Shown: piece by piece, positions 1 to 55,461 of the stretch
How positions within the stretch are numbered: the stretch's first letter is position 1
Layout of the letters: every line of letters begins with the position of its first letter
Source: a virus
Lineage: Duplodnaviria; Caudoviricetes
Reading direction: 5' to 3' (one strand)
Virus record (IMG/VR): IMGVR_UViG_3300024265_000005
Span: 1 to 55,461 of that record
DNA length: 55,461 nucleotides
Notes under the pieces: generated by a model
Seen by the model: the letters and a program-made list of their open reading frames with translations, nothing else
The model's database searches: none
Told to the model about the DNA's origin: nothing
Position numbers and translations under genes: made by a program

Positions 1-470
1 GCTTCTGCATCAGGTGACATCGAGTTCACAGCTACTGTAGCGGCGCATAATTATAACCTTGCATCAGCTGCAGGTGACATTGAGTTTATCGGAACTTCTG
101 CAGGACGTATCTTTTGCTTTGCGTCAGTCACAGGATCTTGCGAATTTACGGCAAATGCGACGGCCCACAATTATAATCTGGCGTCAGTCGTAGGTACTAT
201 CGAGTTTACAGGTACAGCAGCTGGAAGAATACTACTCGACGAACTACCACTTGTTATATGGGAAGACGCTGACGTAACGTTTAAGAACACCAACGTCACT
301 TGGTATACTGGATTTGTAGATGCTTCTGCATCAGGTGACATCGAGTTCACAGCTACTGTAGCGGCGCATAATTATAACCTTGCATCAGCTGCAGGTGACA
401 TTGAGTTTATCGGAACTTCTGCAGGACGTATCTTTTGCTTTGCGTCAGTCACAGGATCTTGCGAATTTAC
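1..470. repeat. Terminal direct repeat, identical to 54992-55461 (circular assembly overlap; unit genome 54,991 bp)
   Basis: 1-470 (gcttctgcat...gcgaatttac) matches 54992-55461 base for base, and the reading frame runs across the junction. Confidence 0.95.
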
Positions 471-1119
471 AGCCACGGCACAAGCAGGAATAGGTATCCA
501 ATTGATGCCTCCAGAAATGCACGAGTCTATAGTTGATCCGTATGCAGGTGGAGCTTGGATGTGGTTGATCAGAATAAACATTCCTGGATACATCCCTTTA
601 TGGTATGCTCGAAATACTGAGAACGTCTTATATGGTGGCAAGAATTACATTAAAAACAACTTCAACATTGGGCTCGCAACGTCATCTGGCGATGGCTCTG
701 TTCCTCGATCTGGCCTTGTAATTGCTCAAGATGCAGATTACACTCTAGAGGATGAGATCAACGCTACGCAGGGAGCGAGTGGCGGTATGGTTAAGGTTAT
801 CCGAGCTCACGAAGACTATTTAGACAAATTTATTCTTGAGTTAGAACAAGAAGTTCAGATACTCGTCGGCAATAGTGACGCAGATAATATTACATTTCAT
901 TTAGGTATGCCGAATCCCTTGTTGCGGAAAATACCACTGCGTAGGTATTCAAGTAAGCGATGCCCATACGCTTTGCCTAGTTTGTTCAAGGGTCCTGAGT
1001 GTCAGTATGCTGGTGCAAATGTTACATGCACTGGCTTATATGAAGACTGTTTCACTAAAAACAATATTGCATTCTGGGGTGGCGAAGCGGGTTTAGACCC
1101 AGCCGTAGCTAGAGTATAA
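1..1119 (+). CDS. 3' part of the origin-spanning tail tip protein (starts at 54179): 20-aa repeats plus C-terminal lambda gpL-like domain
   Basis: Frame 1 is open from base 1 into the listed ORF 502-1119; four C-terminal Cys (RCPY..PECQY..TCTG..EDCF..FWGG) as in gpL Fe-S domains; lies just upstream of the gpJ-like gene. Confidence 0.8.
   Translation, partial: ASASGDIEFTATVAAHNYNLASAAGDIEFIGTSAGRIFCFASVTGSCEFTANATAHNYNLASVVGTIEFTGTAAGRILLDELPLVIWEDADVTFKNTNVTWYTGFVDASASGDIEFTATVAAHNYNLASAAGDIEFIGTSAGRIFCFASVTGSCEFTATAQAGIGIQLMPPEMHESIVDPYAGGAWMWLIRINIPGYIPLWYARNTENVLYGGKNYIKNNFNIGLATSSGDGSVPRSGLVIAQDADYTLEDEINATQGASGGMVKVIRAHEDYLDKFILELEQEVQILVGNSDADNITFHLGMPNPLLRKIPLRRYSSKRCPYALPSLFKGPECQYAGANVTCTGLYEDCFTKNNIAFWGGEAGLDPAVARV
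322..470 (+). repeat. 149-bp exact internal direct repeat of 1-149 (offset 321 bp, in frame)
   Basis: Direct sequence comparison. Confidence 0.95.
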
Positions 1120-1128
1120 GGTGTAAAT

Positions 1129-4100
1129 ATGTGGGAAATATTGTGGTGGATTATCGTATACGTTATTTTACCGGCTGCGTTGGCGTATCTTGGCGGCACG
1201 CTTATGGCGCCAGACGAGCCTGAAGGAGAGGAGCCAAGAAGAAGTGCGCAGAGTACAAGTTGGAACCCTAGATCAACTCAAAGTGAGGGAATACCTAGGC
1301 CAAGAGCTTATGGCAAGAATATGCACCACGGCAATATTGTGTCTAAGTGGACGGATGTCGATGACTCCTACAGCGAAATACTTTACATGGTTGTTGAACA
1401 TGGTGACGGACCTACCGCAGGTGTAGGTGCAAACATAGTCTACCTCAATGATCAACCGGCTTCAAATTTTGGGTCTGTAAACATACAAGAGCGTCTCGGT
1501 ACGATGGATCAGACCGTTATGACTGGGTTTGAGAAATCTAAATTACAGCACAACATTGGCACAGCGTTAGTATACGATGTGGCCCAAACATTTACGACGC
1601 CTAACGACTTCTTCGAAGATATAGAATACACCGTCAGTTTTCCTCAAGGGTTGTACAGACGACAAAAAGATGGAGACATCAAGAGTTCCCAAAATACCCT
1701 ACAAGTGCGTATCCGTGAAGTAGGTGGGAGTTGGTCTGACGTGTCCCCGGCCACATTTTGGTGGCAATCCGTTGACCCGCTGTACTATCTCTTCAAACTG
1801 TCCGATTATACAACGATCAACAAAGGCACTCAGTACGAACTAGAATTCAAGGTGACGTCACCTCAAGGTGAGAGGCATGTCAATAAGATGTCTTTGAGGA
1901 GCGTCCGCGAAGTTTTAGATGTCCCGTTCACTCGACCAGGGAAAGCTTTAGTTGGTATCAGAGCAGTTGCCACATCACAGCTAAGCGGCAACATTGACGT
2001 TAAAGTGGTTCGCCAGGACAGGATCATCAACGTATTTAACGGCGCTGTTTGGTCGCTAGAGTGTTCAAACAATAGAGCGTGGATCGTTTGGGATATACTT
2101 ACACTACCCTGCATCTCGGGAAACGGCGGAGGCACTCCATACGCTATCGAAAGATATGATGGGATGGACCCAGCGTATCTAGACTTAAACTTCTTCCACG
2201 CATGGTCGCTATTCTGTGAAGAAGAGATTCTTGACGGTTATGGTGGGACAGAAGCGAGAGCTGCTTGCAACATAATCGTAGATACTTTCACTGACACTTA
2301 TTCATTATCCCAGAGGATCGCAAGAGTTGGCAGGGCGAATATCTATTGGGCCGGTGATAAGTTGACAGGCTGGATTGACACTGTTGTTACCACACCAATA
2401 GATTTGGTTACTATGGACAACATGATGTTCAAGTCCTGGAAAAACAATTGGGCGATAGTTTCTGAATTGGCAGGCGTAATAGAAGTGCTGTACCAGGATT
2501 CGAGACAGGGATACGAGAAGACCTCCGCAGATTATTCGAGCGAAGACGCCGGTGGATACATGAATATAGTCAGCCTAGAAGGTATAGGTATGACTTCTCG
2601 TGGTCCAGTCATTCACTATGCTAAACATTTGGTTACTCGTAATGCGTTAATTCGAAACAAAAATGAATTCAGGGTGGCCAAAGATGGGTTTCGATATTCT
2701 TTAGGCAACGTGATCCGTCTTCAATCAAGACCTGCGAATTGGGGCCAAGCGTACATAGTTAAAAGTGCAACAGCAGATACAATCACTGTAGGCAGAGATG
2801 TGGCGGGAGATGTAATACCTGGTGATGTGTTGCACATTCGAACATACGATACAGGTACAGAGCAGGTTATTACTGATACGTATACCGTAGATTCAGTACT
2901 GGCTAGAGTTATAACTATAACCGTACCGTGGGATGTCGCACCTATTAAAGGAAATTTAGTCGCCACAGGGGCTGCAACAGATGTGAAGCTGAGGAGGATA
3001 ACCAAACTTCGACCTACAAAAGATAATTATTTCGATGTCACTGTCGAAACTTACGATCCAGATTTGTTCGACGCTGATGACATTGACCCGAATAACCCTA
3101 ATGTGAATTATATTTGGGCAGGAGCGAATCCAGATATAGGTGCTCTAGTTACTCACGCTGATCTGGACGATTTAGTAGCTCAAATAATCCCTGCACAACC
3201 GGACATCAACGTTCCGTGGCCGAGTAATTTAACTTGGACTGGTAGTTTGGGAACGACAGTAGCGTGGAGCAAAACAGACGCCGACTTCGACATTACATTT
3301 AGCTACGCAGGGACTTCCAACATTATCGCGGCTGACTCGACTACTGATTCTTATATCTATTGGGACCCAGCGAGTCCAACAGTGTTTCTCTCGACCAATT
3401 TGATTGGCACGGCACTTGCTCCAGATCACTGGTTGATGTGTATAAACATTGATGGTGTCGTTTCTCAACCTAACCCACAACAGGTTATTCACGCGGCAAT
3501 ATTGTTGGCAGGGACGATCAGGGCTGAGACGTATCTTGAGTTGAGAAACACATACGTCTACAACGGAGATGATAGTTTAGATACTGCGAATCCGTTTGAC
3601 GTACCGTTCAAGATCGTATCGGAAATGATAGCCGTGCGATCTGTCAAGCTTTCGTTTCAAATAAAGCCATATCAGGCTTATTCTACTGCTGCTGCATCAG
3701 GCGGAGGCCAAACTTCTGGCGGAGGTGGGACCGGTTGGTGGCAAACTGAAACAGAATTGGCGACTGCCATTGACGCAAATACAGATTCGTCAAGAGCTGA
3801 TATTTCTTCTTCTGCTCAAACTGATATGGAGGATTTGGACACTCACCGACACACTATGCCTCAACACGACCATAATTTGAGTGGCAGCACTAATTCAGAG
3901 GATGGCACTGGTTCGCACAGCCATGATCTCGGTTTTTCAGCAAATGTAAGTAACGAAGACCCAGGCGACACTGATTTGGAGGATTTAGGTAATCATCAAC
4001 ATGGTCTCCCTGCTGGAACAACAGCTTTTGATGGCCACATACATAGCCAGAATGAACCTATTGGCGGGCACAAACATGACATGCCTGCTCAAGACGACCA

Positions 4101-4359
4101 TGCACATAACGTTGCTAACCATGTTCACGGTATCACTTATGGCCTTTATGAAGAGGACAACGCGCCAGTGACGGTTCACTATCATATCGACAACGGTGGC
4201 GGGTACGGTGGGCCGTCCGGTAATTTCACAACCACTCAGACTGACATCGACATAACAGCATCGATCACTACAGTAGGTTGGAAGTCTATTAGGTTCGACA
4301 CAGATAAAAGATGCCGCATTGCAGCAATCATAGAATGCAAGCTAGACATTGACGCTTAA
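1129..4359 (+). CDS. Tail tip / host-specificity protein, lambda gpJ-like, with C-terminal HxH-repeat needle
   Basis: 1076 aa; PRAYG, IVYLNDQP, ERLGTMDQ, NNRAWIVWDILT motifs typical of gpJ; eight HxH motifs near the C-terminus. Confidence 0.85.
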   Translation: MWEILWWIIVYVILPAALAYLGGTLMAPDEPEGEEPRRSAQSTSWNPRSTQSEGIPRPRAYGKNMHHGNIVSKWTDVDDSYSEILYMVVEHGDGPTAGVGANIVYLNDQPASNFGSVNIQERLGTMDQTVMTGFEKSKLQHNIGTALVYDVAQTFTTPNDFFEDIEYTVSFPQGLYRRQKDGDIKSSQNTLQVRIREVGGSWSDVSPATFWWQSVDPLYYLFKLSDYTTINKGTQYELEFKVTSPQGERHVNKMSLRSVREVLDVPFTRPGKALVGIRAVATSQLSGNIDVKVVRQDRIINVFNGAVWSLECSNNRAWIVWDILTLPCISGNGGGTPYAIERYDGMDPAYLDLNFFHAWSLFCEEEILDGYGGTEARAACNIIVDTFTDTYSLSQRIARVGRANIYWAGDKLTGWIDTVVTTPIDLVTMDNMMFKSWKNNWAIVSELAGVIEVLYQDSRQGYEKTSADYSSEDAGGYMNIVSLEGIGMTSRGPVIHYAKHLVTRNALIRNKNEFRVAKDGFRYSLGNVIRLQSRPANWGQAYIVKSATADTITVGRDVAGDVIPGDVLHIRTYDTGTEQVITDTYTVDSVLARVITITVPWDVAPIKGNLVATGAATDVKLRRITKLRPTKDNYFDVTVETYDPDLFDADDIDPNNPNVNYIWAGANPDIGALVTHADLDDLVAQIIPAQPDINVPWPSNLTWTGSLGTTVAWSKTDADFDITFSYAGTSNIIAADSTTDSYIYWDPASPTVFLSTNLIGTALAPDHWLMCINIDGVVSQPNPQQVIHAAILLAGTIRAETYLELRNTYVYNGDDSLDTANPFDVPFKIVSEMIAVRSVKLSFQIKPYQAYSTAAASGGGQTSGGGGTGWWQTETELATAIDANTDSSRADISSSAQTDMEDLDTHRHTMPQHDHNLSGSTNSEDGTGSHSHDLGFSANVSNEDPGDTDLEDLGNHQHGLPAGTTAFDGHIHSQNEPIGGHKHDMPAQDDHAHNVANHVHGITYGLYEEDNAPVTVHYHIDNGGGYGGPSGNFTTTQTDIDITASITTVGWKSIRFDTDKRCRIAAIIECKLDIDA

Positions 4360-4432
4360 GAAGGAAACAATGAGCGCAGAAATAATAAAGAAACTATTGT
4401 AGCAAGTTAGATGAATTGAAAGGAGAAGTAAA

Positions 4433-4891
4433 ATGAACAAAAGAACACTGACATTTGTGCTCACGTTATCACTGCTTGTTGCAGTGGGTGGTTGTGAGGT
4501 AACTAAAACTGTTGATCCAAATACTGGTGAAACTGAAAGGACGTTTAAGTTGGATCAGGAGCAAGCCGATGAAATTGAATCAGCAGCAGAAACACTTATT
4601 ACTACAGGTGCTGCAGCGTCTGGATTCTTGCCTTGGCTAACGCCACTTGTTGCTGCCGCTGCCGCTGGACTTGCGACATGGAGAAAGATAAGGCCAAAAT
4701 TAAATGAAGCAACTACCGCCAGAGATGCATACTTCAAAGGAGGTGAAGTTTTAGCGACCGCCTTAGATGATGTCAAAACTAATCAGCCAGAAGTGTGGGC
4801 GAAAATTGCTCCAGTAATTGAAAGTGCTTCCGGTCCTGTTGGCCACGTCGAGAACGCTATTCGCGGCTTCAGGCACTTGCCGCCTAAATAG
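4433..4891 (+). CDS. Lipoprotein / membrane protein, possibly lysis-associated
   Basis: Signal peptide ending in VGGC lipobox, second hydrophobic segment; last gene of the late operon; AGGAG RBS. Confidence 0.6.
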   Translation: MNKRTLTFVLTLSLLVAVGGCEVTKTVDPNTGETERTFKLDQEQADEIESAAETLITTGAAASGFLPWLTPLVAAAAAGLATWRKIRPKLNEATTARDAYFKGGEVLATALDDVKTNQPEVWAKIAPVIESASGPVGHVENAIRGFRHLPPK

Positions 4892-4911
4892 TATAATTCG
4901 GCGAGCATTCC

Positions 4912-4950
4912 AAGAGACGGTATTCAGGTCAGCTGGCCGTCTTTTTCTTT
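4912..4950 (+). terminator. Intrinsic terminator ending the late operon
   Basis: aagagacggt / gccgtctttt stem followed by T-rich tract. Confidence 0.65.
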
Positions 4951-5135
4951 GATCCTAGGCCTCTAGCTGCCCAGCCTACAGACCATCGCATCTCAACTCG
5001 TGCCATCGGCAGGGTCTGCATGTGAGAAAATCACAAAATGGTCAAGTCCATCTTTTGGCCTGCATTTTTTCAACGAAAATTTTCACCTGTAAATCCATGG
5101 TACAAAAGGGATTAAGAAAAAGGTCAAAAAATCAT

Positions 5136-5164
5136 TTGCAACTTCCCAATAAATTTGTTACAAT
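5136..5164 (+). promoter_or_regulatory. Sigma70-type promoter P1
   Basis: TTGCAA-17 bp-TACAAT with extended -10 TG and A-rich upstream element. Confidence 0.75.
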
Positions 5165-5201
5165 ATAGGGTGTAGATGAGAGCTTTAGAAAGGAAACGCA
5201 C

Positions 5202-5639
5202 ATGAAAGTAGGATTAAAGAGAATTGTCGCCAAGATAACTCAAGGTGATGAGTACGGCGTTTACCGTGAAACTGAAGAACACGATCAATATTTTTTAATG
5301 TTCGCTGTTACTACATACAAAGAAGTAATTAGCTATGGAAAAGGAGTAGCTAAAGTTCTTGGTTTAGCTTTTGAATGTTATGCAGATGAACCAATTTCTC
5401 CAGAAAAAGATGGACAAAAAGAAAAGCAAAAGCAAAAAGAATTGAAAGACAAAGCACAATGGGAAATAACTTTAGATAATTGGTTCAGCAAAGGCAAGTA
5501 TCCTTCATCTAAATTCATGAACGAAAAAAGATGGTCTTATTGGTTTTCGATCGGTGGTGAAAAATCTACAGATGGAAGTAAAACATTCGAACCTCCTAAA
5601 AAGAAAAAGCTCAGAGCAAAAGTGAAAAGGAAAAAATAG
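5202..5639 (+). CDS. Hypothetical early protein
   Basis: 145 aa ORF with AAGGA RBS, first gene after P1. Confidence 0.7.
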   Translation: MKVGLKRIVAKITQGDEYGVYRETEEHDQYFLMFAVTTYKEVISYGKGVAKVLGLAFECYADEPISPEKDGQKEKQKQKELKDKAQWEITLDNWFSKGKYPSSKFMNEKRWSYWFSIGGEKSTDGSKTFEPPKKKKLRAKVKRKK

Positions 5640-5640
5640 A

Positions 5641-5838
5641 ATGTCAGCGTGTGAAAAATGTTGGGCTGATGCAGGTCGTCGAGCTCAAATTTCCGGTCGT
5701 TCTCAAACAGAATGTTATGCTGAATTCCTTGAAGAGCGCAAAAATAATCTTTGTTCAGAAAAAGAACAGAAAGGAGATCTAAATGAAAATTCAATACAAA
5801 AATCTAAAACTACAAAAGAAGACTTCGAAGTTGATTGA
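5641..5838 (+). CDS. Small Cys-containing hypothetical protein
   Basis: 65 aa, CxxC near the N-terminus, starts 1 nt after previous stop. Confidence 0.55.
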   Translation: MSACEKCWADAGRRAQISGRSQTECYAEFLEERKNNLCSEKEQKGDLNENSIQKSKTTKEDFEVD

Positions 5839-6652
5839 GCAAGCGAATGAAATTCTTGCTGAGTACGAAGATCAAGGTTTTATCCTCACTGTTCGTCAAG
5901 TCTATTATCAATTTGTCGCTAGAGGTTTAATTTCGAATTGTCTCAAATCATATGGGTATGTCGGTGCTGCTTTGAACAAAGGAAGATTGGCAGGCTTGAT
6001 CGACTGGTCATTGATCGAAGACAGAACAAGAAATCTTGCAGGCAATTCGCATTGGAATAGTCCTTCTGAAATTCTGATGTCTGCAGCATTTTCATATAAA
6101 CTTGATTCCAGAGAAGATCAAGAATATAAAATCGAAATTTGGATTGAAAAAGATGCTCTTGTTGGAATGATCGAACCAGTTTGTGTAGAACTTGATCTTG
6201 ATTATTTTGCTTGTCGAGGTTTTGTAAGCCTGAGTGAAATGTGGAGAGCAGCACAAAGATTGAAAAATGAAAATTGCATTATTCTTCATCTCGGCGATCA
6301 TGATCCTTCTGGCATAGATATGACCAGAGATATTCAAGACCGACTCGTGACTTTCGGCTGTGATAATCTTGAAGTCAAAAGAATTGCTTTGACTATGGAT
6401 CAGATTAAAGAATTCAACCCGCCACCGAATCCTGTCAAACTTTCAGATTCACGTGCTCGCGATTACATAATAGAATATGGCAGCGAATCATGGGAGCTTG
6501 ACGCACTTGCTCCAGACGTGCTGGAAAAATTGATCAGAAAGCATGTAGCTGATTTCACTGACGAAAGCAAAAGACAGAAATTATTGGATAGGCAGCAACA
6601 AGAAAAAGAACAGCTAGAGCATGTTGCTGAAAATTGGGAGGATTATCGCTAA
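5783..6652 (+). CDS. TOPRIM-domain protein, topoisomerase VI-A/Spo11/DUF2399-like
   Basis: N-terminal TVRQVYYQFV winged-helix-like segment; IEIWIEKDAL and GDHDPSG TOPRIM motifs; WELDAL. Confidence 0.8.
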   Translation: MKIQYKNLKLQKKTSKLIEQANEILAEYEDQGFILTVRQVYYQFVARGLISNCLKSYGYVGAALNKGRLAGLIDWSLIEDRTRNLAGNSHWNSPSEILMSAAFSYKLDSREDQEYKIEIWIEKDALVGMIEPVCVELDLDYFACRGFVSLSEMWRAAQRLKNENCIILHLGDHDPSGIDMTRDIQDRLVTFGCDNLEVKRIALTMDQIKEFNPPPNPVKLSDSRARDYIIEYGSESWELDALAPDVLEKLIRKHVADFTDESKRQKLLDRQQQEKEQLEHVAENWEDYR

Positions 6653-7011
6653 TGAAAAGGATTGGAATAATTGGATCACGAAAAAGAAATAGTGGCAATG
6701 ATTATCAAAAAATCAAAAATACTTTTATGCGTGTAGCAAATGCAGATGACATTATTGTAAGTGGAGGTTGTCAAGAAGGAGGTGATCATTTTGCTGAAAT
6801 AATAGCAGCACAATTCAGTATACCAACAGAAATTTTCAGACCTGAATGGAAAAAGTACGGTCGCAGTGCAGGCTTTATTCGGAATACTGACATTGCAAAA
6901 ACAAGCGATATACTGATTGCGTGCGTTGCTGTCAATCGAAAAGGTGGTACTGAAGACACAATAAAAAAATTCAAGAAGTTTCATCCTGAAGGCAGGTTGA
7001 TTTTATGCTAG
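6652..7011 (+). CDS. SLOG-family protein (YspA/DUF2493-like)
   Basis: IGIIGSR, VSGGC..GGD, AGFIRN, GGT motifs; ATG overlaps the previous stop. Confidence 0.8.
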   Translation: MKRIGIIGSRKRNSGNDYQKIKNTFMRVANADDIIVSGGCQEGGDHFAEIIAAQFSIPTEIFRPEWKKYGRSAGFIRNTDIAKTSDILIACVAVNRKGGTEDTIKKFKKFHPEGRLILC

Positions 7012-7322
7012 GAAAGAAAGGACAGATTATTGATAAATCGCATTCACAAGGTCTCGGAGTCTGTCAGATGTGGATGAAACTTTTCGAAGAGAATGAAGAA
7101 TATTTTCATGCTAAGCAATACGACAAAGTTAAGACGGACAAAGAAATTACTGCAAGCATGCTGACTTTTTTTCCTAATCGTAAAACTTCTAAAATATTTC
7201 AGTTCGTTCACAAAGTACGAGGACGATACAATCGTGGATGCTTGCTTAAAGATATGAAACCGAAAATTCAAAGCTTTAAATATTTCTACAATAAAAAAGG
7301 CAAAATAGAAAGGAGAAGGTGA
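7005..7322 (+). CDS. Basic hypothetical protein, paralog of the core domain of 9779-10417
   Basis: GLGV..W..LF..N / TD..I.......FP.R..S.IF..V..VR.RYN.G.L pattern shared with the second copy. Confidence 0.75.
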   Translation: MLGKKGQIIDKSHSQGLGVCQMWMKLFEENEEYFHAKQYDKVKTDKEITASMLTFFPNRKTSKIFQFVHKVRGRYNRGCLLKDMKPKIQSFKYFYNKKGKIERRR

Positions 7323-7323
7323 A

Positions 7324-7509
7324 ATGAAGAATCAAATCATAACTATTGAAAAGACGTCTAAAATATATAAAGGCGCTACAGCCATTGGCGTCTGCATGAT
7401 TATCGGCGGTATCATGACAATGGCTTCATCAATTGGAGAAGTCCTTGTGATGCTTGGCGTCATACTTTGTATTTACAGTTCGATTGGTGCGTGGTGGAAT
7501 AACGGTTAA
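7324..7509 (+). CDS. Small two-TM membrane protein
   Basis: 61 aa, two hydrophobic helices, AGGAG RBS. Confidence 0.7.
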   Translation: MKNQIITIEKTSKIYKGATAIGVCMIIGGIMTMASSIGEVLVMLGVILCIYSSIGAWWNNG

Positions 7510-7527
7510 ATTCTGCTTGCACCTTTA

Positions 7528-7584
7528 AGTCGAAACGCGATACGGAGATCGTGTCCACAAGTAGAAGCTTGTGCTGATGAGACT
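7528..7584 (+). ncRNA. Hammerhead ribozyme, type II; predicted cleavage after GUC at 7555
   Basis: AGUC-GAAA-stem III (ACGCGAU/AUCGUGU)-C-stem I (CACAAG/CUUGUG)-CUGAUGA-GACU; all core nucleotides and three stems present; intergenic. Confidence 0.88.
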
Positions 7585-7620
7585 CAGTAAGTCTTACGAA
7601 TACTTATAGGAGATAAAAGG

Positions 7621-8007
7621 ATGACTACTCAAGAAAACAGATGGGCGTTTATCGCTATTGTGTGTGTTTTGATCTGTTTTATGACTCTATGTAGCGGCTG
7701 TGAGCCAATGACAACAAGACAGAAGTGGATGTTCGGTAGCATGTGTATGGCGCAGTGGGCTGACTACGAGAGTACTAGAAAAGGTCACCTGGAAAGAGAT
7801 GATGGTCCTTGGAAAGAGGCCAGTCCCTTCCTTGACGATCATCCCAGCCGGGATCAGGTGTTCCTGCTGAAACTTGGAGCAGTCGCGTTCTTCTGGGGTC
7901 TCGGTGAATTGGACCCGGACCACCGGGAACTCTACTATACTGTCGGGATCGTAAGCGGTGGAGTTAACGCGATACGTAATGATCACATATATGAAGATCG
8001 GTTTTGA
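7621..8007 (+). CDS. Membrane lipoprotein-like protein
   Basis: Hydrophobic N-terminus ending in LCSGC; ADYESTR..EASPFL motif; two further hydrophobic segments. Confidence 0.7.
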   Translation: MTTQENRWAFIAIVCVLICFMTLCSGCEPMTTRQKWMFGSMCMAQWADYESTRKGHLERDDGPWKEASPFLDDHPSRDQVFLLKLGAVAFFWGLGELDPDHRELYYTVGIVSGGVNAIRNDHIYEDRF

Positions 8008-8010
8008 AAA

Positions 8011-8052
8011 GTCCGTTGCTACGAGGCGGCGCTGATGAGACTCAGTAAGTCT
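8011..8052 (+). ncRNA. Partial hammerhead (GUC, stem I, CUGAUGA; no adjacent GAAA/stem III); 22-nt repeat of 7573-7594
   Basis: GUC-cgttgct/ggcggcg stem-CUGAUGA-GACU; gctgatgagactcagtaagtct identical at 7573-7594 and 8031-8052. Confidence 0.6.
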
Positions 8053-8076
8053 CGCAAATGATTCATAGGAGATAGA

Positions 8077-8781
8077 ATGATGAAAAGAATGATAGCAACA
8101 ATTTGTTTAGTACTGGCACAGAGTGCAGTCGGTCTGACACCGATTGGAAATCCGACAGTAAAACCAAACGACGGATGGCAAGCAGCTTTCAATTATGTGC
8201 ATTCTTCGCAAGACGTGGAACTGTCTGGCTACGGATTGACCGGAACAGGAGACATCACGGTTAATGATTTCCTAGGAGAAATTGGTGCAAACGTAACGGA
8301 AGATTGGTATTTGGCATTTCTTATAGGGCTTGGAAAAGCGGATATCGATGATGTTGAATTCAACGGCGTAAAGATTGGTGCTCGTGCAAAGCACACGTTC
8401 ATTCGTCAAGAAAAAGTTGATTGGTCTTCTTCGTTCAACATATTTCTTTCCAATTTCGCCGAGGACGTATCTTTGCCTGATATTCATCGAAAGGTTCAAG
8501 TCGATGTCACTTATATGGAGATGACTGTTGCAATTGGTCCGACCTTCCACATAACGGAGGATGTAGATTTATACGGCGGACTTGGACTTCATTATTTGAC
8601 TGGAGAAATGGATGTCAACGTTCCAGGGCCGAATCTATCTTTCAACATAGAAAAGGATTTCAATTTAGGAGGCTTCATCGGATTATCTGTCGCAGCGACT
8701 AAGCATATCAGCCTTGACATCGAGGCTCAAATGTTCGAAGATGCGAAGGCAATAGCATTCCGATTTAGCTATCGTTTCTGA
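8077..8781 (+). CDS. Outer-membrane beta-barrel protein
   Basis: Signal peptide, alternating amphipathic beta-strands, C-terminal FRFSYRF beta-signal ending in Phe. Confidence 0.8.
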   Translation: MMKRMIATICLVLAQSAVGLTPIGNPTVKPNDGWQAAFNYVHSSQDVELSGYGLTGTGDITVNDFLGEIGANVTEDWYLAFLIGLGKADIDDVEFNGVKIGARAKHTFIRQEKVDWSSSFNIFLSNFAEDVSLPDIHRKVQVDVTYMEMTVAIGPTFHITEDVDLYGGLGLHYLTGEMDVNVPGPNLSFNIEKDFNLGGFIGLSVAATKHISLDIEAQMFEDAKAIAFRFSYRF

Positions 8782-8803
8782 AACTGTAAGAATCCAGAGA
8801 ATG

Positions 8804-8867
8804 AGTGGGCGGTTGCAGCTAAAAAAGTATGACGCAATTCTGTGAGCTGCGCCGCCTACTTTTCTTT
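8804..8867 (+). terminator. Large-loop terminator-like hairpin
   Basis: agtgggcggt-t-gcagct / agctgc-gccgcctact followed by tttcttt. Confidence 0.6.
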
Positions 8868-9002
8868 GAAAAAACAAGGTTAATATCCCAGAAAAAAATC
8901 ACAAACTCGCAGTGCGGTTTAAATTCCTTCTAAAAAAACAGAAAATTTTCCACTTGTAAGTTGAGGTACTTGCTTGAATTAGAAAATAGTTCAAAAATTC
9001 TT

Positions 9003-9031
9003 TTGCTTTGTTCGCATAATTGTGTTATAAT
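9003..9031 (+). promoter_or_regulatory. Sigma70-type promoter P2
   Basis: TTGCTT-17 bp-TATAAT with extended -10 TG; upstream sequence aligns with P1. Confidence 0.8.
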
Positions 9032-9265
9032 TAGGTTAGTTGTTTGACAAGTTCATAATACGATGGTTGCTGCAAACGGCATCCAAAATTCTGGCAAATC
9101 CGAATGGGCTGTAGTCGGGCGAAAATTCAGGGCTGGAATAAAACGATTTTCTGGGCTGTACGAAACCACACCGAGTTGCTCGGTTTAGGGATCGCGGAAT
9201 GGGCAAGCCACGCTTGAGCTTGTGGGCATGAAGCGGTTGGACGGTTAACGGCAGAGCGGAAAGCC

Positions 9266-9310
9266 AACTCCGAATGGGCAAGACTGGCGGTTCGATTCCG
9301 CTGCGGAGTT
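9266..9310 (+). ncRNA. tRNA-like minihelix 1 (closing stem plus T-arm, no D or anticodon arm)
   Basis: aactccg/cggagtt stem enclosing ggcgg-TTCGATT-ccgct. Confidence 0.6.
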
Positions 9311-9335
9311 TTAACTTTTTGAAGGAGAACGAATC

Positions 9336-9629
9336 ATGGCAACAAAAATAAAAGAAACATGTTGTGAAGAGATAATGGATGGATTTCATTTGCGTAAATG
9401 CGACAAACCTGCTGGACATGGTCCTGATAAAAAGCACTGTTGGCAGCACAATCCGGCAAGGATAGAAAAACAAGCAAAAGAAAAAAATCAACAACGGGAA
9501 GAGAAAATTTGTAAAGAAATGCATATGCTAGCAGAAAGAGAAGACCGACGTCTCCGCATCTCTATTCTTCTTTCCCTTGCCGAAGGAATTTCTACGAAGA
9601 ATTTGAAAGAATGTCAGTTGATAAGTTAA
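9336..9629 (+). CDS. Hypothetical protein with Cys/His cluster
   Basis: 97 aa, CC..C...C.QH pattern, AAGGAG RBS. Confidence 0.7.
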   Translation: MATKIKETCCEEIMDGFHLRKCDKPAGHGPDKKHCWQHNPARIEKQAKEKNQQREEKICKEMHMLAEREDRRLRISILLSLAEGISTKNLKECQLIS

Positions 9630-9637
9630 AAGAAGCA

Positions 9638-9675
9638 GCCCTGAACGGCTCGCAGGTTCAACTCCTGCACAGGGC
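9638..9675 (+). ncRNA. tRNA-like minihelix 2
   Basis: gccctg/cagggc stem enclosing gcagg-TTCAACT-cctgc. Confidence 0.6.
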
Positions 9676-9677
9676 AT

Positions 9678-9767
9678 TATGAGAGATCAAATTGATTCGA
9701 AGCCACCGGGCGCACTTCGGCTAGTTCTTCTTTTAGTCAGAGTCTCTCATACGCCCGGTGGCTTTTT
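9678..9767 (+). promoter_or_regulatory. Pseudoknot / attenuator-like RNA leader
   Basis: 13-bp stem 9700-9712/9752-9764 plus T tract; upstream 9678-9686 is complementary to loop segment 9743-9751. Confidence 0.6.
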
Positions 9768-9778
9768 AGGAGGCTCAT

Positions 9779-10417
9779 ATGAAAGCCAAGAAGAAAAAAT
9801 CTGAACTCCAAGAAGCAATGCAGGAAGTTGGCGATTTAGTTCTCGCTAAAAAAAGGACAAGAGAATATCCTTTCAAGACGAAATGCAAAAATTGTGGACA
9901 CGAAGATGGCATGGCTTCGGATCGTACCGGACTCAATCATCTAGTTTGTTTTAAATGTGGAAAAGTTGGAACAACATCTTACAAAAGGAGCAAGATCATG
10001 GCAAAGAAAAAGGTAAAAGTAAAAAGAGCGAAAGCAAAGAGAGTCAAAAAGGCAAAGACAAAAAAGGCTACACACACAGTTGCACGAGCAGTCGGCAGGA
10101 ACGGCCTCGGCGTTATCGCAACATGGGTTACGTTGTTCAAAGACAACGCCAGAGAAAAATTGACCGACGAAGGCATTAGCAAGGCGATCAAGAAGAATTT
10201 TCCGGGACGTGAATCGGCTATTTTCGACCATGTTCAGGCAGTTCGATATCGTTACAACAAGGGTGCTTTGACGAAAGGCAAAACGCCTGTCGTCGAATCA
10301 GTTCGTTATGGCGCAGACGGCAACGTAGCATCCGCCAGAGGCAAGTCTACTAAGAAGAAGGTTGCCAAGAAGAAGGTTGTCAAAAAGAAAAAGACCAAGA
10401 AAGTCAAAAGAGCCTAA
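9779..10417 (+). CDS. Zn-ribbon fused to a histone H1-like Lys/Ala-rich DNA-binding protein; probable internal start at 9998
   Basis: CKNC..CFKC N-terminal part; second in-frame AAGGAG+ATG at 9998; K/A/V-rich tails flank a globular core. Confidence 0.75.
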   Translation: MKAKKKKSELQEAMQEVGDLVLAKKRTREYPFKTKCKNCGHEDGMASDRTGLNHLVCFKCGKVGTTSYKRSKIMAKKKVKVKRAKAKRVKKAKTKKATHTVARAVGRNGLGVIATWVTLFKDNAREKLTDEGISKAIKKNFPGRESAIFDHVQAVRYRYNKGALTKGKTPVVESVRYGADGNVASARGKSTKKKVAKKKVVKKKKTKKVKRA

Positions 10418-10422
10418 CAGCG

Positions 10423-10455
10423 AAGCCTGCGTTCTTCGGAGCGTAGGCTTTTCTT
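10423..10455 (+). terminator. Intrinsic terminator with UUCG tetraloop
   Basis: aagcctgcgttc-TTCG-gagcgtaggctt-ttctt. Confidence 0.85.
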
Positions 10456-10632
10456 ATGCGCGCAGATATGGCAGTTCCAAGCACCAGCTTCGACGCTGCT
10501 GAGATTAAGCCCTGCCTCTGGCACGATTGCCTCAAACTCAGACGAAACGGCTTAGGCTGGAGGCTGCAGGCGTGCGATTTATCGTTGTTTTCGGCTGGAA
10601 CTAGCTGATTTGACAAATTCCCGAAAAAACAT

Positions 10633-10661
10633 TTGCAATTTGGTCGAAAATGCTTTATAAT
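10633..10661 (+). promoter_or_regulatory. Sigma70-type promoter P3
   Basis: TTGCAA-17 bp-TATAAT. Confidence 0.8.
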
Positions 10662-10666
10662 AGAAG

Positions 10667-10750
10667 TGGTTTGACGGACGGATCCTGGAATTTAAAAGCA
10701 GCGTCGGTGCCAATTCTTTGTCCGGTGAACCAGCCGACGCTGCTTTTTTT
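10667..10750 (+). promoter_or_regulatory. Pseudoknot / attenuator-like leader immediately after P3
   Basis: 14-bp stem 10694-10707/10734-10747 plus T tract; 10667-10679 pairs with 10720-10732 (one mismatch). Confidence 0.65.
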
Positions 10751-10771
10751 ATTGAAAGGAACTTATTATGC

Positions 10772-10893
10772 GAACGCAGATACACTTCAGCGAATCACAC
10801 AGGCGATCTGTCCTTCCTCATTTCCGCTGTTGCTCGAATCTCTCAAAGTTGTTGCAACAAAACAGATTGCTTTATTCGCTTTGCTCTGTGTTC
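10772..10893 (+). ncRNA. Candidate rod-like structured RNA
   Basis: Four nested helices of 9, 7, 11 and 6 bp, followed by a T tract. Confidence 0.5.
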
Positions 10894-10914
10894 TCACTTT
10901 TTTGAAAGGATAGT

Positions 10915-11103
10915 GTGATGAAATATTATCGATTGTCTCTCGAGGGCAAAATCATTGGTTTTAGACGTAAGTCGAAACTAGGAACTGAGAGTGAATATCT
11001 GGCCATGGCAGGTCACAATTGGAACCTGAAAAAGCTTAATTACGACGCCGAAGTTTGGCTCGGAACACCACCTGTAGGAATTGCTCATCTGAAAAGATCA
11101 TGA
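10915..11103 (+). CDS. Hypothetical protein
   Basis: 62 aa ORF with AAGGA RBS. Confidence 0.6.
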   Translation: MMKYYRLSLEGKIIGFRRKSKLGTESEYLAMAGHNWNLKKLNYDAEVWLGTPPVGIAHLKRS

Positions 11104-11230
11104 AAAAACTTTACCGACAAGAATATGCTTGGAAGGATGATGAACAAATATAAAGGTTAGGTTTATCCGCATTTGAATTGGGTACCGTAATTAAGAAAAA
11201 GAATAAACCGATTTATTGGAGGTTATTGAA

Positions 11231-11545
11231 ATGGCAATATTGACAGCAAATTATGACATAATTGATCCCAGAGATCAGCTTATTATAGTTAAGTCGCAGA
11301 TCAAAATTGAAACGTATTTGATTTCAGCTTTTATAGCTGATTTGTATGACGCTGATGAAGAATTTGCTGCGTCAATTGAGATTGAGGACTTTCGGATTAA
11401 AGAATGGGATGACAGGGAATGGATAGTTCGGCTCATTGATCAAGATCCAGTGGAATGCCAAGAGATTCTTGAAAAGTTACTTGAGCGTCAATCTGGTTGG
11501 GGTTCTACAAATTGGTCTTGTTCAATGTTGCTTAAAGAAGTATAA
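11231..11545 (+). CDS. Acidic hypothetical protein
   Basis: GGAGG RBS before ATG 11231. Confidence 0.65.
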   Translation: MAILTANYDIIDPRDQLIIVKSQIKIETYLISAFIADLYDADEEFAASIEIEDFRIKEWDDREWIVRLIDQDPVECQEILEKLLERQSGWGSTNWSCSMLLKEV

Positions 11546-11550
11546 TTGAA

Positions 11551-11829
11551 ATGCCTAAGCTTAAACTTGACTGGAGCAAGTGGAAAATAATCAGAGCCAA
11601 GATTCTGGAGCGAGATAACTATCAGTGCCAGTATTGCAAAGTCACAATGGAGCAGTTGGCTAAGATTAAAGGTAGAACGGATCGCTTGTTGCTTGTTCAC
11701 CATATTTTCAACATGGGTGGCGACAACGAAGAGAATTTGGTAACGCTTTGTTATAAGGGTCATTACTCCGCTGGCATACTTGGCAGCAAAGTTTCAGAAG
11801 CAATGTTAAGAAGAAGAGGTTGCAGGTAG
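11551..11829 (+). CDS. HNH-family protein, possibly degenerate
   Basis: ILERDNYQCQYC...VHHI...ENLVTLC; the second CxxC reads CYKG. Confidence 0.7.
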   Translation: MPKLKLDWSKWKIIRAKILERDNYQCQYCKVTMEQLAKIKGRTDRLLLVHHIFNMGGDNEENLVTLCYKGHYSAGILGSKVSEAMLRRRGCR

Positions 11830-12170
11830 AATCAGCAGCAACATTGTTATGAGCCAGCCAGCCAGTTATGTCAGCCTTTATAGTGTTTTCAATTCAAAAA
11901 GCCGAAAACCGGTTAACCCAGCCTAAAGCATGCCCAAATTCGACATGAGGCTCGCCGCTGGCCGGTTTTCAGCCTTGGGCCGGTGCGATTGGGCCGGACT
12001 GGCTGCGAATCAGCTGGGCGAGACGCTGGGGTCGTTGGAATTTGATGGCCACAAATCAAGGTAAATGACCGGGTTGAGAAATTCCAAGCAGGAATTTGAG
12101 AAATTCCATTTGCCGCATAGGTGGAAATGCCTTAAGATGGCTCTAAGTCCATGAGAAAAAAGGAATAAAG

Positions 12171-13535
12171 ATGCATCAAAGAAAATTATATGATTACGAA
12201 CAAAGGGCATTGACTTGGGCATTTCCACGTAAATTAATTGTTCTTTTTATGGAGATGCGACTGGGAAAAACTTTAATAGCTATTCGTTGGGCTTCGCAGT
12301 TGTTCGGCAGGATTCTTGTAGTTGCTCCTTTGGCCGTCTGTCCTGTTTGGCAACAAGAGCTTTTTCTTGAACAACACTCTTCAGCTTTGCTTACAGGCGA
12401 TTGGAAAACTAAAAATCAAATTCTTGAAGACGATGATGTGAACTGGTTCATTACAAATTACGAAAGCCTTCATCAAAGCAGAAAGCCTTCAGCTATTTTT
12501 GACTATCGTTGGGATTGTGTTATTCTTGATGAATCAACATTTATTCGAAATCCAAAAGCACTTAGAACTAAAATGTGCCTCAAGTATTTTGATGAAGTTC
12601 AATATCGATGTATTTTAACTGGTCTTCCTAATCCAGAAAGCGCGATGGATTATTTCGAACAAATGGCTTTTGTTTATGGCGATTTTTTAGGATGCCGAAA
12701 TTTTTGGGAATTTCGTCACAAATATTTCAGACAACAAGGAACACAATGGAACTGGCAACCTCGTAAAAAAACGATTTCGAAAATTAAAAAAAGCATTTCC
12801 GTGAATACTTTTTCTTTGACACGAAAGCAAGCAGGCGTTGGTTCGAAAAAGATCTATCAAAAAAGATACGTGACATTACCTTCGCATATACGAAAAGAAT
12901 ATGATAATATTGAAAAAGATTTTGCTTTAGGCAACAGAGAAACAAAATGGACTATTGTCACAAGAGTTTGGCTTGCAAGATTAGCTGGAGGACAACCTGA
13001 AGAAGCAGAATATTGTTCGCCTCACAAAGCAAAAGAAATCAGTGGATTGTTACAAAATGAATTAGCGGATCAACAATGTGTGATCTGGTTTAGATTTACA
13101 TCTGAAATATTGTTCGTTCATCATTGGCTGAATACGAAGCATATTTCAAACGATTTTATTAATGGTGACGTTAGCCCTGCTGAACGTGAAAGAACAATAA
13201 AAAGATTTCGAAAAGGTAAATTTCGATGCTTGCTTGTTCAATTAAAATGCGGCAAGTTTGGACTTGATTATTCTTGTGCCTCAACAGCAATTTATTACAG
13301 CAACAGTTTCGAGCATGAAGAACGAAGACAATCTGAAGACCGAATAATTCATCCCGGTAAAGTAGAACCTGTGTTGATAATTGATGTACTCACAGAAAAT
13401 ACAATTGATGAAGATATTTATTCGGCTCTTAGAACTAAAAATATGAATGCGAAATTATTTGCGCATAAAATTATTGAAAATTTTGAAAAAAGAATAAGGA
13501 GAAAACTAAAATGGCAAAGGCAGAAAATACAGTAA
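12171..13535 (+). CDS. SNF2-family helicase
   Basis: MRLGKT Walker A, ILDES Walker B, LTGLP, QSEDRIIH motifs. Confidence 0.9.
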   Translation: MHQRKLYDYEQRALTWAFPRKLIVLFMEMRLGKTLIAIRWASQLFGRILVVAPLAVCPVWQQELFLEQHSSALLTGDWKTKNQILEDDDVNWFITNYESLHQSRKPSAIFDYRWDCVILDESTFIRNPKALRTKMCLKYFDEVQYRCILTGLPNPESAMDYFEQMAFVYGDFLGCRNFWEFRHKYFRQQGTQWNWQPRKKTISKIKKSISVNTFSLTRKQAGVGSKKIYQKRYVTLPSHIRKEYDNIEKDFALGNRETKWTIVTRVWLARLAGGQPEEAEYCSPHKAKEISGLLQNELADQQCVIWFRFTSEILFVHHWLNTKHISNDFINGDVSPAERERTIKRFRKGKFRCLLVQLKCGKFGLDYSCASTAIYYSNSFEHEERRQSEDRIIHPGKVEPVLIIDVLTENTIDEDIYSALRTKNMNAKLFAHKIIENFEKRIRRKLKWQRQKIQ

Positions 13536-13699
13536 CAACGACATTGACGTTGAAAAAGGAATGCACAAAAGTTGCACGATATGATAATCCAGATGAGGAC
13601 AGTGAAGTCGGTAAAGGATTTTATTTGCACAATAAATCTTATGAACAGTTAGGCAAGCCGAAACAAATCGAAATAACAATAAAAGCGCATACAAGTTGA
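13511..13699 (+). CDS. Small hypothetical protein
   Basis: 62 aa with AAGGAG RBS. Confidence 0.65.
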   Translation: MAKAENTVTTTLTLKKECTKVARYDNPDEDSEVGKGFYLHNKSYEQLGKPKQIEITIKAHTS

Positions 13700-13706
13700 G
13701 AATATT

Positions 13707-14192
13707 ATGCTAACAAAGTCACTGCTCGCGATTGATCCAGGAATTGTTTTAGGATATGCGTATTGGCCGAAAAATCGAAAGTATCCTACGAGATGCGGAA
13801 TCGTTAAACCGCATAAACGTTCCAAAGATTTCTTTCGAGACACCCATAGTACGATACATCAGTTGGGTGACATTATTTCAAAATTGAAACCTGATGCTAT
13901 TGCATGCGAATGGCCTGCTCATTTTAGTTCGGCTGGTGGAGAAGTTGCTGCCGGTAGTGGAAGCATAGTTAAATTGGCTTTTAATGTTGGACAAATTGCT
14001 TTGGCAGCTGATGCTTATAAATGTGAATTCCTTCCTGTTGGAGTGAATGCATGGAAGGGAAATTTACCGAAAAAAATTGTCAAAAAACGCATCCAAAAAA
14101 TCTTGCTGAAATCAAGACTTGAATATTTGAAACCTGAAAGCCATGCTTATGACGCGATTGGCATAGGTCTCTATGTACGAGGAATTTTCTAA
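13707..14192 (+). CDS. RuvC-like Holliday junction resolvase
   Basis: LAIDPG..GYA, ACE, WKG, HAYDAIGIG motifs. Confidence 0.85.
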   Translation: MLTKSLLAIDPGIVLGYAYWPKNRKYPTRCGIVKPHKRSKDFFRDTHSTIHQLGDIISKLKPDAIACEWPAHFSSAGGEVAAGSGSIVKLAFNVGQIALAADAYKCEFLPVGVNAWKGNLPKKIVKKRIQKILLKSRLEYLKPESHAYDAIGIGLYVRGIF

Positions 14193-14359
14193 TGAAAAAA
14201 TTAATACACAAATTGTTATGCAAATTAAATATTCACTGGACTGTCATTCAAGGTGGTGGAGCTCATTTTGGAGATGATCTTTGGACTTGTACTAGTTGCG
14301 CACGAAAAAAATACCCTGAAGTTTTTGGCGGTATCGTCATTAGAAAAATCAAAAAATAA
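14192..14359 (+). CDS. Small hypothetical protein (55 aa, not in the ORF track)
   Basis: ATG overlaps previous TAA; MKKLIHKLLCKLNIHW...CTSC. Confidence 0.55.
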   Translation: MKKLIHKLLCKLNIHWTVIQGGGAHFGDDLWTCTSCARKKYPEVFGGIVIRKIKK

Positions 14360-14371
14360 GGAGGTGGACTG

Positions 14372-14563
14372 ATGAGAATAGAAATACTTGCTAAAATAAT
14401 ATTGACAGTACCTAAACCTGCAGCAGAAGAGACTCCTGAAGATTTTGCGCTTGCTGCTGAACGGCACTTGAACAGTCTTCCACTTTGCATAATGGAAAAG
14501 TCCGCGACACAGGTAGGCGTCAGAGTACATATAGGCGGAAAGGCACCGAAGATTCTGCGATGA
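14372..14563 (+). CDS. Hypothetical protein
   Basis: AAGGAGGT RBS; stop overlaps next start. Confidence 0.65.
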   Translation: MRIEILAKIILTVPKPAAEETPEDFALAAERHLNSLPLCIMEKSATQVGVRVHIGGKAPKILR

Positions 14564-15624
14564 AAATAAAAAAGAAAAAAACTAAGCAGAAAGGCTGGGA
14601 TTTCAACAGAGATGGGGTCAGTCAAGGTTTCATCCATTCTTACATCAATTGTCGCGAACAAACTCGTCTCAGATACAAAGAACTTTGGACATCAAAAAAT
14701 GACCCAATCTTTCGAGAATTCGGTTCGTGCTTTCATTGGTTGATTCCATGGTCTTTGCAGAAACAATTTAAAAAACCTTCAGGAACAGCATCAATTAAAC
14801 GTGCTGTTGATTCATATTATTGTCTCTGGAAAAAGCAGAATCCTAAACTGACAGTTAAAAAAACCGAACAAATGGATTATGTTCTTGGTCTCGCAGAAAA
14901 AGTTCTGCCTGCGTATTTAAAACGATGGCGAGGAGATTATGCCGACCAGAAATATACAATGGGGTGCGATGTTGTTCGTGTGAAGAAATGGATGTCCTTT
15001 GAAGAAACCTGGAAAGAACCATATGAATTCAAAGTTCAACAACTCGATGCTCTTGGTAAAGTGATAACGAAAATTATTCAGCTTTTTCTACGAGGCAAGT
15101 TCGATGGAGTCTTCATAGATAAGAAGAGCGGCTTATGGCTTTTTGAAACTAAATGCTTATCAGTAATTAAAGAAGATGAAATCATGGAACTTCTGCCTCT
15201 TGATATTCAATGCATGCTTTATCTTCTTGCCATAAAACTGAAGTACAATAAAAAACCGAAAGGAGTTTTATATAACATTGTTCGTCGTCCAGGATTACGA
15301 CAAGGTAAAACTGAAACGCTCAAACAGCTTCTTGGTCGTGTCGAAAAAGATGTCAATGATCCGAAAAGACAAGATCATTATTTCAAAAGAATCGAAATGG
15401 TAATTGACTGGTCAGAAGTCGAAGAATGGCAAAGAACTTTTCTGGATCCTGTTCTCAAAGAAATTCGAGCATGGTCACAAGGAGAGATTAAAACTTGGAT
15501 GAATCCAGATGCTCTGACTTCGAAATACGGTCGATGTGAATTGTATCATTTGATCGTACATGCTGCCAAGCAGAATTTCTTCCAGAGAAAATGTGTATAT
15601 AACGAACTCGCAGATAATATTTAA
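14560..15624 (+). CDS. PD-(D/E)XK (RecB/Cas4-like) exonuclease
   Basis: FGSCFH, LRGKFDGV...LFETK, QCMLY motifs. Confidence 0.85.
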   Translation: MKIKKKKTKQKGWDFNRDGVSQGFIHSYINCREQTRLRYKELWTSKNDPIFREFGSCFHWLIPWSLQKQFKKPSGTASIKRAVDSYYCLWKKQNPKLTVKKTEQMDYVLGLAEKVLPAYLKRWRGDYADQKYTMGCDVVRVKKWMSFEETWKEPYEFKVQQLDALGKVITKIIQLFLRGKFDGVFIDKKSGLWLFETKCLSVIKEDEIMELLPLDIQCMLYLLAIKLKYNKKPKGVLYNIVRRPGLRQGKTETLKQLLGRVEKDVNDPKRQDHYFKRIEMVIDWSEVEEWQRTFLDPVLKEIRAWSQGEIKTWMNPDALTSKYGRCELYHLIVHAAKQNFFQRKCVYNELADNI

Positions 15625-15626
15625 TA

Positions 15627-15738
15627 CCAGCAGGGACAGCGACGTATGAAAAATGCAGTAACAAGTCTGGAAGCCGAAGTAACTGAACTTGATTCAGTCA
15701 ACCTTGTTGAAACTGTTGCTTCCTACCTGTCTCGCTGG
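15627..15738 (+). ncRNA. Candidate structured cis-regulatory RNA
   Basis: Nested stems plus a crossing ggaagc/gcttcc pairing; fills the intergenic gap. Confidence 0.45.
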
Positions 15739-15761
15739 CACCTTTTGAAAGGAGAATTAAA

Positions 15762-16643
15762 TTGGCAAAACTAAAACTAAGTAGTACGAGAGTAAGCGCA
15801 AAAGGAAAAAAGCGCACGAAGAGAACTCAGATAAAGGTTTCGATTCCTAAAAGACCATCTAAGATAAGCAATGATCTTCGAAACTACAGTGTGCTTCTTC
15901 ATGGCGAAAAGAAAATAGGCAAAACAACATTGTGGGCACAAGAAGAAGACGCATTCTTTTTGACGTTCGATCCTTTGCAAATTGGTCAATCACTTTATCA
16001 AAGACATGTTCCTTCATGGCCACACTTTCTGGCATATATAAATCTGCTTGAAAAAGATTCTCGGAACGTGAAGACTGTTGTTATTGATGGTGCTGACATT
16101 GCTTATCATCTTTGTTTCAATTGGTCTTGCGAAAAAATGGCAATCGTTCATCCTCACGATGAAAACGATTATGGAAAAAGTTGGAATTTCATTCGTCATG
16201 AATTTGAAAGTGCGGTGTTACGTCTGCTTGCTTTAAATGAAAAAGGAATCGCACCGCGATTTAACTGCCACTCGAAATGGGCAGAAATTAAAACACGTGG
16301 AGGAGGCAAGACCGATAAACTTGTGACTTATTTAACTACGCAAGCAGAAGAAGTTCTGAATGGACGAATTGATCTTTGGGCAGCATACACTTATGTGGAC
16401 AGAAAGCGTGTTTTGATTATCGAAGGCAATGAAGAAATTGGAGCAGGTCATCGAATTGATACAGCTTTCCGTACACCAGATGGTGAATCGATTGCAGAAA
16501 TCGATATGGGCAGATCGCCTAAACAAGCATATCAGAATTTATTGGAGGCATTCGCGAATGAACAAACATATACCGCCATAGACGAACTGACACCGAAGAA
16601 GAAAAAGAAAAAGAAGAGAGTCAAAATCAAAATCAAGAGATAA
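15762..16643 (+). CDS. AAA-family NTPase (Sak4-like recombination protein)
   Basis: LHGEKKIGKTT Walker A, VVIDG Walker B, YGKSW; lies between exonuclease and SSB. Confidence 0.85.
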   Translation: MAKLKLSSTRVSAKGKKRTKRTQIKVSIPKRPSKISNDLRNYSVLLHGEKKIGKTTLWAQEEDAFFLTFDPLQIGQSLYQRHVPSWPHFLAYINLLEKDSRNVKTVVIDGADIAYHLCFNWSCEKMAIVHPHDENDYGKSWNFIRHEFESAVLRLLALNEKGIAPRFNCHSKWAEIKTRGGGKTDKLVTYLTTQAEEVLNGRIDLWAAYTYVDRKRVLIIEGNEEIGAGHRIDTAFRTPDGESIAEIDMGRSPKQAYQNLLEAFANEQTYTAIDELTPKKKKKKKRVKIKIKR

Positions 16644-16673
16644 GTTGTTGTTTTCCAGAAAAGGAACAAACTG

Positions 16674-17810
16674 ATGGCAAAAAAGAAAAGAAGTTTCAGC
16701 AATCGTAAAGCAGGCATCGGTAAAATGTTCAGCGATGCTAAAAAGCAATTCGAAGAAGAAGGTGATCCTTTTGGTATGAGTGTACCGAATGGTCCGTATA
16801 TCGCTACATTGACTGCGGCAGAAAGGAAAGAGTCAGGCAATGATCGATATATCAGCTGGCAAGCAATTGTCGAAGAAGGCGAACAAGAAGGGCAGGACAT
16901 CAACTGGAGATCAAATCTTACGACTGATGAAAATCTCAAATGGTTGCTTATCAATTTCAGTCGTTTCGGCGTTGATGTCAGTGATTTGGAAATTCAAGAC
17001 GATGGAGATCTCGATCAGATCTTAACTGAATTGGTCGACGCTGCGCCGAAAGTTCGTCTCACTTGCAATAGCGATTCAGGCTATCAGAACGTTTTCATCA
17101 ACAAGTTTATCAGTGCCGAAGGACCAGCTGAAGACGAACCTGACGAGCTCGAAAAAGGTGACAAGGTCGAAGGCGACATCGACGGAACATCGTATCCGGG
17201 TACAGTCAAGAAGATCAAAGACGACCAGATCACTATCGACTTCGATGATGACACCACAGAGACGCTCGATGTTTCAGACGTGACGAAGCTCGAAGAGTCA
17301 GCTTGGTTGGACAAACAAGCTGGTTACAAAAAAGGCAAGACGCTTTATGTCGGTACCATCACAGAAGTCGACGAAGATGCTGGCACTTTCGTGATGAAAA
17401 CGGAAGAAGACAAGACAGTGAAAGGTGACATCGACGATCTTGAAGAACCTGAAGCAACTGAAGACGAACCTGACGAGCTCGAAAAAGGTGACAAGGTCGA
17501 AGGCGACATCGACGGAACATCGTATCCGGGTACAGTCAAGAAGATCAAAGACGACCAGATCACTATCGACTTCGATGATGACACCACAGAGACGCTCGAT
17601 GTTTCAGACGTGACGAAGCTCGAAGCAACTGAAGAAGAGGAAGAAACAGTGGATCTCGAAATCGGAGCAAAAGTCGAAGTCACTTACAAAGGAAAGGAAT
17701 ACACAGGCAAAGTCAAAGCAACCAATGAAGATGACGAAGAAGTAACAGTCTATGTGACAAAACTCAAAAAGAAAGTCACTGTGCCTGTTGATGATATCGC
17801 CATCCTCTAA
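16674..17810 (+). CDS. DUF669-like ssDNA-binding protein with four C-terminal Tudor/SH3-like repeats
   Basis: VPNGPYIATL N-terminal domain in the usual SSB position; repeated GDKVE...YPGTVKK..I.FDD units. Confidence 0.7.
   Translation: MAKKKRSFSNRKAGIGKMFSDAKKQFEEEGDPFGMSVPNGPYIATLTAAERKESGNDRYISWQAIVEEGEQEGQDINWRSNLTTDENLKWLLINFSRFGVDVSDLEIQDDGDLDQILTELVDAAPKVRLTCNSDSGYQNVFINKFISAEGPAEDEPDELEKGDKVEGDIDGTSYPGTVKKIKDDQITIDFDDDTTETLDVSDVTKLEESAWLDKQAGYKKGKTLYVGTITEVDEDAGTFVMKTEEDKTVKGDIDDLEEPEATEDEPDELEKGDKVEGDIDGTSYPGTVKKIKDDQITIDFDDDTTETLDVSDVTKLEATEEEEETVDLEIGAKVEVTYKGKEYTGKVKATNEDDEEVTVYVTKLKKKVTVPVDDIAIL
17128..17625 (+). repeat. 168-bp exact in-frame direct repeat (17128-17295 and 17458-17625)
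   Basis: Direct sequence comparison; offset 330 bp. Confidence 0.95.
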
Positions 17811-17849
17811 ACTGAAACTGAAACTGAAACTTTTAACACTATACGGTTA

Positions 17850-17899
17850 AGTTAGGCTTGCGTTATTTCATGATTTTTTTCGCAAGCCTAACTATTTTT
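17850..17899 (+). terminator. Terminator-like hairpin
   Basis: agttaggcttgcg / cgcaagcctaact 13-bp stem followed by attttt. Confidence 0.65.
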
Positions 17900-17917
17900 A
17901 GAAAGGAGTATTGTACA

Positions 17918-18475
17918 GTGAGCTTACAAATATATATCGCAGGACCATTTTTCAATAAGCAGAGCAAAGAAATATTGCAGGCAATTTTGGATAAACTGGA
18001 ATTGCTTGGGCACACATGCTGGGCACCGATGCGTGATGGAATTACATGTCCGAAAAATGCAAACGCGGAAACGAGACAAAAAGTGTTCCAGTTAGATTGT
18101 GAACAATTGCATTGGGCAGAATGCGTTGTAGCTTTACTTGACTATCCGTTACCGCCTTATGAACAATTAATGCTGAAGACACAAACTCCAGAAGGAAAAA
18201 TCGATTTCATAGATGCGCACTTGCCTGATCCTGGAACTGTTTTTGAAATCGGATTTGTGAATGGGTTGAACGAGTCAAGGAAAGATCCTTACAGATACAT
18301 TATTGGATACAGCGAGATTTCTGGTTTCAATTTAATGGTATCTGAAGGTTGTGATTGTGTTGTTTCCAGTCTTGCTCAGCTTGAAAGAATAATGGAATTC
18401 GTTGAAAATAAAGACTATAAATCATTATCACTGCTCAAACTTCAGTGCAAACAAGGAGATTTAAACGAATTGTAG
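17918..18475 (+). CDS. Nucleoside 2-deoxyribosyltransferase / nucleotide N-glycosidase family protein
   Basis: IYIAGPFF, VFQLD, DPGTVFEIGF, FNLMV motifs; GTG start after AAGGAG. Confidence 0.88.
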   Translation: MSLQIYIAGPFFNKQSKEILQAILDKLELLGHTCWAPMRDGITCPKNANAETRQKVFQLDCEQLHWAECVVALLDYPLPPYEQLMLKTQTPEGKIDFIDAHLPDPGTVFEIGFVNGLNESRKDPYRYIIGYSEISGFNLMVSEGCDCVVSSLAQLERIMEFVENKDYKSLSLLKLQCKQGDLNEL

Positions 18476-18490
18476 AAAGGAGTCTTAATT

Positions 18491-19111
18491 ATGTTGGACT
18501 TAAGGGAATTACTTGTAGGTTACTCAGTTAGGCTTCGATATGTGAATCGTTTTTCAACATGTCGAGTTTCGAATCCTGAAACTGTGGCAGAGCATTCGTT
18601 TTTTGTTGCTTATTATGCTCTTATGATTGCGAAATGGTGTGATATACAACAAACGGCTAGACTGTGTCCTTTAGATTACAAGAAACTTCTCACAAGAGGA
18701 TTGCTTCATGATATCGATGAAGCAACAACAGGAGATATACCTCGCACATTTAAGTATTCAAATGCTAAATTGAAACAATTATTGAACACTGTAGCAGAAC
18801 ATGGAGTTGAAAATCTCGCTGATCGATTATGGCCTTCCAGTCCTGTCAGTCTTGCTATAAGCGAGGAATGGAAAACTGCAAAAGATGACAGCCTCGAAGG
18901 TCGAATTCTTGAGTTTGCTGACTTTCTTTCTGTCCTTTCATTTTTATATGAAGAAATTCGTGCTTCAAATTTCATTATGCGAGAGCATATATCTGCGATG
19001 CGAGAATATTATGATAGATTCAAGCATCCAGGATATGATTTTCTTCGTCCATTGATCAAAGAAGCAGGAACAATTCTCTTCGAAGAAATACTTGCTGATG
19101 AAACTAAATGA
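18491..19111 (+). CDS. HD-domain deoxynucleotide hydrolase (YfbR/DatZ-like)
   Basis: RF...ETVAEHSF, LLHDIDEATTGDIP, ADFL motifs. Confidence 0.9.
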   Translation: MLDLRELLVGYSVRLRYVNRFSTCRVSNPETVAEHSFFVAYYALMIAKWCDIQQTARLCPLDYKKLLTRGLLHDIDEATTGDIPRTFKYSNAKLKQLLNTVAEHGVENLADRLWPSSPVSLAISEEWKTAKDDSLEGRILEFADFLSVLSFLYEEIRASNFIMREHISAMREYYDRFKHPGYDFLRPLIKEAGTILFEEILADETK

Positions 19112-19388
19112 AGAAGAGCGAAAGATTTTCGAGCAACGTCAAAAAAGATATGGTAATTTTGTCGATGCACATGAAAATCTTGGATTGATTTGGACTGGTT
19201 TAATACAGAATTATTTTCAAATCAAATTACCTGAACCAATTCCTTCTCATCTTGTACTTTTAATGATGGCAGCAAGCAAACTCAACAGGGCAGTTGCTGA
19301 AAAAGATTTGATTGATTCTGACAATTATGATGATGCCAAAATATATGCTGAAATGGCTAAAAAAGCGAAGGAGACACATGAAAAATAA
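19098..19388 (+). CDS. DUF6378-like helical nucleotide-metabolism-associated protein
   Basis: RQKRYG..., MMAASKLNR, DNYDDAKIYA pattern. Confidence 0.7.
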   Translation: MKLNEEERKIFEQRQKRYGNFVDAHENLGLIWTGLIQNYFQIKLPEPIPSHLVLLMMAASKLNRAVAEKDLIDSDNYDDAKIYAEMAKKAKETHEK

Positions 19389-20193
19389 AAATCTCAAACA
19401 TTGGCAAAGCAGATGTCCTGGAAAACAACAAGCAAGAACAAGTCTTTCTGCTGTTCTATTGGATTGGACAGAATTTCCTTTCCATATGATTCATCAACTT
19501 TATTTTTACAACAAGCACGGTACGAAAATGAAAAGATTTCATTCGGCAACCAGATCAGAATTCGAATTCGTTATGGAACTTCTAAAAGAAGATTGGTGCG
19601 GCTTGCTTGAAATGCCAACATTTGTCTGGGCTTTTGTTTTACCTCGAAGCTTGCATGCACAAATACGAACACACAGGCATTGGTCTTTCTTTTCTGAAAG
19701 CCATCAACTTTCTTTGCCTATCGAATTTGCTGATCAGGATGATTACTTTCACATTCCTGGAAAGAGCAGTATTGCAAAAGCAGTTGAACAAGTGGCCATG
19801 AAAGATTCACAAGACCATTACCAAGAATTGCTTGAGCTAGGAGTTTTGCCTTCACTGGCCAGAGGAGTCTTGCCGATGCATATCAATCTTGGCTTGACTG
19901 CTGGATGCAATTTACGTGCTATGTTCCAAACAATAGTTTTGAGGAATTGTAACATTTTGCAATCTACGTATTGGCAACCTTTATTGGAGCAAATGGAAAA
20001 AGAACTTTGCAAGAAAGTAGATGAGCGATTTTCAGAATTGTTTAAACTCAAACCTTGCAATATCAATAAGCGTTGTCTTTCTTCTATAGAGCAGAAGCTT
20101 CGAATAGCTGGACAAGATCCGCATAAACCTTGTAAATACTATTTAGCGAAATTCGCAGATGAAAAAGATTGGAAGATTATTGATGAAAATTAG
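19378..20193 (+). CDS. thyX: ThyX-like flavin-dependent enzyme, paralog 1 (divergent motif)
   Basis: QIRTHRHWSFFSESHQ variant of RHRx7SxR; ARGVLP, NLRAM....LR. Confidence 0.75.
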   Translation: MKNKNLKHWQSRCPGKQQARTSLSAVLLDWTEFPFHMIHQLYFYNKHGTKMKRFHSATRSEFEFVMELLKEDWCGLLEMPTFVWAFVLPRSLHAQIRTHRHWSFFSESHQLSLPIEFADQDDYFHIPGKSSIAKAVEQVAMKDSQDHYQELLELGVLPSLARGVLPMHINLGLTAGCNLRAMFQTIVLRNCNILQSTYWQPLLEQMEKELCKKVDERFSELFKLKPCNINKRCLSSIEQKLRIAGQDPHKPCKYYLAKFADEKDWKIIDEN

Positions 20194-20205
20194 AGAGGAG
20201 TCGTA

Positions 20206-20316
20206 ATGTGGCATTTTCTAGCAGGATTAGTAATCGGCAGTTGGATAGGATTTGGAGTTTTTGCGGTATGTAGAAAGGGTCGTGACGATCGAAATCAGAA
20301 AAGAGTTGAAAGATGA
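20206..20316 (+). CDS. Small single-TM protein (36 aa, not in the ORF track)
   Basis: GAGGAG RBS; MWHFLAGLVIGSWIGFGVFAVC; stop overlaps next start. Confidence 0.6.
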   Translation: MWHFLAGLVIGSWIGFGVFAVCRKGRDDRNQKRVER

Positions 20317-20768
20317 AGATTAATGAATTTACGAATCGATATCGATTTTTGAGTAATTTTTTTACTTGCTCTATTGTCTATGATGGACAGAAATGGAAAA
20401 CTGCTGAACATCTATTTCAAGGATTGAAAACAGATAATTCAATAATGAAAGAAAAGATACGACGTGCAGCAACTCCGGGACAAGCTAAAAAATTAGGGAG
20501 GAGAGTTTGGGATCTTAAATCAAATTGGAAACAAAAAAGAAATCTGCATATGCTTGTCGTTCTTAGGTTGAAATTTAGACAGAATGCAAGATTGGCTATT
20601 AAATTATCTGCAACTGAAGATGCCATTTTAGAAGAAGGAAATCATTGGCACGATAATTACTGGGGCAATTGTTTTTGTCTGAAGTGCGAAAGCATTAAAG
20701 GTAGGAATCAACTTGGGAAACTGTTGATGCAAATTCGAAAGGAATTAAAGAATGAAGATTCGCGATGA
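20313..20768 (+). CDS. NADAR (YbiA-like) protein
   Basis: FLSNF, TAEHLFQ..K, AKKLGR, KFRQN, D.YWG, GRNQLGKLLMQIR motifs. Confidence 0.92.
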   Translation: MKINEFTNRYRFLSNFFTCSIVYDGQKWKTAEHLFQGLKTDNSIMKEKIRRAATPGQAKKLGRRVWDLKSNWKQKRNLHMLVVLRLKFRQNARLAIKLSATEDAILEEGNHWHDNYWGNCFCLKCESIKGRNQLGKLLMQIRKELKNEDSR

Positions 20769-21768
20769 TATCAAATTGTATGCTAAACTTGCTACTGCTC
20801 AAGTTGGTTATGTATCTGGGCAAATAGAAGTTACAAGTAAATGTTATCAACACTGCAAATATTGTTCCAGTTGGCGTGATACTGATTATCGCCACAAAGA
20901 ATTAACTCTTCAACAAATACAGAAAATTGTTCAAGAATTGCTAAACGATTTTCCAATGTTCGAACACCTTACGATAACTGGCGGTGATCCGCAGAAATGG
21001 CAATGGTTAGATAAGTTCTTGCTTTGGTGGCAAGTAGAAAAGATTGATATTGATCTTCAAGTCAGTACAGCATTAGCAAGAGATATTAAGCATCCTGATC
21101 TGTGGCGAACAACAATTAAAGATTTTCGTGTTTCTCTTGATGCTCTCACTGCTCAAACTTATACTTTTATACGAGGCGATCATCAAAATTGTCCAGATAC
21201 AATTTTAACTCGTTTGAAAGAACTTAATCATCCGAATTTGGCAATTATCATTACGATATATCCATCAACTATAAAACAATTATTTCCTCTCTTGGCTTTA
21301 CTTGATACTTTACAATTTAAAGGATTAGCAATCCGTAAAATCATAATAATGGCAGGAATAGGCATGGAGCTTGACAGAAAATTCTGGGATGATTGGGAAC
21401 AGGCTCAAGAATTTGCAACTAACGCATCGGTCGCAACAAGTTTTACTGAAAGCATACCTGAGACAAGAAAGGAATGTGAATCTTCCGTGAACCAGCATGT
21501 TCGTTGTTGGGCAAGTCGGCTTGGATTCCACATAAAACCGAATGGCGATGTTTTTCCATGTTGTCTGGTTGGTGGAGAAGCAATTACAGTCCAGAAAAAA
21601 TTCTGTATGGGCAATATTTTTGAACAAGATCTAATAGATATTTATAATTCGTATACACCAACTACTTATGGCATGGAGTTGACATGCCGAGAATTTTGTC
21701 AGTACAAACAACTATGCATCAATCTTGCTAGTGATCTTGCTGATAAAACGAAACTTGCAATTCCATAA
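20752..21768 (+). CDS. Radical SAM enzyme with SPASM/twitch domain
   Basis: CYQHCKYC (CxxxCxxC), TGGDP, RVSLDA; C-terminal C..IKPNGDVFPCC..MGNI..CREFC. Confidence 0.9.
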   Translation: MKIRDDIKLYAKLATAQVGYVSGQIEVTSKCYQHCKYCSSWRDTDYRHKELTLQQIQKIVQELLNDFPMFEHLTITGGDPQKWQWLDKFLLWWQVEKIDIDLQVSTALARDIKHPDLWRTTIKDFRVSLDALTAQTYTFIRGDHQNCPDTILTRLKELNHPNLAIIITIYPSTIKQLFPLLALLDTLQFKGLAIRKIIIMAGIGMELDRKFWDDWEQAQEFATNASVATSFTESIPETRKECESSVNQHVRCWASRLGFHIKPNGDVFPCCLVGGEAITVQKKFCMGNIFEQDLIDIYNSYTPTTYGMELTCREFCQYKQLCINLASDLADKTKLAIP

Positions 21769-21780
21769 GAAAGGACAAAA

Positions 21781-22041
21781 ATGAAGAACAATATATTTGA
21801 GATCGATACAAATTGTAGATTGGTTGTTAAAGAGACTCATGAAATTGTACCTCTCGATGAACCGGTTTTTATTTTACGAGCTAAAGACAAAAAAGCTTTA
21901 GCAGCAATAGTTGCTTACCGAAGTTCTTTCAATCCTTTCAGCCAAGAGGAAAGACAGATTCAAAAAATCATTAACGAGTTCAGGGAATTCAAGCAAGAAA
22001 ATGCTGACCTTATGCAAGACCCAGAAACGGCCTACAATTGA
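21781..22041 (+). CDS. Conserved phage hypothetical protein
   Basis: DEPVFILRAKD motif; AAGGA RBS. Confidence 0.7.
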   Translation: MKNNIFEIDTNCRLVVKETHEIVPLDEPVFILRAKDKKALAAIVAYRSSFNPFSQEERQIQKIINEFREFKQENADLMQDPETAYN

Positions 22042-22140
22042 TTTCGTCACATTTTGAGACCATTGCACAGGAGCAGGTCAGATATGAGAGCAGTCAAGAG
22101 TCTGGTGCTTAGAAATAGATGATATAAGAGGTGTAGGATC

Positions 22141-22506
22141 ATGGTAAAGACCAAGAGCTTGTTTGACAAATCAGAACTCAGTGATGGCAAACGGATTGTT
22201 GTTAGTTATAAGCTGCCGTCAAAATATTATCTTTCTACTCACAACGCAGTATGGGAAGTATATCTGCCTCCTTATCAGCATATGGTTTACGGATACCGTG
22301 CGGGGCAGATAACCTGGGAGAAGTACACTGAGTTATACCTGCTCAAAATGAAACTCCCGCGAGCAGCGCAAGCTATCAAGAAGCTAGCCACATTGTCGTT
22401 GATTCAAGACATAACTTTATTGTGTTATGAAAAGGAGGACAATCCACATTGTCACAGACATTTATTGAAAGCTCTTATCGACCAAGTAGCCAGTGAACTC
22501 AGTTAA
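22141..22506 (+). CDS. DUF488-family protein
   Basis: ITWEKY...Y and ITLLCYE....HCHRHLL motifs. Confidence 0.8.
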   Translation: MVKTKSLFDKSELSDGKRIVVSYKLPSKYYLSTHNAVWEVYLPPYQHMVYGYRAGQITWEKYTELYLLKMKLPRAAQAIKKLATLSLIQDITLLCYEKEDNPHCHRHLLKALIDQVASELS

Positions 22507-22520
22507 GAGGAGCGCAGAAG

Positions 22521-22727
22521 ATGAACTTAGGCCCAAGAACTAAATCGCACATTGACTCGCTGAGCCATTTTGATTTGCTCAAAGGTCTCCGGTTCGCCGC
22601 TGCAGGCGATCCTTGGTTTCAGAGCGAAACTGGTCGCTATTGGATTAAGCGATTGAAGCAACTCAGAACAAAAAATCCAGCAGCAGCTGTTGCAGATTCT
22701 AAAAGTATTGGATGGGATATAAGATGA
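22521..22727 (+). CDS. Hypothetical protein
   Basis: GAGGAG RBS; RFA..GDPWFQ..TG.Y..SKSIGW. Confidence 0.65.
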   Translation: MNLGPRTKSHIDSLSHFDLLKGLRFAAAGDPWFQSETGRYWIKRLKQLRTKNPAAAVADSKSIGWDIR

Positions 22728-22909
22728 AAACTAACTCATTAAAATCAAAGCGAATATTTCAAGAAAAATGCACAGCTTGTGAAAAAGGATTCGTTTTCGT
22801 TGCGAGAATTGTTCTCCGAGGCGGTCAAGAAGAATTAAAAGCTTTGAGACTTTGTCGAAAATGTAAAGATATATTAATCACTTCAATTGGAAAGGGAAAA
22901 ATAAAATGA
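22724..22909 (+). CDS. Small Zn-finger-like protein
   Basis: CTAC...LCRKC; overlapping start/stop junctions on both sides. Confidence 0.6.
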   Translation: MKTNSLKSKRIFQEKCTACEKGFVFVARIVLRGGQEELKALRLCRKCKDILITSIGKGKIK

Positions 22910-23862
22910 AAGTCACACTACTAACTAAGACAGAGAACATGGAATCGAATCTTTGGTTGATCTGGCAGTTAAGCCGAGGCCAAGAATCGCTGGGAAAAAT
23001 TCGCAATCAACTTTTGGAAAAAGCAGATCTCAACAAATTCTTCGAACGAATTATTAACGAAGATATTCCTCTGGCGGAAATGATTGATTTCATTTTTGTG
23101 CTTGAGGATATTCCAATTTCACTTAGAGAACAACTTGTCCGTCACAGAATTGGCGTAAAGGTTGCTGGTCAAGAATTCTGCGATCTCGTACCTGATTTGG
23201 CTGACTCAAGTTTCTGGTCCCAGAGTATGCGTGTTTTGGACATGAGCAATTTCGAATACTTTGTCCCTGAAAGCGTTCAAAAGGGTACAGATCCGTATGG
23301 CATTTATGCAAAACATATGCTCAATACCAGAATAACATATTCAAAACTTGTTGCTGCTGGTATCCCTCGTGAAGATGCTCGCAATATTATTCCTCTTGGC
23401 GCTGCTCACCGTATCGTTTGGAAATTAAATTTGGCAGCAATCAGACACATCATGAGCAAACGTGGCTGTTGGATTTTGCAGCTTGGTCTTTGGAGGCCTG
23501 TGATTGAAGGTATGGTGAATGAATTATGTAAGTTCAATCCTGTTTTCCGTCAGCTGGTTACTCCGCCGTGTATGCGAGGCGACGAATTTCATGGCTGCTT
23601 GTTCTGCGAAAATAATTATGCTCGGATCGAAGGTGATGTTGATCCGTTGCCACCTTGTCCTCTGTTCTTGAACCATTACCATGAAGAAGCATTGGATTGT
23701 TCCAACGAAGTTTTTCCAGAAAGTACAACTTGTTGGTTCTGGCAATCAGATACAAATAAATGGACTTGTTGTGCTGAAAATCAAATGCCTTTAAAGGAAA
23801 AAATGCGTGTTGATTATGGAAAGTTATGGCAGCGTAATGTTGATACCGGAGAAAAAATATGA
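22906..23862 (+). CDS. thyX: ThyX-like flavin-dependent enzyme, paralog 2 (insertion inside the motif)
   Basis: QLVRHR...SFWSQSMR, GIPREDARNIIP, KLNL.......KR. Confidence 0.85.
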   Translation: MKVTLLTKTENMESNLWLIWQLSRGQESLGKIRNQLLEKADLNKFFERIINEDIPLAEMIDFIFVLEDIPISLREQLVRHRIGVKVAGQEFCDLVPDLADSSFWSQSMRVLDMSNFEYFVPESVQKGTDPYGIYAKHMLNTRITYSKLVAAGIPREDARNIIPLGAAHRIVWKLNLAAIRHIMSKRGCWILQLGLWRPVIEGMVNELCKFNPVFRQLVTPPCMRGDEFHGCLFCENNYARIEGDVDPLPPCPLFLNHYHEEALDCSNEVFPESTTCWFWQSDTNKWTCCAENQMPLKEKMRVDYGKLWQRNVDTGEKI

Positions 23863-24077
23863 TAACCTACACGATTGTTATTATTGGAGGCAGCATTCAT
23901 AAGCCTTTTATAGCGCTTCAGTGGGGAACTACTGCGTTGATATTAGAGTGTGCTCCACTTAGAGATCTCATACAAGCAGCGAAAGAAAAGAGCATATACA
24001 GCGTACTCGAAAGAATTCCGGAATGTCAACGTGAAATTCTGGCTTTTATCTATGAAGAATACCATGATAAACTATAG
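23859..24077 (+). CDS. Hypothetical protein
   Basis: 72 aa, ATGA overlap with upstream gene. Confidence 0.5.
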   Translation: MITYTIVIIGGSIHKPFIALQWGTTALILECAPLRDLIQAAKEKSIYSVLERIPECQREILAFIYEEYHDKL

Positions 24078-26118
24078 GGAATTCACTTGTGCTAAAGTAC
24101 TCGCGATCGACACGGAAACTACCGGAGTAGAAGTTTGGAATGGCGATCAGCCTTATGCTATAAATTTTTTCAATGAAGACGGAAATGCTTTATATTTCGA
24201 GTGGTTTGTTGACGAATGGACACGTACTGTTATTCCAGATCCATTTGAGCTTGAACTCTGCGCTGACATTCTAGGCAATAAAAAAATCAAAAAAGTTTTC
24301 TTCAATGCTAAATTTGATATTCGTATGATGCAAGAAGGGCACGGAGTCAAGACAGTATTCCCGATTGACGACGCTATGTTCATGTCGCACGTGTTCAATT
24401 CTGCTGAACAGCATGCATTGAAACCTCTTAGCGAAAAATACTTAGATTATTCTAGTGATGATCAACAACTGCTGAAAAAAGCAACGATCAAATGTCGGAG
24501 ACAAGCAAAAAAATTAGGCTGGCAAATTCACGAAGATGTAGAAGGTGATTATTGGCTCAACAGGAAGTTGAATCCTGAAAATAAATTATGCGAAATATAC
24601 AACATCAATGATTCAGAACGGACATTCCTTTTAGAAATGTTCTATCGAGAAGCTCTAGAAGAAATGGGTTTAATGCACGTTTATGAAAGGGAAATGGAAC
24701 TCTGGCCTGTAACATATGCAATGGAAAGTCGAGGAATTCGAACTGATCTCGATGTTGTTGAAATTGAAACAAAGAGACACCAAGAAGCAGCTGAATATTG
24801 GCAACATATTGTCGAACATGCGGCATGGCCTGATTTCGATATTAAATCTCCGCAGCAATGTGGAAAGCTTATTTACAGCAAACTAAAATTACCAGTAACA
24901 AGACGAACAAATCCTTCCAAGAAATTTCCTGATGGACAACCTCAAGTAAATATTGATGCTTTGTATCAGTATGTAGCTCATCCTGTGGTCAAAGCTTTAT
25001 TCAAATATCGAGCATCAGCTAAAGCTTTGAGCAACTTCTTTCTAAAATACGAATACTTTGCTCGTCACGACACAATATCTCCAGAAGAATATGTCATTCA
25101 TCCAGACTTCAATCAGGTCGGACCAGCAACAGGCAGATTTTCTTGTCGTCGTCCGAATTTTCAAAACACAGCAGATGCTTTAACTACAAGATCACCTGAA
25201 CCAATTCAAGCTAGAGAGCCTTTTGGCCCTCGCGAAGGATATGTCTGGTTTCATTTTGATTGGAAAGGTCAAGAGCCGAGAATTTTTGCAGAAGTATCTC
25301 AAGAAAAGATTTTACTTGATGCAATCGCAAAAGGACTTGACATACATACTTTTACCGCTAACAAGGCATGGGGCGGAAAAGATAATCCACGTGCTATTGA
25401 TGCTGCTTCGCATGCTCTGGAACTAGATGGTACTGGTGATGGCCAGAATGAAGATGTGCGCAAGCTTTGGAAAAAATATGAAATCAAAAAAGTTTCAGCT
25501 TTGGATGATGATGATAAAATTTTAATCGCAGCAGATTGGATGTCTGATTTCGCTTGGGACATTGAAAGAGCAGAAGCTAGTCTTCATAAAAAGACATGTC
25601 GAGCAAGAAGCAAAATGATTTTCTTTGCTAAGATTTTCGGAGGTGGAGCGAATGCAATCATGGATCTGCTGAAATGTTCCTATCTTGAAGCCATACAATT
25701 TCTTGATGATTATGCAAAGCTTTATCCTCGGATTGATGAATATATTACTGAATTATCAGATCAAGCAAGAATGGATGGTTATATCATTAACGCGTTCGGC
25801 CGAAGACTTGTAATTAATCGGAGCAAACCTTACATCAGTGTGAACTATATGGTTCAGGGAAGCGCAGCAGATATGATGAAAATTAGTCTGACTCGTGTTG
25901 CTAAATATCTGAAAGAACTGGAACTAGACATTCATTTGGTGATGACAGTTCATGATGAACTTGTTCCGGAGTTTTGGAAAAAACATGTATTCAAAAGTGT
26001 GCTTTTAGAAATCAAACGAATCATGGAAGATTTCGATGATGTTTTCCCGATAGGAATGATTGTTGATGTAGAGAAATGTGTTAAAAGATGGAATGAAAAA
26101 ACAAAGGTAATATTGTGA
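24064..26118 (+). CDS. polA: DNA polymerase, family A, with 3'-5' exonuclease
   Basis: DTETTG, FNAKFD, YNIND exo motifs; TGRFSC..PNFQN; DWKGQEPR motif A; RARSK motif B; NYMVQGSAAD; VHDE motif C. Start chosen at the in-frame ATG 24064. Confidence 0.95.
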   Translation: MINYREFTCAKVLAIDTETTGVEVWNGDQPYAINFFNEDGNALYFEWFVDEWTRTVIPDPFELELCADILGNKKIKKVFFNAKFDIRMMQEGHGVKTVFPIDDAMFMSHVFNSAEQHALKPLSEKYLDYSSDDQQLLKKATIKCRRQAKKLGWQIHEDVEGDYWLNRKLNPENKLCEIYNINDSERTFLLEMFYREALEEMGLMHVYEREMELWPVTYAMESRGIRTDLDVVEIETKRHQEAAEYWQHIVEHAAWPDFDIKSPQQCGKLIYSKLKLPVTRRTNPSKKFPDGQPQVNIDALYQYVAHPVVKALFKYRASAKALSNFFLKYEYFARHDTISPEEYVIHPDFNQVGPATGRFSCRRPNFQNTADALTTRSPEPIQAREPFGPREGYVWFHFDWKGQEPRIFAEVSQEKILLDAIAKGLDIHTFTANKAWGGKDNPRAIDAASHALELDGTGDGQNEDVRKLWKKYEIKKVSALDDDDKILIAADWMSDFAWDIERAEASLHKKTCRARSKMIFFAKIFGGGANAIMDLLKCSYLEAIQFLDDYAKLYPRIDEYITELSDQARMDGYIINAFGRRLVINRSKPYISVNYMVQGSAADMMKISLTRVAKYLKELELDIHLVMTVHDELVPEFWKKHVFKSVLLEIKRIMEDFDDVFPIGMIVDVEKCVKRWNEKTKVIL

Positions 26119-26630
26119 AATGCAAAGTTAAAAGTTGCTCAAGAAAAAGATGGGGTAAAAAAGAGTATTGTCGCACACATTATAGAAGGTGGAAAAATTA
26201 TGGCGATGCATATGCTGATATACTCATAAAAGATGGCAGCAAGTTGTCTTTGGCAAATCAAAGAAAAATTTTACAAGCCAAACCAGGATATCAATACTGT
26301 CAACAATGTGAAAAATACAAAAAGACTGAAGAATTTCCTGAAGCTAGACCTTGCATGTGCAAATACTGCGAAAGAAACATTGGATTGAAAAAAATATACG
26401 GTATTGACAATGAAGACTACAATAAACTTTTGAAAAAACAAAAAGGCAGATGTGCATTATGCGGAACAAAAAATCCTGGTCGCAGATACAATTTCTTTTG
26501 TATTGACCATGATCACAAAACAAGAAAAGTGCGAGGATTATTGTGTTGGATTTGCAATGCACATGTAATAGGCGGTATTGAAGCAAGAAAAATACCTGTT
26601 GACCGTATAGCGAAATATTTGCAAAGATGA
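26115..26630 (+). CDS. Endonuclease VII-like (HNH-type) nuclease
   Basis: YGI...Y..LL..Q.GRCALC, IDHDH...VRGLLCWICN motifs. Confidence 0.88.
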   Translation: MKCKVKSCSRKRWGKKEYCRTHYRRWKNYGDAYADILIKDGSKLSLANQRKILQAKPGYQYCQQCEKYKKTEEFPEARPCMCKYCERNIGLKKIYGIDNEDYNKLLKKQKGRCALCGTKNPGRRYNFFCIDHDHKTRKVRGLLCWICNAHVIGGIEARKIPVDRIAKYLQR

Positions 26631-26881
26631 AAAAAGTAAAGACCCATATTGTACCGGAAAACAATGCGTTATTCGGAGGAGTAAAAAAACAAAAAGCACA
26701 TAAAATTTCAATGCGAAAATTGGGAAAAATACATATTTTCTTGACAGAACCAACGAGATTATTATGTCACACCAAAGCATGTGGAAAATGTCGAGTTTCA
26801 TTGAAAAGTTTTAAAGAAATTCATCATCCAAAAATGTGGTGCAAAGGTTGTTTAAAGAAATATAGGAGAATGACATTATGA
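26627..26881 (+). CDS. Hypothetical Cys-rich basic protein
   Basis: 84 aa in an overlapping-gene chain. Confidence 0.55.
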   Translation: MKKVKTHIVPENNALFGGVKKQKAHKISMRKLGKIHIFLTEPTRLLCHTKACGKCRVSLKSFKEIHHPKMWCKGCLKKYRRMTL

Positions 26882-27153
26882 AATCAGATAAAGAAATAAT
26901 TGAACAAAGTGCAGCAATTTACGAAGCTTTACGACGAAGTGAAATTCAACCTTCAGCCAGTCAAACTTTGTTGTTCGAAGCTTCTTGTGCTCTTAAACGT
27001 TATGAAGACCAGTCACGAATGACTATTTCTAATAAGATAATTGGTGAATTGAAAGTACTATCAGGCATGCTTGTTGCATCACCGCAATTCAGTTCAGCCG
27101 GTAAAATCTTAATTGAAATCTTCAGAGAAGAAGGGATTGATCTTGTATCATGA
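26878..27153 (+). CDS. Hypothetical protein
   Basis: AGGAG RBS, overlapping chain. Confidence 0.6.
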   Translation: MKSDKEIIEQSAAIYEALRRSEIQPSASQTLLFEASCALKRYEDQSRMTISNKIIGELKVLSGMLVASPQFSSAGKILIEIFREEGIDLVS

Positions 27154-27608
27154 TTAAAATTGCGATTGTTTCAGAATTATTGTCTGATACAGAAGAGATC
27201 CATAAACTTCTAGCTAAGCATTACATAATTGAAAAGACAATTACTGGAAAAAGCGATACTTTTTTTACGCAAACAATTACAATAATAGATTCTCCGGGAC
27301 AAGCAATAGACTTGTTGTGTACTGCAACGGGAATTGATCCCAGAAAGAGATCTAAAAGAAGAGGCGCAATATGCGTTGCTTGTGCAGCATGTTATCTGCT
27401 TCGATATCGATTTCATTTGTCACATGAAATGATAGCTAAACGGTTGCATTATGTGAATCGTATAAGTTCGATCATACACTGCAAGCATATGCCTGAAATA
27501 GACGTCGATAGAAAAACTGTTCCTATTGAACTTGCAATAGAACGTGTATTTGAGAAAGCGAAAAAATATCCACCAACAGATAATAGAGGACAAGGACAAC
27601 GAAAATGA
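27150..27608 (+). CDS. Hypothetical protein with DnaA C-terminal-like HTH
   Basis: YLLR....LS...IA..L....R.SSII.H pattern. Confidence 0.5.
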   Translation: MIKIAIVSELLSDTEEIHKLLAKHYIIEKTITGKSDTFFTQTITIIDSPGQAIDLLCTATGIDPRKRSKRRGAICVACAACYLLRYRFHLSHEMIAKRLHYVNRISSIIHCKHMPEIDVDRKTVPIELAIERVFEKAKKYPPTDNRGQGQRK

Positions 27609-27949
27609 AATTCAAAGTGACAGATGCAACTAATTTTTTGAGAGTATTCTGTGTGCCTTCGATATTTCCATCAGGTTATTGTTTTGATGGAGGTCATGTA
27701 GTTCCTTTTGTAATGGTAGATTGGTTCAATGCTCTTGATCCAATGGCAGAATTACCAATTGAATTCAGAAACACTGATGAATGGTACTTGAAGCACATTG
27801 AAAAATTGAAAACATTTATAAAAGGAAAGAAGTATTTCAATCCAAAACTCACCTACATGATATTGACTGATTATGGAGACGTATTCTTGGTAAATCCAGA
27901 ATTAAGAGCAGAAAAATTGCAGAAACAAATGGATGAACTCAAACAGTAA
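27605..27949 (+). CDS. Hypothetical protein
   Basis: 114 aa, overlapping chain. Confidence 0.6.
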   Translation: MKFKVTDATNFLRVFCVPSIFPSGYCFDGGHVVPFVMVDWFNALDPMAELPIEFRNTDEWYLKHIEKLKTFIKGKKYFNPKLTYMILTDYGDVFLVNPELRAEKLQKQMDELKQ

Positions 27950-27961
27950 AAGGATTAGCAT

Positions 27962-30025
27962 ATGGACGTGTCAAGGAAGATAAAACCGTATCTCTGTTTT
28001 GGATTTAATCAGGCCAAAAAGTTAGGCGATGAATATGTTGGACGTTGTCCGCTTTGTGATAGGAAAGATCATTTTTATGTCAATGAAAAAACAGGACTTT
28101 TCAGCTGCAAGAGTTGTAGTGAAGAAGGCAACACTTATACTTTTTTGAAAACATATTCAAATCTTGTATACGAATCAACAACGACTGAAGAGTACCGAGA
28201 GTTGGCCAAACACCGTGGTCTTCCAGTCAAAGCTCTGCGTGATTGGCGGTTAGGCTGGAATGGTGAACATTGGCTCCTGCCTGTCCTTTCGGAAAAAAAG
28301 ACTTGTCGAGATATTCGACGATGGAATCCGAAAGACAAGAAGAATCCTATGAAATCAACTGCAGGGTGCAAGGCTCAACTCTATGGATGGTACAGGGCTT
28401 CACGGTTGGATGCAGGCTCGACGATATACATCTGTGAGGGCGAATGGGACGCGATCGCTCTATCATGGCTCTTGTGGCGAGCAGGAGTCGTTAACGTAGG
28501 CGTTGTAGCAGTGCCTGGCCAGAACACTTTCAAAGATGAATGGATTGACGATTTGAAACCTTATCACATTATTCTTTGTTATGATAACGATTCTCCTGGA
28601 GAGGCAGGAAGCGTTAAAGCCTTCCATAAACTCAAAGACAATCCTGAAGAGATCGAAGTACTCTCATGGCCAGCAAGATTCCCTAAAAGTTATGATGTTC
28701 GTGATTTCATCCGAGAACAAATCCAAGAAAAAATAGGCCCAAAGAAAATCCTCAAAAATTTGAGAGCATACGTTGTCGAACCTGAAGAACTCTCTAGGTA
28801 TCTCGATGAAGAAGATCAAGTTGAAAAGGAGGAAGACATTCTTGAAAATCCTCCAAGTTTCAATGAAACTTTAACTGTCTATAAAAAATGGGCAGACATG
28901 AGTCCTGATCTTGTCAACGCTCTAAAAATTATGTTCGCTGTTGTTCTCTCGACAAAAATGGCAGGCGATCCTCTCTGGATGTATATTGTAGGTCCGTCAG
29001 GATCAGGTAAAACTATGTTGCTGATATCGTTGAGGAGGAATCCTCAATCTGTTTTTGTTAGCAACGTTACTTCGAAATCAATAGTTTCAGGATTCAAGAC
29101 CAAGCCTGATCCAAGTTTACTTCCGAAGTGGAACAACAAAACCTGTGTATGGAAAGACTTTACTGAAATTCTTGAAAGCAGAGATAAAGACGAAATCTAT
29201 TCAACCTTGCGAGGAGCTTTTGATGGTCAGGTCCACCGGACTTTCGGCAATGCTGTTGAACGTATTTATGACAACCTGCATTTCTCAATGCTCGCAGGTG
29301 TTACTCCCGCAGTTCACGGTGATAAAAAAGCCATGTTAGGAGAACGATTTCTGAAGTTCGAGATCTTTAAAAACATCAATGAAGATACTACTACCCAGAT
29401 TGAAGCAGCAATGAGTGACAGTGGCAAGGAAGATTTAATGGCCAGAGAGTTGGAACTCGCAGCCAAGAATTTCTTAGCTCGCAAGATAGATTTGCCTCGC
29501 CTTCCTGAGTGGGTTAAGAAAAGAATTATTGCTCTCAGCCAGCTGACTTCGATGCTGACTACTGTTATTGACCGCGAGCAATTCGGTAATCGCGAAGTTT
29601 CGTATATGCCCTCTCCACAAATTGGTACACGAATTGCAAAACAGCTTGCCAAACTTGCGAGGTTTATAGCCTTAGTAATGGGGCATAAATCCGTTCAATA
29701 TGAGGACTATTTACTTGTTGAAGATACAGCTTTCAGCACATCCAGAAAGATGTATTTATTGATTTTATCGACCATCGCAAAAACTGGTGGTTCGGCCACA
29801 ATTAAGGAAATCCAGTTAAGGACACGATTAGGATGGTACACAATTTCCAGTCAAATCAATGATTTACACCTGTTGGGAATCATCGATCAAGCGTCGATTG
29901 AGCATACAAAATTAAAAGGGCGTCCTAGCATAAAATGGAAATTGACGAAAAAGATGGAGTCTTTATTCGCTTTCGTTAAACTTGGTGAAAAACTACTTAA
30001 AGCTAGAAGGAGAAAAGACTTATGA
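27962..30025 (+). CDS. Primase-helicase (Zn finger, TOPRIM, AAA+ helicase)
   Basis: CPLC..CKSC; ICEGEWDA, CYDND TOPRIM; GPSGSGKT Walker A. Confidence 0.9.
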   Translation: MDVSRKIKPYLCFGFNQAKKLGDEYVGRCPLCDRKDHFYVNEKTGLFSCKSCSEEGNTYTFLKTYSNLVYESTTTEEYRELAKHRGLPVKALRDWRLGWNGEHWLLPVLSEKKTCRDIRRWNPKDKKNPMKSTAGCKAQLYGWYRASRLDAGSTIYICEGEWDAIALSWLLWRAGVVNVGVVAVPGQNTFKDEWIDDLKPYHIILCYDNDSPGEAGSVKAFHKLKDNPEEIEVLSWPARFPKSYDVRDFIREQIQEKIGPKKILKNLRAYVVEPEELSRYLDEEDQVEKEEDILENPPSFNETLTVYKKWADMSPDLVNALKIMFAVVLSTKMAGDPLWMYIVGPSGSGKTMLLISLRRNPQSVFVSNVTSKSIVSGFKTKPDPSLLPKWNNKTCVWKDFTEILESRDKDEIYSTLRGAFDGQVHRTFGNAVERIYDNLHFSMLAGVTPAVHGDKKAMLGERFLKFEIFKNINEDTTTQIEAAMSDSGKEDLMARELELAAKNFLARKIDLPRLPEWVKKRIIALSQLTSMLTTVIDREQFGNREVSYMPSPQIGTRIAKQLAKLARFIALVMGHKSVQYEDYLLVEDTAFSTSRKMYLLILSTIAKTGGSATIKEIQLRTRLGWYTISSQINDLHLLGIIDQASIEHTKLKGRPSIKWKLTKKMESLFAFVKLGEKLLKARRRKDL

Positions 30026-30213
30026 ATTATATCGAAAAACATGGTAACTGTATAGGCATATGTATTGTCTTGTGGGTAACATGCAAGGTGGCCTTTTTTG
30101 AAGTTCCCATTTAAAAAAGATGAATTAAAATTAATTATCATTAAACGTGACCGTAATTTCTTTTTTTCTTGGAAGTTCAAAAAGCCTATTCCCTTAGGGG
30201 GTTTACTATATAA

Positions 30214-30612
30214 TTGATGGAGGCAAGCGACATGTTAGATAATTCTGTTTTTCAAAACATAAATTTTAAATCAATAGCGTTGTTAGCTGAAAAGCATTCT
30301 ATGGAAGATTTAATTGATTGGGAGAAACAAACAAGAGGAATAAAGAAATATTGTAAGTTGCACGCGAAAATAAAGAATGCGATATGGAGAAAAGAAGAAT
30401 GGATTTTTAGACAGATGTCTTTAGCAATCAAAGAAGGAATGATACCTTTACGCAACGGAAGTAAAATTCCTCTCCGACTCACATATCGATGCTTATACTG
30501 TGGTGAATGGTTTTCACAAGTAGGAGCAGAAAAACATTTTGGAAAAACCCGAATGGAATATCATAAAAAGAAATTAACAGGAAAAGATTCTGGAATAGAA
30601 ATAGAAATTTAA
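30214..30612 (+). CDS. Hypothetical protein with C-terminal Zn finger
   Basis: YRCLYCGEWF....AEKHFG. Confidence 0.65.
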   Translation: MMEASDMLDNSVFQNINFKSIALLAEKHSMEDLIDWEKQTRGIKKYCKLHAKIKNAIWRKEEWIFRQMSLAIKEGMIPLRNGSKIPLRLTYRCLYCGEWFSQVGAEKHFGKTRMEYHKKKLTGKDSGIEIEI

Positions 30613-30623
30613 AGGGATGTAGC

Positions 30624-30809
30624 ATGAAAAAGGAATTCGATGAAGGCATGTGTGCGTTTAATCGAGGGACGAATTATTGTACAAGTCCATATACTTCTTG
30701 TACGATTGAATTTGTTTGTTGGAAAATGGGATGGGAAGAAGCGTTGCGACATACACTTGCAATAAATGAGAATCCGATACAATTAGATTGTAAGGCATTA
30801 GACGAATGA
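30624..30809 (+). CDS. Hypothetical protein (Rmf/CrpP-like pattern)
   Basis: FDEG..AF..G.....PY......W..GW. Confidence 0.55.
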   Translation: MKKEFDEGMCAFNRGTNYCTSPYTSCTIEFVCWKMGWEEALRHTLAINENPIQLDCKALDE

Positions 30810-31003
30810 AATGTAAATTAAAGAAATACAAGTATATTTTCACAAGCACAAGTTTTTGTGGACAGAAAATATATTTTGAAAGTACAGGCAGACATAATGT
30901 TGATGCTGCTTACAAGACCGTGGTTCATGACTGGATGCACCGAACAGCATCGTTAGACATGACAAGGGCAGACGTGCAAATAGTCTTGAACTGGAGACGT
31001 TGA
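30806..31003 (+). CDS. Hypothetical protein
   Basis: 65 aa, ATGA overlap. Confidence 0.5.
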   Translation: MKCKLKKYKYIFTSTSFCGQKIYFESTGRHNVDAAYKTVVHDWMHRTASLDMTRADVQIVLNWRR

Positions 31004-31010
31004 GACATGC

Positions 31011-31319
31011 TTGCGGTGCAATGGGTTCAATTGGATGCGATATGAGCTACATCTGGACGCTGGGTGCTTTAAATTGGATGTAATCAAGGAGATTGAAAGG
31101 GCTCTTGTATCTCAGTCAATGGTTAGTCTATGGAGATTATGTAAAATTATGTCAAAGATAAGAAATAAAAAAACAAGGAAGTTTTTTGTAGGCTATGTGA
31201 AAACGAACAAACCGCTGTGGACATCAAAGTTCTCTGATGCTCTTAAATGTTCGAAAGCAGAAGCAAAACATTATCAAGTACGGTTGAAATGCCAATCTCA
31301 AAAGACTGAAATTTTATAG
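31011..31319 (+). CDS. Hypothetical protein (start uncertain)
   Basis: Open frame filling the gap; true start may be downstream. Confidence 0.4.
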   Translation: MRCNGFNWMRYELHLDAGCFKLDVIKEIERALVSQSMVSLWRLCKIMSKIRNKKTRKFFVGYVKTNKPLWTSKFSDALKCSKAEAKHYQVRLKCQSQKTEIL

Positions 31320-31330
31320 GAGACAGAACA

Positions 31331-31615
31331 ATGGTTGGATTTGGCGATGTGATGGAAGTGATAAGTCAAGTTATCATCAATCAACAGGACGAAGAAATAA
31401 AACTATATCAAGAACTTTACAAGACGATGAAAAAACATCGTTGGATACTCATAGAAGAAAAGTTACCGGAAAAAAACAAATGGGTGCGTTTGTCTGATGG
31501 TAAAATAGAAGTCAAAGGCAAAAGGATCAATGACAAGGAATGGTTCGGTCCAGAAATAACTGCTGCACTTGAAAAGAGGCTCACTCACTGGCAAGAAATA
31601 ATTTTGCCAATTTGA
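31331..31615 (+). CDS. DUF551-like protein
   Basis: WI..EEKLP ... THWQ motifs; AGGAG RBS. Confidence 0.7.
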   Translation: MVGFGDVMEVISQVIINQQDEEIKLYQELYKTMKKHRWILIEEKLPEKNKWVRLSDGKIEVKGKRINDKEWFGPEITAALEKRLTHWQEIILPI

Positions 31616-31714
31616 ATGTGAGGTTGAGATCTTTTTTCAAATTCCTGAAAAATTTTTAGTCCATGTAAATGCGGAGGTTAAGGGTTATATCTGCAAATAG
31701 CCCTATGATTTCTT

Positions 31715-31744
31715 TTGCAATTTGGCGTGGAAGTGGGTTAAAAT
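31715..31744 (+). promoter_or_regulatory. Putative promoter P4 upstream of the packaging/structural operon
   Basis: TTGCAA-18 bp-TAAAAT; shares TTTGCAATTTGG with P3. Confidence 0.55.
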
Positions 31745-31759
31745 GGAGCCATATATTGA

Positions 31760-32176
31760 ATGGACTCGACTATGAAAGCAAGGAAGATAACAACTAAGCC
31801 TGCAAAGACTGGTAACAAGCAGCGCAAGAAAAGTAAGCCTGTTGTATCTCCAGAAGATCGGCGGAAGAACGGACAGTTCGTCAAAGGCGTTTCAGGTAAT
31901 CCTGCTGGCCGAGCTAAAGGACCAGGCAGAATACAAGAATTAAAGGAAGCAATCAAACGAGTCGAAACGAAACTTAACAACAACTGGTTACAACACCAGA
32001 TAGAAAAAAGTTACGATGACACCGCACTTGCCATTGCACTCATGGGAAGGATATACCCAAGCCTCAAAGCAGTTGAAGTGGTTGGCGGATTAGCTGTCGG
32101 CAAGATGTCGGAAGAAGAGTCTAGCGAGATTCAAAACGTACTAAGGCAACGGTATGAAATTGATACTAAGTCTTGA
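31760..32176 (+). CDS. terS: Terminase small subunit
   Basis: GQFVKGVSGNPAGR motif; directly precedes the large terminase. Confidence 0.8.
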   Translation: MDSTMKARKITTKPAKTGNKQRKKSKPVVSPEDRRKNGQFVKGVSGNPAGRAKGPGRIQELKEAIKRVETKLNNNWLQHQIEKSYDDTALAIALMGRIYPSLKAVEVVGGLAVGKMSEEESSEIQNVLRQRYEIDTKS

Positions 32177-33461
32177 ACAAATACGAAAGGTTGGTAGAGC
32201 TATTGCTTTGCATCAGCCACTTAGCGCGGATCAGCGGCGCTTTGCTATGTCGTTGGCTTATGTCCGCTGGCTATTTGGAGGTAACCTGTCCGGCAAGACA
32301 TATCTCAATATGATGGACCTCGCCCAAATCGTTCTTGATGTGCATCCTTTCAGCAAAGTTTCTACCGGCATTCATTGGGTCGCCATTGAGACATGGGAAC
32401 AAGTGCGAGATATTCTGTGGGAAGAATATTTGAAGAAGATGATTCCTGCGTACCATATTGTTGACATTCGTTACGGTCAAGACAAAGTACCTCGTAAGGT
32501 GTCTTTGGATACTGGGCACCTCATCGAATTCAAAGCATTCAACCAAGGACGAACATTGTTTCAAGGTAGGCCGGGTATTCAATCTGCTCATTACGACGAA
32601 CAGTGCCTTCACGACTTCCAAGGTATACTTGACGAAACCCAAACAAGATTAATGAGGACGTCAGGCACGCTTAGTTGGAGTATGACACCAATTGTTCCTC
32701 AAACTCTGTTGGAAGAAAGGATAGAGGAACTACCTGCCACCGACGAAGTGTTTCATCTCAACTTGAACGACAACCGAAAGAGTCGAGGTGGATACATAAC
32801 TGACGAAAGAATTGACGAAAAGATTGCTGAATGGCCAGAAGAAGTGCAGGCAACCAGGATTGAAGGATTGTTCGCAAGTTATTACGGAGCAGTATATAGA
32901 AGTTTCAGCCGTAAGGTACATGTCATAAAGCCTTTCAAGATTCCATCCGACTGGACTTTATATCGCGGAATCGATTTCGGCTTTACGAATCCTTTCGTTT
33001 GTTTATGGGTGGCGAGAGATAAGGATGAGAATTGGTATGTGTATCGCGAATACTACCGCGCCAAAACAGGCATTCAGGAGCATATCGCTAATATGAAAGC
33101 GAGAAGTGTTGGCGAAAGATATGAAAGAACTTTTGCTGATCCTGAAAATGCTGAGGACCGGAACGAGTTGCGGACAGCTGGTATACCTACTTTCACTGCA
33201 AGGAAAGATGTAGCTCGTGGGATTGAACTTGTGCAAGGTAAGCTTAAAGTTAAGACGAATGGCAAGCCGAGTCTTTACATTGTCAACACTTGCCGCAATA
33301 CAGCGAGAGAGTTTGCTATGTACCGATATCCAAAAGGTTCTGTTTCAAGAGATCCAGCAGACATTCCTCTTGCGAAGGATGATCATTGTCTCGATCCTTT
33401 GCGGTATATTCTGTATACTGTTCTAAGACCAAGAAAGAAAGGAAGCGTGGTGGCGGCATAA
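32154..33461 (+). CDS. terL: Terminase large subunit
   Basis: GGNLSGKT Walker A, HYDE Walker B, MTP; GIDFGFTNPF and DDHCLDPLRY nuclease motifs. Confidence 0.95.
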   Translation: MKLILSLEQIRKVGRAIALHQPLSADQRRFAMSLAYVRWLFGGNLSGKTYLNMMDLAQIVLDVHPFSKVSTGIHWVAIETWEQVRDILWEEYLKKMIPAYHIVDIRYGQDKVPRKVSLDTGHLIEFKAFNQGRTLFQGRPGIQSAHYDEQCLHDFQGILDETQTRLMRTSGTLSWSMTPIVPQTLLEERIEELPATDEVFHLNLNDNRKSRGGYITDERIDEKIAEWPEEVQATRIEGLFASYYGAVYRSFSRKVHVIKPFKIPSDWTLYRGIDFGFTNPFVCLWVARDKDENWYVYREYYRAKTGIQEHIANMKARSVGERYERTFADPENAEDRNELRTAGIPTFTARKDVARGIELVQGKLKVKTNGKPSLYIVNTCRNTAREFAMYRYPKGSVSRDPADIPLAKDDHCLDPLRYILYTVLRPRKKGSVVAA

Positions 33462-33622
33462 TGGCAGCTACAAGTTATCCAAATAGTACATCTGAGTGGA
33501 CGTATTCTAAAGAGTCTTGGTGGCAGAAGTATTGGCTTTATATTTGCTTGCCTCTATCGATGGCAGCTATACTTCCTGTTGTATATTTGTTCGCTAAATG
33601 GCTTGCAGGAAACTCAGCATGA
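33461..33622 (+). CDS. Small membrane protein
   Basis: ATG overlaps terL stop; one hydrophobic helix. Confidence 0.55.
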   Translation: MAATSYPNSTSEWTYSKESWWQKYWLYICLPLSMAAILPVVYLFAKWLAGNSA

Positions 33623-33724
33623 AAAAGAAGCCTTTTAAAATTGTTTATGTGAAAGTGCTGAAGAAGATAGCTCGGCGAATAGCTGTGTTGGCTGCGCAGC
33701 TCAACAAGTAGGAGCTAGAAAGCT

Positions 33725-34006
33725 ATGACCCTAACAGAAGCTATAAGTATTTTAGACTTGAAGATAGTTTCAGCGGACGCTATCAAAGAGGCTTATCGAA
33801 AGAAAGCCAAACTGCTGCATCCAGACAAAGGTGGGGATGAATCAAAATTCAAGAGGCTGGTTGCTGCCTATGAGCTGCTAACCGGAAAAAACAAACCTCG
33901 GCGATCGGTAGTGCTGAGACCTGTTGTTGTGCGGCGGTATGTATGGGTTCAAACAGTAGGGTATAATACGACGACAACAGGATTTCAAGGAACTAAACTA
34001 TGTTGA
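33725..34006 (+). CDS. J-domain (DnaJ-like) protein
   Basis: IKEAYRKKAKLLHPDKGG...F..L..AYELL. Confidence 0.9.
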   Translation: MTLTEAISILDLKIVSADAIKEAYRKKAKLLHPDKGGDESKFKRLVAAYELLTGKNKPRRSVVLRPVVVRRYVWVQTVGYNTTTTGFQGTKLC

Positions 34007-34200
34007 AAGAGCAAGAAATAGATTCTGACGGGTACATAGACCCGAAGCCAGCAGGACCACCTTGTAATGAGTGTGATGAATGTGAAACCAATCCAGAAGT
34101 AATGGAATTAGTTCCATGGTGTTGGAAACGAAGCATGCAAGTGAATCCTTTAGGTACTTGTAATCATCACCAGGAGAACGAGAGTATCGATAATGGCTGA
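34000..34200 (+). CDS. Small Cys-containing hypothetical protein
   Basis: CDEC..C...C pattern, overlaps neighbours. Confidence 0.5.
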   Translation: MLKEQEIDSDGYIDPKPAGPPCNECDECETNPEVMELVPWCWKRSMQVNPLGTCNHHQENESIDNG

Positions 34201-35551
34201 AGAAAAGAAAAAAGGTCAAGTCTTTGTTCAAACAACTAAAGGCCTCTATGCTTACGATCTTCTTGTTAAAGCGAAAAAGGAAAGCTCCAAGCAGCTTAAG
34301 CAAGAACAGAAGTTCCTGAGCCAGATGGGTTTAGTTAATCCACCTTTTCCTCCTTCAACCTTTTTGACTCTGCTTGAATCGAATCCTATATTCGCTCGTT
34401 GCGTTAGACAGATCGCTATCGATGTTGCCGGACTTGGTTGGTCAGTCCAACTGAAAGATGGTAAGAAGGATAATACAGCAGAACTCGAAAGGATCAATGC
34501 TTTTTTAACTCACCCTAATCCAGAGAGCTCCTTTCGTGCTGTGCTGAAAGAATTACTTATCGACTTTGGCTCGGTTGGTTGGTTTGGATTGGAAGTTATT
34601 CGAGATAAAGTTGACGGCGTAGCAGAAGTTTATCATGTACCTGCTTACACTCTGAAGGTTCATCAAGATAAAAATAAGTATTGCCAAATTCGTAATACCA
34701 AAAAGGTTTGGTTCAAGCGATTCGGTTACGAGAAAGACATTACATCGAAGGATGGAAAAGAGACATCTGGTAGTGCTGACAAAGCTAATGAATTGATATT
34801 TCACAAGAACTATTATCCTCGTTCTGATCATTATGGTGCACCAGATGTGCTTTCTGCTATTGGCGACGTAATGGGAGCGATAAGCCAACGAGATTATAAT
34901 TTAGCATTCTTTCGGAACTTCGGCATGCCTTCTGCTATTATCATCTTAGAAGGGGATTGGGATGAGGGTGCAATAGATGTAGTAAAAAGTTTCGTGAAGA
35001 ATAGTACTGTTGGAACCGAGAATGCACATAAGACGTTAGTAGTAACTCAGCCGGAAGGAGTTACTTTCACTTACAAACCGCTAACCTCAGAACTACCTAA
35101 GGATGCCAGTTTCAAAGGGTACGAACAAGAACGTCGAAGCAATATTATGATAGCCTACTCAATGCCTCCAGAAAGAATAGGCGTTCGACTGGTTGGCAAG
35201 TTAGGAGGCAACGTTGCAGAAGAGGCAACGAAGATTTACATAGAAGGAGTCGTTGAACCTTTGCAGCAAGATATGGAGGAGATTATAAATGAGAAGCTGT
35301 TGCGCTCAGAAATATATCAATTCAAGTTCAATGATATTGACCTTCGCAATTATAGTGCTGAGATAGAACAGCATGCGAGCATGATTGCACATGGCATTGA
35401 AATGCCGAACCAAGCAAGAACGGAGCTGGGTAAAGGTGAACCTTATCTGGAAGGTGACAAGTTTTATATAGGCACATCTTTAGTTATTGTGGGAGAGCCA
35501 AACGAACCGTTAAGTAAAGCAGAACAGGAATTGTTAGACGATGTCTTGTGA
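34193..35551 (+). CDS. Portal protein (PBSX/HK97-type)
   Basis: FF.N.GMPSAII, I..AYSMPP..IG, PNQAR..LG motifs; position after terminase. Confidence 0.92.
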   Translation: MAEEKKKGQVFVQTTKGLYAYDLLVKAKKESSKQLKQEQKFLSQMGLVNPPFPPSTFLTLLESNPIFARCVRQIAIDVAGLGWSVQLKDGKKDNTAELERINAFLTHPNPESSFRAVLKELLIDFGSVGWFGLEVIRDKVDGVAEVYHVPAYTLKVHQDKNKYCQIRNTKKVWFKRFGYEKDITSKDGKETSGSADKANELIFHKNYYPRSDHYGAPDVLSAIGDVMGAISQRDYNLAFFRNFGMPSAIIILEGDWDEGAIDVVKSFVKNSTVGTENAHKTLVVTQPEGVTFTYKPLTSELPKDASFKGYEQERRSNIMIAYSMPPERIGVRLVGKLGGNVAEEATKIYIEGVVEPLQQDMEEIINEKLLRSEIYQFKFNDIDLRNYSAEIEQHASMIAHGIEMPNQARTELGKGEPYLEGDKFYIGTSLVIVGEPNEPLSKAEQELLDDVL

Positions 35552-35808
35552 GTGTGAACGAAATGTTGAAGCTTGAAACTTATGTGTGTGATGATTGTGG
35601 AGCAGAATTTCAGAGTGCCTGTTTTGCGGAGTTCAAAGAAAAGGAGAAGAAGCATAAATGCAAATTAGTCAACAAAAGAGTTGCGAGAACTAATGAGCGT
35701 AAACAAAAGCAAGTAGCACAAGGATGGGAAGATTCAGTTGCTGACGTGATCGAACAGTGTAATTTCAATAATTTAGTTCGACAAGGAGTAGTTGTTTGCA
35801 TACAATAG
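35548..35808 (+). CDS. Small Zn-finger-like protein
   Basis: YVCDDCG. Confidence 0.45.
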   Translation: MSVNEMLKLETYVCDDCGAEFQSACFAEFKEKEKKHKCKLVNKRVARTNERKQKQVAQGWEDSVADVIEQCNFNNLVRQGVVVCIQ

Positions 35809-36053
35809 TTGAGACAACTCAGATATGTATTGGGCTTTGCGGAAGAGAACTTCTTGTGAATGCTGAGAATTTTTATCGCGCTCACAGCTGTAGGTCAGGG
35901 TTTAGCCATAAATGCAAACGATGTGCTAGAGCAGCGGATAAAATCAAGTTTCAGAAAGCTCAAATCAATCTTTTCGATGAAGCAGCCTGGGACGATAAAC
36001 AACGAAGATCAAAGCAGTCTATATTTATTTCGGTGCATAAAGCATGTTCATAA
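35796..36053 (+). CDS. Small Cys-rich protein
   Basis: C...CG....ENFY.....G....CKRC. Confidence 0.5.
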   Translation: MHTIVETTQICIGLCGRELLVNAENFYRAHSCRSGFSHKCKRCARAADKIKFQKAQINLFDEAAWDDKQRRSKQSIFISVHKACS

Positions 36054-37912
36054 TAGCCAAAACAATTCAAAGCGATCTGGGCGAGTTGGCAGACAAGAAC
36101 GAGCGAATTCTTCTATTGGCTTTGCGCGATTGGATGGCGATTGTTGTTCAGCAAATTCAGTCTGATCTAAGAACTAAGTATGCGAAAAGCATTGCATCCG
36201 AATTAACTGATTGGGAGATGATCGAAGAATATGGCAAGAACGCCATGAAGCCAGCGACTTTGAAGGTGATGCAAAAAGGCGGAAATGCAGCTTTCAAGTC
36301 GCTGGCGATTTCTGGTAGTTTCGATGTGCTCAACGTCCAAGCTGTGAAAGCAGCAGACAAGTTCGTTGCCAAGCTAGTTACGAATGTCACAAAAGAAACA
36401 AAAGCAGGCATACGAAATTTTATCAGCACAGGAATCAAAGAAGGCAAATCAATGCCGAAGATCGCTCGTGAGCTTCGTCCGATAGTCGGCTTGACGAAAC
36501 CGCAAGTGCAATCAGTTGCGAATTATCGTAAACTGCTGGGCGACAAAGAAAAGTTTCCGAAGCTGACAGCTGGAGACGTTGACCGCAAAGTGCAACGATA
36601 CACAGACAAAACACATCGAAGAAGAATGGACACTATCGCACGAACCGAGACTGCACATGCGCAGAACATTGGGTATGTCCAAGGTTTGGCGGAGAACGGT
36701 GTTACAGAATTCGAATTCGAATCAGAACTTGATGCTTGTCCTGAATGCACTGCTTTGAAAGGTGATAAATTTCCTGCTGAGGAGGCACAAGACATTATTC
36801 CTGTTCATCCAAGGTGTCGTTGTGCTATGCTTCCTGTCATCGGCGAGAAGACTGTAGGAGATAAAGGCAAATATGACCGTGACGAGTTGCCTGCAACAAT
36901 GCAAGCGCCAGAGGGTTTGCCTGCTTGGAAGAAGTACAACGCAATGCATCCTGAGCAGACCAGCCAAGAGAGTCTCTATGATTGGTACAAGCTTAAGTAT
37001 GAAACTGATGGTAAGCTTGCACCAAGTGCAGCAAGATTTTTGAAAACGAATGCGAACAGATTTGAAGCGAAGTCAGTCAAGATCATGAAGCCTGTTCCTG
37101 GAGTTTCAACAACAACGATAACGCCCGCTGAGGTTAGAGTTCTTCCGAAGCCAAAGCCTGAAGGAGTTCTTCCGGAAAGTTATTTCAATGAAACTAAAGG
37201 ATGGGAAGAGAGACTTGTATCACACAAGGCTTCTTTGCAAGAACGTATCGGCGTTGATTTCAAAGCTTTGAAGACACAGCGAACTGATCTTCCTGAATAT
37301 AAAGAAGCTTTGGCAAAATTCGAATCTGCAATGAAGTCTGGAGCAACAAGCAAAAAGATACCTTCTGCAACTCGCAAGCCGACTTATAACGGACTTGCAG
37401 CTAAAAAGCCTGCAGCGACAAAGAATCTAAATGCATATTATGACAGACTTGAAGAAGTTGGTAGTGATGATTTAATTAGACATTATGAAAACCAGAAGAT
37501 TTCAATAACTACGCACACAGGTAATTTTCGTGCCAAAGCAGACTCTAGATGGTTCGATATTGACATGGCAACAAGTGATCAAGTTAAGATTTATTTTCAC
37601 GAGCTTGGACACTTGATGGAACACAACAGCAACATTGCTGTTAAAGCCAAAGCATGGATACGAGCAAGAGGAGGAGGCATAGGTAAATCTGTGCCTTACA
37701 ACAAAATTGCTTCATGGTCTAAAGATACTCAAATGGCGTACAAGGATAAGTTCATAGATCCTTATGTTGGCAAATATTATCGAAGTGGTCATACAGAAGC
37801 AATCTCAATGGGCATGCAGCAGTTTACTTCTTACAGCCAGATGATGCGTTTCGCCAAAAAGGATTTCGATCACTTTGCTTTTATTCATGGGATACTAACC
37901 GGTGCAATTTGA
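36044..37912 (+). CDS. Minor head protein MuF with C-terminal HExxH zinc metallopeptidase-like extension
   Basis: IARTET, CPEC, IPVHPRCRC MuF motifs; YFHELGH...TEAISMG in the extension. Confidence 0.88.
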   Translation: MFIIAKTIQSDLGELADKNERILLLALRDWMAIVVQQIQSDLRTKYAKSIASELTDWEMIEEYGKNAMKPATLKVMQKGGNAAFKSLAISGSFDVLNVQAVKAADKFVAKLVTNVTKETKAGIRNFISTGIKEGKSMPKIARELRPIVGLTKPQVQSVANYRKLLGDKEKFPKLTAGDVDRKVQRYTDKTHRRRMDTIARTETAHAQNIGYVQGLAENGVTEFEFESELDACPECTALKGDKFPAEEAQDIIPVHPRCRCAMLPVIGEKTVGDKGKYDRDELPATMQAPEGLPAWKKYNAMHPEQTSQESLYDWYKLKYETDGKLAPSAARFLKTNANRFEAKSVKIMKPVPGVSTTTITPAEVRVLPKPKPEGVLPESYFNETKGWEERLVSHKASLQERIGVDFKALKTQRTDLPEYKEALAKFESAMKSGATSKKIPSATRKPTYNGLAAKKPAATKNLNAYYDRLEEVGSDDLIRHYENQKISITTHTGNFRAKADSRWFDIDMATSDQVKIYFHELGHLMEHNSNIAVKAKAWIRARGGGIGKSVPYNKIASWSKDTQMAYKDKFIDPYVGKYYRSGHTEAISMGMQQFTSYSQMMRFAKKDFDHFAFIHGILTGAI

Positions 37913-38159
37913 AAAGTCATTCAAAATTTGGATAAATCGAGAAGACACAATTTCTCTTGAAGAAGCTCTGCGAATTGCAAAGCGAGAACTCTGTGATATG
38001 GTTTACGATCCATTAGGGATTGACGGATCTGATTCATGGTGGTGGTGTGTTGCTGTACTTGAAGTACTGCAACAAGAAGATTGGATTCGTGAATTCAATA
38101 TTCTGAAAGAAGCTCCAAAGGATCAGCAGATTGAAGCGAAAGCTGGAGTTGTTTATTGA
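37902..38159 (+). CDS. Small acidic protein downstream of MuF-peptidase (possible immunity/partner)
   Basis: 85 aa, overlaps both neighbours. Confidence 0.55.
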   Translation: MQFEKSFKIWINREDTISLEEALRIAKRELCDMVYDPLGIDGSDSWWWCVAVLEVLQQEDWIREFNILKEAPKDQQIEAKAGVVY

Positions 38160-39658
38160 TGTTCGAAAAGATCAACAACAAGATTGAATCAGTTGAACCG
38201 CCTGAAAAAGTTGTGGTTTTGCAAGAGTATGAAGCTGAGGTAATGACCCAGAAGCAGGCGATGAAGATCAGCATGGAATTGCGTGAAACTTATGCGAAGA
38301 AGTTGGCTACAAGAAATTATGGTGAGATGGAAAACGCTGTCCTTTCTTATGACTCAGCACGCACTTTGGCTTTAGTTGATAAGCAAATAGTCGGAGCTAT
38401 TTCTTTTCAGTGGGATGAAGTATCTAAAGTTGTTTTTATCAGCCATGTTGGAACGTTGAAGGCTCCCAAAGGCACTGGTGCTGAATTAGTTCGTACAGCA
38501 GTTGAAACTGCTTATAAGGGTAAATGGGGCATGGCTCTGGAATCAACTTATGAAGCTATACCCTTTTGGAAACGGCTTGGATTTGTGCCAGATAAAAAAG
38601 TGCCTTATGTATTTGGTGCTGACTTTAAAAGAGTAACCCAAATAAGAGAAGCTCTTGGTGCTAAAAAAAAATTGAATAGAGACGATAACATGTTCGACAA
38701 ACAAAAACTGCGTATAGAGAATTTAGACCAAGAACAGTTGAATAAAGCTTCTGACAGAGAACTGGCAGTATTCAGACTAAGGTTCGGACAACTTTGGAAT
38801 AAACATTTCCAGAAGTGCGATGACATTATCGTCGGAAGTCTCAATCGTTACGATCTCATTACCAAGTATCGAATGCTTCTGAAAATGATGCGTAAGCGAG
38901 ATCTGGAACACAGCACTGAAGCTATAGACCGAGAAGCTTTCAAGAGAGCAATGCAAATCAAAAAGGCTGGTCTTGATATCGCTCAATTAGAACCAGTTGT
39001 TCTTTGTGCGAATGCTGTCTTTATCAAGGAGGATTTTCTTCAGGATGAAGATGATGAAATAGAAGTTATCATAAAATCAGATATTGAAGAACCAAACGAA
39101 GCCTTAGAAGAAGCGATCACTGAGATGCTTGGTGGACAGCTTGATAGGGCTTGCGTTTTTATTTATACAAAAGATTTTAGCGGCAGTTGTATTCCATTGT
39201 TTCATGATGTCTTAAGTCCGGTTCTTGAAATAGAGAAAATAGAAATGCAAGAAAGGACAGATTTTTCGGAACTTGGTGAACAGAAGTTCGAAAGAAATGT
39301 TCCTATTGTTCCTCTTCTCAAAGGTAAAGTTGAGGAACGCATTGTCTACGGTATTGTGTATGAACCGGATACGGAAGACAGTCAGGGCGACGAAGCGAAT
39401 GCTGAAGAAATCCGTAAAGCTGCATATCAGTTTATGGAAGAGTGTCAGACCTTCAAAGTGATGCACAAAGGTAAGAATGTCAAGGTGCGAATACTGGAGA
39501 ATTATATTGCTCCTGTAGACTTTACGATCGAAGGAAAGTCGGTCAAGAAAGGCTCATGGGTACTCGTTACCAGAATTCTTGACAACAAAATTTGGAAAGC
39601 AATCAAGAAGGGAAAGCTCACAGGGTACTCGATGGCAGGTTATGCAAGAACAGCGTAA
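38156..39658 (+). CDS. GNAT acetyltransferase fused to XkdF-like prohead protease
   Basis: IVGAISF..ISHVGT..KGTGAELV..AIPFWKRLGF (GNAT); ERIVYGIVYEPD..DSQGD..IRKAAYQFM..GYSMAG (XkdF). Confidence 0.82.
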   Translation: MMFEKINNKIESVEPPEKVVVLQEYEAEVMTQKQAMKISMELRETYAKKLATRNYGEMENAVLSYDSARTLALVDKQIVGAISFQWDEVSKVVFISHVGTLKAPKGTGAELVRTAVETAYKGKWGMALESTYEAIPFWKRLGFVPDKKVPYVFGADFKRVTQIREALGAKKKLNRDDNMFDKQKLRIENLDQEQLNKASDRELAVFRLRFGQLWNKHFQKCDDIIVGSLNRYDLITKYRMLLKMMRKRDLEHSTEAIDREAFKRAMQIKKAGLDIAQLEPVVLCANAVFIKEDFLQDEDDEIEVIIKSDIEEPNEALEEAITEMLGGQLDRACVFIYTKDFSGSCIPLFHDVLSPVLEIEKIEMQERTDFSELGEQKFERNVPIVPLLKGKVEERIVYGIVYEPDTEDSQGDEANAEEIRKAAYQFMEECQTFKVMHKGKNVKVRILENYIAPVDFTIEGKSVKKGSWVLVTRILDNKIWKAIKKGKLTGYSMAGYARTA

Positions 39659-39669
39659 GGAGTTTTGTA

Positions 39670-40662
39670 ATGAAAAAGAGTAGAAAGATGAAAGATATTA
39701 CTACCAAGGAAATGTCTCTTGTGGACAGACCTGCGAACAAGCGACCTTTCCTATTGTTCAAGCAAGAAGGGAAGTCAATTGATGATTCCCTCTTGAAAGC
39801 GAAAAAGAAGATCAACATTGAGATAGCAAGTGACGGGACTAAGGGAGGTACTTCGATTTCCGTGAATGGAGATAAGATAACCAATATGAAGAGTTTCAAC
39901 TTCAGCATTTGGAGTGAAGTTGATGATAAGTCTTCTGTTAGTTGCTCTTATTCCAAACTCGTCGAATCTGAAGGAGGCTTCCAGCGGACCGAATCTTATT
40001 ATCTCGCAAAAGGAGATGGTCAAATGGATAAGAGATTACAGAAGTTATTGAAAAATTTTCTTGGCGATAGTTTCGAAAAGGTTGAACTCAAGCCTGACGA
40101 GCTTAACGAGGCAACAATAGTGGAGCTTGAGAAAGCTTTAACGACTCTCAACGAATACAAGAAAGAGTTTCCACCTGATCTTGGCGCTGCAGTTGCCCTG
40201 CTAGCAATTCATGCGAGCCAAGGCTATAAGCAGCCAGAGCCAGTAGAAAAAGCAGGTGCTAAGCTTTCCAAAGACACAATGGCGAAAGTAAAAGCTATTG
40301 TAGCTGCTGCGAAAGCTTTAGAGTCGTTGTTACCAAAAGATGACGCTACCAGTACCGAAAAGAGCGATGGCGGCACTGAGAATTCGGAGCTTCAGAAGAC
40401 TGTTGAAAAGTTAGCTGAAGCTGTAACAGTTATTGCCAGCAAGCTGGAAAAGAGAGAAGCTTCAGATGAGATAGCGAAAGTCAGTGATGCTGTTACGAAA
40501 ATTGCTGGCAGAATCGAATCTCTCGAGAAGCAACCTGCTTCAACCAAGAAGAGTATTGAGCAGGGAAATGATCAGTCACCCAAGAAAGAAGTGCAGAAGG
40601 ACAGTGAAGGCCGTGTGATAGGTAACTGGCCAAGTTTTACAATTGAAACAACTGACGAGTAA
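39670..40662 (+). CDS. Capsid scaffolding / protease-associated protein
   Basis: EMSLVDRPAN motif, coiled-coil C-terminus, precedes the major capsid gene. Confidence 0.75.
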   Translation: MKKSRKMKDITTKEMSLVDRPANKRPFLLFKQEGKSIDDSLLKAKKKINIEIASDGTKGGTSISVNGDKITNMKSFNFSIWSEVDDKSSVSCSYSKLVESEGGFQRTESYYLAKGDGQMDKRLQKLLKNFLGDSFEKVELKPDELNEATIVELEKALTTLNEYKKEFPPDLGAAVALLAIHASQGYKQPEPVEKAGAKLSKDTMAKVKAIVAAAKALESLLPKDDATSTEKSDGGTENSELQKTVEKLAEAVTVIASKLEKREASDEIAKVSDAVTKIAGRIESLEKQPASTKKSIEQGNDQSPKKEVQKDSEGRVIGNWPSFTIETTDE

Positions 40663-40727
40663 AAGTGCGTTAGGCTGTAGTCGAAGAGTAAATGAATTGA
40701 CAAATTCAACCCAATAAGGAGTTAGAG

Positions 40728-42005
40728 ATGTTTACAAACAAACAGCTATTGATGCCTGCTAACAAGACGGCCTTTATGAAGATGGTCAGTTTACCGACTA
40801 TCTCTCTTGAGGCAGAAGAGGCGGATCAATTTATTGATTACATTGTCGATGAGTCGATCATGAAGAACAGTGTTCGATACGTCAAGATGAAGAAAGAAAC
40901 TAAGGACGTCCGAGCATTAGGTCTTGGTGATGATCGGTTCTTGTACCCGGCAGGGACGTTCACTTCTTCGAATTATCAGAAAACTTTGTCTGATCAGAAG
41001 ATTCCGTTGATTACCAAGAAGATGCGTGGTGCTGTTGCTATCTACGATGATGATCTGGAAGACAACATCGAAGGCAACGCTTTTGCAGATCACGTAATGC
41101 GAATGGTTACAGCGAAGGTTGCGAACGAACTTGAAGAAATTTTTTGGATCGCCGATACTGGAAGTATTGGTGGATTCGGAGCGACGGATACTCGCAGCTT
41201 GTTCGACGGCTTCCGATATCGTATCGTCAATAGTCAAGGTGCTACTGGTTCATATTTGACAACGCATTACAATGACGTGTCTGGAAGAGCTACGCTGATT
41301 ACAGCTTTGGATCATGCTGATTGGGCAACGACTCCGGGTGCAGGAGGTACTGCTACTCAAGGGATGATGTGCGAGCCTGATACTGCAAATGGGTTCATCT
41401 ACATCTGTACCGTTGCAGGAGTGGTTGGTGGAGCACATCCGACTTGGCCGACTACACTAGGACAAACCGTAGTTGACAACTTGGCAACATGGAGATGCCA
41501 TGCGTATGACTGTACTCTGGCTGGAACTATTGCACAGCAAAACGGTACGGCACCATATAACTGGGAATTCAAATACAGCCAGATGTTGAGACGCTTGCCT
41601 TCTAAATACAAAAAGGTTGGTATGGCCAATTTGCGGTTCTTCAACTCGGATCAGATTACACAAGACTATGTTGAAGCGTTGGCTGCTCGATCAACAATTC
41701 TTGGCGACAGTGCGATTCTCGGCAAGGCACCGCTTCAGTATGGAACCGTTCCTATTGTATCCTGTCCTACGATGTCAGTAACCATGTCCGCTGCTGCTCA
41801 GGGTGTTCTTGGTGGTGGTGCTTATGGCGACTGCTTGCTGACTCCAAAGGGCAATCTGATTATCGGTATTCAGAGAGCCATTAAGATCGAAGCCCAGCGG
41901 GTTGCTGCTGACGAAGCCACTTATTGGTTTTACAGCATTCGAGCTGACTGTGCAATTGAAAACGTTAACGCTTGTGTGCTGCTTGAAAGACTAACTACAA
42001 CTTAA
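40728..42005 (+). CDS. Major capsid protein (HK97 fold, XkdG-like) with inserted domain
   Basis: ADQFID, LEDNIEG, ANELEE, LPSKY, NLIIGIQR.I.IE motifs. Confidence 0.9.
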   Translation: MFTNKQLLMPANKTAFMKMVSLPTISLEAEEADQFIDYIVDESIMKNSVRYVKMKKETKDVRALGLGDDRFLYPAGTFTSSNYQKTLSDQKIPLITKKMRGAVAIYDDDLEDNIEGNAFADHVMRMVTAKVANELEEIFWIADTGSIGGFGATDTRSLFDGFRYRIVNSQGATGSYLTTHYNDVSGRATLITALDHADWATTPGAGGTATQGMMCEPDTANGFIYICTVAGVVGGAHPTWPTTLGQTVVDNLATWRCHAYDCTLAGTIAQQNGTAPYNWEFKYSQMLRRLPSKYKKVGMANLRFFNSDQITQDYVEALAARSTILGDSAILGKAPLQYGTVPIVSCPTMSVTMSAAAQGVLGGGAYGDCLLTPKGNLIIGIQRAIKIEAQRVAADEATYWFYSIRADCAIENVNACVLLERLTTT

Positions 42006-42032
42006 TCTTAATCAAATAATAAGGAGGTTACA

Positions 42033-42617
42033 ATGTCAGAACGATTTTTAATTCGGAACTATGGTCCTTCAAGGAATCTTCCGGATGGTCACGGTTCGTA
42101 CATCTTTATCGAACATGAAAGAGTGCGATCTACAAGTGATCCGGAACTGGCGAAGTTGTTTACAACGTATCCGCAAATACATGTGACAGATAGAGGTGAA
42201 GAAGCTTTTCCTGCGCCCGTATTACCTGAACCACCTGTAGGACCGGAACCTCCTGAAGATGAAGATGAAGCCGAAGATGAAGATGAAGATGAAGTCGAAG
42301 ATGAAGTCGAAGATGAAGTCGAAGATGAAGCTGCTGATTATTCAGATTTGGCTGTTAAGGATCTTCGCGAGATAGCACAAGAACGTGATATCCCTATTGT
42401 TGGTCTTCTCAAAGCAGACTTGATCAGAACACTTCAAGAAAATGATGCTGCTTCAACAGATGAGTGGCGAGTTGGCCAACCTGTCAAGTATGAAGACGAA
42501 GATGAAATTTACCATATTGTTTCAGTTCCAGAAGAAGCAGATGGTGAATTCATCATCAAGAATGATGAGCAGGAAGAGTATTCTGCTTTGGCGGATCAAC
42601 TTGCTGTTGTTGAATAA
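42033..42617 (+). CDS. Acidic head-associated protein with HeH/Rho-N-like motif
   Basis: VKDLREIA..RDI...GL.KADLI; ED-rich low-complexity tract. Confidence 0.7.
   Translation: MSERFLIRNYGPSRNLPDGHGSYIFIEHERVRSTSDPELAKLFTTYPQIHVTDRGEEAFPAPVLPEPPVGPEPPEDEDEAEDEDEDEVEDEVEDEVEDEAADYSDLAVKDLREIAQERDIPIVGLLKADLIRTLQENDAASTDEWRVGQPVKYEDEDEIYHIVSVPEEADGEFIIKNDEQEEYSALADQLAVVE
42255..42330 (+). repeat. GAAGAT/GAAGTC tandem low-complexity repeat encoding EDEV units
   Basis: Direct inspection. Confidence 0.85.
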
Positions 42618-42656
42618 ATTGTATACTAATTACAAAAAGTTCAAGGAGTAGATAAA

Positions 42657-43502
42657 ATGAGTAAATGGAATCTAGCGACAATGGATCGTGATATCGGGCA
42701 GATGATTGGCCGACCTCTTCAAGAGGCGATGGCTCACGGTATCAACAACGATATTATTCACGGAGGTATGGTATCTGGCCAAACTGCCCTCCAGAGTGTT
42801 TATGCGATGAGTGCAACGAAGAACTGTACTCTCGGAACAAAGCTGCGAGAAAAAGAGACGGGCAGAGAGTTCGATTATGCAAGAGCAGGTGGTGTCAATC
42901 TGTCCAAAGCCCTAATGACGCAATCGGCTGTACCTGTTGCGAATTATCTTGAACAGGTACAGACTGCTTATGGTTGGGCAGTTGGTGCTACTTCCGGTTA
43001 TATTCTGATTACAACCGGAGCTACACCGGCAGTGGATTATTTTGCTGATGGCAATGTAGTGGTCAATCAAGGCACTGGTATCGGTGGAATGTTTCCGATA
43101 TTGTCCAATACTTCACATGCAACTATTCTTTATGTTGAATTGAAACCTGGACATCCTGTCAACGTTGCATGGGTTGCAGCTTCGGAGCTTTCGCTTATCA
43201 AGAATCCGTTTTCGGATACGATCGTTTGTCCAGTGACGACCTTGACCGCTCCTCCGGCTGGTGTTCCAATTATTGACGTTACGGCTTGCTATTATTACTG
43301 GTCGCAAGTTAAAGGTCCGTGCCCGTTGCTTGTTGATACTGGTGACACGATAACTATTGGTGAGCCTGTTGGTGCTGCAGGTACTAATGCTGTTGCCGGT
43401 GCGATTGGTGTCGCAACTACAGTTGAAGGTCATTATGGCCGAGCTATGACCATTGCAACGGCTGGCGAACCTGCCATTATTAACCTTGACCTTGGCCTAT
43501 AA
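42657..43502 (+). CDS. Virion structural / capsid decoration protein, paralog A1
   Basis: YYYWSQVKGP and C-terminal INLDLGL shared with 43538-44374. Confidence 0.7.
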   Translation: MSKWNLATMDRDIGQMIGRPLQEAMAHGINNDIIHGGMVSGQTALQSVYAMSATKNCTLGTKLREKETGREFDYARAGGVNLSKALMTQSAVPVANYLEQVQTAYGWAVGATSGYILITTGATPAVDYFADGNVVVNQGTGIGGMFPILSNTSHATILYVELKPGHPVNVAWVAASELSLIKNPFSDTIVCPVTTLTAPPAGVPIIDVTACYYYWSQVKGPCPLLVDTGDTITIGEPVGAAGTNAVAGAIGVATTVEGHYGRAMTIATAGEPAIINLDLGL

Positions 43503-43537
43503 GCTATTTGTCAATTTGTTAAGAAAGGAAGGTTAAT

Positions 43538-44374
43538 ATGCCTAAACAATTAACAACAAGTATAAATCCAAACCTATATCCCGGATTATCAGATTTGGTG
43601 CATCAGATGCTGACTTTGGGCATTGATGGCAATATCATATCCGGTGGGATGCTAGGCAATGATATACCTAACGTCTATGGGGAAAGTGTAACGCAGCTTG
43701 CGACTATTGGAAGTAAGCTTCGGATGAATGATAGTCGTGAATTCATCTACAGTAAGAATGGTAGCGCTGAGATTGGCCACGCTCTAATGGCTCAAGCCGA
43801 AGCCGCTACTTCGCAGTGGTACGATCAATTGCAGACTGCGTACGGTTGGACAGCGGGAGAACAGGCGAATACAGTGCTTATCACTGCGGGTTCAACTCCT
43901 GCTGCTAACGAGTGGGCCGAAGGTTGGATGTTTGTTAATGTGGGAACGGGCCTAGGATATACCTATAAAATCCTAAACAATACTTCTCATGCGACAATTC
44001 CAACAGTTACTATTGCTGAAGTTGATGGGGTTGTCGCTGACATTCCAGCAGCTTCGGAAGTGACGATTCTCAAGTCCAATTTCCAGGATACAATTCTTGT
44101 TGCTACCGGAGGTCTAACGGCTATTGCAATTGGCGTTCCGTTGATTACTGTTACTGCAGAGTATTACTATTGGTCTCAGACTAAAGGACCTGCTGCTATG
44201 ATAGTTGATACAGATGAATCATTGACCATTGGATTGCCTGTAGCTTGTCCTGCGACTTGTGCTGTTGCTGGCGCAATTGGACCAGCCGTTACCTTGGAGC
44301 CTCATTACGGCGTATGCATGCGAGTTGGTGCAGCAGGCCAACTTGCAATGATCAATCTTGATCTAGGACTTTAA
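43538..44374 (+). CDS. Virion structural / capsid decoration protein, paralog A2
   Basis: Collinear similarity to 42657-43502. Confidence 0.7.
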   Translation: MPKQLTTSINPNLYPGLSDLVHQMLTLGIDGNIISGGMLGNDIPNVYGESVTQLATIGSKLRMNDSREFIYSKNGSAEIGHALMAQAEAATSQWYDQLQTAYGWTAGEQANTVLITAGSTPAANEWAEGWMFVNVGTGLGYTYKILNNTSHATIPTVTIAEVDGVVADIPAASEVTILKSNFQDTILVATGGLTAIAIGVPLITVTAEYYYWSQTKGPAAMIVDTDESLTIGLPVACPATCAVAGAIGPAVTLEPHYGVCMRVGAAGQLAMINLDLGL

Positions 44375-44393
44375 TTCCAGAAAGGAGTTCAGT

Positions 44394-44963
44394 ATGGACC
44401 AGATACAAATTGTTTCTGGTGGTGGCAATGATATGGTCGGTGTCAATAGTAGAAATCAGTTGTTGACCCGAAGTATTGTTGTACCTGCCATTCACGAGGC
44501 TTCACTTCTCGGTAAAGCGTATTCGTGGACAGCTGTCAATGCTGATATTAACGCTGGTGACACTGCTCTGTTAGTAGCTAATCTTTCAGATGCAGAGGAT
44601 CTTGTTATTAGTCGGATGTATCTTTGGACGGATACAGCGGCTCAGATCAAGATTCATGTTCCTGCGTACGCTGCGTTTGACGGAACGGTAGTTGTTGGAA
44701 ATAATCTAAACCGTAACTTCGCAAACAACGCACCTGCTTTAGCTCACGCTGATGACGATCAAAATGCTTTTGTTGCAGGTAATGTGATTGAGACAGTTTA
44801 CTCACAAGTGTCAGTTAACGGTCAGGTTACTACGGCAGTTGGTGTTCCCATTGATTTCATGGATGCTTTGATTCTGGGACAAAATGACGTTGTTGCAGCT
44901 GATCTTATAACGGAGACTGGAGCATTTGAAATAACTATAGTTGGTTACTTTATTCCAAAATAA
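44394..44963 (+). CDS. Virion structural protein, paralog B1
   Basis: IHEASLLG.AYSWTAVNAD shared with 45284-45859. Confidence 0.65.
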   Translation: MDQIQIVSGGGNDMVGVNSRNQLLTRSIVVPAIHEASLLGKAYSWTAVNADINAGDTALLVANLSDAEDLVISRMYLWTDTAAQIKIHVPAYAAFDGTVVVGNNLNRNFANNAPALAHADDDQNAFVAGNVIETVYSQVSVNGQVTTAVGVPIDFMDALILGQNDVVAADLITETGAFEITIVGYFIPK

Positions 44964-44988
44964 GTGTGCCTCCTTCAGAAACGGCTTT

Positions 44989-45023
44989 GGCGGTTGAGCC
45001 GGGAAAATTAACCGTCGCCTTTT
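44989..45023 (+). terminator. Possible terminator
   Basis: ggcggttga / ttaaccgtc stem followed by gcctttt. Confidence 0.45.
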
Positions 45024-45047
45024 GAATTGTAATTTGAGTCAGAAAGG

Positions 45048-45269
45048 ATGTGTGACATGATAATAAGCCAATTGCTAATTGAAGTGACAAGCACAGGTAT
45101 AATAACAGACTGGGCATCATTATGTCCTTCAAATTTGAAAGTGCCAGTTTTCTGCAAAAGGATAGTAGAGTTGCTTGTTCGATTACCTGATCACGTCTGT
45201 ATGATAAAAGTTCCTGGAACAAATTATACGATTGATCGAAATGATATCGAGTCAGTCAAAGTAAGCTAA
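45048..45269 (+). CDS. Hypothetical protein
   Basis: 73 aa ORF between the B paralogs. Confidence 0.5.
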   Translation: MCDMIISQLLIEVTSTGIITDWASLCPSNLKVPVFCKRIVELLVRLPDHVCMIKVPGTNYTIDRNDIESVKVS

Positions 45270-45283
45270 GAAAGGGATTCAAG

Positions 45284-45859
45284 ATGGAACAGATGCAAAT
45301 AGCTTCAGGATCGGCTACATATCTTGCCGAAGTTAACGCTCGAAGACAATTGCTAACACGAAGTATTAAAGTGTCAGCTATCCATGAAGCTTCGTTGTTA
45401 GGTCGTGCGTATTCTTGGACAGCTGTCAATGCAGACCTTGGTATCAATGACACTGCTTTGCTGGTATCAAACACTTCCAACACTATGAACTTGGTTATAC
45501 AACGAGCATATATTTGGGTTGATATTGCAACTCAAGTTCAGATTCATCTTCCTGTTCCCGGAATATATACAGGAACAGCCGTTGTTGGTGTTAATCTGAA
45601 TCGCAATTATGCCAACAATGCACCTGCGGTTGCTTTTGTTAACGAAACTGTCAACGCTCTAGTTGCCGCACAGGTTATTGAATCACTTTATATTCGTCTT
45701 GATACAAATGGCGAAATTACTACAGCTGCAGGTGTTCCTGTCGATTTTAAAGGTGGGTTGATTCTTGGTACGAATGATGCGATTGCTATTGACATTTCAA
45801 CTGAACCGACAGGATTTGAAGCGACGATAGTTGGGTATTTTGTTCCTAAAGAGGGGTAA
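45284..45859 (+). CDS. Virion structural protein, paralog B2
   Basis: Collinear similarity to 44394-44963. Confidence 0.65.
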   Translation: MEQMQIASGSATYLAEVNARRQLLTRSIKVSAIHEASLLGRAYSWTAVNADLGINDTALLVSNTSNTMNLVIQRAYIWVDIATQVQIHLPVPGIYTGTAVVGVNLNRNYANNAPAVAFVNETVNALVAAQVIESLYIRLDTNGEITTAAGVPVDFKGGLILGTNDAIAIDISTEPTGFEATIVGYFVPKEG

Positions 45860-45860
45860 C

Positions 45861-46757
45861 ATGGCAGCGTCAGGGAATTACATAGTCGAGGCGGATGTGG
45901 ATAACTGGCCAGTTGTAATTGATGCGTCAGAAACTTTTGCGACTACTGATGTAGATACTGCTAATGACCGAATCACTGTTGTCAACGACATTCCTACAGG
46001 TACGGAGTTGAAGTTTAGTTCAACCGGTGTCATACCTGCTCCGCTTGTAACTGGAGTGGTCTATTACGCTATACGCGTAGACGCAACCCATATTGAAGTG
46101 GCTACAACTCCGGTTACGGCGGCAGCAGGAACAGCAATTGACCTTACGGATGACGGCTCAGGAACACACACGTTAGATATTGGCAGCGGTAGTAGCGAGA
46201 CTGATCGTCAAGCAATAATTGATCGAGCAGAACAGTTTGTTGAAAATCTTACTAAGGATTATTTCTACTCCAAGACTTTCAGCATCTATAGAGATGGAAA
46301 TGGGCAGGATCAACTCACGCTTAACCTACAGCCTTATATTCTTACCGTCACTGAGATACTACTTCATGGTATCGCCATAAACACTAGTTGGTGGACTTAC
46401 AATGTTAATTCGGTTTATCTTGATCCAGAATCTGCAACTGGGGGCATTGATGATCCAGAATTGCTCTTGAGATTGAAAGGTAAAAGAGGGTTATTTTCCA
46501 AGGGAATAAACAATATCAAGGTTACCGGTACGTATGGGTACACTGCTTGTCCATCGGCAATCAAACGTGCAACTATAATTCTTTGTCGTTATGAGAACGA
46601 TGAAACGCTTTACACTGCTTACGATGACGTTGTTTCTGACAAACTGGATGATGCTGCTTATAGCCGTGGAACTAAAAAATTCCTTACCGGCATTCACGAG
46701 GCGGACAAATTTATTCGAAACTATATTCGCAAGAAGCCCATGCTCGGAGTTATTTGA
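45861..46757 (+). CDS. Head-tail connector/adaptor with inserted beta domain
   Basis: YI..ADV, I.RAEQFVE..T...F, NIKVTGTYGY..CPSAIKRA motifs. Confidence 0.75.
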   Translation: MAASGNYIVEADVDNWPVVIDASETFATTDVDTANDRITVVNDIPTGTELKFSSTGVIPAPLVTGVVYYAIRVDATHIEVATTPVTAAAGTAIDLTDDGSGTHTLDIGSGSSETDRQAIIDRAEQFVENLTKDYFYSKTFSIYRDGNGQDQLTLNLQPYILTVTEILLHGIAINTSWWTYNVNSVYLDPESATGGIDDPELLLRLKGKRGLFSKGINNIKVTGTYGYTACPSAIKRATIILCRYENDETLYTAYDDVVSDKLDDAAYSRGTKKFLTGIHEADKFIRNYIRKKPMLGVI

Positions 46758-47065
46758 TGCAAAATAATTCAAAAGTCAATATTCTTAGGATAGCAAAAGC
46801 AAGCAATGGTATGGGAGGTTGGACTGAAGCTGAAAATGTTTCACATAACAATCTGCCTTGTCGAATTGTTTGGAAGAAAGGTTCTGAAAAGATCCAGTTT
46901 AGCAAGGACACACATTATCGTGATGCTAAATTATTTTGTAGGATTGTTGATGTTACAACAAGAGACAGGGTCGTATATGAAAGCAAGAAATATGAAATAG
47001 TTGATGTTAGTAATCCTGATAACAAGAACAAGCGGTTGGTGTTGGATTTGAAATTGATAGAATGA
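46754..47065 (+). CDS. Head closure / head-tail joining protein
   Basis: NGMGGW.E, DRVVY...YEI..V..PD; position. Confidence 0.8.
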   Translation: MMQNNSKVNILRIAKASNGMGGWTEAENVSHNNLPCRIVWKKGSEKIQFSKDTHYRDAKLFCRIVDVTTRDRVVYESKKYEIVDVSNPDNKNKRLVLDLKLIE

Positions 47066-47604
47066 CCATGAAACAAGAAAAGAAACTTGACAGCTTAATC
47101 AATCAGGTTGTCAAGGTGATCAGTGAATTGCATGAACTTGAAATGACGTTTAGCCGATTGAAAAATGAAAGCGAAGAATTGTTGCGAAAACTGTTAACCA
47201 AAAAAATGGCTAAAATAGAAGACCATACCAGAGACGTGTTGTGTGAAGTCGATAAAAGGATTAGCAAGAAGCTTAAAATTGCGGCTTTAATGGTTGAACG
47301 TACAGCCAGATCCAAAGGCTACTGTCCTGTGCTGACAGGTACGGCACGACGTAGTATATTATCGAATTGGTACGGTGCAGTTGGTTCACGCAGTTTTATG
47401 TGGCCAGCAGATCCAAAGAAAGGGATCAGAGCAGGTAAAACTGAAATTGAAAGTCAAGCTAAAAAGCAAGCTATAATCGGAAGTAACATCGAATACTTTC
47501 CATATATTGAATTAGGAACAAGTAAGATGGCTGCCAGATCGCCTCTGCGACGAGCACTGGAAGCTAACACAGCTGAAATTCAGAGATTGTTTAACTCACT
47601 ATGA
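47062..47604 (+). CDS. HK97 gp10-like tail completion protein
   Basis: CPVLTG.ARRSI, GSNIEY.PYIELGTSKMAA.S.LR.A. Confidence 0.85.
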   Translation: MTMKQEKKLDSLINQVVKVISELHELEMTFSRLKNESEELLRKLLTKKMAKIEDHTRDVLCEVDKRISKKLKIAALMVERTARSKGYCPVLTGTARRSILSNWYGAVGSRSFMWPADPKKGIRAGKTEIESQAKKQAIIGSNIEYFPYIELGTSKMAARSPLRRALEANTAEIQRLFNSL

Positions 47605-47990
47605 AAACACTTTTTCAAGCTATTTACGCGACATACGAAGCAAGCGATTTAGCAGCTTCGTTGACGGGCTTGTACAACACGCAAGCTCCTGCTGATGCTG
47701 TATTCCCATATAGTGTGTATACGCTCGTTAGTAACGTGCAAGATTTTACTTTCACAGAAAATTTCGAAGACTGCCTTGTGCAGTTCAGCTTGTTCAGTGA
47801 TGTCATGTCAGACTCAACACAAGTTTGTGATTTGTTCGAGTTGCTTAAAACAGCATTCGATTTTTTGTTGGACTTAGGAGTAGCAGGGTACGCAACCATC
47901 AGCATCGTTAGAGAGATTGCTAATCTCATCAAAGAAAAAAACGTTTGGCATTATGCTGTGACTTATCGAATATTGTTACAAGAAGATTAG
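47601..47990 (+). CDS. Tail terminator (DUF3168-like)
   Basis: AP..AVFPY.VY, VQFSLFS; position. Confidence 0.75.
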   Translation: MKTLFQAIYATYEASDLAASLTGLYNTQAPADAVFPYSVYTLVSNVQDFTFTENFEDCLVQFSLFSDVMSDSTQVCDLFELLKTAFDFLLDLGVAGYATISIVREIANLIKEKNVWHYAVTYRILLQED

Positions 47991-48001
47991 GAGATACGAT
48001 T

Positions 48002-48736
48002 ATGACTGTGAAAGCAGGTTGGAAAGGTGCCGTGTATATTGGAGGTACAAAGATTGGTGGTTCGACGTCCTGGACCTATTCAGGTGAAACTCGCAACATG
48101 CAGGACATCGACGAGTTTCAAGACGAAATTGTCAAACAGTTGCCGTTGCAGATCGTCGGCGGTGATATCGAGATCACTGGCAACTACCTCTTGGATACAG
48201 ATGTCGGCCAGAAGTTGCTCAAGACTAATTTCGATGCCAAAACAGAGATGGATAACGTTCAGTTGCATACCGATTATTCTACGATTTACTTGGTACCGGA
48301 TGGTAGTTCGCATTGCGTCATTACCAAGGTTAACGCTACTGGTACGGACAAGAGTGGCGTTGGTACATTCAGTTGTACGATGCATGTCAATGGCCAGCTT
48401 GAGCAAGCAGGTAGCACCACTGTTGTAACCTTTGATACGGTCGGTGTTCACAACGTTTCCGCTACTGAAGCTGAATTTATTGGTAGGCTTCTCCATGCAG
48501 GCGGACTCGGCGATATCACTTGTTACTTCGAGTATGGTACAACTGTTGCTTATGGTACCGATACATCTGGTACAGCCGACGTGATGGATGCTGCTGCAAT
48601 AGTTCTCGGCGGACTGTTCGAGCAAACGTCGGCCTTACTGGTGACGGCTACGCTGTATCACTGGCGTATACATGCAACGCATACCGCTGGTGCTGTACAT
48701 GTTGTCGGACCTGATCAAACGTTTACTACACCGTAA
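48002..48736 (+). CDS. Major tail tube protein with C-terminal Ig/FN3-like domain
   Basis: AGWKGAVYIG..., YFEYGTT.AYG, TLYHWR, DQTFTT; position. Confidence 0.75.
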   Translation: MTVKAGWKGAVYIGGTKIGGSTSWTYSGETRNMQDIDEFQDEIVKQLPLQIVGGDIEITGNYLLDTDVGQKLLKTNFDAKTEMDNVQLHTDYSTIYLVPDGSSHCVITKVNATGTDKSGVGTFSCTMHVNGQLEQAGSTTVVTFDTVGVHNVSATEAEFIGRLLHAGGLGDITCYFEYGTTVAYGTDTSGTADVMDAAAIVLGGLFEQTSALLVTATLYHWRIHATHTAGAVHVVGPDQTFTTP

Positions 48737-48849
48737 GTGCAGCCTAAGCGTTTTATTGCATTTTTGAGGCAATGGGTCCGATGCGATGCGATATCATGCT
48801 AGGCTCGTGGCTAGGTGGCTAGAATTGAAGATTGAAAGGAGTATTACGA

Positions 48850-49275
48850 ATGCCATTTTTTGACATAAAGAGCAAAAATGAATGGTGCTATTTTGACTCT
48901 GCAAAAGAAGCGCTTGGCGGAGTATGCTTGCGAGTACCGACAGCCGAGGAAACTGAGCGGATTGAGAAGTTAACTGTTGCCGTCAAGAAGAAGTTCAAAC
49001 GTGGGGTATGGCGTGAGGACAAGACGACAAATACCGAACTGGCTTCGAAGTTGATGTGGGATTTTTGCATCGTCGACTGGAAGGAAGTTGTTCTCGACAA
49101 AGATGCACCTCCAGCAGAGTGTACAAGTGAGAACAAAGTCCGTGCGGTAAAGAACTGGGAATTCTTAAGGTTCGTCAACGATAAGTTGGATGAACTGATG
49201 GAAGCAGATACTGCAATTGAAGAGGCGCGAGCAAAAAACTTAAAGGATTCATCAGATGGCGATGTCGACCTTTAG
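48850..49275 (+). CDS. Tail assembly chaperone (gpG-like)
   Basis: IVDWK.V motif; between tail tube and tape measure; ends with a slippery site. Confidence 0.8.
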   Translation: MPFFDIKSKNEWCYFDSAKEALGGVCLRVPTAEETERIEKLTVAVKKKFKRGVWREDKTTNTELASKLMWDFCIVDWKEVVLDKDAPPAECTSENKVRAVKNWEFLRFVNDKLDELMEADTAIEEARAKNLKDSSDGDVDL

Positions 49276-49559
49276 ACTGTCCTGGTTGCGTCGATCTTTA
49301 TCTAGGTCAACTTAGGGAACCGCCATGTGATGAGTGTCATGTAGAACTTGATCCAGCTAATGCTGAAACGGTAAGGATCTACATGTTAGTTCATGACCAA
49401 GTACGCGTAGCGTCTTCGGGCGATATAATAGGACTAGATTATGGTGCAGTGTTAGATGTTGTAAAGTTTTATGTTGCTGATAGCGATGTTAAAAGAATCT
49501 TTGAGAACGTCATAATGTGTGGCCAGATTGAACAAGAATTCAGTAAGGAAAACGAATAA
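49233..49559 (+). CDS. -1 frameshift extension of the tail chaperone (gpGT-like), not in the ORF track
   Basis: A AAA AAC heptamer at 49233-49239 in correct phase; -1 frame open to TAA 49557-49559; contains IGLDY motif. Confidence 0.8.
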   Translation, partial: KKLKGFIRWRCRPLDCPGCVDLYLGQLREPPCDECHVELDPANAETVRIYMLVHDQVRVASSGDIIGLDYGAVLDVVKFYVADSDVKRIFENVIMCGQIEQEFSKENE

Positions 49560-51715
49560 TGAATTTTCTTACGGCTGACGTTGCTATAAAAGTTGAAGAC
49601 AAACAATTGCCTGCTCAGCTTGCTAAGGTGAAATCTACCGTTACAAGAACGGTGGATAAAATTAAAACATCTTTCAAGAAGATGTCAGCTTCTTTCAAAG
49701 CTGCTTTCGATAAAATAGTGAAAGTAGCGAAATGGGCAGCGCTTGCCATTGCAGGTAGTTTAGCATTTGCTTCAAGAGCGGCTATGAGACAAGAAGATGC
49801 TATTTTCGGATTAGTAGCTGCTCTGAAGGTAGCTGGAGAATACACTCCTCAAGTTACGAAAAGATTGACTGATTTTGCTTCAGCTATGCAGAAAATTACT
49901 ATCTTTGGAGATGAAGCCACAATTGAACAAATGGCATATGCTTCTGCACTTGGAGTAAGTGCTGATAAAATGGAAGAAGCAATGAAAGCTGCAATGGGAC
50001 TTGCCGTCATTACCAAGAGTCTAGAAACGGCCACGATGTTAGTTGCTCGCGCTGCTGGCGGTCAAACTTCAATGTTGACTCGTTATGGCATAATGCTTGA
50101 TGAAACTTTATCACCACAGGAAAAATTCAATGCTTTGCTAAAAAAAGGAGCAGAACTTTTTGACCTTGCAACCGCTAAAGCTGAAACAACCTCAGGCGCA
50201 CTGAAACAAATGTGGAATGCGATTGGAGATGTTGCCGAAGTAATCGGAGCAGCTTTGTTGCCAGGAATAAAAGCAGCAGGGACATCAATCAAAGAGTGGT
50301 CGGAAAGAAACCAGGAACAAATAGGTCGTTGGGCTGAAATTGTTGTAGCCCATATTACTTTTGTGAAAGATATTTTCACCAGTTTTGTCCTTTATCTTGT
50401 CGGGGATTGGATGTCCGGATTGAGCTTTACTTTGAACATTGCTATCGAATTGTTCAGAGGTTTTGGAAATGCCCTTGTTGCTACTGTAGACTACGCTATT
50501 GATAAGATTATAGCAACAACTGGGACAAAATTGATAGGTGGTTTGACAGATAAAATAGACTGGGCAATTGCGTACATGCAAAAAAAGTGGGAGATGGGCA
50601 TTCTCTATATGACTGCCAGCCAAAAGAAAGCAGCCAGAGCATACGCAGATGAAATCGTAGCTGGCATGAGGAAAACACGAAGTATGCAAGGTGAACTTGC
50701 AGTTGAACCATTGTCTGGCAGACTGAAAAAAGTTACATCAGGGGTTGCTCAAAGTATAGAGGAACTTACTCCTCCAGAAATGGCACAAAATTGGGATGCA
50801 GCATTAAGTGTTTTGCAGGATCGTCTGGCAGGGATAGATAAAGGAGCTGAAGCTGCAACTAAGACATTAGAAGGGTTAAGCAGTGTAGGCAAGCAAGCTC
50901 AAGCTGAGATCGTCGCAATTGAAATGCTCTTAGCAGAAAATGCGCAGCAGATTGCTGCAAACAATGTGAAACTTGCAGAGGAAGCAGCTAAAAAAATAAG
51001 TAGTGCTCGCTTAAAGTGGGCACAAGAAAGCATCGACCAAATCCGCAGTTTAGATATGAAGACTCACACTGAGCGATTGCAACTGATGGATGAGTTGATG
51101 GAAAGAAAGCATGAAGACTGGGCCGAAACATCTGAAGCGATGGCTCTGTTGGCTGAGGAGCGAAAAAGATATGCGGACCAACACAAAGAAGGTTGGGAAG
51201 CTGTTAGGCAGACGATGAGTATATGGTTCCAGGACGCTTCTAATTGGGGTAAGAACCTGGGCAACATTCTGACAAATGCTTTTGATCGTGCCGCTGACTC
51301 GTTTGCTGATATGCTTATGAAACAAAAGGTGGATTGGAAAGCCTTTGGAGTTATGTTTATCAAAGAGTTAATTGCAATGATTATTAAGTTGCAAATGGCT
51401 ATAATTCTTCAAGCTATATTGGAAAAGAGGGCACCTAATATACCAAGTGGACCGATAGGACCAACAGCTTCTGGCGGTAATATTCAACAAGCGGCCGAGG
51501 GCGGGCACGTCGCAGAGTCGGGCCTTGCAGTAATCCACAAGGGAGAGGACATCATCCCGGCAGGTGGAAGTGGCTTGACTGTAAATGTAATCGACAACGT
51601 CGGAGTCGGTGTCGCCGTTGAAGAAAATCAGGATGAACGAACATACAGTGTGATCTTAACTGCTTTAAGTGGTGACGGTCCTTTGAGGAGAGCTGTTAAA
51701 CAAGCGGCGAGATAA
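49559..51715 (+). CDS. Tape measure protein
   Basis: 718 aa helical Ala-rich protein; T.FGDE, LTRYGI; C-terminal IHKGEDIIP. Confidence 0.9.
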   Translation: MNFLTADVAIKVEDKQLPAQLAKVKSTVTRTVDKIKTSFKKMSASFKAAFDKIVKVAKWAALAIAGSLAFASRAAMRQEDAIFGLVAALKVAGEYTPQVTKRLTDFASAMQKITIFGDEATIEQMAYASALGVSADKMEEAMKAAMGLAVITKSLETATMLVARAAGGQTSMLTRYGIMLDETLSPQEKFNALLKKGAELFDLATAKAETTSGALKQMWNAIGDVAEVIGAALLPGIKAAGTSIKEWSERNQEQIGRWAEIVVAHITFVKDIFTSFVLYLVGDWMSGLSFTLNIAIELFRGFGNALVATVDYAIDKIIATTGTKLIGGLTDKIDWAIAYMQKKWEMGILYMTASQKKAARAYADEIVAGMRKTRSMQGELAVEPLSGRLKKVTSGVAQSIEELTPPEMAQNWDAALSVLQDRLAGIDKGAEAATKTLEGLSSVGKQAQAEIVAIEMLLAENAQQIAANNVKLAEEAAKKISSARLKWAQESIDQIRSLDMKTHTERLQLMDELMERKHEDWAETSEAMALLAEERKRYADQHKEGWEAVRQTMSIWFQDASNWGKNLGNILTNAFDRAADSFADMLMKQKVDWKAFGVMFIKELIAMIIKLQMAIILQAILEKRAPNIPSGPIGPTASGGNIQQAAEGGHVAESGLAVIHKGEDIIPAGGSGLTVNVIDNVGVGVAVEENQDERTYSVILTALSGDGPLRRAVKQAAR

Positions 51716-51717
51716 CA

Positions 51718-52080
51718 ATGGCTACGTTTCCAGTACTCACACGAAAAGGAAGTAAAGCCGGTTACTTAGAGGTACACAGTAAAGATGCGGTGCATGTGGC
51801 GAGTAAAGCCTCAGGTCTACCCGTAGTTAACAAACTGTTCACGTTCGATCCGATGACGTGGAAGTATAGTCTCAAGCTGGTTACGAATGCAGATAAGGCT
51901 ACTTTGATGACGTTCTATAATGCGAACGAGGACGTTCCGTTCGACTGGTTTAATCCACAAGATGGCAATACTTACGAAGTGATATTCAACATGCCGCCAC
52001 AATGCATAATGGATGGATCAGACGGCACGAATATATATTGGAAGATTGTATTGAATTTAACGCAATATTCACCTTTATAG
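51718..52080 (+). CDS. Distal tail protein (gpM-like)
   Basis: L.TFY......PFDW.NP....YEV.F; follows tape measure. Confidence 0.7.
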   Translation: MATFPVLTRKGSKAGYLEVHSKDAVHVASKASGLPVVNKLFTFDPMTWKYSLKLVTNADKATLMTFYNANEDVPFDWFNPQDGNTYEVIFNMPPQCIMDGSDGTNIYWKIVLNLTQYSPL

Positions 52081-52090
52081 GAGCAGAGCT

Positions 52091-52492
52091 ATGGCATCGA
52101 ACTTAGCATTGTACGCCGAGAATAAGGTACTTGAATTACTTGTAGGCAAGACAGCTTTCGCCACACCTACTACATACATTGGGTTGTTCACCGGCATACC
52201 CGATGAAGACGGGGCTGGCGGAACAGAAGCTTCGTTAGGTAACTACGAGCGTAAATCAACTGCTGGTGCAGACTGGGCTGCTGCCGCCGCCGGAGCTATT
52301 ACCACCGCTAACGACCTCACGTTCATCGAGGCTGCCGCAGCTGCATGGGGCTTAATCGTAGGTATTGGTATTTGGGATGCAGCTTCCGCTGGTAATATGA
52401 TATTCTGGATGCCTCTGGACGATAATAAGCAAGTTGACATCGGTGATACGTTCAGACTTGAAGCTGGTGAAATTGACATAACAGCTGCGTAA
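52091..52492 (+). CDS. Tail-associated structural protein
   Basis: YIGLFT..P...GTE...NY.R, WG......IWDAASAGN motifs seen in phage tail proteins. Confidence 0.7.
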   Translation: MASNLALYAENKVLELLVGKTAFATPTTYIGLFTGIPDEDGAGGTEASLGNYERKSTAGADWAAAAAGAITTANDLTFIEAAAAAWGLIVGIGIWDAASAGNMIFWMPLDDNKQVDIGDTFRLEAGEIDITAA

Positions 52493-52503
52493 GGAGAAGT
52501 GAG

Positions 52504-53730
52504 ATGGCTAACGACTTTTACGGCGCCATTAGTTTGACAGGTGGTACAGAAGGTGCCTTGGATAATATCGACGGCACAGACTTGGCTGACGGCGACGGCG
52601 CGGTTGTTATCACGGCTACACACAATTACGTTTATATATTGGACGACGATTCTGCGGCTGGCGAGTCTTCACCTGATATTATTGAGCCTGATGCCAACGG
52701 AGGAACTAAGCGATGGATACTGGTGGCGATGTCCGATCAGGATGTGTCCAAGCTATCTGTACCTACGCACGCCGGAATTAACTTAGAGGATTCTGGCCTT
52801 ACAAACCCACTGACCAGCCTTTTTTATACCATCAACACTTGGTTTCAAGTTACTCAAGAAATAGATAACCAGGGGGGTGCGAACCTCAGAGCCATCTCCA
52901 CGAACTCCGCCGCAACTGGCCCAATACGTATCCAGGGAGTTTTTGGTGAAAGTAATCCCGTCGACGCTGTTCCTGCTGTCGTATTAGATGGTTCAAAAAG
53001 AGCTGGAACCTCATGGGTCGCTCTAGGTGCGGCAGAGACGGTACTCCAAATTAAGAGTATTGCAAGTATTTTTGCCACCGTTCTCGGGAATGGATATACA
53101 GGCTTCGGCACTGTTATCCCAGCTGCAAAAATTCACGTTGTTGGTGATGCACGTATTGGAGATCAGGCTACAAATTATACACAATTTTCGGCTACTGGTG
53201 TTCAAACGATGGCAGGCACCGCTAGAATTAACCAACATTTCAGAATAGGTGCTTCATCGTTCTTTAAGAAAGACAACCCGCCTGAAAACGACCTTGTGGG
53301 TATCATACCGGTTTTGAAATTTGATGCTGGTGTTACTGATGAGCAAGCTTATTACAGTGATATTGTGCCGTTCAAAATGCTCGCAGGTAGTGCTATTGTA
53401 GCGTCGGTAGACTGGTGTTACGAAGGCGGTGCAGACGCTGGCACAGTAGTGTGGGGAATCGAGTTTATTAACGTAGCGACTGGTGAAGCAGTCGCTGGAG
53501 GGACTACCACCATTACAGGTAAATCAGCAGGTACACACACTAGTGGTGCATTGGTTAGCACAGCAATAGACGACGTGGCTAACATCACCGGAGCAGTCGC
53601 AGACGACGTCTTAGCTCTTAGAGTTTTCAGAGATTCAAGCGACGGGGTGAACGATACCTTGGCGGTTGACGCTTGTCTTGTTCAAGTTCATCTACACTTT
53701 ATAATGGATAAACTGGGTGAAGCAACTTAA
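52504..53730 (+). CDS. Tail fibre / virion protein
   Basis: GFGT..PAAKIHVVG fibre repeat; beta-rich C-terminal domain. Confidence 0.65.
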   Translation: MANDFYGAISLTGGTEGALDNIDGTDLADGDGAVVITATHNYVYILDDDSAAGESSPDIIEPDANGGTKRWILVAMSDQDVSKLSVPTHAGINLEDSGLTNPLTSLFYTINTWFQVTQEIDNQGGANLRAISTNSAATGPIRIQGVFGESNPVDAVPAVVLDGSKRAGTSWVALGAAETVLQIKSIASIFATVLGNGYTGFGTVIPAAKIHVVGDARIGDQATNYTQFSATGVQTMAGTARINQHFRIGASSFFKKDNPPENDLVGIIPVLKFDAGVTDEQAYYSDIVPFKMLAGSAIVASVDWCYEGGADAGTVVWGIEFINVATGEAVAGGTTTITGKSAGTHTSGALVSTAIDDVANITGAVADDVLALRVFRDSSDGVNDTLAVDACLVQVHLHFIMDKLGEAT

Positions 53731-53765
53731 CAGGAACTCTATACTCTAATTAAGGAATAGTAACT

Positions 53766-54179
53766 ATGGCTGACACAGGATATAATTGGGGCGCATGGAC
53801 GCAGTGCGGAGTCGAGGCAGTAGTCTTGACCGTGGCTGGCACGATTCTCGAAGTTAGCGACGAGATTGATCTTGATAACATAGCGGCGTGTGAAGTATCT
53901 ATCGCCGCGACTTATTCGGATCACGTTAAAGCTACAGGTGGACTTGAAATAAGTATTCTCGCCGACAATAACGGAACGTGGCAGGAACAAGCTGACGTAG
54001 GTGCAGGGATAGAAATGCTCTTTACTCAGAACGATACGAGACTATTTAACTTTCCTGTTGATCCGAAATATTTTGGCAAGTTTAAAGTCAATCATGATTG
54101 GAACAATACCACCGGGAGCTCTACTGCAACTATTACAACCAGGTACAGGACAGCAACGGTTCCACCGGCAAGTGTATAA
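53766..54179 (+). CDS. Virion-associated beta-sandwich protein
   Basis: 137 aa in the tail module. Confidence 0.6.
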   Translation: MADTGYNWGAWTQCGVEAVVLTVAGTILEVSDEIDLDNIAACEVSIAATYSDHVKATGGLEISILADNNGTWQEQADVGAGIEMLFTQNDTRLFNFPVDPKYFGKFKVNHDWNNTTGSSTATITTRYRTATVPPASV

Positions 54180-55461
54180 TGATTATAAAACCGCCATACG
54201 GAGTTCAGCTTAATCGCTCCCATTCCTTAGGTAGGGATGTCGTAAGTGCGTGGTTGTTTAATGATTTGCCCCAGGTTGCAGGAATTACACATGATCTTTC
54301 TGGCAACGGCAATCATGGAACATTTACTGGAGATGCTCATTCAGTTGCGGGTAAGTTTGGTGCTGCATTGAACTTGGGCGGAACCGGCTATGTGGAGATA
54401 GGGGCTGATGCTAGGTATGGAGGGTCTGTTTATTTTATTAGTTTTTGGATTAACCCGGATAGTGTCACTAGCAGTCAGTACATAATGGACAATCGGGCTA
54501 ACGGCAATGGAAATGACAGAGCGATCATAGTCGGGTTTCAAAGTGGCTATTTCAATTTTTATGATGGGGATTACCCAACCGGATCGGCAAATGATACTCG
54601 TTTTGTGGCGACAGCTGGTGTGTGGCAGCATGTGGTAATGGGGACGGACGGTACCTCGGTCTTTGCATATCTCAACGGGGTAAAGGTTATTGAGCAAACG
54701 GGGACCTGGTTGGTTAATGATATTCATCAAGCTTTCATAATCGGCGGTCGAGCAAATTCGCCTCCGATCAATCTGTTTACCGGCCAAATCGACGACGTCC
54801 AAATTTACAACCGAGTCCTCGCTGTTAGCGAGATAATGGAACTGAACCGTGATCCGTTCCAGATGTTCGAGCGATCAAGCATTGAACTATGGTCAGCAGC
54901 TTCACAAGACGTAGGAGGTGTATTTGTAAACGGTTCGGCTACAGGATCTTGCGAATTTACAGCCACTGCAGCAGCGCATAATTATAATCTCGCTTCTGCA
55001 TCAGGTGACATCGAGTTCACAGCTACTGTAGCGGCGCATAATTATAACCTTGCATCAGCTGCAGGTGACATTGAGTTTATCGGAACTTCTGCAGGACGTA
55101 TCTTTTGCTTTGCGTCAGTCACAGGATCTTGCGAATTTACGGCAAATGCGACGGCCCACAATTATAATCTGGCGTCAGTCGTAGGTACTATCGAGTTTAC
55201 AGGTACAGCAGCTGGAAGAATACTACTCGACGAACTACCACTTGTTATATGGGAAGACGCTGACGTAACGTTTAAGAACACCAACGTCACTTGGTATACT
55301 GGATTTGTAGATGCTTCTGCATCAGGTGACATCGAGTTCACAGCTACTGTAGCGGCGCATAATTATAACCTTGCATCAGCTGCAGGTGACATTGAGTTTA
55401 TCGGAACTTCTGCAGGACGTATCTTTTGCTTTGCGTCAGTCACAGGATCTTGCGAATTTAC
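54179..55461 (+). CDS. 5' part of the origin-spanning tail tip protein: LamG/ConA-like domain plus 20-aa repeats (continues to 1119; 643 aa on the circle)
   Basis: ATG overlaps previous stop; DLSGNGNHG, SFWINP, WQHVV, YLNG, GQIDDVQIYNRVL LamG motifs; no stop before the window end. Confidence 0.85.
   Translation, partial: MIIKPPYGVQLNRSHSLGRDVVSAWLFNDLPQVAGITHDLSGNGNHGTFTGDAHSVAGKFGAALNLGGTGYVEIGADARYGGSVYFISFWINPDSVTSSQYIMDNRANGNGNDRAIIVGFQSGYFNFYDGDYPTGSANDTRFVATAGVWQHVVMGTDGTSVFAYLNGVKVIEQTGTWLVNDIHQAFIIGGRANSPPINLFTGQIDDVQIYNRVLAVSEIMELNRDPFQMFERSSIELWSAASQDVGGVFVNGSATGSCEFTATAAAHNYNLASASGDIEFTATVAAHNYNLASAAGDIEFIGTSAGRIFCFASVTGSCEFTANATAHNYNLASVVGTIEFTGTAAGRILLDELPLVIWEDADVTFKNTNVTWYTGFVDASASGDIEFTATVAAHNYNLASAAGDIEFIGTSAGRIFCFASVTGSCEF
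54992..55461. repeat. Terminal direct repeat, identical to 1-470
   Basis: Direct sequence comparison. Confidence 0.95.

Follow-up and report, generated by a model that had tools for sequence, protein, structure and literature searches.

A predicted type II hammerhead ribozyme ahead of a small phage gene and a conserved tail hairpin that competes for its stem II

The window, the whole stretch of DNA analyzed here, is a complete virus record of 55,461 bases with direct terminal repeats from a tailed phage. A type II hammerhead motif lies at 7528–7584 on its plus strand. We put the probability at roughly 80% that this motif is a genuine self-cleaving ribozyme that would process a rightward polycistronic transcript; cleavage is predicted from the sequence. 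Its most likely role is transcript processing that gives the gene at 7621–8007 a defined 5'-OH leader. The site is a member of a large and already described kind of element, the type II hammerheads located just 5' of the ribosome binding site (RBS) in phage gene arrays. By itself it is one more example of a type II hammerhead beside a phage gene.

The first-pass annotation had placed a complete type II hammerhead between two membrane-protein genes, and every element of it was found between 7528 and 7584 on the coding strand. All of the conserved core nucleotides are present, and stems I, II, and III measure 7, 4, and 7 bp. The strands follow the order of the type II permutation (AGUC, GAAA, hairpin III, C17, hairpin I, CUGAUGA, and GACU), with stems I and III capped by loops and stem II open. 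The 3' strand of stem II (AGUC, 7528–7531, positions 11.4–11.1) pairs with its 5' strand (GACU, 7581–7584, positions 10.1–10.4), which includes the C11.1–G10.1 pair (C7531–G7581). Core residues G12-A13-A14 at 7532–7534 lead into the stem III hairpin (7535–7554). This hairpin begins with A15.1–U16.1 (A7535–U7554) and pairs 7535–7541 with 7548–7554 through 7 bp, one of them a G-U, around the loop ACGGAG. C17 is C7555, the last base of GUC 7553–7555, and self-cleavage is predicted between 7555 and 7556, a position that we take from the hammerhead consensus. The stem I hairpin (7556–7573) pairs 7556–7562 with 7567–7573 through 7 bp, counting the closing U-G, has the loop AGAA, and would become the 5'-terminal hairpin on the 3' product. 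The remaining core, C3-U4-G5-A6-U7-G8-A9 (CUGAUGA), occupies 7574–7580. Stems I and III also form in the free-folding prediction. The end of stem II is separated by 36 nt from the ATG at 7621, and the predicted cut is 65 nt ahead of this ATG, a distance that had been proposed and is correct. The Shine-Dalgarno region AUAGGAGAUA (7606–7615, with GGAG at 7609–7612) precedes the ATG, and the same motif occurs after the hammerheads of related phages.

The significance of the motif was determined with a descriptor that requires the conserved core and three helices in type II order. Both strands of the 55,461-base window were scanned, and exactly one site, 7528–7584, matched. The chance control consisted of 1500 dinucleotide-preserving shuffles of the whole window scanned on both strands (3000 strand scans). 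Type II matches of any kind with stems of 3/3/3 bp or longer appeared in 16 of the 3000 scans, and none of the 1500 shuffles contained stems of 4/4/4 or 7/4/7 bp. A covariance model (R1) was then built from 30 gapless type II hammerheads taken solely from other viral contigs. R1 scored the site at 46.8 bits (E 8.7e-12) over its full length, 1–52, and the next-best place in the window reached 12.5 bits. The R1 seed pattern had the stem II sequence of the window fixed and stems I and III and the loops free, so part of this score is shared by construction. These data exclude a chance origin of the motif.

A cmsearch with the Rfam type II model had been suggested as a check, and it was negative: no hit was obtained at the gathering threshold in the whole window. 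The Rfam hammerhead models also gave no hit at E ≤ 10 on 7400–7700, which places the site below both limits for RF02276 (Hammerhead_II; gathering threshold 37 bits). The same model was applied to 35 descriptor-perfect type II sites in eight other phage loci and recovered four, all with a long loop I. Because 31 of 35 clear relatives were missed too, the negative search is a property of the model and not evidence against the site. Short-loop-I type II hammerheads form a large set in phage contigs that is invisible to the current Rfam model, and annotation pipelines will miss most of them. This blindness of the Rfam model may be a new observation.

The plus strand carries all large open reading frames (ORFs) of the window, among them tail fibre, helicase, DNA polymerase, primase, portal, and tape-measure genes. 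A block of small genes (5202–10417) contains the ribozyme, which is flanked by the genes for a 61-residue and a 128-residue protein. The upstream ORF (7324–7509) encodes the small hydrophobic 61-residue protein, and its transcript would become part of the 5' cleavage product. The downstream ORF (7621–8007) encodes the 128-residue protein, which has a hydrophobic segment at its amino terminus and no match in Pfam or PHROG. Strongly hydrophobic segments in both products make the earlier label of membrane-protein genes reasonable. The next gene (8077–8781, plus strand) encodes a 234-residue outer-membrane beta-barrel protein (Pfam OMP_b-brl). Promoter and terminator scans did not rise above background, and the polycistronic transcript is therefore an assumption. 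A blastn search of a phage GenBank collection with 6600–8800 gave no match, and a protein-based search of viral contigs for loci syntenic for the 128- and 234-residue proteins gave no relatives.

Two other products of the small-gene block were assigned. The 125-residue product of the plus-strand ORF at 6634–7011 contains a SLOG/YspA-type domain, with a Pfam YAcAr score of 29.6 bits (cut-off 28.2). The product of 5783–6652, which precedes it, matches a PHROG annotated as DNA topoisomerase (E 1.8e-107).

The pattern AGUCGAAA...GUC...CUGAUGAGACU, which has the architecture and the stem II of the window's site, occurs in at least 119 viral-contig stretches. Among the matches listed, the descriptor confirms at least 179 sites in 112 of 119 stretches, corresponding to at least 168 distinct sequences, and many contigs contain several hammerhead copies each. 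Membership of the window's site in this family is observed directly, as is its position ahead of an RBS. Of 166 distinct sites among the matches listed, 152 have a Shine-Dalgarno sequence, a start codon, and an ORF of 40 codons or more within the next 120 nt of the same strand, compared to 226 of 840 random positions. The spacing to the start codon has a median of 22.5 nt in the family, again among the matches listed, compared to 36 nt at the window's site and 34 nt at a second copy described below.

A tertiary contact between stem I and stem II, either loop-loop or a pseudoknot, is needed for fast hammerhead cleavage at low, cellular Mg2+. Among the matches listed, 89% of the members with a loop I of at least 8 nt can form a 3'-tail pseudoknot of 4 or more Watson-Crick pairs (control 29%), compared to 12% of members with a loop I of at most 7 nt (control 6%). 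The loop I of the window's ribozyme forms no helix of 4 bp or more with its 3' tail; the longest Watson-Crick match is 3 bp, a count that leaves non-Watson-Crick contacts outside. In short-loop type II members (L006, L013, L028, and L053 compared to L014, L024, and L076), loop I seems to be linked to the bases that flank stem II. Loops of the form YCARAUAGG go with U on both sides of AGUC and GACU, and loops of the form GUNA go with A on both sides. This is an uncounted impression, and the association may mark different non-Watson-Crick tertiary contacts.

Close relatives carry arrays of five to eight such ribozymes before small genes, whereas the window has one intact copy. One of these arrays (locus L088 of record G001) contains six R1 matches in 2.5 kb, each ahead of a small gene with a AUAGGAGAU RBS. 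On the minus strand of this locus, a non-coding A/T-rich region of about 500 bases (3030–2500) separates a DNA polymerase I-like gene from the six-hammerhead array and is likely an early promoter region. A metagenome scan for the subfamily returned 17 loci, and 16 of them (41,645 bases) contain 49 R1 sites. An exact 20-mer of the core and tail had no match in the viral contigs searched. The nearest sequences are in L149, L139, and L088, and they keep a stem III loop of ACGGAG or ACGGAA. Pair 7 of stem III is U-A in the window and C-G in L149 and L088, and pair 4 of stem I is A-U in the window and G-C in L139. Both are compensatory changes.

The 44 distinct ribozyme-plus-tail sequences of this lineage fall into two designs. 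Nineteen have a long loop I and a 3' tail pseudoknot. A contiguous tail hairpin of 5–6 bp is present in 14, including the window's copy, with one more sequence combining hairpin and pseudoknot and two having a 4-bp hairpin. The remaining eight scored as neither design, and five of these have the tail CAGGUAGCCUC, which pairs at five of six positions. Pseudoknot-type members (for example in L088, L136, and L145) share with the window the gene arrays, the AUAGGAGAU RBS, the core, and the style of stem III. They differ in having GACA in stem II, a long loop I with UUGGC, and a GCCAA tail that gives a 5-bp pseudoknot, whereas the window's copy has GACU, a short loop I, and a CAG...AGUYUY tail hairpin. 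Thus, a pseudoknot and a hairpin that competes with stem II occur side by side as tail designs in the same gene arrays of one lineage.

The first-pass annotation had pointed out that a downstream AGUC can capture GACU in a GAGACU/AGUCUU hairpin, and this hairpin exists. It consists of GAGACU-CAGUA-AGUCUU (7579–7584 with 7590–7595; −4.1 kcal/mol), and its formation excludes stem II and core residues G8 and A9. In the nearest-neighbour ensemble, the tail hairpin has a probability of about 0.93 and stem II essentially zero. The active fold lies 6.5 kcal/mol above the minimum-energy fold, compared to a family median of 1.8 kcal/mol, and it is disfavoured to this extent or more in 10 of 167 members, both among the matches listed. 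The family median for the ensemble probability of stem II is 0.024 among these matches. A downstream sequence captures the stem II strand as strongly in 4 of the 167, two of them in L088. Capture of stem II with a probability above 0.5 is not enriched across the family (14.4% compared to 16.6% for shuffled tails, among the matches listed), which makes the tail hairpin a lineage trait and not a family rule.

Conservation of the hairpin was scored in all lineage members beginning with CUGAUGAGACUCAG, which comprise 18 distinct sequences including the window's two, and pairs were counted by script. The hairpin is kept in 18 of 18: eleven pair at six of six positions, seven at five of six, and none at fewer. 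Shuffled tails have six of six pairs in 0.8% and at least five of six in 10.4% of cases; sequence relatedness inflates the conservation figures, and the 5' arm is fixed by the core and therefore cannot covary. The 3' arm differs among the 18 only by C↔U exchanges, mostly opposite G, where both bases pair. The hairpin loops vary in sequence and in length (5–7 nt). The pattern fits what selection for the tail hairpin would give. A conserved tail hairpin that captures stem II and serves as an alternative to the pseudoknot in one lineage may be new. No description of such a hairpin in phage type II hammerheads was found in the literature searches, and the alignments of PMC3088659 may already include the variant.

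Type II hammerheads beside phage genes have been known since 2011, when PMC3088659 (Perreault 2011) reported them as common in bacteria, with prophages having multiple ribozymes on either side of individual genes or of short blocks of genes. The processing of long phage transcripts into single-gene mRNAs was suggested there, with cleavage of three tandem arrangements in vitro and of one in vivo. In Desulfovibrio vulgaris, later work found in vivo activity for three type II hammerheads located close to phage-like genes (PMC8782182). According to a 2019 review (PMC6765202), the function of the type II hammerheads beside phage genes was still unresolved. The window's site agrees with the type II class as presented in PMC3088659 and in RF02276 (clan CL00010) in its identical core, its capped stems I and III, and its short open stem II. 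It also lies between phage genes on the coding strand, and its relatives occur in multiples that flank single genes. It differs in its tail: the consensus in PMC3088659, which holds for the majority of sequences and not for all, has a pseudoknot of at least 4 bp that joins loop I to the bases immediately 3' of stem II, whereas the window's site has a short loop I (4–6 nt), lacks this pseudoknot, and folds its tail onto the stem II strand. The core-variant hammerhead of haloviruses HF1/HF2, located 5' of a helicase gene, is similar in lying a few nucleotides before a start codon in an early polycistronic transcript, and a mapped 5' end lies near its cleavage site (PMC3088659). HF1/HF2 are archaeal viruses, their ribozyme is 13 nt from the start codon, and the account in PMC3088659 describes no tail hairpin for it.

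Cleavage, the order of folding, and any effect on stability or translation are what we infer from these features. The three helices would form around the conserved core, and the RNA would cut after C7555. The upstream message, which encodes the small membrane protein (7324–7509), would end in a 2',3'-cyclic phosphate, and the downstream message would start with a 5'-OH at C7556. Since the 4-bp stem II would be the sole link between the two products, they should separate. The freed GACU could then refold into the conserved tail hairpin (7579–7595). The mRNA for 7621–8007 would thus begin with two small hairpins followed by an A/U-rich spacer and an exposed AGGAG. The predicted fold of the 3' product has these features, with hairpin I, the tail hairpin, and an open Shine-Dalgarno region. 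With a 5'-OH end and a terminal hairpin, the message would be expected to undergo 5'-end-dependent decay more slowly.

The resulting leader would be fixed whatever lies upstream, much as in the engineered insulator RiboJ. In RiboJ, a 23-nt hairpin lies between the sTRSV hammerhead and the RBS (PMC8794103), and RiboJ shares with the window this order of parts and a post-cleavage leader that is constant whatever precedes it. RiboJ differs in being synthetic, in using a hammerhead from a plant satellite RNA, and in having a hairpin that is a separate element. The window's hairpin re-uses the stem II strand and two core bases of the ribozyme, and it can form fully only with stem II open.

A further possibility, which we hold tentatively, is that in one lineage the tail hairpin that re-pairs the stem II strand and G8/A9 has replaced the pseudoknot between loop I and the tail and acts as a built-in strand-exchange device. 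If so, the active fold would exist briefly during transcription, and the hairpin would snap shut after the cut. Cleavage would become irreversible and the upstream RNA would be released. The fixed two-hairpin 5'-OH leader would protect and insulate the downstream message. Such an element would be a natural counterpart of RiboJ and possibly a timer that sets the fraction of transcripts cut.

The flanking sequences could also be read as a regulated switch that holds the RNA in an inactive fold and permits cleavage only under some condition, a reading that we consider unlikely. The 3' hairpin would take GACU, G8, and A9, and a 5' stretch would invade stem I or pair with loop I; candidate triggers include co-transcriptional timing, the passage of ribosomes along the upstream ORF, a factor, and Mg2+. 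Both alternative pairings exist, and the predominance of the 3' hairpin over the less stable active fold and its conservation across the lineage are in keeping with a switch. The upstream ORF ends at 7509, two bases ahead of the 5' complement, and from these coordinates a terminating ribosome could cover 7511–7519.

The 5' arm of such a switch fares less well. The first-pass annotation had noted that 7511–7519 is complementary to 7558–7566. The pairing itself is real (8 Watson-Crick pairs and one G-U, −9.5 kcal/mol), and the first four bases of the stretch, UUCU, could pair with the loop I AGAA as well. Its significance did not hold up and is doubtful, as the match is mildly unusual and absent from relatives. 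An equally good complement in a 25-nt flank arises in 69 of 2000 shuffles (3.5%) and in 51 of 2218 other 25-nt windows of the genome, and an equally strong duplex between flank and stem I occurs in 28 of 167 family members among the matches listed. The 9-nt complement is absent from the closest relatives examined. Pairing of loop I with the 5' flank is not enriched in the short-loop members among the matches listed (6% compared to 8% in controls), and matches such as the 4-bp one that the window's loop I has with its 5' flank occur in the family no more often than chance predicts.

Other observations also speak against regulation. No element that would bind a ligand or otherwise act as a sensor is apparent. 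Nearest-neighbour energies omit the tertiary contacts of hammerheads, and stem II is disfavoured in most family members too. A hairpin on the 3' product is equally expected of a leader structure, and the tail hairpin accords with a leader formed after cleavage no less well than with a switch. The hairpin itself is the one specific support for a switch. Processing of the transcript into a message with a defined leader is the reading we prefer.

A second, decayed copy of the hammerhead lies at 8000–8053 on the plus strand, ahead of the 8077–8781 gene. A self-search aligns 8031–8077 with 7573–7618 at 85% identity. The copy reads GGUU-UU-GAAA-AG-UC followed by stem I (8014–8031), CUGAUGA (8032–8038), GACU (8039–8042), and a tail hairpin that extends to 8053. 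It retains GUCC, the stem I hairpin, CUGAUGAGACUCAGUAAGUCU, and the RBS. All six pairs of its stem I differ from those of the first copy with pairing intact. Stem III is missing and C11.1 is lost, so there is no C11.1–G10.1 pair. R1 scores the copy at 10.5 bits (E 0.78) with stem III deleted and two bases inserted. Neither an upstream AGUC-GAAA-stem III nor AGUCGAAA was found near it. A hammerhead without stem III and without G12–A14 in the right context should not cleave.

The RNA pattern led to a relative, L142, with an intact ribozyme (L142:345–409) whose stem I closely resembles that of the second copy. The gene directly after it encodes a protein with 75% identity to the 8077–8781 protein over 234 residues, and another ribozyme follows this gene. 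Eight other proteins of the window had no match in the relative loci that were fetched. The intact ribozyme before the 75%-identical gene and its similar stem I identify the second copy as a decayed hammerhead at the orthologous place. The decay of a neighbouring copy indicates that the ribozyme is dispensable at some positions. Since stem I, CUGAUGA, the tail hairpin, and the RBS are all still present in this copy, the 3' two-thirds of the element can persist without a working ribozyme. Intact and decayed copies before neighbouring genes, together with the intact copy at the ortholog, show these ribozymes being gained and lost gene by gene.

The idea that 7528–7584 is itself a look-alike or dead relic, a consensus match that does not cleave and is kept as a repeated leader module of hairpins and RBS, is highly improbable: the second copy shows that such a module can lack stem III, Rfam gives no hit, and the loop I–3' tail helix is 3 bp at most with no tertiary contact identified, but the first copy has all core positions and all three helices intact, stems of 4/4/4 bp appeared in none of the 1500 shuffles, its R1 E value is about 1e-11, and pairing in stems I and III is preserved by compensatory changes with respect to close relatives.

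Completion of the second copy over a long range or in trans was considered and rejected, as neither AGUCGAAA nor a fitting GAAA with a complement was found. A type III reading, in which the tail hairpin would be stem II closed by a loop, was rejected by inspection for either copy; no GAA with a stem III partner is located 3' of the hairpin in the window or its relatives.

Several further features lie downstream of the beta-barrel gene. About 550 bases (8782–9335, plus strand) lack a convincing plus-strand ORF, whereas the rest of the genome is tightly packed. Promoter-like hexamers lie near 9000–9060, and three copies of the motif CCGAAUGGGC (or GCGGAAUGGGC) are located near 9100, 9197, and 9272. 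The overall fold of 8782–9335 is no better than that of shuffled sequences. Two tRNA-like minihelices on the plus strand (9265–9311 and 9632–9677) consist of an acceptor-like stem of 6–7 bp around a T-arm (GGCGG-UUCGAUU-CCGCU and GCAGG-UUCAACU-CCUGC, respectively) and lack D and anticodon arms. Both fold as drawn, the second with z = −2.3, and a start codon follows shortly after each. ARAGORN detected no tRNA in the window, and Rfam returned only sub-threshold fragments for the minihelices. They could be 3' fragments of tRNA genes, as attachment-site remnants, or processing signals of the RNase P or tRNA-like type. Elsewhere in the genome, an identical repeat of at least 60 bases (CTGAAGACGAACCTGACGAGCTCGAAAAAGG...) is present on the plus strand at 17128–17200 and 17458–17530, 330 bases apart. 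The two copies form an internal direct repeat in a 378-residue acidic protein encoded by the ORF at 16674–17810.

Follow-up and report, generated by a model that had tools for sequence, protein, structure and literature searches.

The window, the whole 55,461 bp stretch of DNA analysed here, is the complete genome, with terminal repeats, of an uncultured tailed phage. Positions 17918-26118 carry a run of nucleotide-metabolism genes that ends at a DNA polymerase, and all features of the window described below lie on the plus strand. Pfam matches to all eight families named by a first-pass annotation (NDT, HD, DUF6378, ThyX, NADAR, radical SAM, a second ThyX and PolA) bear out its gene set and order. 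That annotation had also described the run as contiguous and mostly overlapping; the order stands, but four ORFs (orf86, DUF488-N3a, orf68 and orf65) that separate the radical SAM gene from the second ThyX gene had been overlooked, and overlaps, of 4-17 nt, occur at 6 of the 12 junctions, the other six having gaps of 12-15 nt (three junctions) or 99-189 nt (three junctions). The family-A DNA polymerase (PolA; ORF 23950..26118, first ATG at 24052) has a 3′-5′ exonuclease domain (PF00476, 3.1e-63; PF01612, 5.1e-14) and is at most 27% identical to cultured-phage relatives among the matches listed. Conserved replication genes lie upstream (12171..17810; SNF2 helicase, orf161, orf379, AAA_24 ATPase and orf378, by Pfam) and are syntenic in 19-27 of the 79 related viral loci that form our comparison set. 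The downstream replication genes (26115..30025) are endonuclease VII (PF02945, 5.6e-17), four small ORFs and a primase-helicase (PF01807, Toprim), the last of which is present in 40 of the 79 loci.

The first gene (17918..18475, from a GTG start inside ORF 17858-18475) encodes an NDT-fold enzyme of the nucleoside 2-deoxyribosyltransferase family (PF05014, 9.5e-12, above the cut-off). It also matches phrog_7995 (8.8e-13), and its nearest PDB entry, 6evs (9.7e-06), is an N-deoxyribosyltransferase. The motifs YxAGPFF, PDxGTxxExG (D104, G106, E110, G112) and LNLM (N138, M140) are invariant in 19 homologues, and the protein would either catalyse base exchange or act as an N-glycosidase. The next gene (18491..19111) encodes an HD phosphohydrolase of the YfbR (5′-deoxynucleotidase) type (PF12917, 1.6e-22; NF003009, 41.4 bits, under the cut-off of 122) whose translation shows the H35, H73-D74, E77 motif. 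An analogy with the DatZ-type enzymes of Z-genome phages had been drawn for this protein. It holds in that a PHROG labelled ‘dATP triphosphohydrolase’ matches (phrog_7076, 7.6e-21), but the matches in a PDB sequence search are YfbR- and OxsA-like (3mzo, 3.3e-09; YfbR 2paq, 1.9e-06; OxsA, 5.2e-04), and DatZ is absent from all six of them. DUF6378 (19098..19388; PF19905, 1.8e-09) is a small protein predicted to form four helices (model pLDDT 93.4), with K61, R64, D75 and D79 invariant in 26 homologues. Foldseek returned no match to the model at E<=0.001, and the best VIA match, the MazG-related protein 2yxh, is weak (Z 5.9) and within the chance range for helical bundles; the protein may be MazG-like.

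The two ThyX proteins are paralogues (hhalign probability 99.8%, E 3.7e-28) that have four cysteines in common, and both fall under the NCBIfam thyX equivalog cut-off (TIGR02170, 87.9 bits). ThyX2 (22906..23862; PF02511, 4.1e-22; 60.3 bits against TIGR02170) belongs to a four-cysteine clade seen in metagenomes only, and a search with it retrieved 256 homologues. It lacks the canonical His but keeps Q76, R79-H80-R81, S107-x-R109, R159 and R186, among them the canonical RHR...SxR arginines, and compared with ThyX1 it has 18 residues inserted after RHR; its invariant residues are R74, E75, Q76, R79, H80, Q106, M108, R109, R159, R186, C188, C222, C231 and C251. The pattern RH[RK]...S/T-x-R is kept in 33 of 36 representatives of the wider clade, these being the ones, out of 54 inspected, whose motif region was matched by pattern. 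Three related genomes of 95% completeness or more, and two less complete ones, each encode exactly one ThyX and no ThyA. From these features ThyX2 is most likely the phage’s flavin-dependent thymidylate synthase.

ThyX1 (19378..20193; PF02511, 5.1e-17; 51.4 bits against TIGR02170) is a divergent member of the same four-cysteine clade with a rewired substrate loop. Its family comprises 28 proteins and has the invariant motif HAQxR[T/V]HRHWSFFSESHQ, together with invariant C191, C227, C233 and C252. In an alignment to PDB 4p5a, W73 takes the place of the canonical His, T98 that of the first RHR arginine and Q110 that of the SxR arginine. ThyX1 thus lacks the histidine that stacks on folate and two arginines of the substrate loop, and the residues that replace them are invariant in 17 sequences. 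Across four related genomes ThyX1 is 53-69% identical, exceeding ThyX2 and the radical SAM protein in every pair (against L005, L016 and L070, ThyX1 is 53-58% identical, ThyX2 43-45%, radical SAM 34-41% and PolA 35-49%). By this comparison no protein of the module is better conserved than ThyX1. Both the radical SAM gene and ThyX2 accompany it in all four ThyX1 loci as well as in the window, that is, in five genomes.

The radical SAM enzyme (20752..21768; PF04055, 6.9e-10; PF13186, 1.3e-08) has an auxiliary cluster domain of the SPASM/twitch type and reaches no NCBIfam model at its cut-off. Invariant in 12 homologues are C31x3C35x2C38, GGDP, C252, C270, C312 and C316, and Foldseek places the predicted model (pLDDT 85.3) near SuiB (2.6e-14) and DesII (TMq 0.69), followed by BlsE, MoaA and anSME. 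In each of the 13 related loci that carry it, the gene lies between DUF6378/ThyX1 and ThyX2. This position is a variable slot. In 34 loci the interval between DUF6378 and ThyX2 holds a radical SAM gene (12), an SDR (short-chain dehydrogenase) gene (9), neither (13) or both (0), and loci in these different states intermingle on the ThyX2 tree. In one fragment, L087, which reads NDT-HD-DUF6378-radical SAM-PolA, no ThyX gene separates the radical SAM gene from PolA; an adjacent ThyX is therefore not a strict requirement of the radical SAM enzyme. Cargo of the slot in relatives also includes an HNH endonuclease, methyltransferases, NADAR and DUF488, with dCMP deaminase added in three relatives, and GT-A-like genes flank ThyX2 in L062, L045 and L043. 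Because the slot behaves as a phage plasticity region, adjacency alone is weak evidence of a common pathway.

Other genes in the slot of the window have a narrow distribution. The NADAR-domain protein (20313..20768; PF08719, 1.9e-25; TIGR02464, 80.8 bits, above the cut-off of 73.7), which would be a YbiA-like N-glycosidase or an ADP-ribose-related hydrolase, is found in one related locus, L003, and is accessory cargo. The only homologue of orf86 (21781..22041), which has no Pfam, PHROG or NCBIfam match, is in that same locus (48% identical). The DUF488-N3a protein (22141..22506; PF22751, 6.6e-18) is likewise accessory cargo; L003, the closest relative, has an HNH endonuclease at that position in place of DUF488, and the single related locus with DUF488 belongs to another lineage. 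Two small overlapping ORFs, orf68 and orf65 (22521..22909), have no family match and no homologue in the 79 loci; orf65 contains two CxxC pairs.

Co-occurrence across phages, put forward by the first-pass annotation as a check, divides these genes. ThyX2 is present in all 79 loci, PolA in 34 (directly 3′ of ThyX2 in each), HD in 32, and NDT and DUF6378 in 26 each, whereas the radical SAM gene is found in 13, ThyX1 in four, and NADAR and DUF488 in one each. NDT, HD, DUF6378 and ThyX2 are the only genes that travel together with PolA; the remaining genes do not, so the eight genes are not co-inherited as the single pathway that had been claimed. The order NDT-HD-DUF6378-ThyX-PolA is fixed across related viral contigs, at locus GC contents of 35-64%, and the arrangement is above chance because it recurs in contigs whose ThyX2 is just 31-67% identical to that of the window. 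This recurrence agrees with the earlier view that the nucleotide-metabolism genes are tied to the polymerase. A second lineage has a thymidylate-kinase-like gene beside ThyX2.

The absences reported earlier were upheld by six-frame searches of the whole genome and a Pfam scan. The six-frame searches found no PurZ-like protein (PF00709), thymidylate kinase (PF02223), dCMP deaminase (PF00383), dUTPase (PF00692) or ThyA (PF00303), and no glycosyltransferase or kinase family was present among the 50 ORFs scanned with Pfam. The window genome likewise has no dNMP kinase or recognisable dNTPase, enzymes that base-replacing phages usually need along with dUTPase. The set fits no described pathway, as had been noted, since PurZ, Que/Dpd, a ThyA-type hydroxymethylase, a 5-HMUDK-like kinase and aGPT-Pplase were not found.

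Functions throughout the region are assigned from motifs and neighbourhood. We favour a reading in two layers, with a probability of about 0.45, in which a conserved dTMP and pool-remodelling module is joined by a candidate new pyrimidine branch consisting of ThyX1 and the radical SAM enzyme. The first layer would be the four-gene unit of NDT, HD, DUF6378 and ThyX2 that travels with the polymerase; its synteny is recurrent and catalytic motifs are intact in NDT, HD and ThyX2. ThyX2 would produce dTMP as a flavin-dependent thymidylate synthase, and the HD enzyme would strip phosphate from dNMPs, for example those released by host DNA breakdown. NDT could then transfer deoxyribose to uracil or thymine, or cleave unwanted dNMPs, after which a host kinase would restore dUMP or dTMP; such a route costs a phosphate bond and relies on a putative host kinase. 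DUF6378 is perhaps a small nucleotide pyrophosphatase feeding the same pool. The second layer would be the variable slot, occupied here by ThyX1 and the SPASM radical SAM enzyme plus unrelated cargo (NADAR, orf86, DUF488 and two small ORFs). ThyX1 would no longer convert dUMP to dTMP; it may instead transfer one carbon to a pyrimidine nucleotide that it recognises in another way, or its product may differ, for example a 5-hydroxymethyl pyrimidine. The radical SAM enzyme could then oxidise or otherwise tailor that product or its cofactor. A short-chain dehydrogenase may play that part in relatives. What survives of the new pyrimidine first proposed is a rewired ThyX duplicate beside a radical SAM gene, which is a reasonable candidate, and not a pathway of all eight genes. 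The conserved nucleotide enzymes, ThyX1 and the radical SAM enzyme together may either serve plain thymidine supply or build a DNA base not yet described.

A parallel exists in phage SP-15, whose DNA contains a hypermodified uracil, dihydroxypentyl-uracil. Its NDT (gp127), SDR (gp129) and divergent Thy1 protein (gp130) genes adjoin one another, and the phage also encodes an HD 5′-nucleotidase and, separately, another Thy1 protein (gp9). The SP-15 authors put forward the hypothesis that gp130 is a hydroxymethyl-dUMP synthase (PMC5977210). The parallel is one of gene content only, because gp130 shows hardly any similarity to either ThyX of the window.

This gene content also favours the broader proposal that all eight genes replace a canonical pyrimidine in virion DNA, with HD, NDT, DUF6378 and NADAR destroying the canonical nucleotide, two ThyX proteins and the radical SAM enzyme building the new one, and an adapted PolA. 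A hydrolase and a synthase beside PolA, together with a possible MazG-like protein, recall the logic of Z-genome clusters, the PHROG match of the HD protein fits, and NADAR and NDT both have N-glycosidase-type folds. We nevertheless consider it improbable given the lack of co-inheritance, of a dedicated kinase and of DatZ among the PDB matches; destruction of dTMP would moreover conflict with the canonical dUMP site of ThyX2, the sole thymidylate-synthase-like enzyme in most relatives. Equally hard to credit is a role in counter-defence, in which HD, NDT, NADAR and perhaps the radical SAM enzyme would act on host immune nucleotides, reverse DNA ADP-ribosylation or buffer defence-driven dNTP depletion, ThyX being a mere neighbour. 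NADAR proteins undo the ADP-ribosylation of guanine by DarT, the window’s protein matches, below the cut-off, a NADAR family catalogued with anti-phage systems (NF053876, 1.7e-15), and the slot cargo varies as in counter-defence islands. NDT, HD and DUF6378, however, are fixed parts of the replication module, the nearest solved relatives of HD and NDT are deoxynucleotide or deoxynucleoside enzymes, and no known anti-defence family was detected.

Plain dTMP and dNTP supply for canonical virion DNA is a more serious competitor, although we still regard it as rather doubtful for the region as a whole. ThyX2 would work alone or in a hetero-tetramer with ThyX1 as accessory subunit, HD, NDT and DUF6378 would salvage host deoxynucleotides, and radical SAM, NADAR and DUF488 would be cargo. 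For the core module it is about as likely, because the canonical arginines of the dUMP site are kept in ThyX2 and neither a dedicated kinase nor a recognisable dNTPase is encoded in the genome. The conservation of those arginines in the clade, the single ThyX of related genomes, the dCMP deaminase and thymidylate-kinase-like genes of relatives, the mixed slot cargo and the lack of a glycosyltransferase or DNA-level modification gene in the window all point the same way. E. coli YfbR participates in making dTMP from deoxycytidine, and the td and frd genes of T4 lie side by side, so that the SDR could be explained as a dihydrofolate-type reductase. Yet a redundant second thymidylate synthase should decay, and ThyX1 is the best-conserved protein, with its altered residues invariant. 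Plain supply also leaves unexplained why every ThyX1 locus has a radical SAM gene, why radical SAM and SDR alternate, and why GT-A-like paralogues surround ThyX2 in L062 and a class-III aminotransferase gene adjoins it in the second lineage (29 loci).

Pfam recovers all eight families that the first-pass annotation had named between positions 17918 and 26118 of the plus strand, in the order that it gave (NDT, HD, DUF6378, ThyX1, NADAR, radical SAM, ThyX2 and PolA), and PHROGs and NCBIfam concur at the family level. In Pfam the HD protein of the module is YfbR-like, the radical SAM protein carries a SPASM domain, and PolA is a family-A polymerase with an exonuclease. The same annotation had described a contiguous, mostly overlapping run of genes, but it had overlooked four ORFs that separate the genes for radical SAM and ThyX2, one of which encodes a DUF488-N3a protein (Pfam), and while 6 of the 12 junctions do overlap, 3 of the 12 have gaps of 99-189 nt. 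Promoter-like sites between 15500 and 30500 (43, against 39.0 +/- 6.2 in shuffles) and terminator-like sites (14, against 9.9 +/- 3.4) are no commoner than in shuffled sequence, so that operon boundaries and transcription units cannot be read from them. A six-frame search of the genome agrees with the annotation that a PurZ-type enzyme is absent, and the same kind of search found no thymidylate kinase, dCMP deaminase, dUTPase or ThyA. The reported lack of glycosyltransferase and kinase families likewise holds among the 50 ORFs scanned with Pfam, a set that consists mostly of ORFs of about 100 aa or more.

Homologues of ThyX2 (22906-23862), the four-cysteine ThyX adjoining PolA, number 256 at E<=1e-3 among 755 scored candidates, all of them metagenomic. 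An alignment of 22 of these homologues (A1), used as the query, led to 79 distinct IMG/VR loci, and the window proteins were searched against the six-frame ORFs of these loci, a procedure by which weak homologues may be missed. ThyX2 is present in all 79 loci, the primase-helicase in 40, PolA in 34, HD in 32, SNF2 in 27, NDT, DUF6378 and AAA_24 in 26 each, radical SAM in 13, and NADAR, orf86 and DUF488 in 1 each. Gene maps reveal a recurrent order of SNF2, orf161, orf379, AAA_24, orf378, NDT, HD, DUF6378, a variable slot, ThyX2, PolA and primase-helicase, even though the ThyX2 proteins of the 79 loci are only 31-67% identical to that of the window and the module loci span 35-64% GC. Recurrence of this order and of these counts across such diverse loci identifies NDT, HD, DUF6378 and ThyX2, beside PolA, as the conserved unit. 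The NADAR protein lies outside it, being shared, together with orf86, only with the closest relative of the window (L003); DUF488 is missing even from L003, where an HNH endonuclease is found instead. The proposal that all eight genes constitute one pathway is not upheld, and it is probable that they represent a conserved four-gene unit combined with a cargo slot. The GC span also rules out one rationale considered for HD and NDT, that of an AT-rich phage in a GC-rich host.

The slot between DUF6378 and ThyX2 was surveyed in the 34 loci that hold ThyX2 plus at least one of NDT, HD and DUF6378. In 12 of the loci it contains a radical SAM gene and in 9 a gene for a short-chain dehydrogenase (SDR; adh_short, 2.5e-19 and 1.3e-25); the other 13 have neither gene there, and no locus has both. 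These states are interspersed on the ThyX2 tree, where for instance L033, a radical SAM locus, falls within a starred clade (99/95) with the SDR loci L044, L051 and L058, indicating that the alternation of radical SAM and SDR does not merely reflect two clades. Read from gene context, the alternation suggests an oxidoreductive tailoring step. Other cargo includes a dCMP deaminase (3 loci), class-I methyltransferases, a DNA N6/N4 methylase and an HNH endonuclease; a slot of such mixed contents behaves as a plasticity region, and conclusions drawn from adjacency lose weight accordingly.

A further family, defined by an invariant LDDD motif (alignment A5), is encoded beside ThyX2 in three of the related loci, with three paralogues in L062 (1984-6857) and one each in L045 (9025-9990) and L043 (8877-9989). 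The family has no match in Pfam; its neighbours in the ESM Atlas are viral galactosyltransferase clusters (score 0.94) and GT2 folds (TM about 0.5), and a neighbouring gene in L062 has a weak GT8 match (3.1e-4, below the cut-off). From these model comparisons the family looks like a GT-A glycosyltransferase, and DNA glycosylation may occur in these three relatives.

Both Thy1 proteins of the window pass the PF02511 cut-off of 24.8 bits (62.7 for ThyX1, 79.3 for ThyX2), and neither reaches the 87.9 bits of the TIGR02170 thyX equivalog (51.4 and 60.3, respectively). They are also distant from the solved ThyX structures, with phmmer values of 3.2e-3 and 1.4e-3 when the single sequences are compared with the PDB. 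Comparison of their profiles (probability 99.8%, E 3.7e-28) shows that the two are paralogues, which have in common four invariant cysteines and a C-terminal extension that set them apart from canonical ThyX (T. maritima TM0449; PDB 1kq4, 3g4c, 4p5a). Canonical enzymes carry the ThyX motif RHRxxSxxxxSxR. ThyX2 keeps R79-H80-R81 and S107-M-R109 of this motif, with 18 extra residues after RHR relative to ThyX1 and to canonical ThyX; it also retains Q76, R159 and R186, and together these positions align with the residues that we take to form the nucleotide site of T. maritima ThyX, the arginines of the ThyX2 motifs 'EDAR..PL' and 'KRG' corresponding to T. maritima R147 and R174. In ThyX1 (19378-20193) the spacing of the motif is canonical, and the first arginine is replaced by Thr/Val and the last by Gln. 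The histidine presumed to stack on folate (T. maritima H53) is conserved in neither protein: ThyX1 has an invariant Trp opposite the His of 'RHGSPFEH' in PDB 4p5a, and the ThyX2 residue that precedes the conserved Glu by five is variable, in an N-terminal stretch where the alignment is low-scoring.

The substitutions of ThyX1 (Thr/Val, Gln and Trp) are fixed in 17 of 17 aligned members. A profile of the ThyX1 family gave 1,193 matches at E<=1e-3 among 1.84 billion representative proteins, of which 253 reach E<=1e-10 and 21 reach E<=1e-30, and the clade motif R-x-C-x-x-Q is present in 54 of the 54 top representatives inspected. The pattern used recovered the motif region of 36 of the 54, of which 33 have RH[RK]...S/T-x-R and 3 the ThyX1 signature SESHQ. 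ThyX1 proper is a small family, comprising 28 proteins with about four representatives at 50% identity. Between the window and the related loci L005, L016 and L070, ThyX1 is 53%, 57% and about 59% identical, ThyX2 45%, 43% and 43% (a partial sequence in L070), and radical SAM 34%, 37% and 41%; PolA, which is not present in L070, is 49% and 35% identical in L005 and L016. Judged by its sequence conservation, ThyX1 is not decaying. All 4 of the 4 IMG/VR loci with ThyX1 also hold radical SAM and ThyX2, the genes being arranged as DUF6378, ThyX1, radical SAM, ThyX2, and in a large database 12 ThyX1-bearing contigs are equal in bp to a ThyX2-bearing contig, an indirect sign that the paralogues share contigs. 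Exactly one ThyX and no ThyA is present in each of five relatives with an SDR, of which three are at least 95% complete. Two strict peptide patterns, which limit the reach of this search, found no member of the ThyX2 family in 185,579 species-representative genomes. Most members of the ThyX1 family end in an extra CCGxGCxGC (C-termini of P0136-P0148 in alignment A2), which is lacking from ThyX1 of the window and its closest relatives; this sequence may form a second metal or Fe-S site.

NDT scores 45.5 bits against PF05014 (cut-off 28.8), its nearest solved protein is an N-deoxyribosyltransferase, and 19 homologues show no variation in the motifs YxAGPFF, PDxGTxxExG and LNLM or at D104, G106, E110, G112, N138 and M140. 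We assume that the Glu of DxGTxxExG is catalytic and that the Asn of NLM is a functional residue, and NDT looks active by this comparison; it is predicted to be a transferase or a nucleotide N-glycosidase, two activities that are indistinguishable here. HD scores 80.5 bits against PF12917 (cut-off 25.9) and has the metal motif H35, H73-D74, E77 in its translation; its solved relatives are Lin2634, YfbR (2paq, 1.9e-06) and OxsA. Residue roles are presumed to follow those of YfbR, which in E. coli takes part in a deoxycytidine route to dTMP, and the protein of the window reaches only 41.4 of the 122 bits set as the cut-off of the YfbR equivalog NF003009. It also matches phrog_7076, labelled 'dATP triphosphohydrolase', at 7.6e-21. 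A DatZ identity for HD is considered doubtful, DatZ being absent from the 6 PDB sequence matches at E<=0.01 and the genome having no PurZ homologue. The predicted model of DUF6378 has four helices (pLDDT 93.4), and its invariant residues are K61, R64, D75 and D79. A PDB profile search gave 0 matches at E<=1 and Foldseek 0 at E<=0.001, and the top structural match, the MazG-related 2yxh in a VIA-wide search, is weak; with a best match of only Z 5.9, no fold is assigned.

In the radical SAM protein (20752-21768) the CX3CX2C cysteines (C31, C35, C38), the GGDP motif and C252, C270, C312 and C316 are invariant. Matches to PF04055 and PF13186 lie above their cut-offs and no named NCBIfam subfamily reaches its own; similarly, only generic radical SAM/SPASM clusters were found in the ESM Atlas. 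The predicted model (pLDDT 85.3) resembles varied SPASM/twitch enzymes, including SuiB, CteB, SkfB, DesII, BlsE, MoaA and anSME. Like BtrN, anSME and DesII it has the modelled SPASM/twitch auxiliary-cluster architecture, with DesII giving the highest TM-score (0.69) and anSME and BtrN also matched, but sequence identity to these enzymes is 13-18%, and the RiPP maturases SuiB, CteB and SkfB are equal or better by E-value, which leaves the fold uninformative as to the class of substrate. In related antibiotic pathways a single step is carried out by BtrN in one case and by an NAD-dependent enzyme in another, a substitution that resembles the occurrence of an NAD(P)-type SDR in the same slot as, and never together with, radical SAM. 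Among species genomes the protein has one close match and four at 25-27% identity. The close match is a 3.7-kb module fragment (L087), a scaffold binned to a Kiritimatiellales MAG that encodes orf378, NDT, HD, DUF6378, radical SAM and PolA. As no ThyX lies between the last two, radical SAM is not strictly dependent on an adjacent ThyX. The bin is a possible, and weak, hint as to the host.

With regard to known systems, a parallel in gene content is offered by Bacillus phage SP-15, a 222-kb myovirus whose DNA carries 5-(4',5'-dihydroxypentyl)uracil (PMC5977210). SP-15 encodes two Thy1 proteins, gp9 and the very divergent gp130 (413 aa), and directly upstream of gp130 lie an NDT (gp127) and an SDR (gp129), comparable to the NDT...SDR-ThyX2 arrangement in 9 relatives of the window; elsewhere in its genome is an HD 5'-nucleotidase 28.6% identical to HD of the window. 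The authors of PMC5977210 propose, as a hypothesis, gp9 as the thymidylate synthase and gp130 as a hydroxymethyl-dUMP synthase, and they count gp129 among the genes that may be involved in modification. In contrast to the window, SP-15 has no radical SAM gene beside gp130 and encodes a deoxynucleoside kinase and a dCMP deaminase itself, and the roles of gp9 and gp130 are hypothetical. gp130 is only marginally similar to ThyX2 (BLASTP 0.011, hhalign probability 6%) and gave no match to ThyX1, which confines the parallel to gene content; with an hhalign probability of 6%, no homology of gp130 and ThyX2 beyond the shared Thy1 domain is claimed. Thymidine hypermodification in phages M6, ViI and PaMx11 is similar in that a one-carbon unit is added at pyrimidine C5 and then tailored, in M6 with the involvement of a radical SAM enzyme, and the exocyclic-methylene intermediate of ThyX is noted in the same source (PMC8989533). 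Unlike the window, that route starts from a ThyA-type dUMP hydroxymethylase and needs 5-HMUDK and aGPT-Pplase, and the M6 radical SAM enzyme is spore-photoproduct-lyase-like, as opposed to the SPASM/twitch type of the window. For a 5-hmdU route, no PF00303 was found in six frames and no kinase or aGPT-Pplase among the 50 Pfam-scanned ORFs (mostly of about 100 aa or more). In the literature covered, no report connects ThyX, a radical SAM enzyme and an NDT in a phage; the supplements of PMC5977210 and PMC8989533, which lie beyond that scope, may cover gp127 and gp129 of SP-15.

The Z-genome cluster of S-2L and phiVC8 (PurZ, DatZ, MazZ, DpoZ) also places a synthase, an HD protein and a small, possibly MazG-like, protein beside a family-A polymerase, and the PolA of phiVC8 is a distant match to that of the window (23.7% identity). 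The window differs in that six frames contain no homologue of PurZ or adenylosuccinate synthetase and in that the relatives of HD are YfbR, OxsA and Lin2634. DUF6378 differs from MazG-type proteins in having the invariant K, R, D and D in place of an EExxE-type motif, the acidic motif that we take to be characteristic of MazG. Nucleoside antibiotic pathways contain pairs of a C5-hydroxymethylase and an NDT-fold N-glycosidase, MilA/MilB and BcmA/BcmB, whose transferases are ThyA-type and act on CMP. Likened by description, these resemble the module in pairing a pyrimidine C5 one-carbon transferase with an NDT-fold enzyme, whereas in the window the transferase is ThyX-type and the unit sits inside a phage replication module.

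About 29 of the loci (L007-L065), on contigs of 80-115 kb, form a second lineage, of uncultured phages, in which the ThyX2 homologue, a four-cysteine ThyX, occupies another fixed setting: a CobT-like gene, two copies of an unknown family (346 aa), a weakly Thi4-like gene, a PNK-like gene, ThyX2 and a class-III aminotransferase (8.2e-67), and then a thymidylate-kinase-like P-loop protein, an ExoX-like protein and DnaE. Example genes of this lineage are L055:10915-12120 and L059:12274-12873. The aminotransferase has no cultured relatives among true phages.

Collectively, these observations are best accommodated by two layers, the conserved unit and a slot that in the window holds a ThyX1-radical SAM branch, a reading to which we assign a probability of roughly 0.45. 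The simplest mechanism for NDT, HD, DUF6378 and ThyX2 would be thymidylate supply with pool remodelling, ThyX2 being the synthase, and in the slot ThyX1 would make a second product. A second product is inferred because ThyX1 is the best-conserved protein of the module and yet has its nucleotide and folate contacts exchanged for other invariant residues, which would not be so for a redundant synthase. Ordinary supply leaves ThyX1 together with radical SAM unexplained. A more specific form of this reading has ThyX1 as the first ThyX-fold enzyme with a product other than dTMP, such as a 5-hydroxymethyl or other C5-substituted pyrimidine deoxynucleotide, which with the SPASM radical SAM enzyme (the SDR in oxic relatives) would be built into a new modified thymine or uracil and put into the DNA of a widespread uncultured phage lineage, while ThyX2, HD and NDT would balance the canonical pool; this we regard as speculative and unlikely. 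That the virion DNA carries a non-canonical pyrimidine is, in rough terms, also on the unlikely side: the window has no kinase, no clear dNTPase and no gene for modification at the DNA level, and the slot freely takes in unrelated genes.

Plain supply of thymidylate, with ThyX1 a subunit or otherwise benign, is the chief alternative, although a rather doubtful one. The thymidylate-kinase-like gene near the ThyX2 homologue in the second lineage fits dTMP supply, but the class-III aminotransferase beside that homologue does not, and the SDR, glycosyltransferase-like and methyltransferase genes in the slot of relatives are not what plain supply needs. A pathway of all eight genes, given the counts for NADAR and radical SAM, is improbable. 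Counter-defence is rated no higher; the NADAR protein, for which we presume a link to DarT, scores above both family cut-offs (PF08719, 90.4 bits against a cut-off of 35.1; TIGR02464, 80.8 against 73.7) but sits outside the conserved module. Explanations of any other kind are very improbable.

To our knowledge, all phage routes to C5-modified pyrimidines begin with ThyA-type enzymes, and a ThyX-type route has so far only been guessed at, for SP-15. The comparisons made here define a large clade of four-cysteine ThyX proteins with members from metagenomes only, a rewired paralogue (ThyX1) that is highly conserved and linked to a radical SAM enzyme, and a fixed NDT-HD-DUF6378-ThyX unit beside the polymerase in dozens of uncultured phages. 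If the chemistry of ThyX1 is new, it would represent a flavin-dependent branch of DNA base modification and a source of new enzymes for modified nucleotides; if not, the module shows how a large phage lineage supplies its own thymidylate without ThyA, dUTPase or kinase. In either case DUF6378 gains a testable context.

At 55,461 bp the window represents a complete viral record whose ends carry direct terminal repeats, an exact 470-bp repeat being present at 1-470 and 54992-55461, and all of its called genes are on the plus strand. The structural genes (portal, Mu-F-like protein, XkdF-type protease, tape measure and J-like tail tip) indicate a long-tailed phage. Megablast of the module region against 50,697 phage records gave no match, and no relative emerged when viral contigs were scanned with the single sequence of ThyX2. 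PolA matched 1,890 phage records, none of which reaches 60% identity, and the 30 matches listed do not exceed 27%; for ThyX2 identity to cultured phages does not exceed 29.5%, and for ThyX1 it is 31.6% in the best-ranked match and 32.1% in two lower-ranked, partial matches to Synechococcus phages. One public DNA run contains the window sequence, a subsurface metagenome stored as contigs that may be its origin, and no RNA runs are listed. Other genes of the window include a YAcAr/SLOG-family protein (6634-7011; 6.2e-07) and a 500-aa protein (38156-39658) that ends in an XkdF-type prohead protease domain (2.2e-31) and whose N-terminal part weakly matches GNAT acetyltransferases (5.3e-4). Directly upstream of NDT, orf378 (16674-17810) is kept in 19 of the 79 loci and has many weak matches to Tudor-, chromo- and SH3-like small beta-barrel domains, and it looks like a repeat of small beta-barrels. 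A protein with an outer-membrane beta-barrel domain (8077-8781; 5.7e-08) hints at a Gram-negative host.
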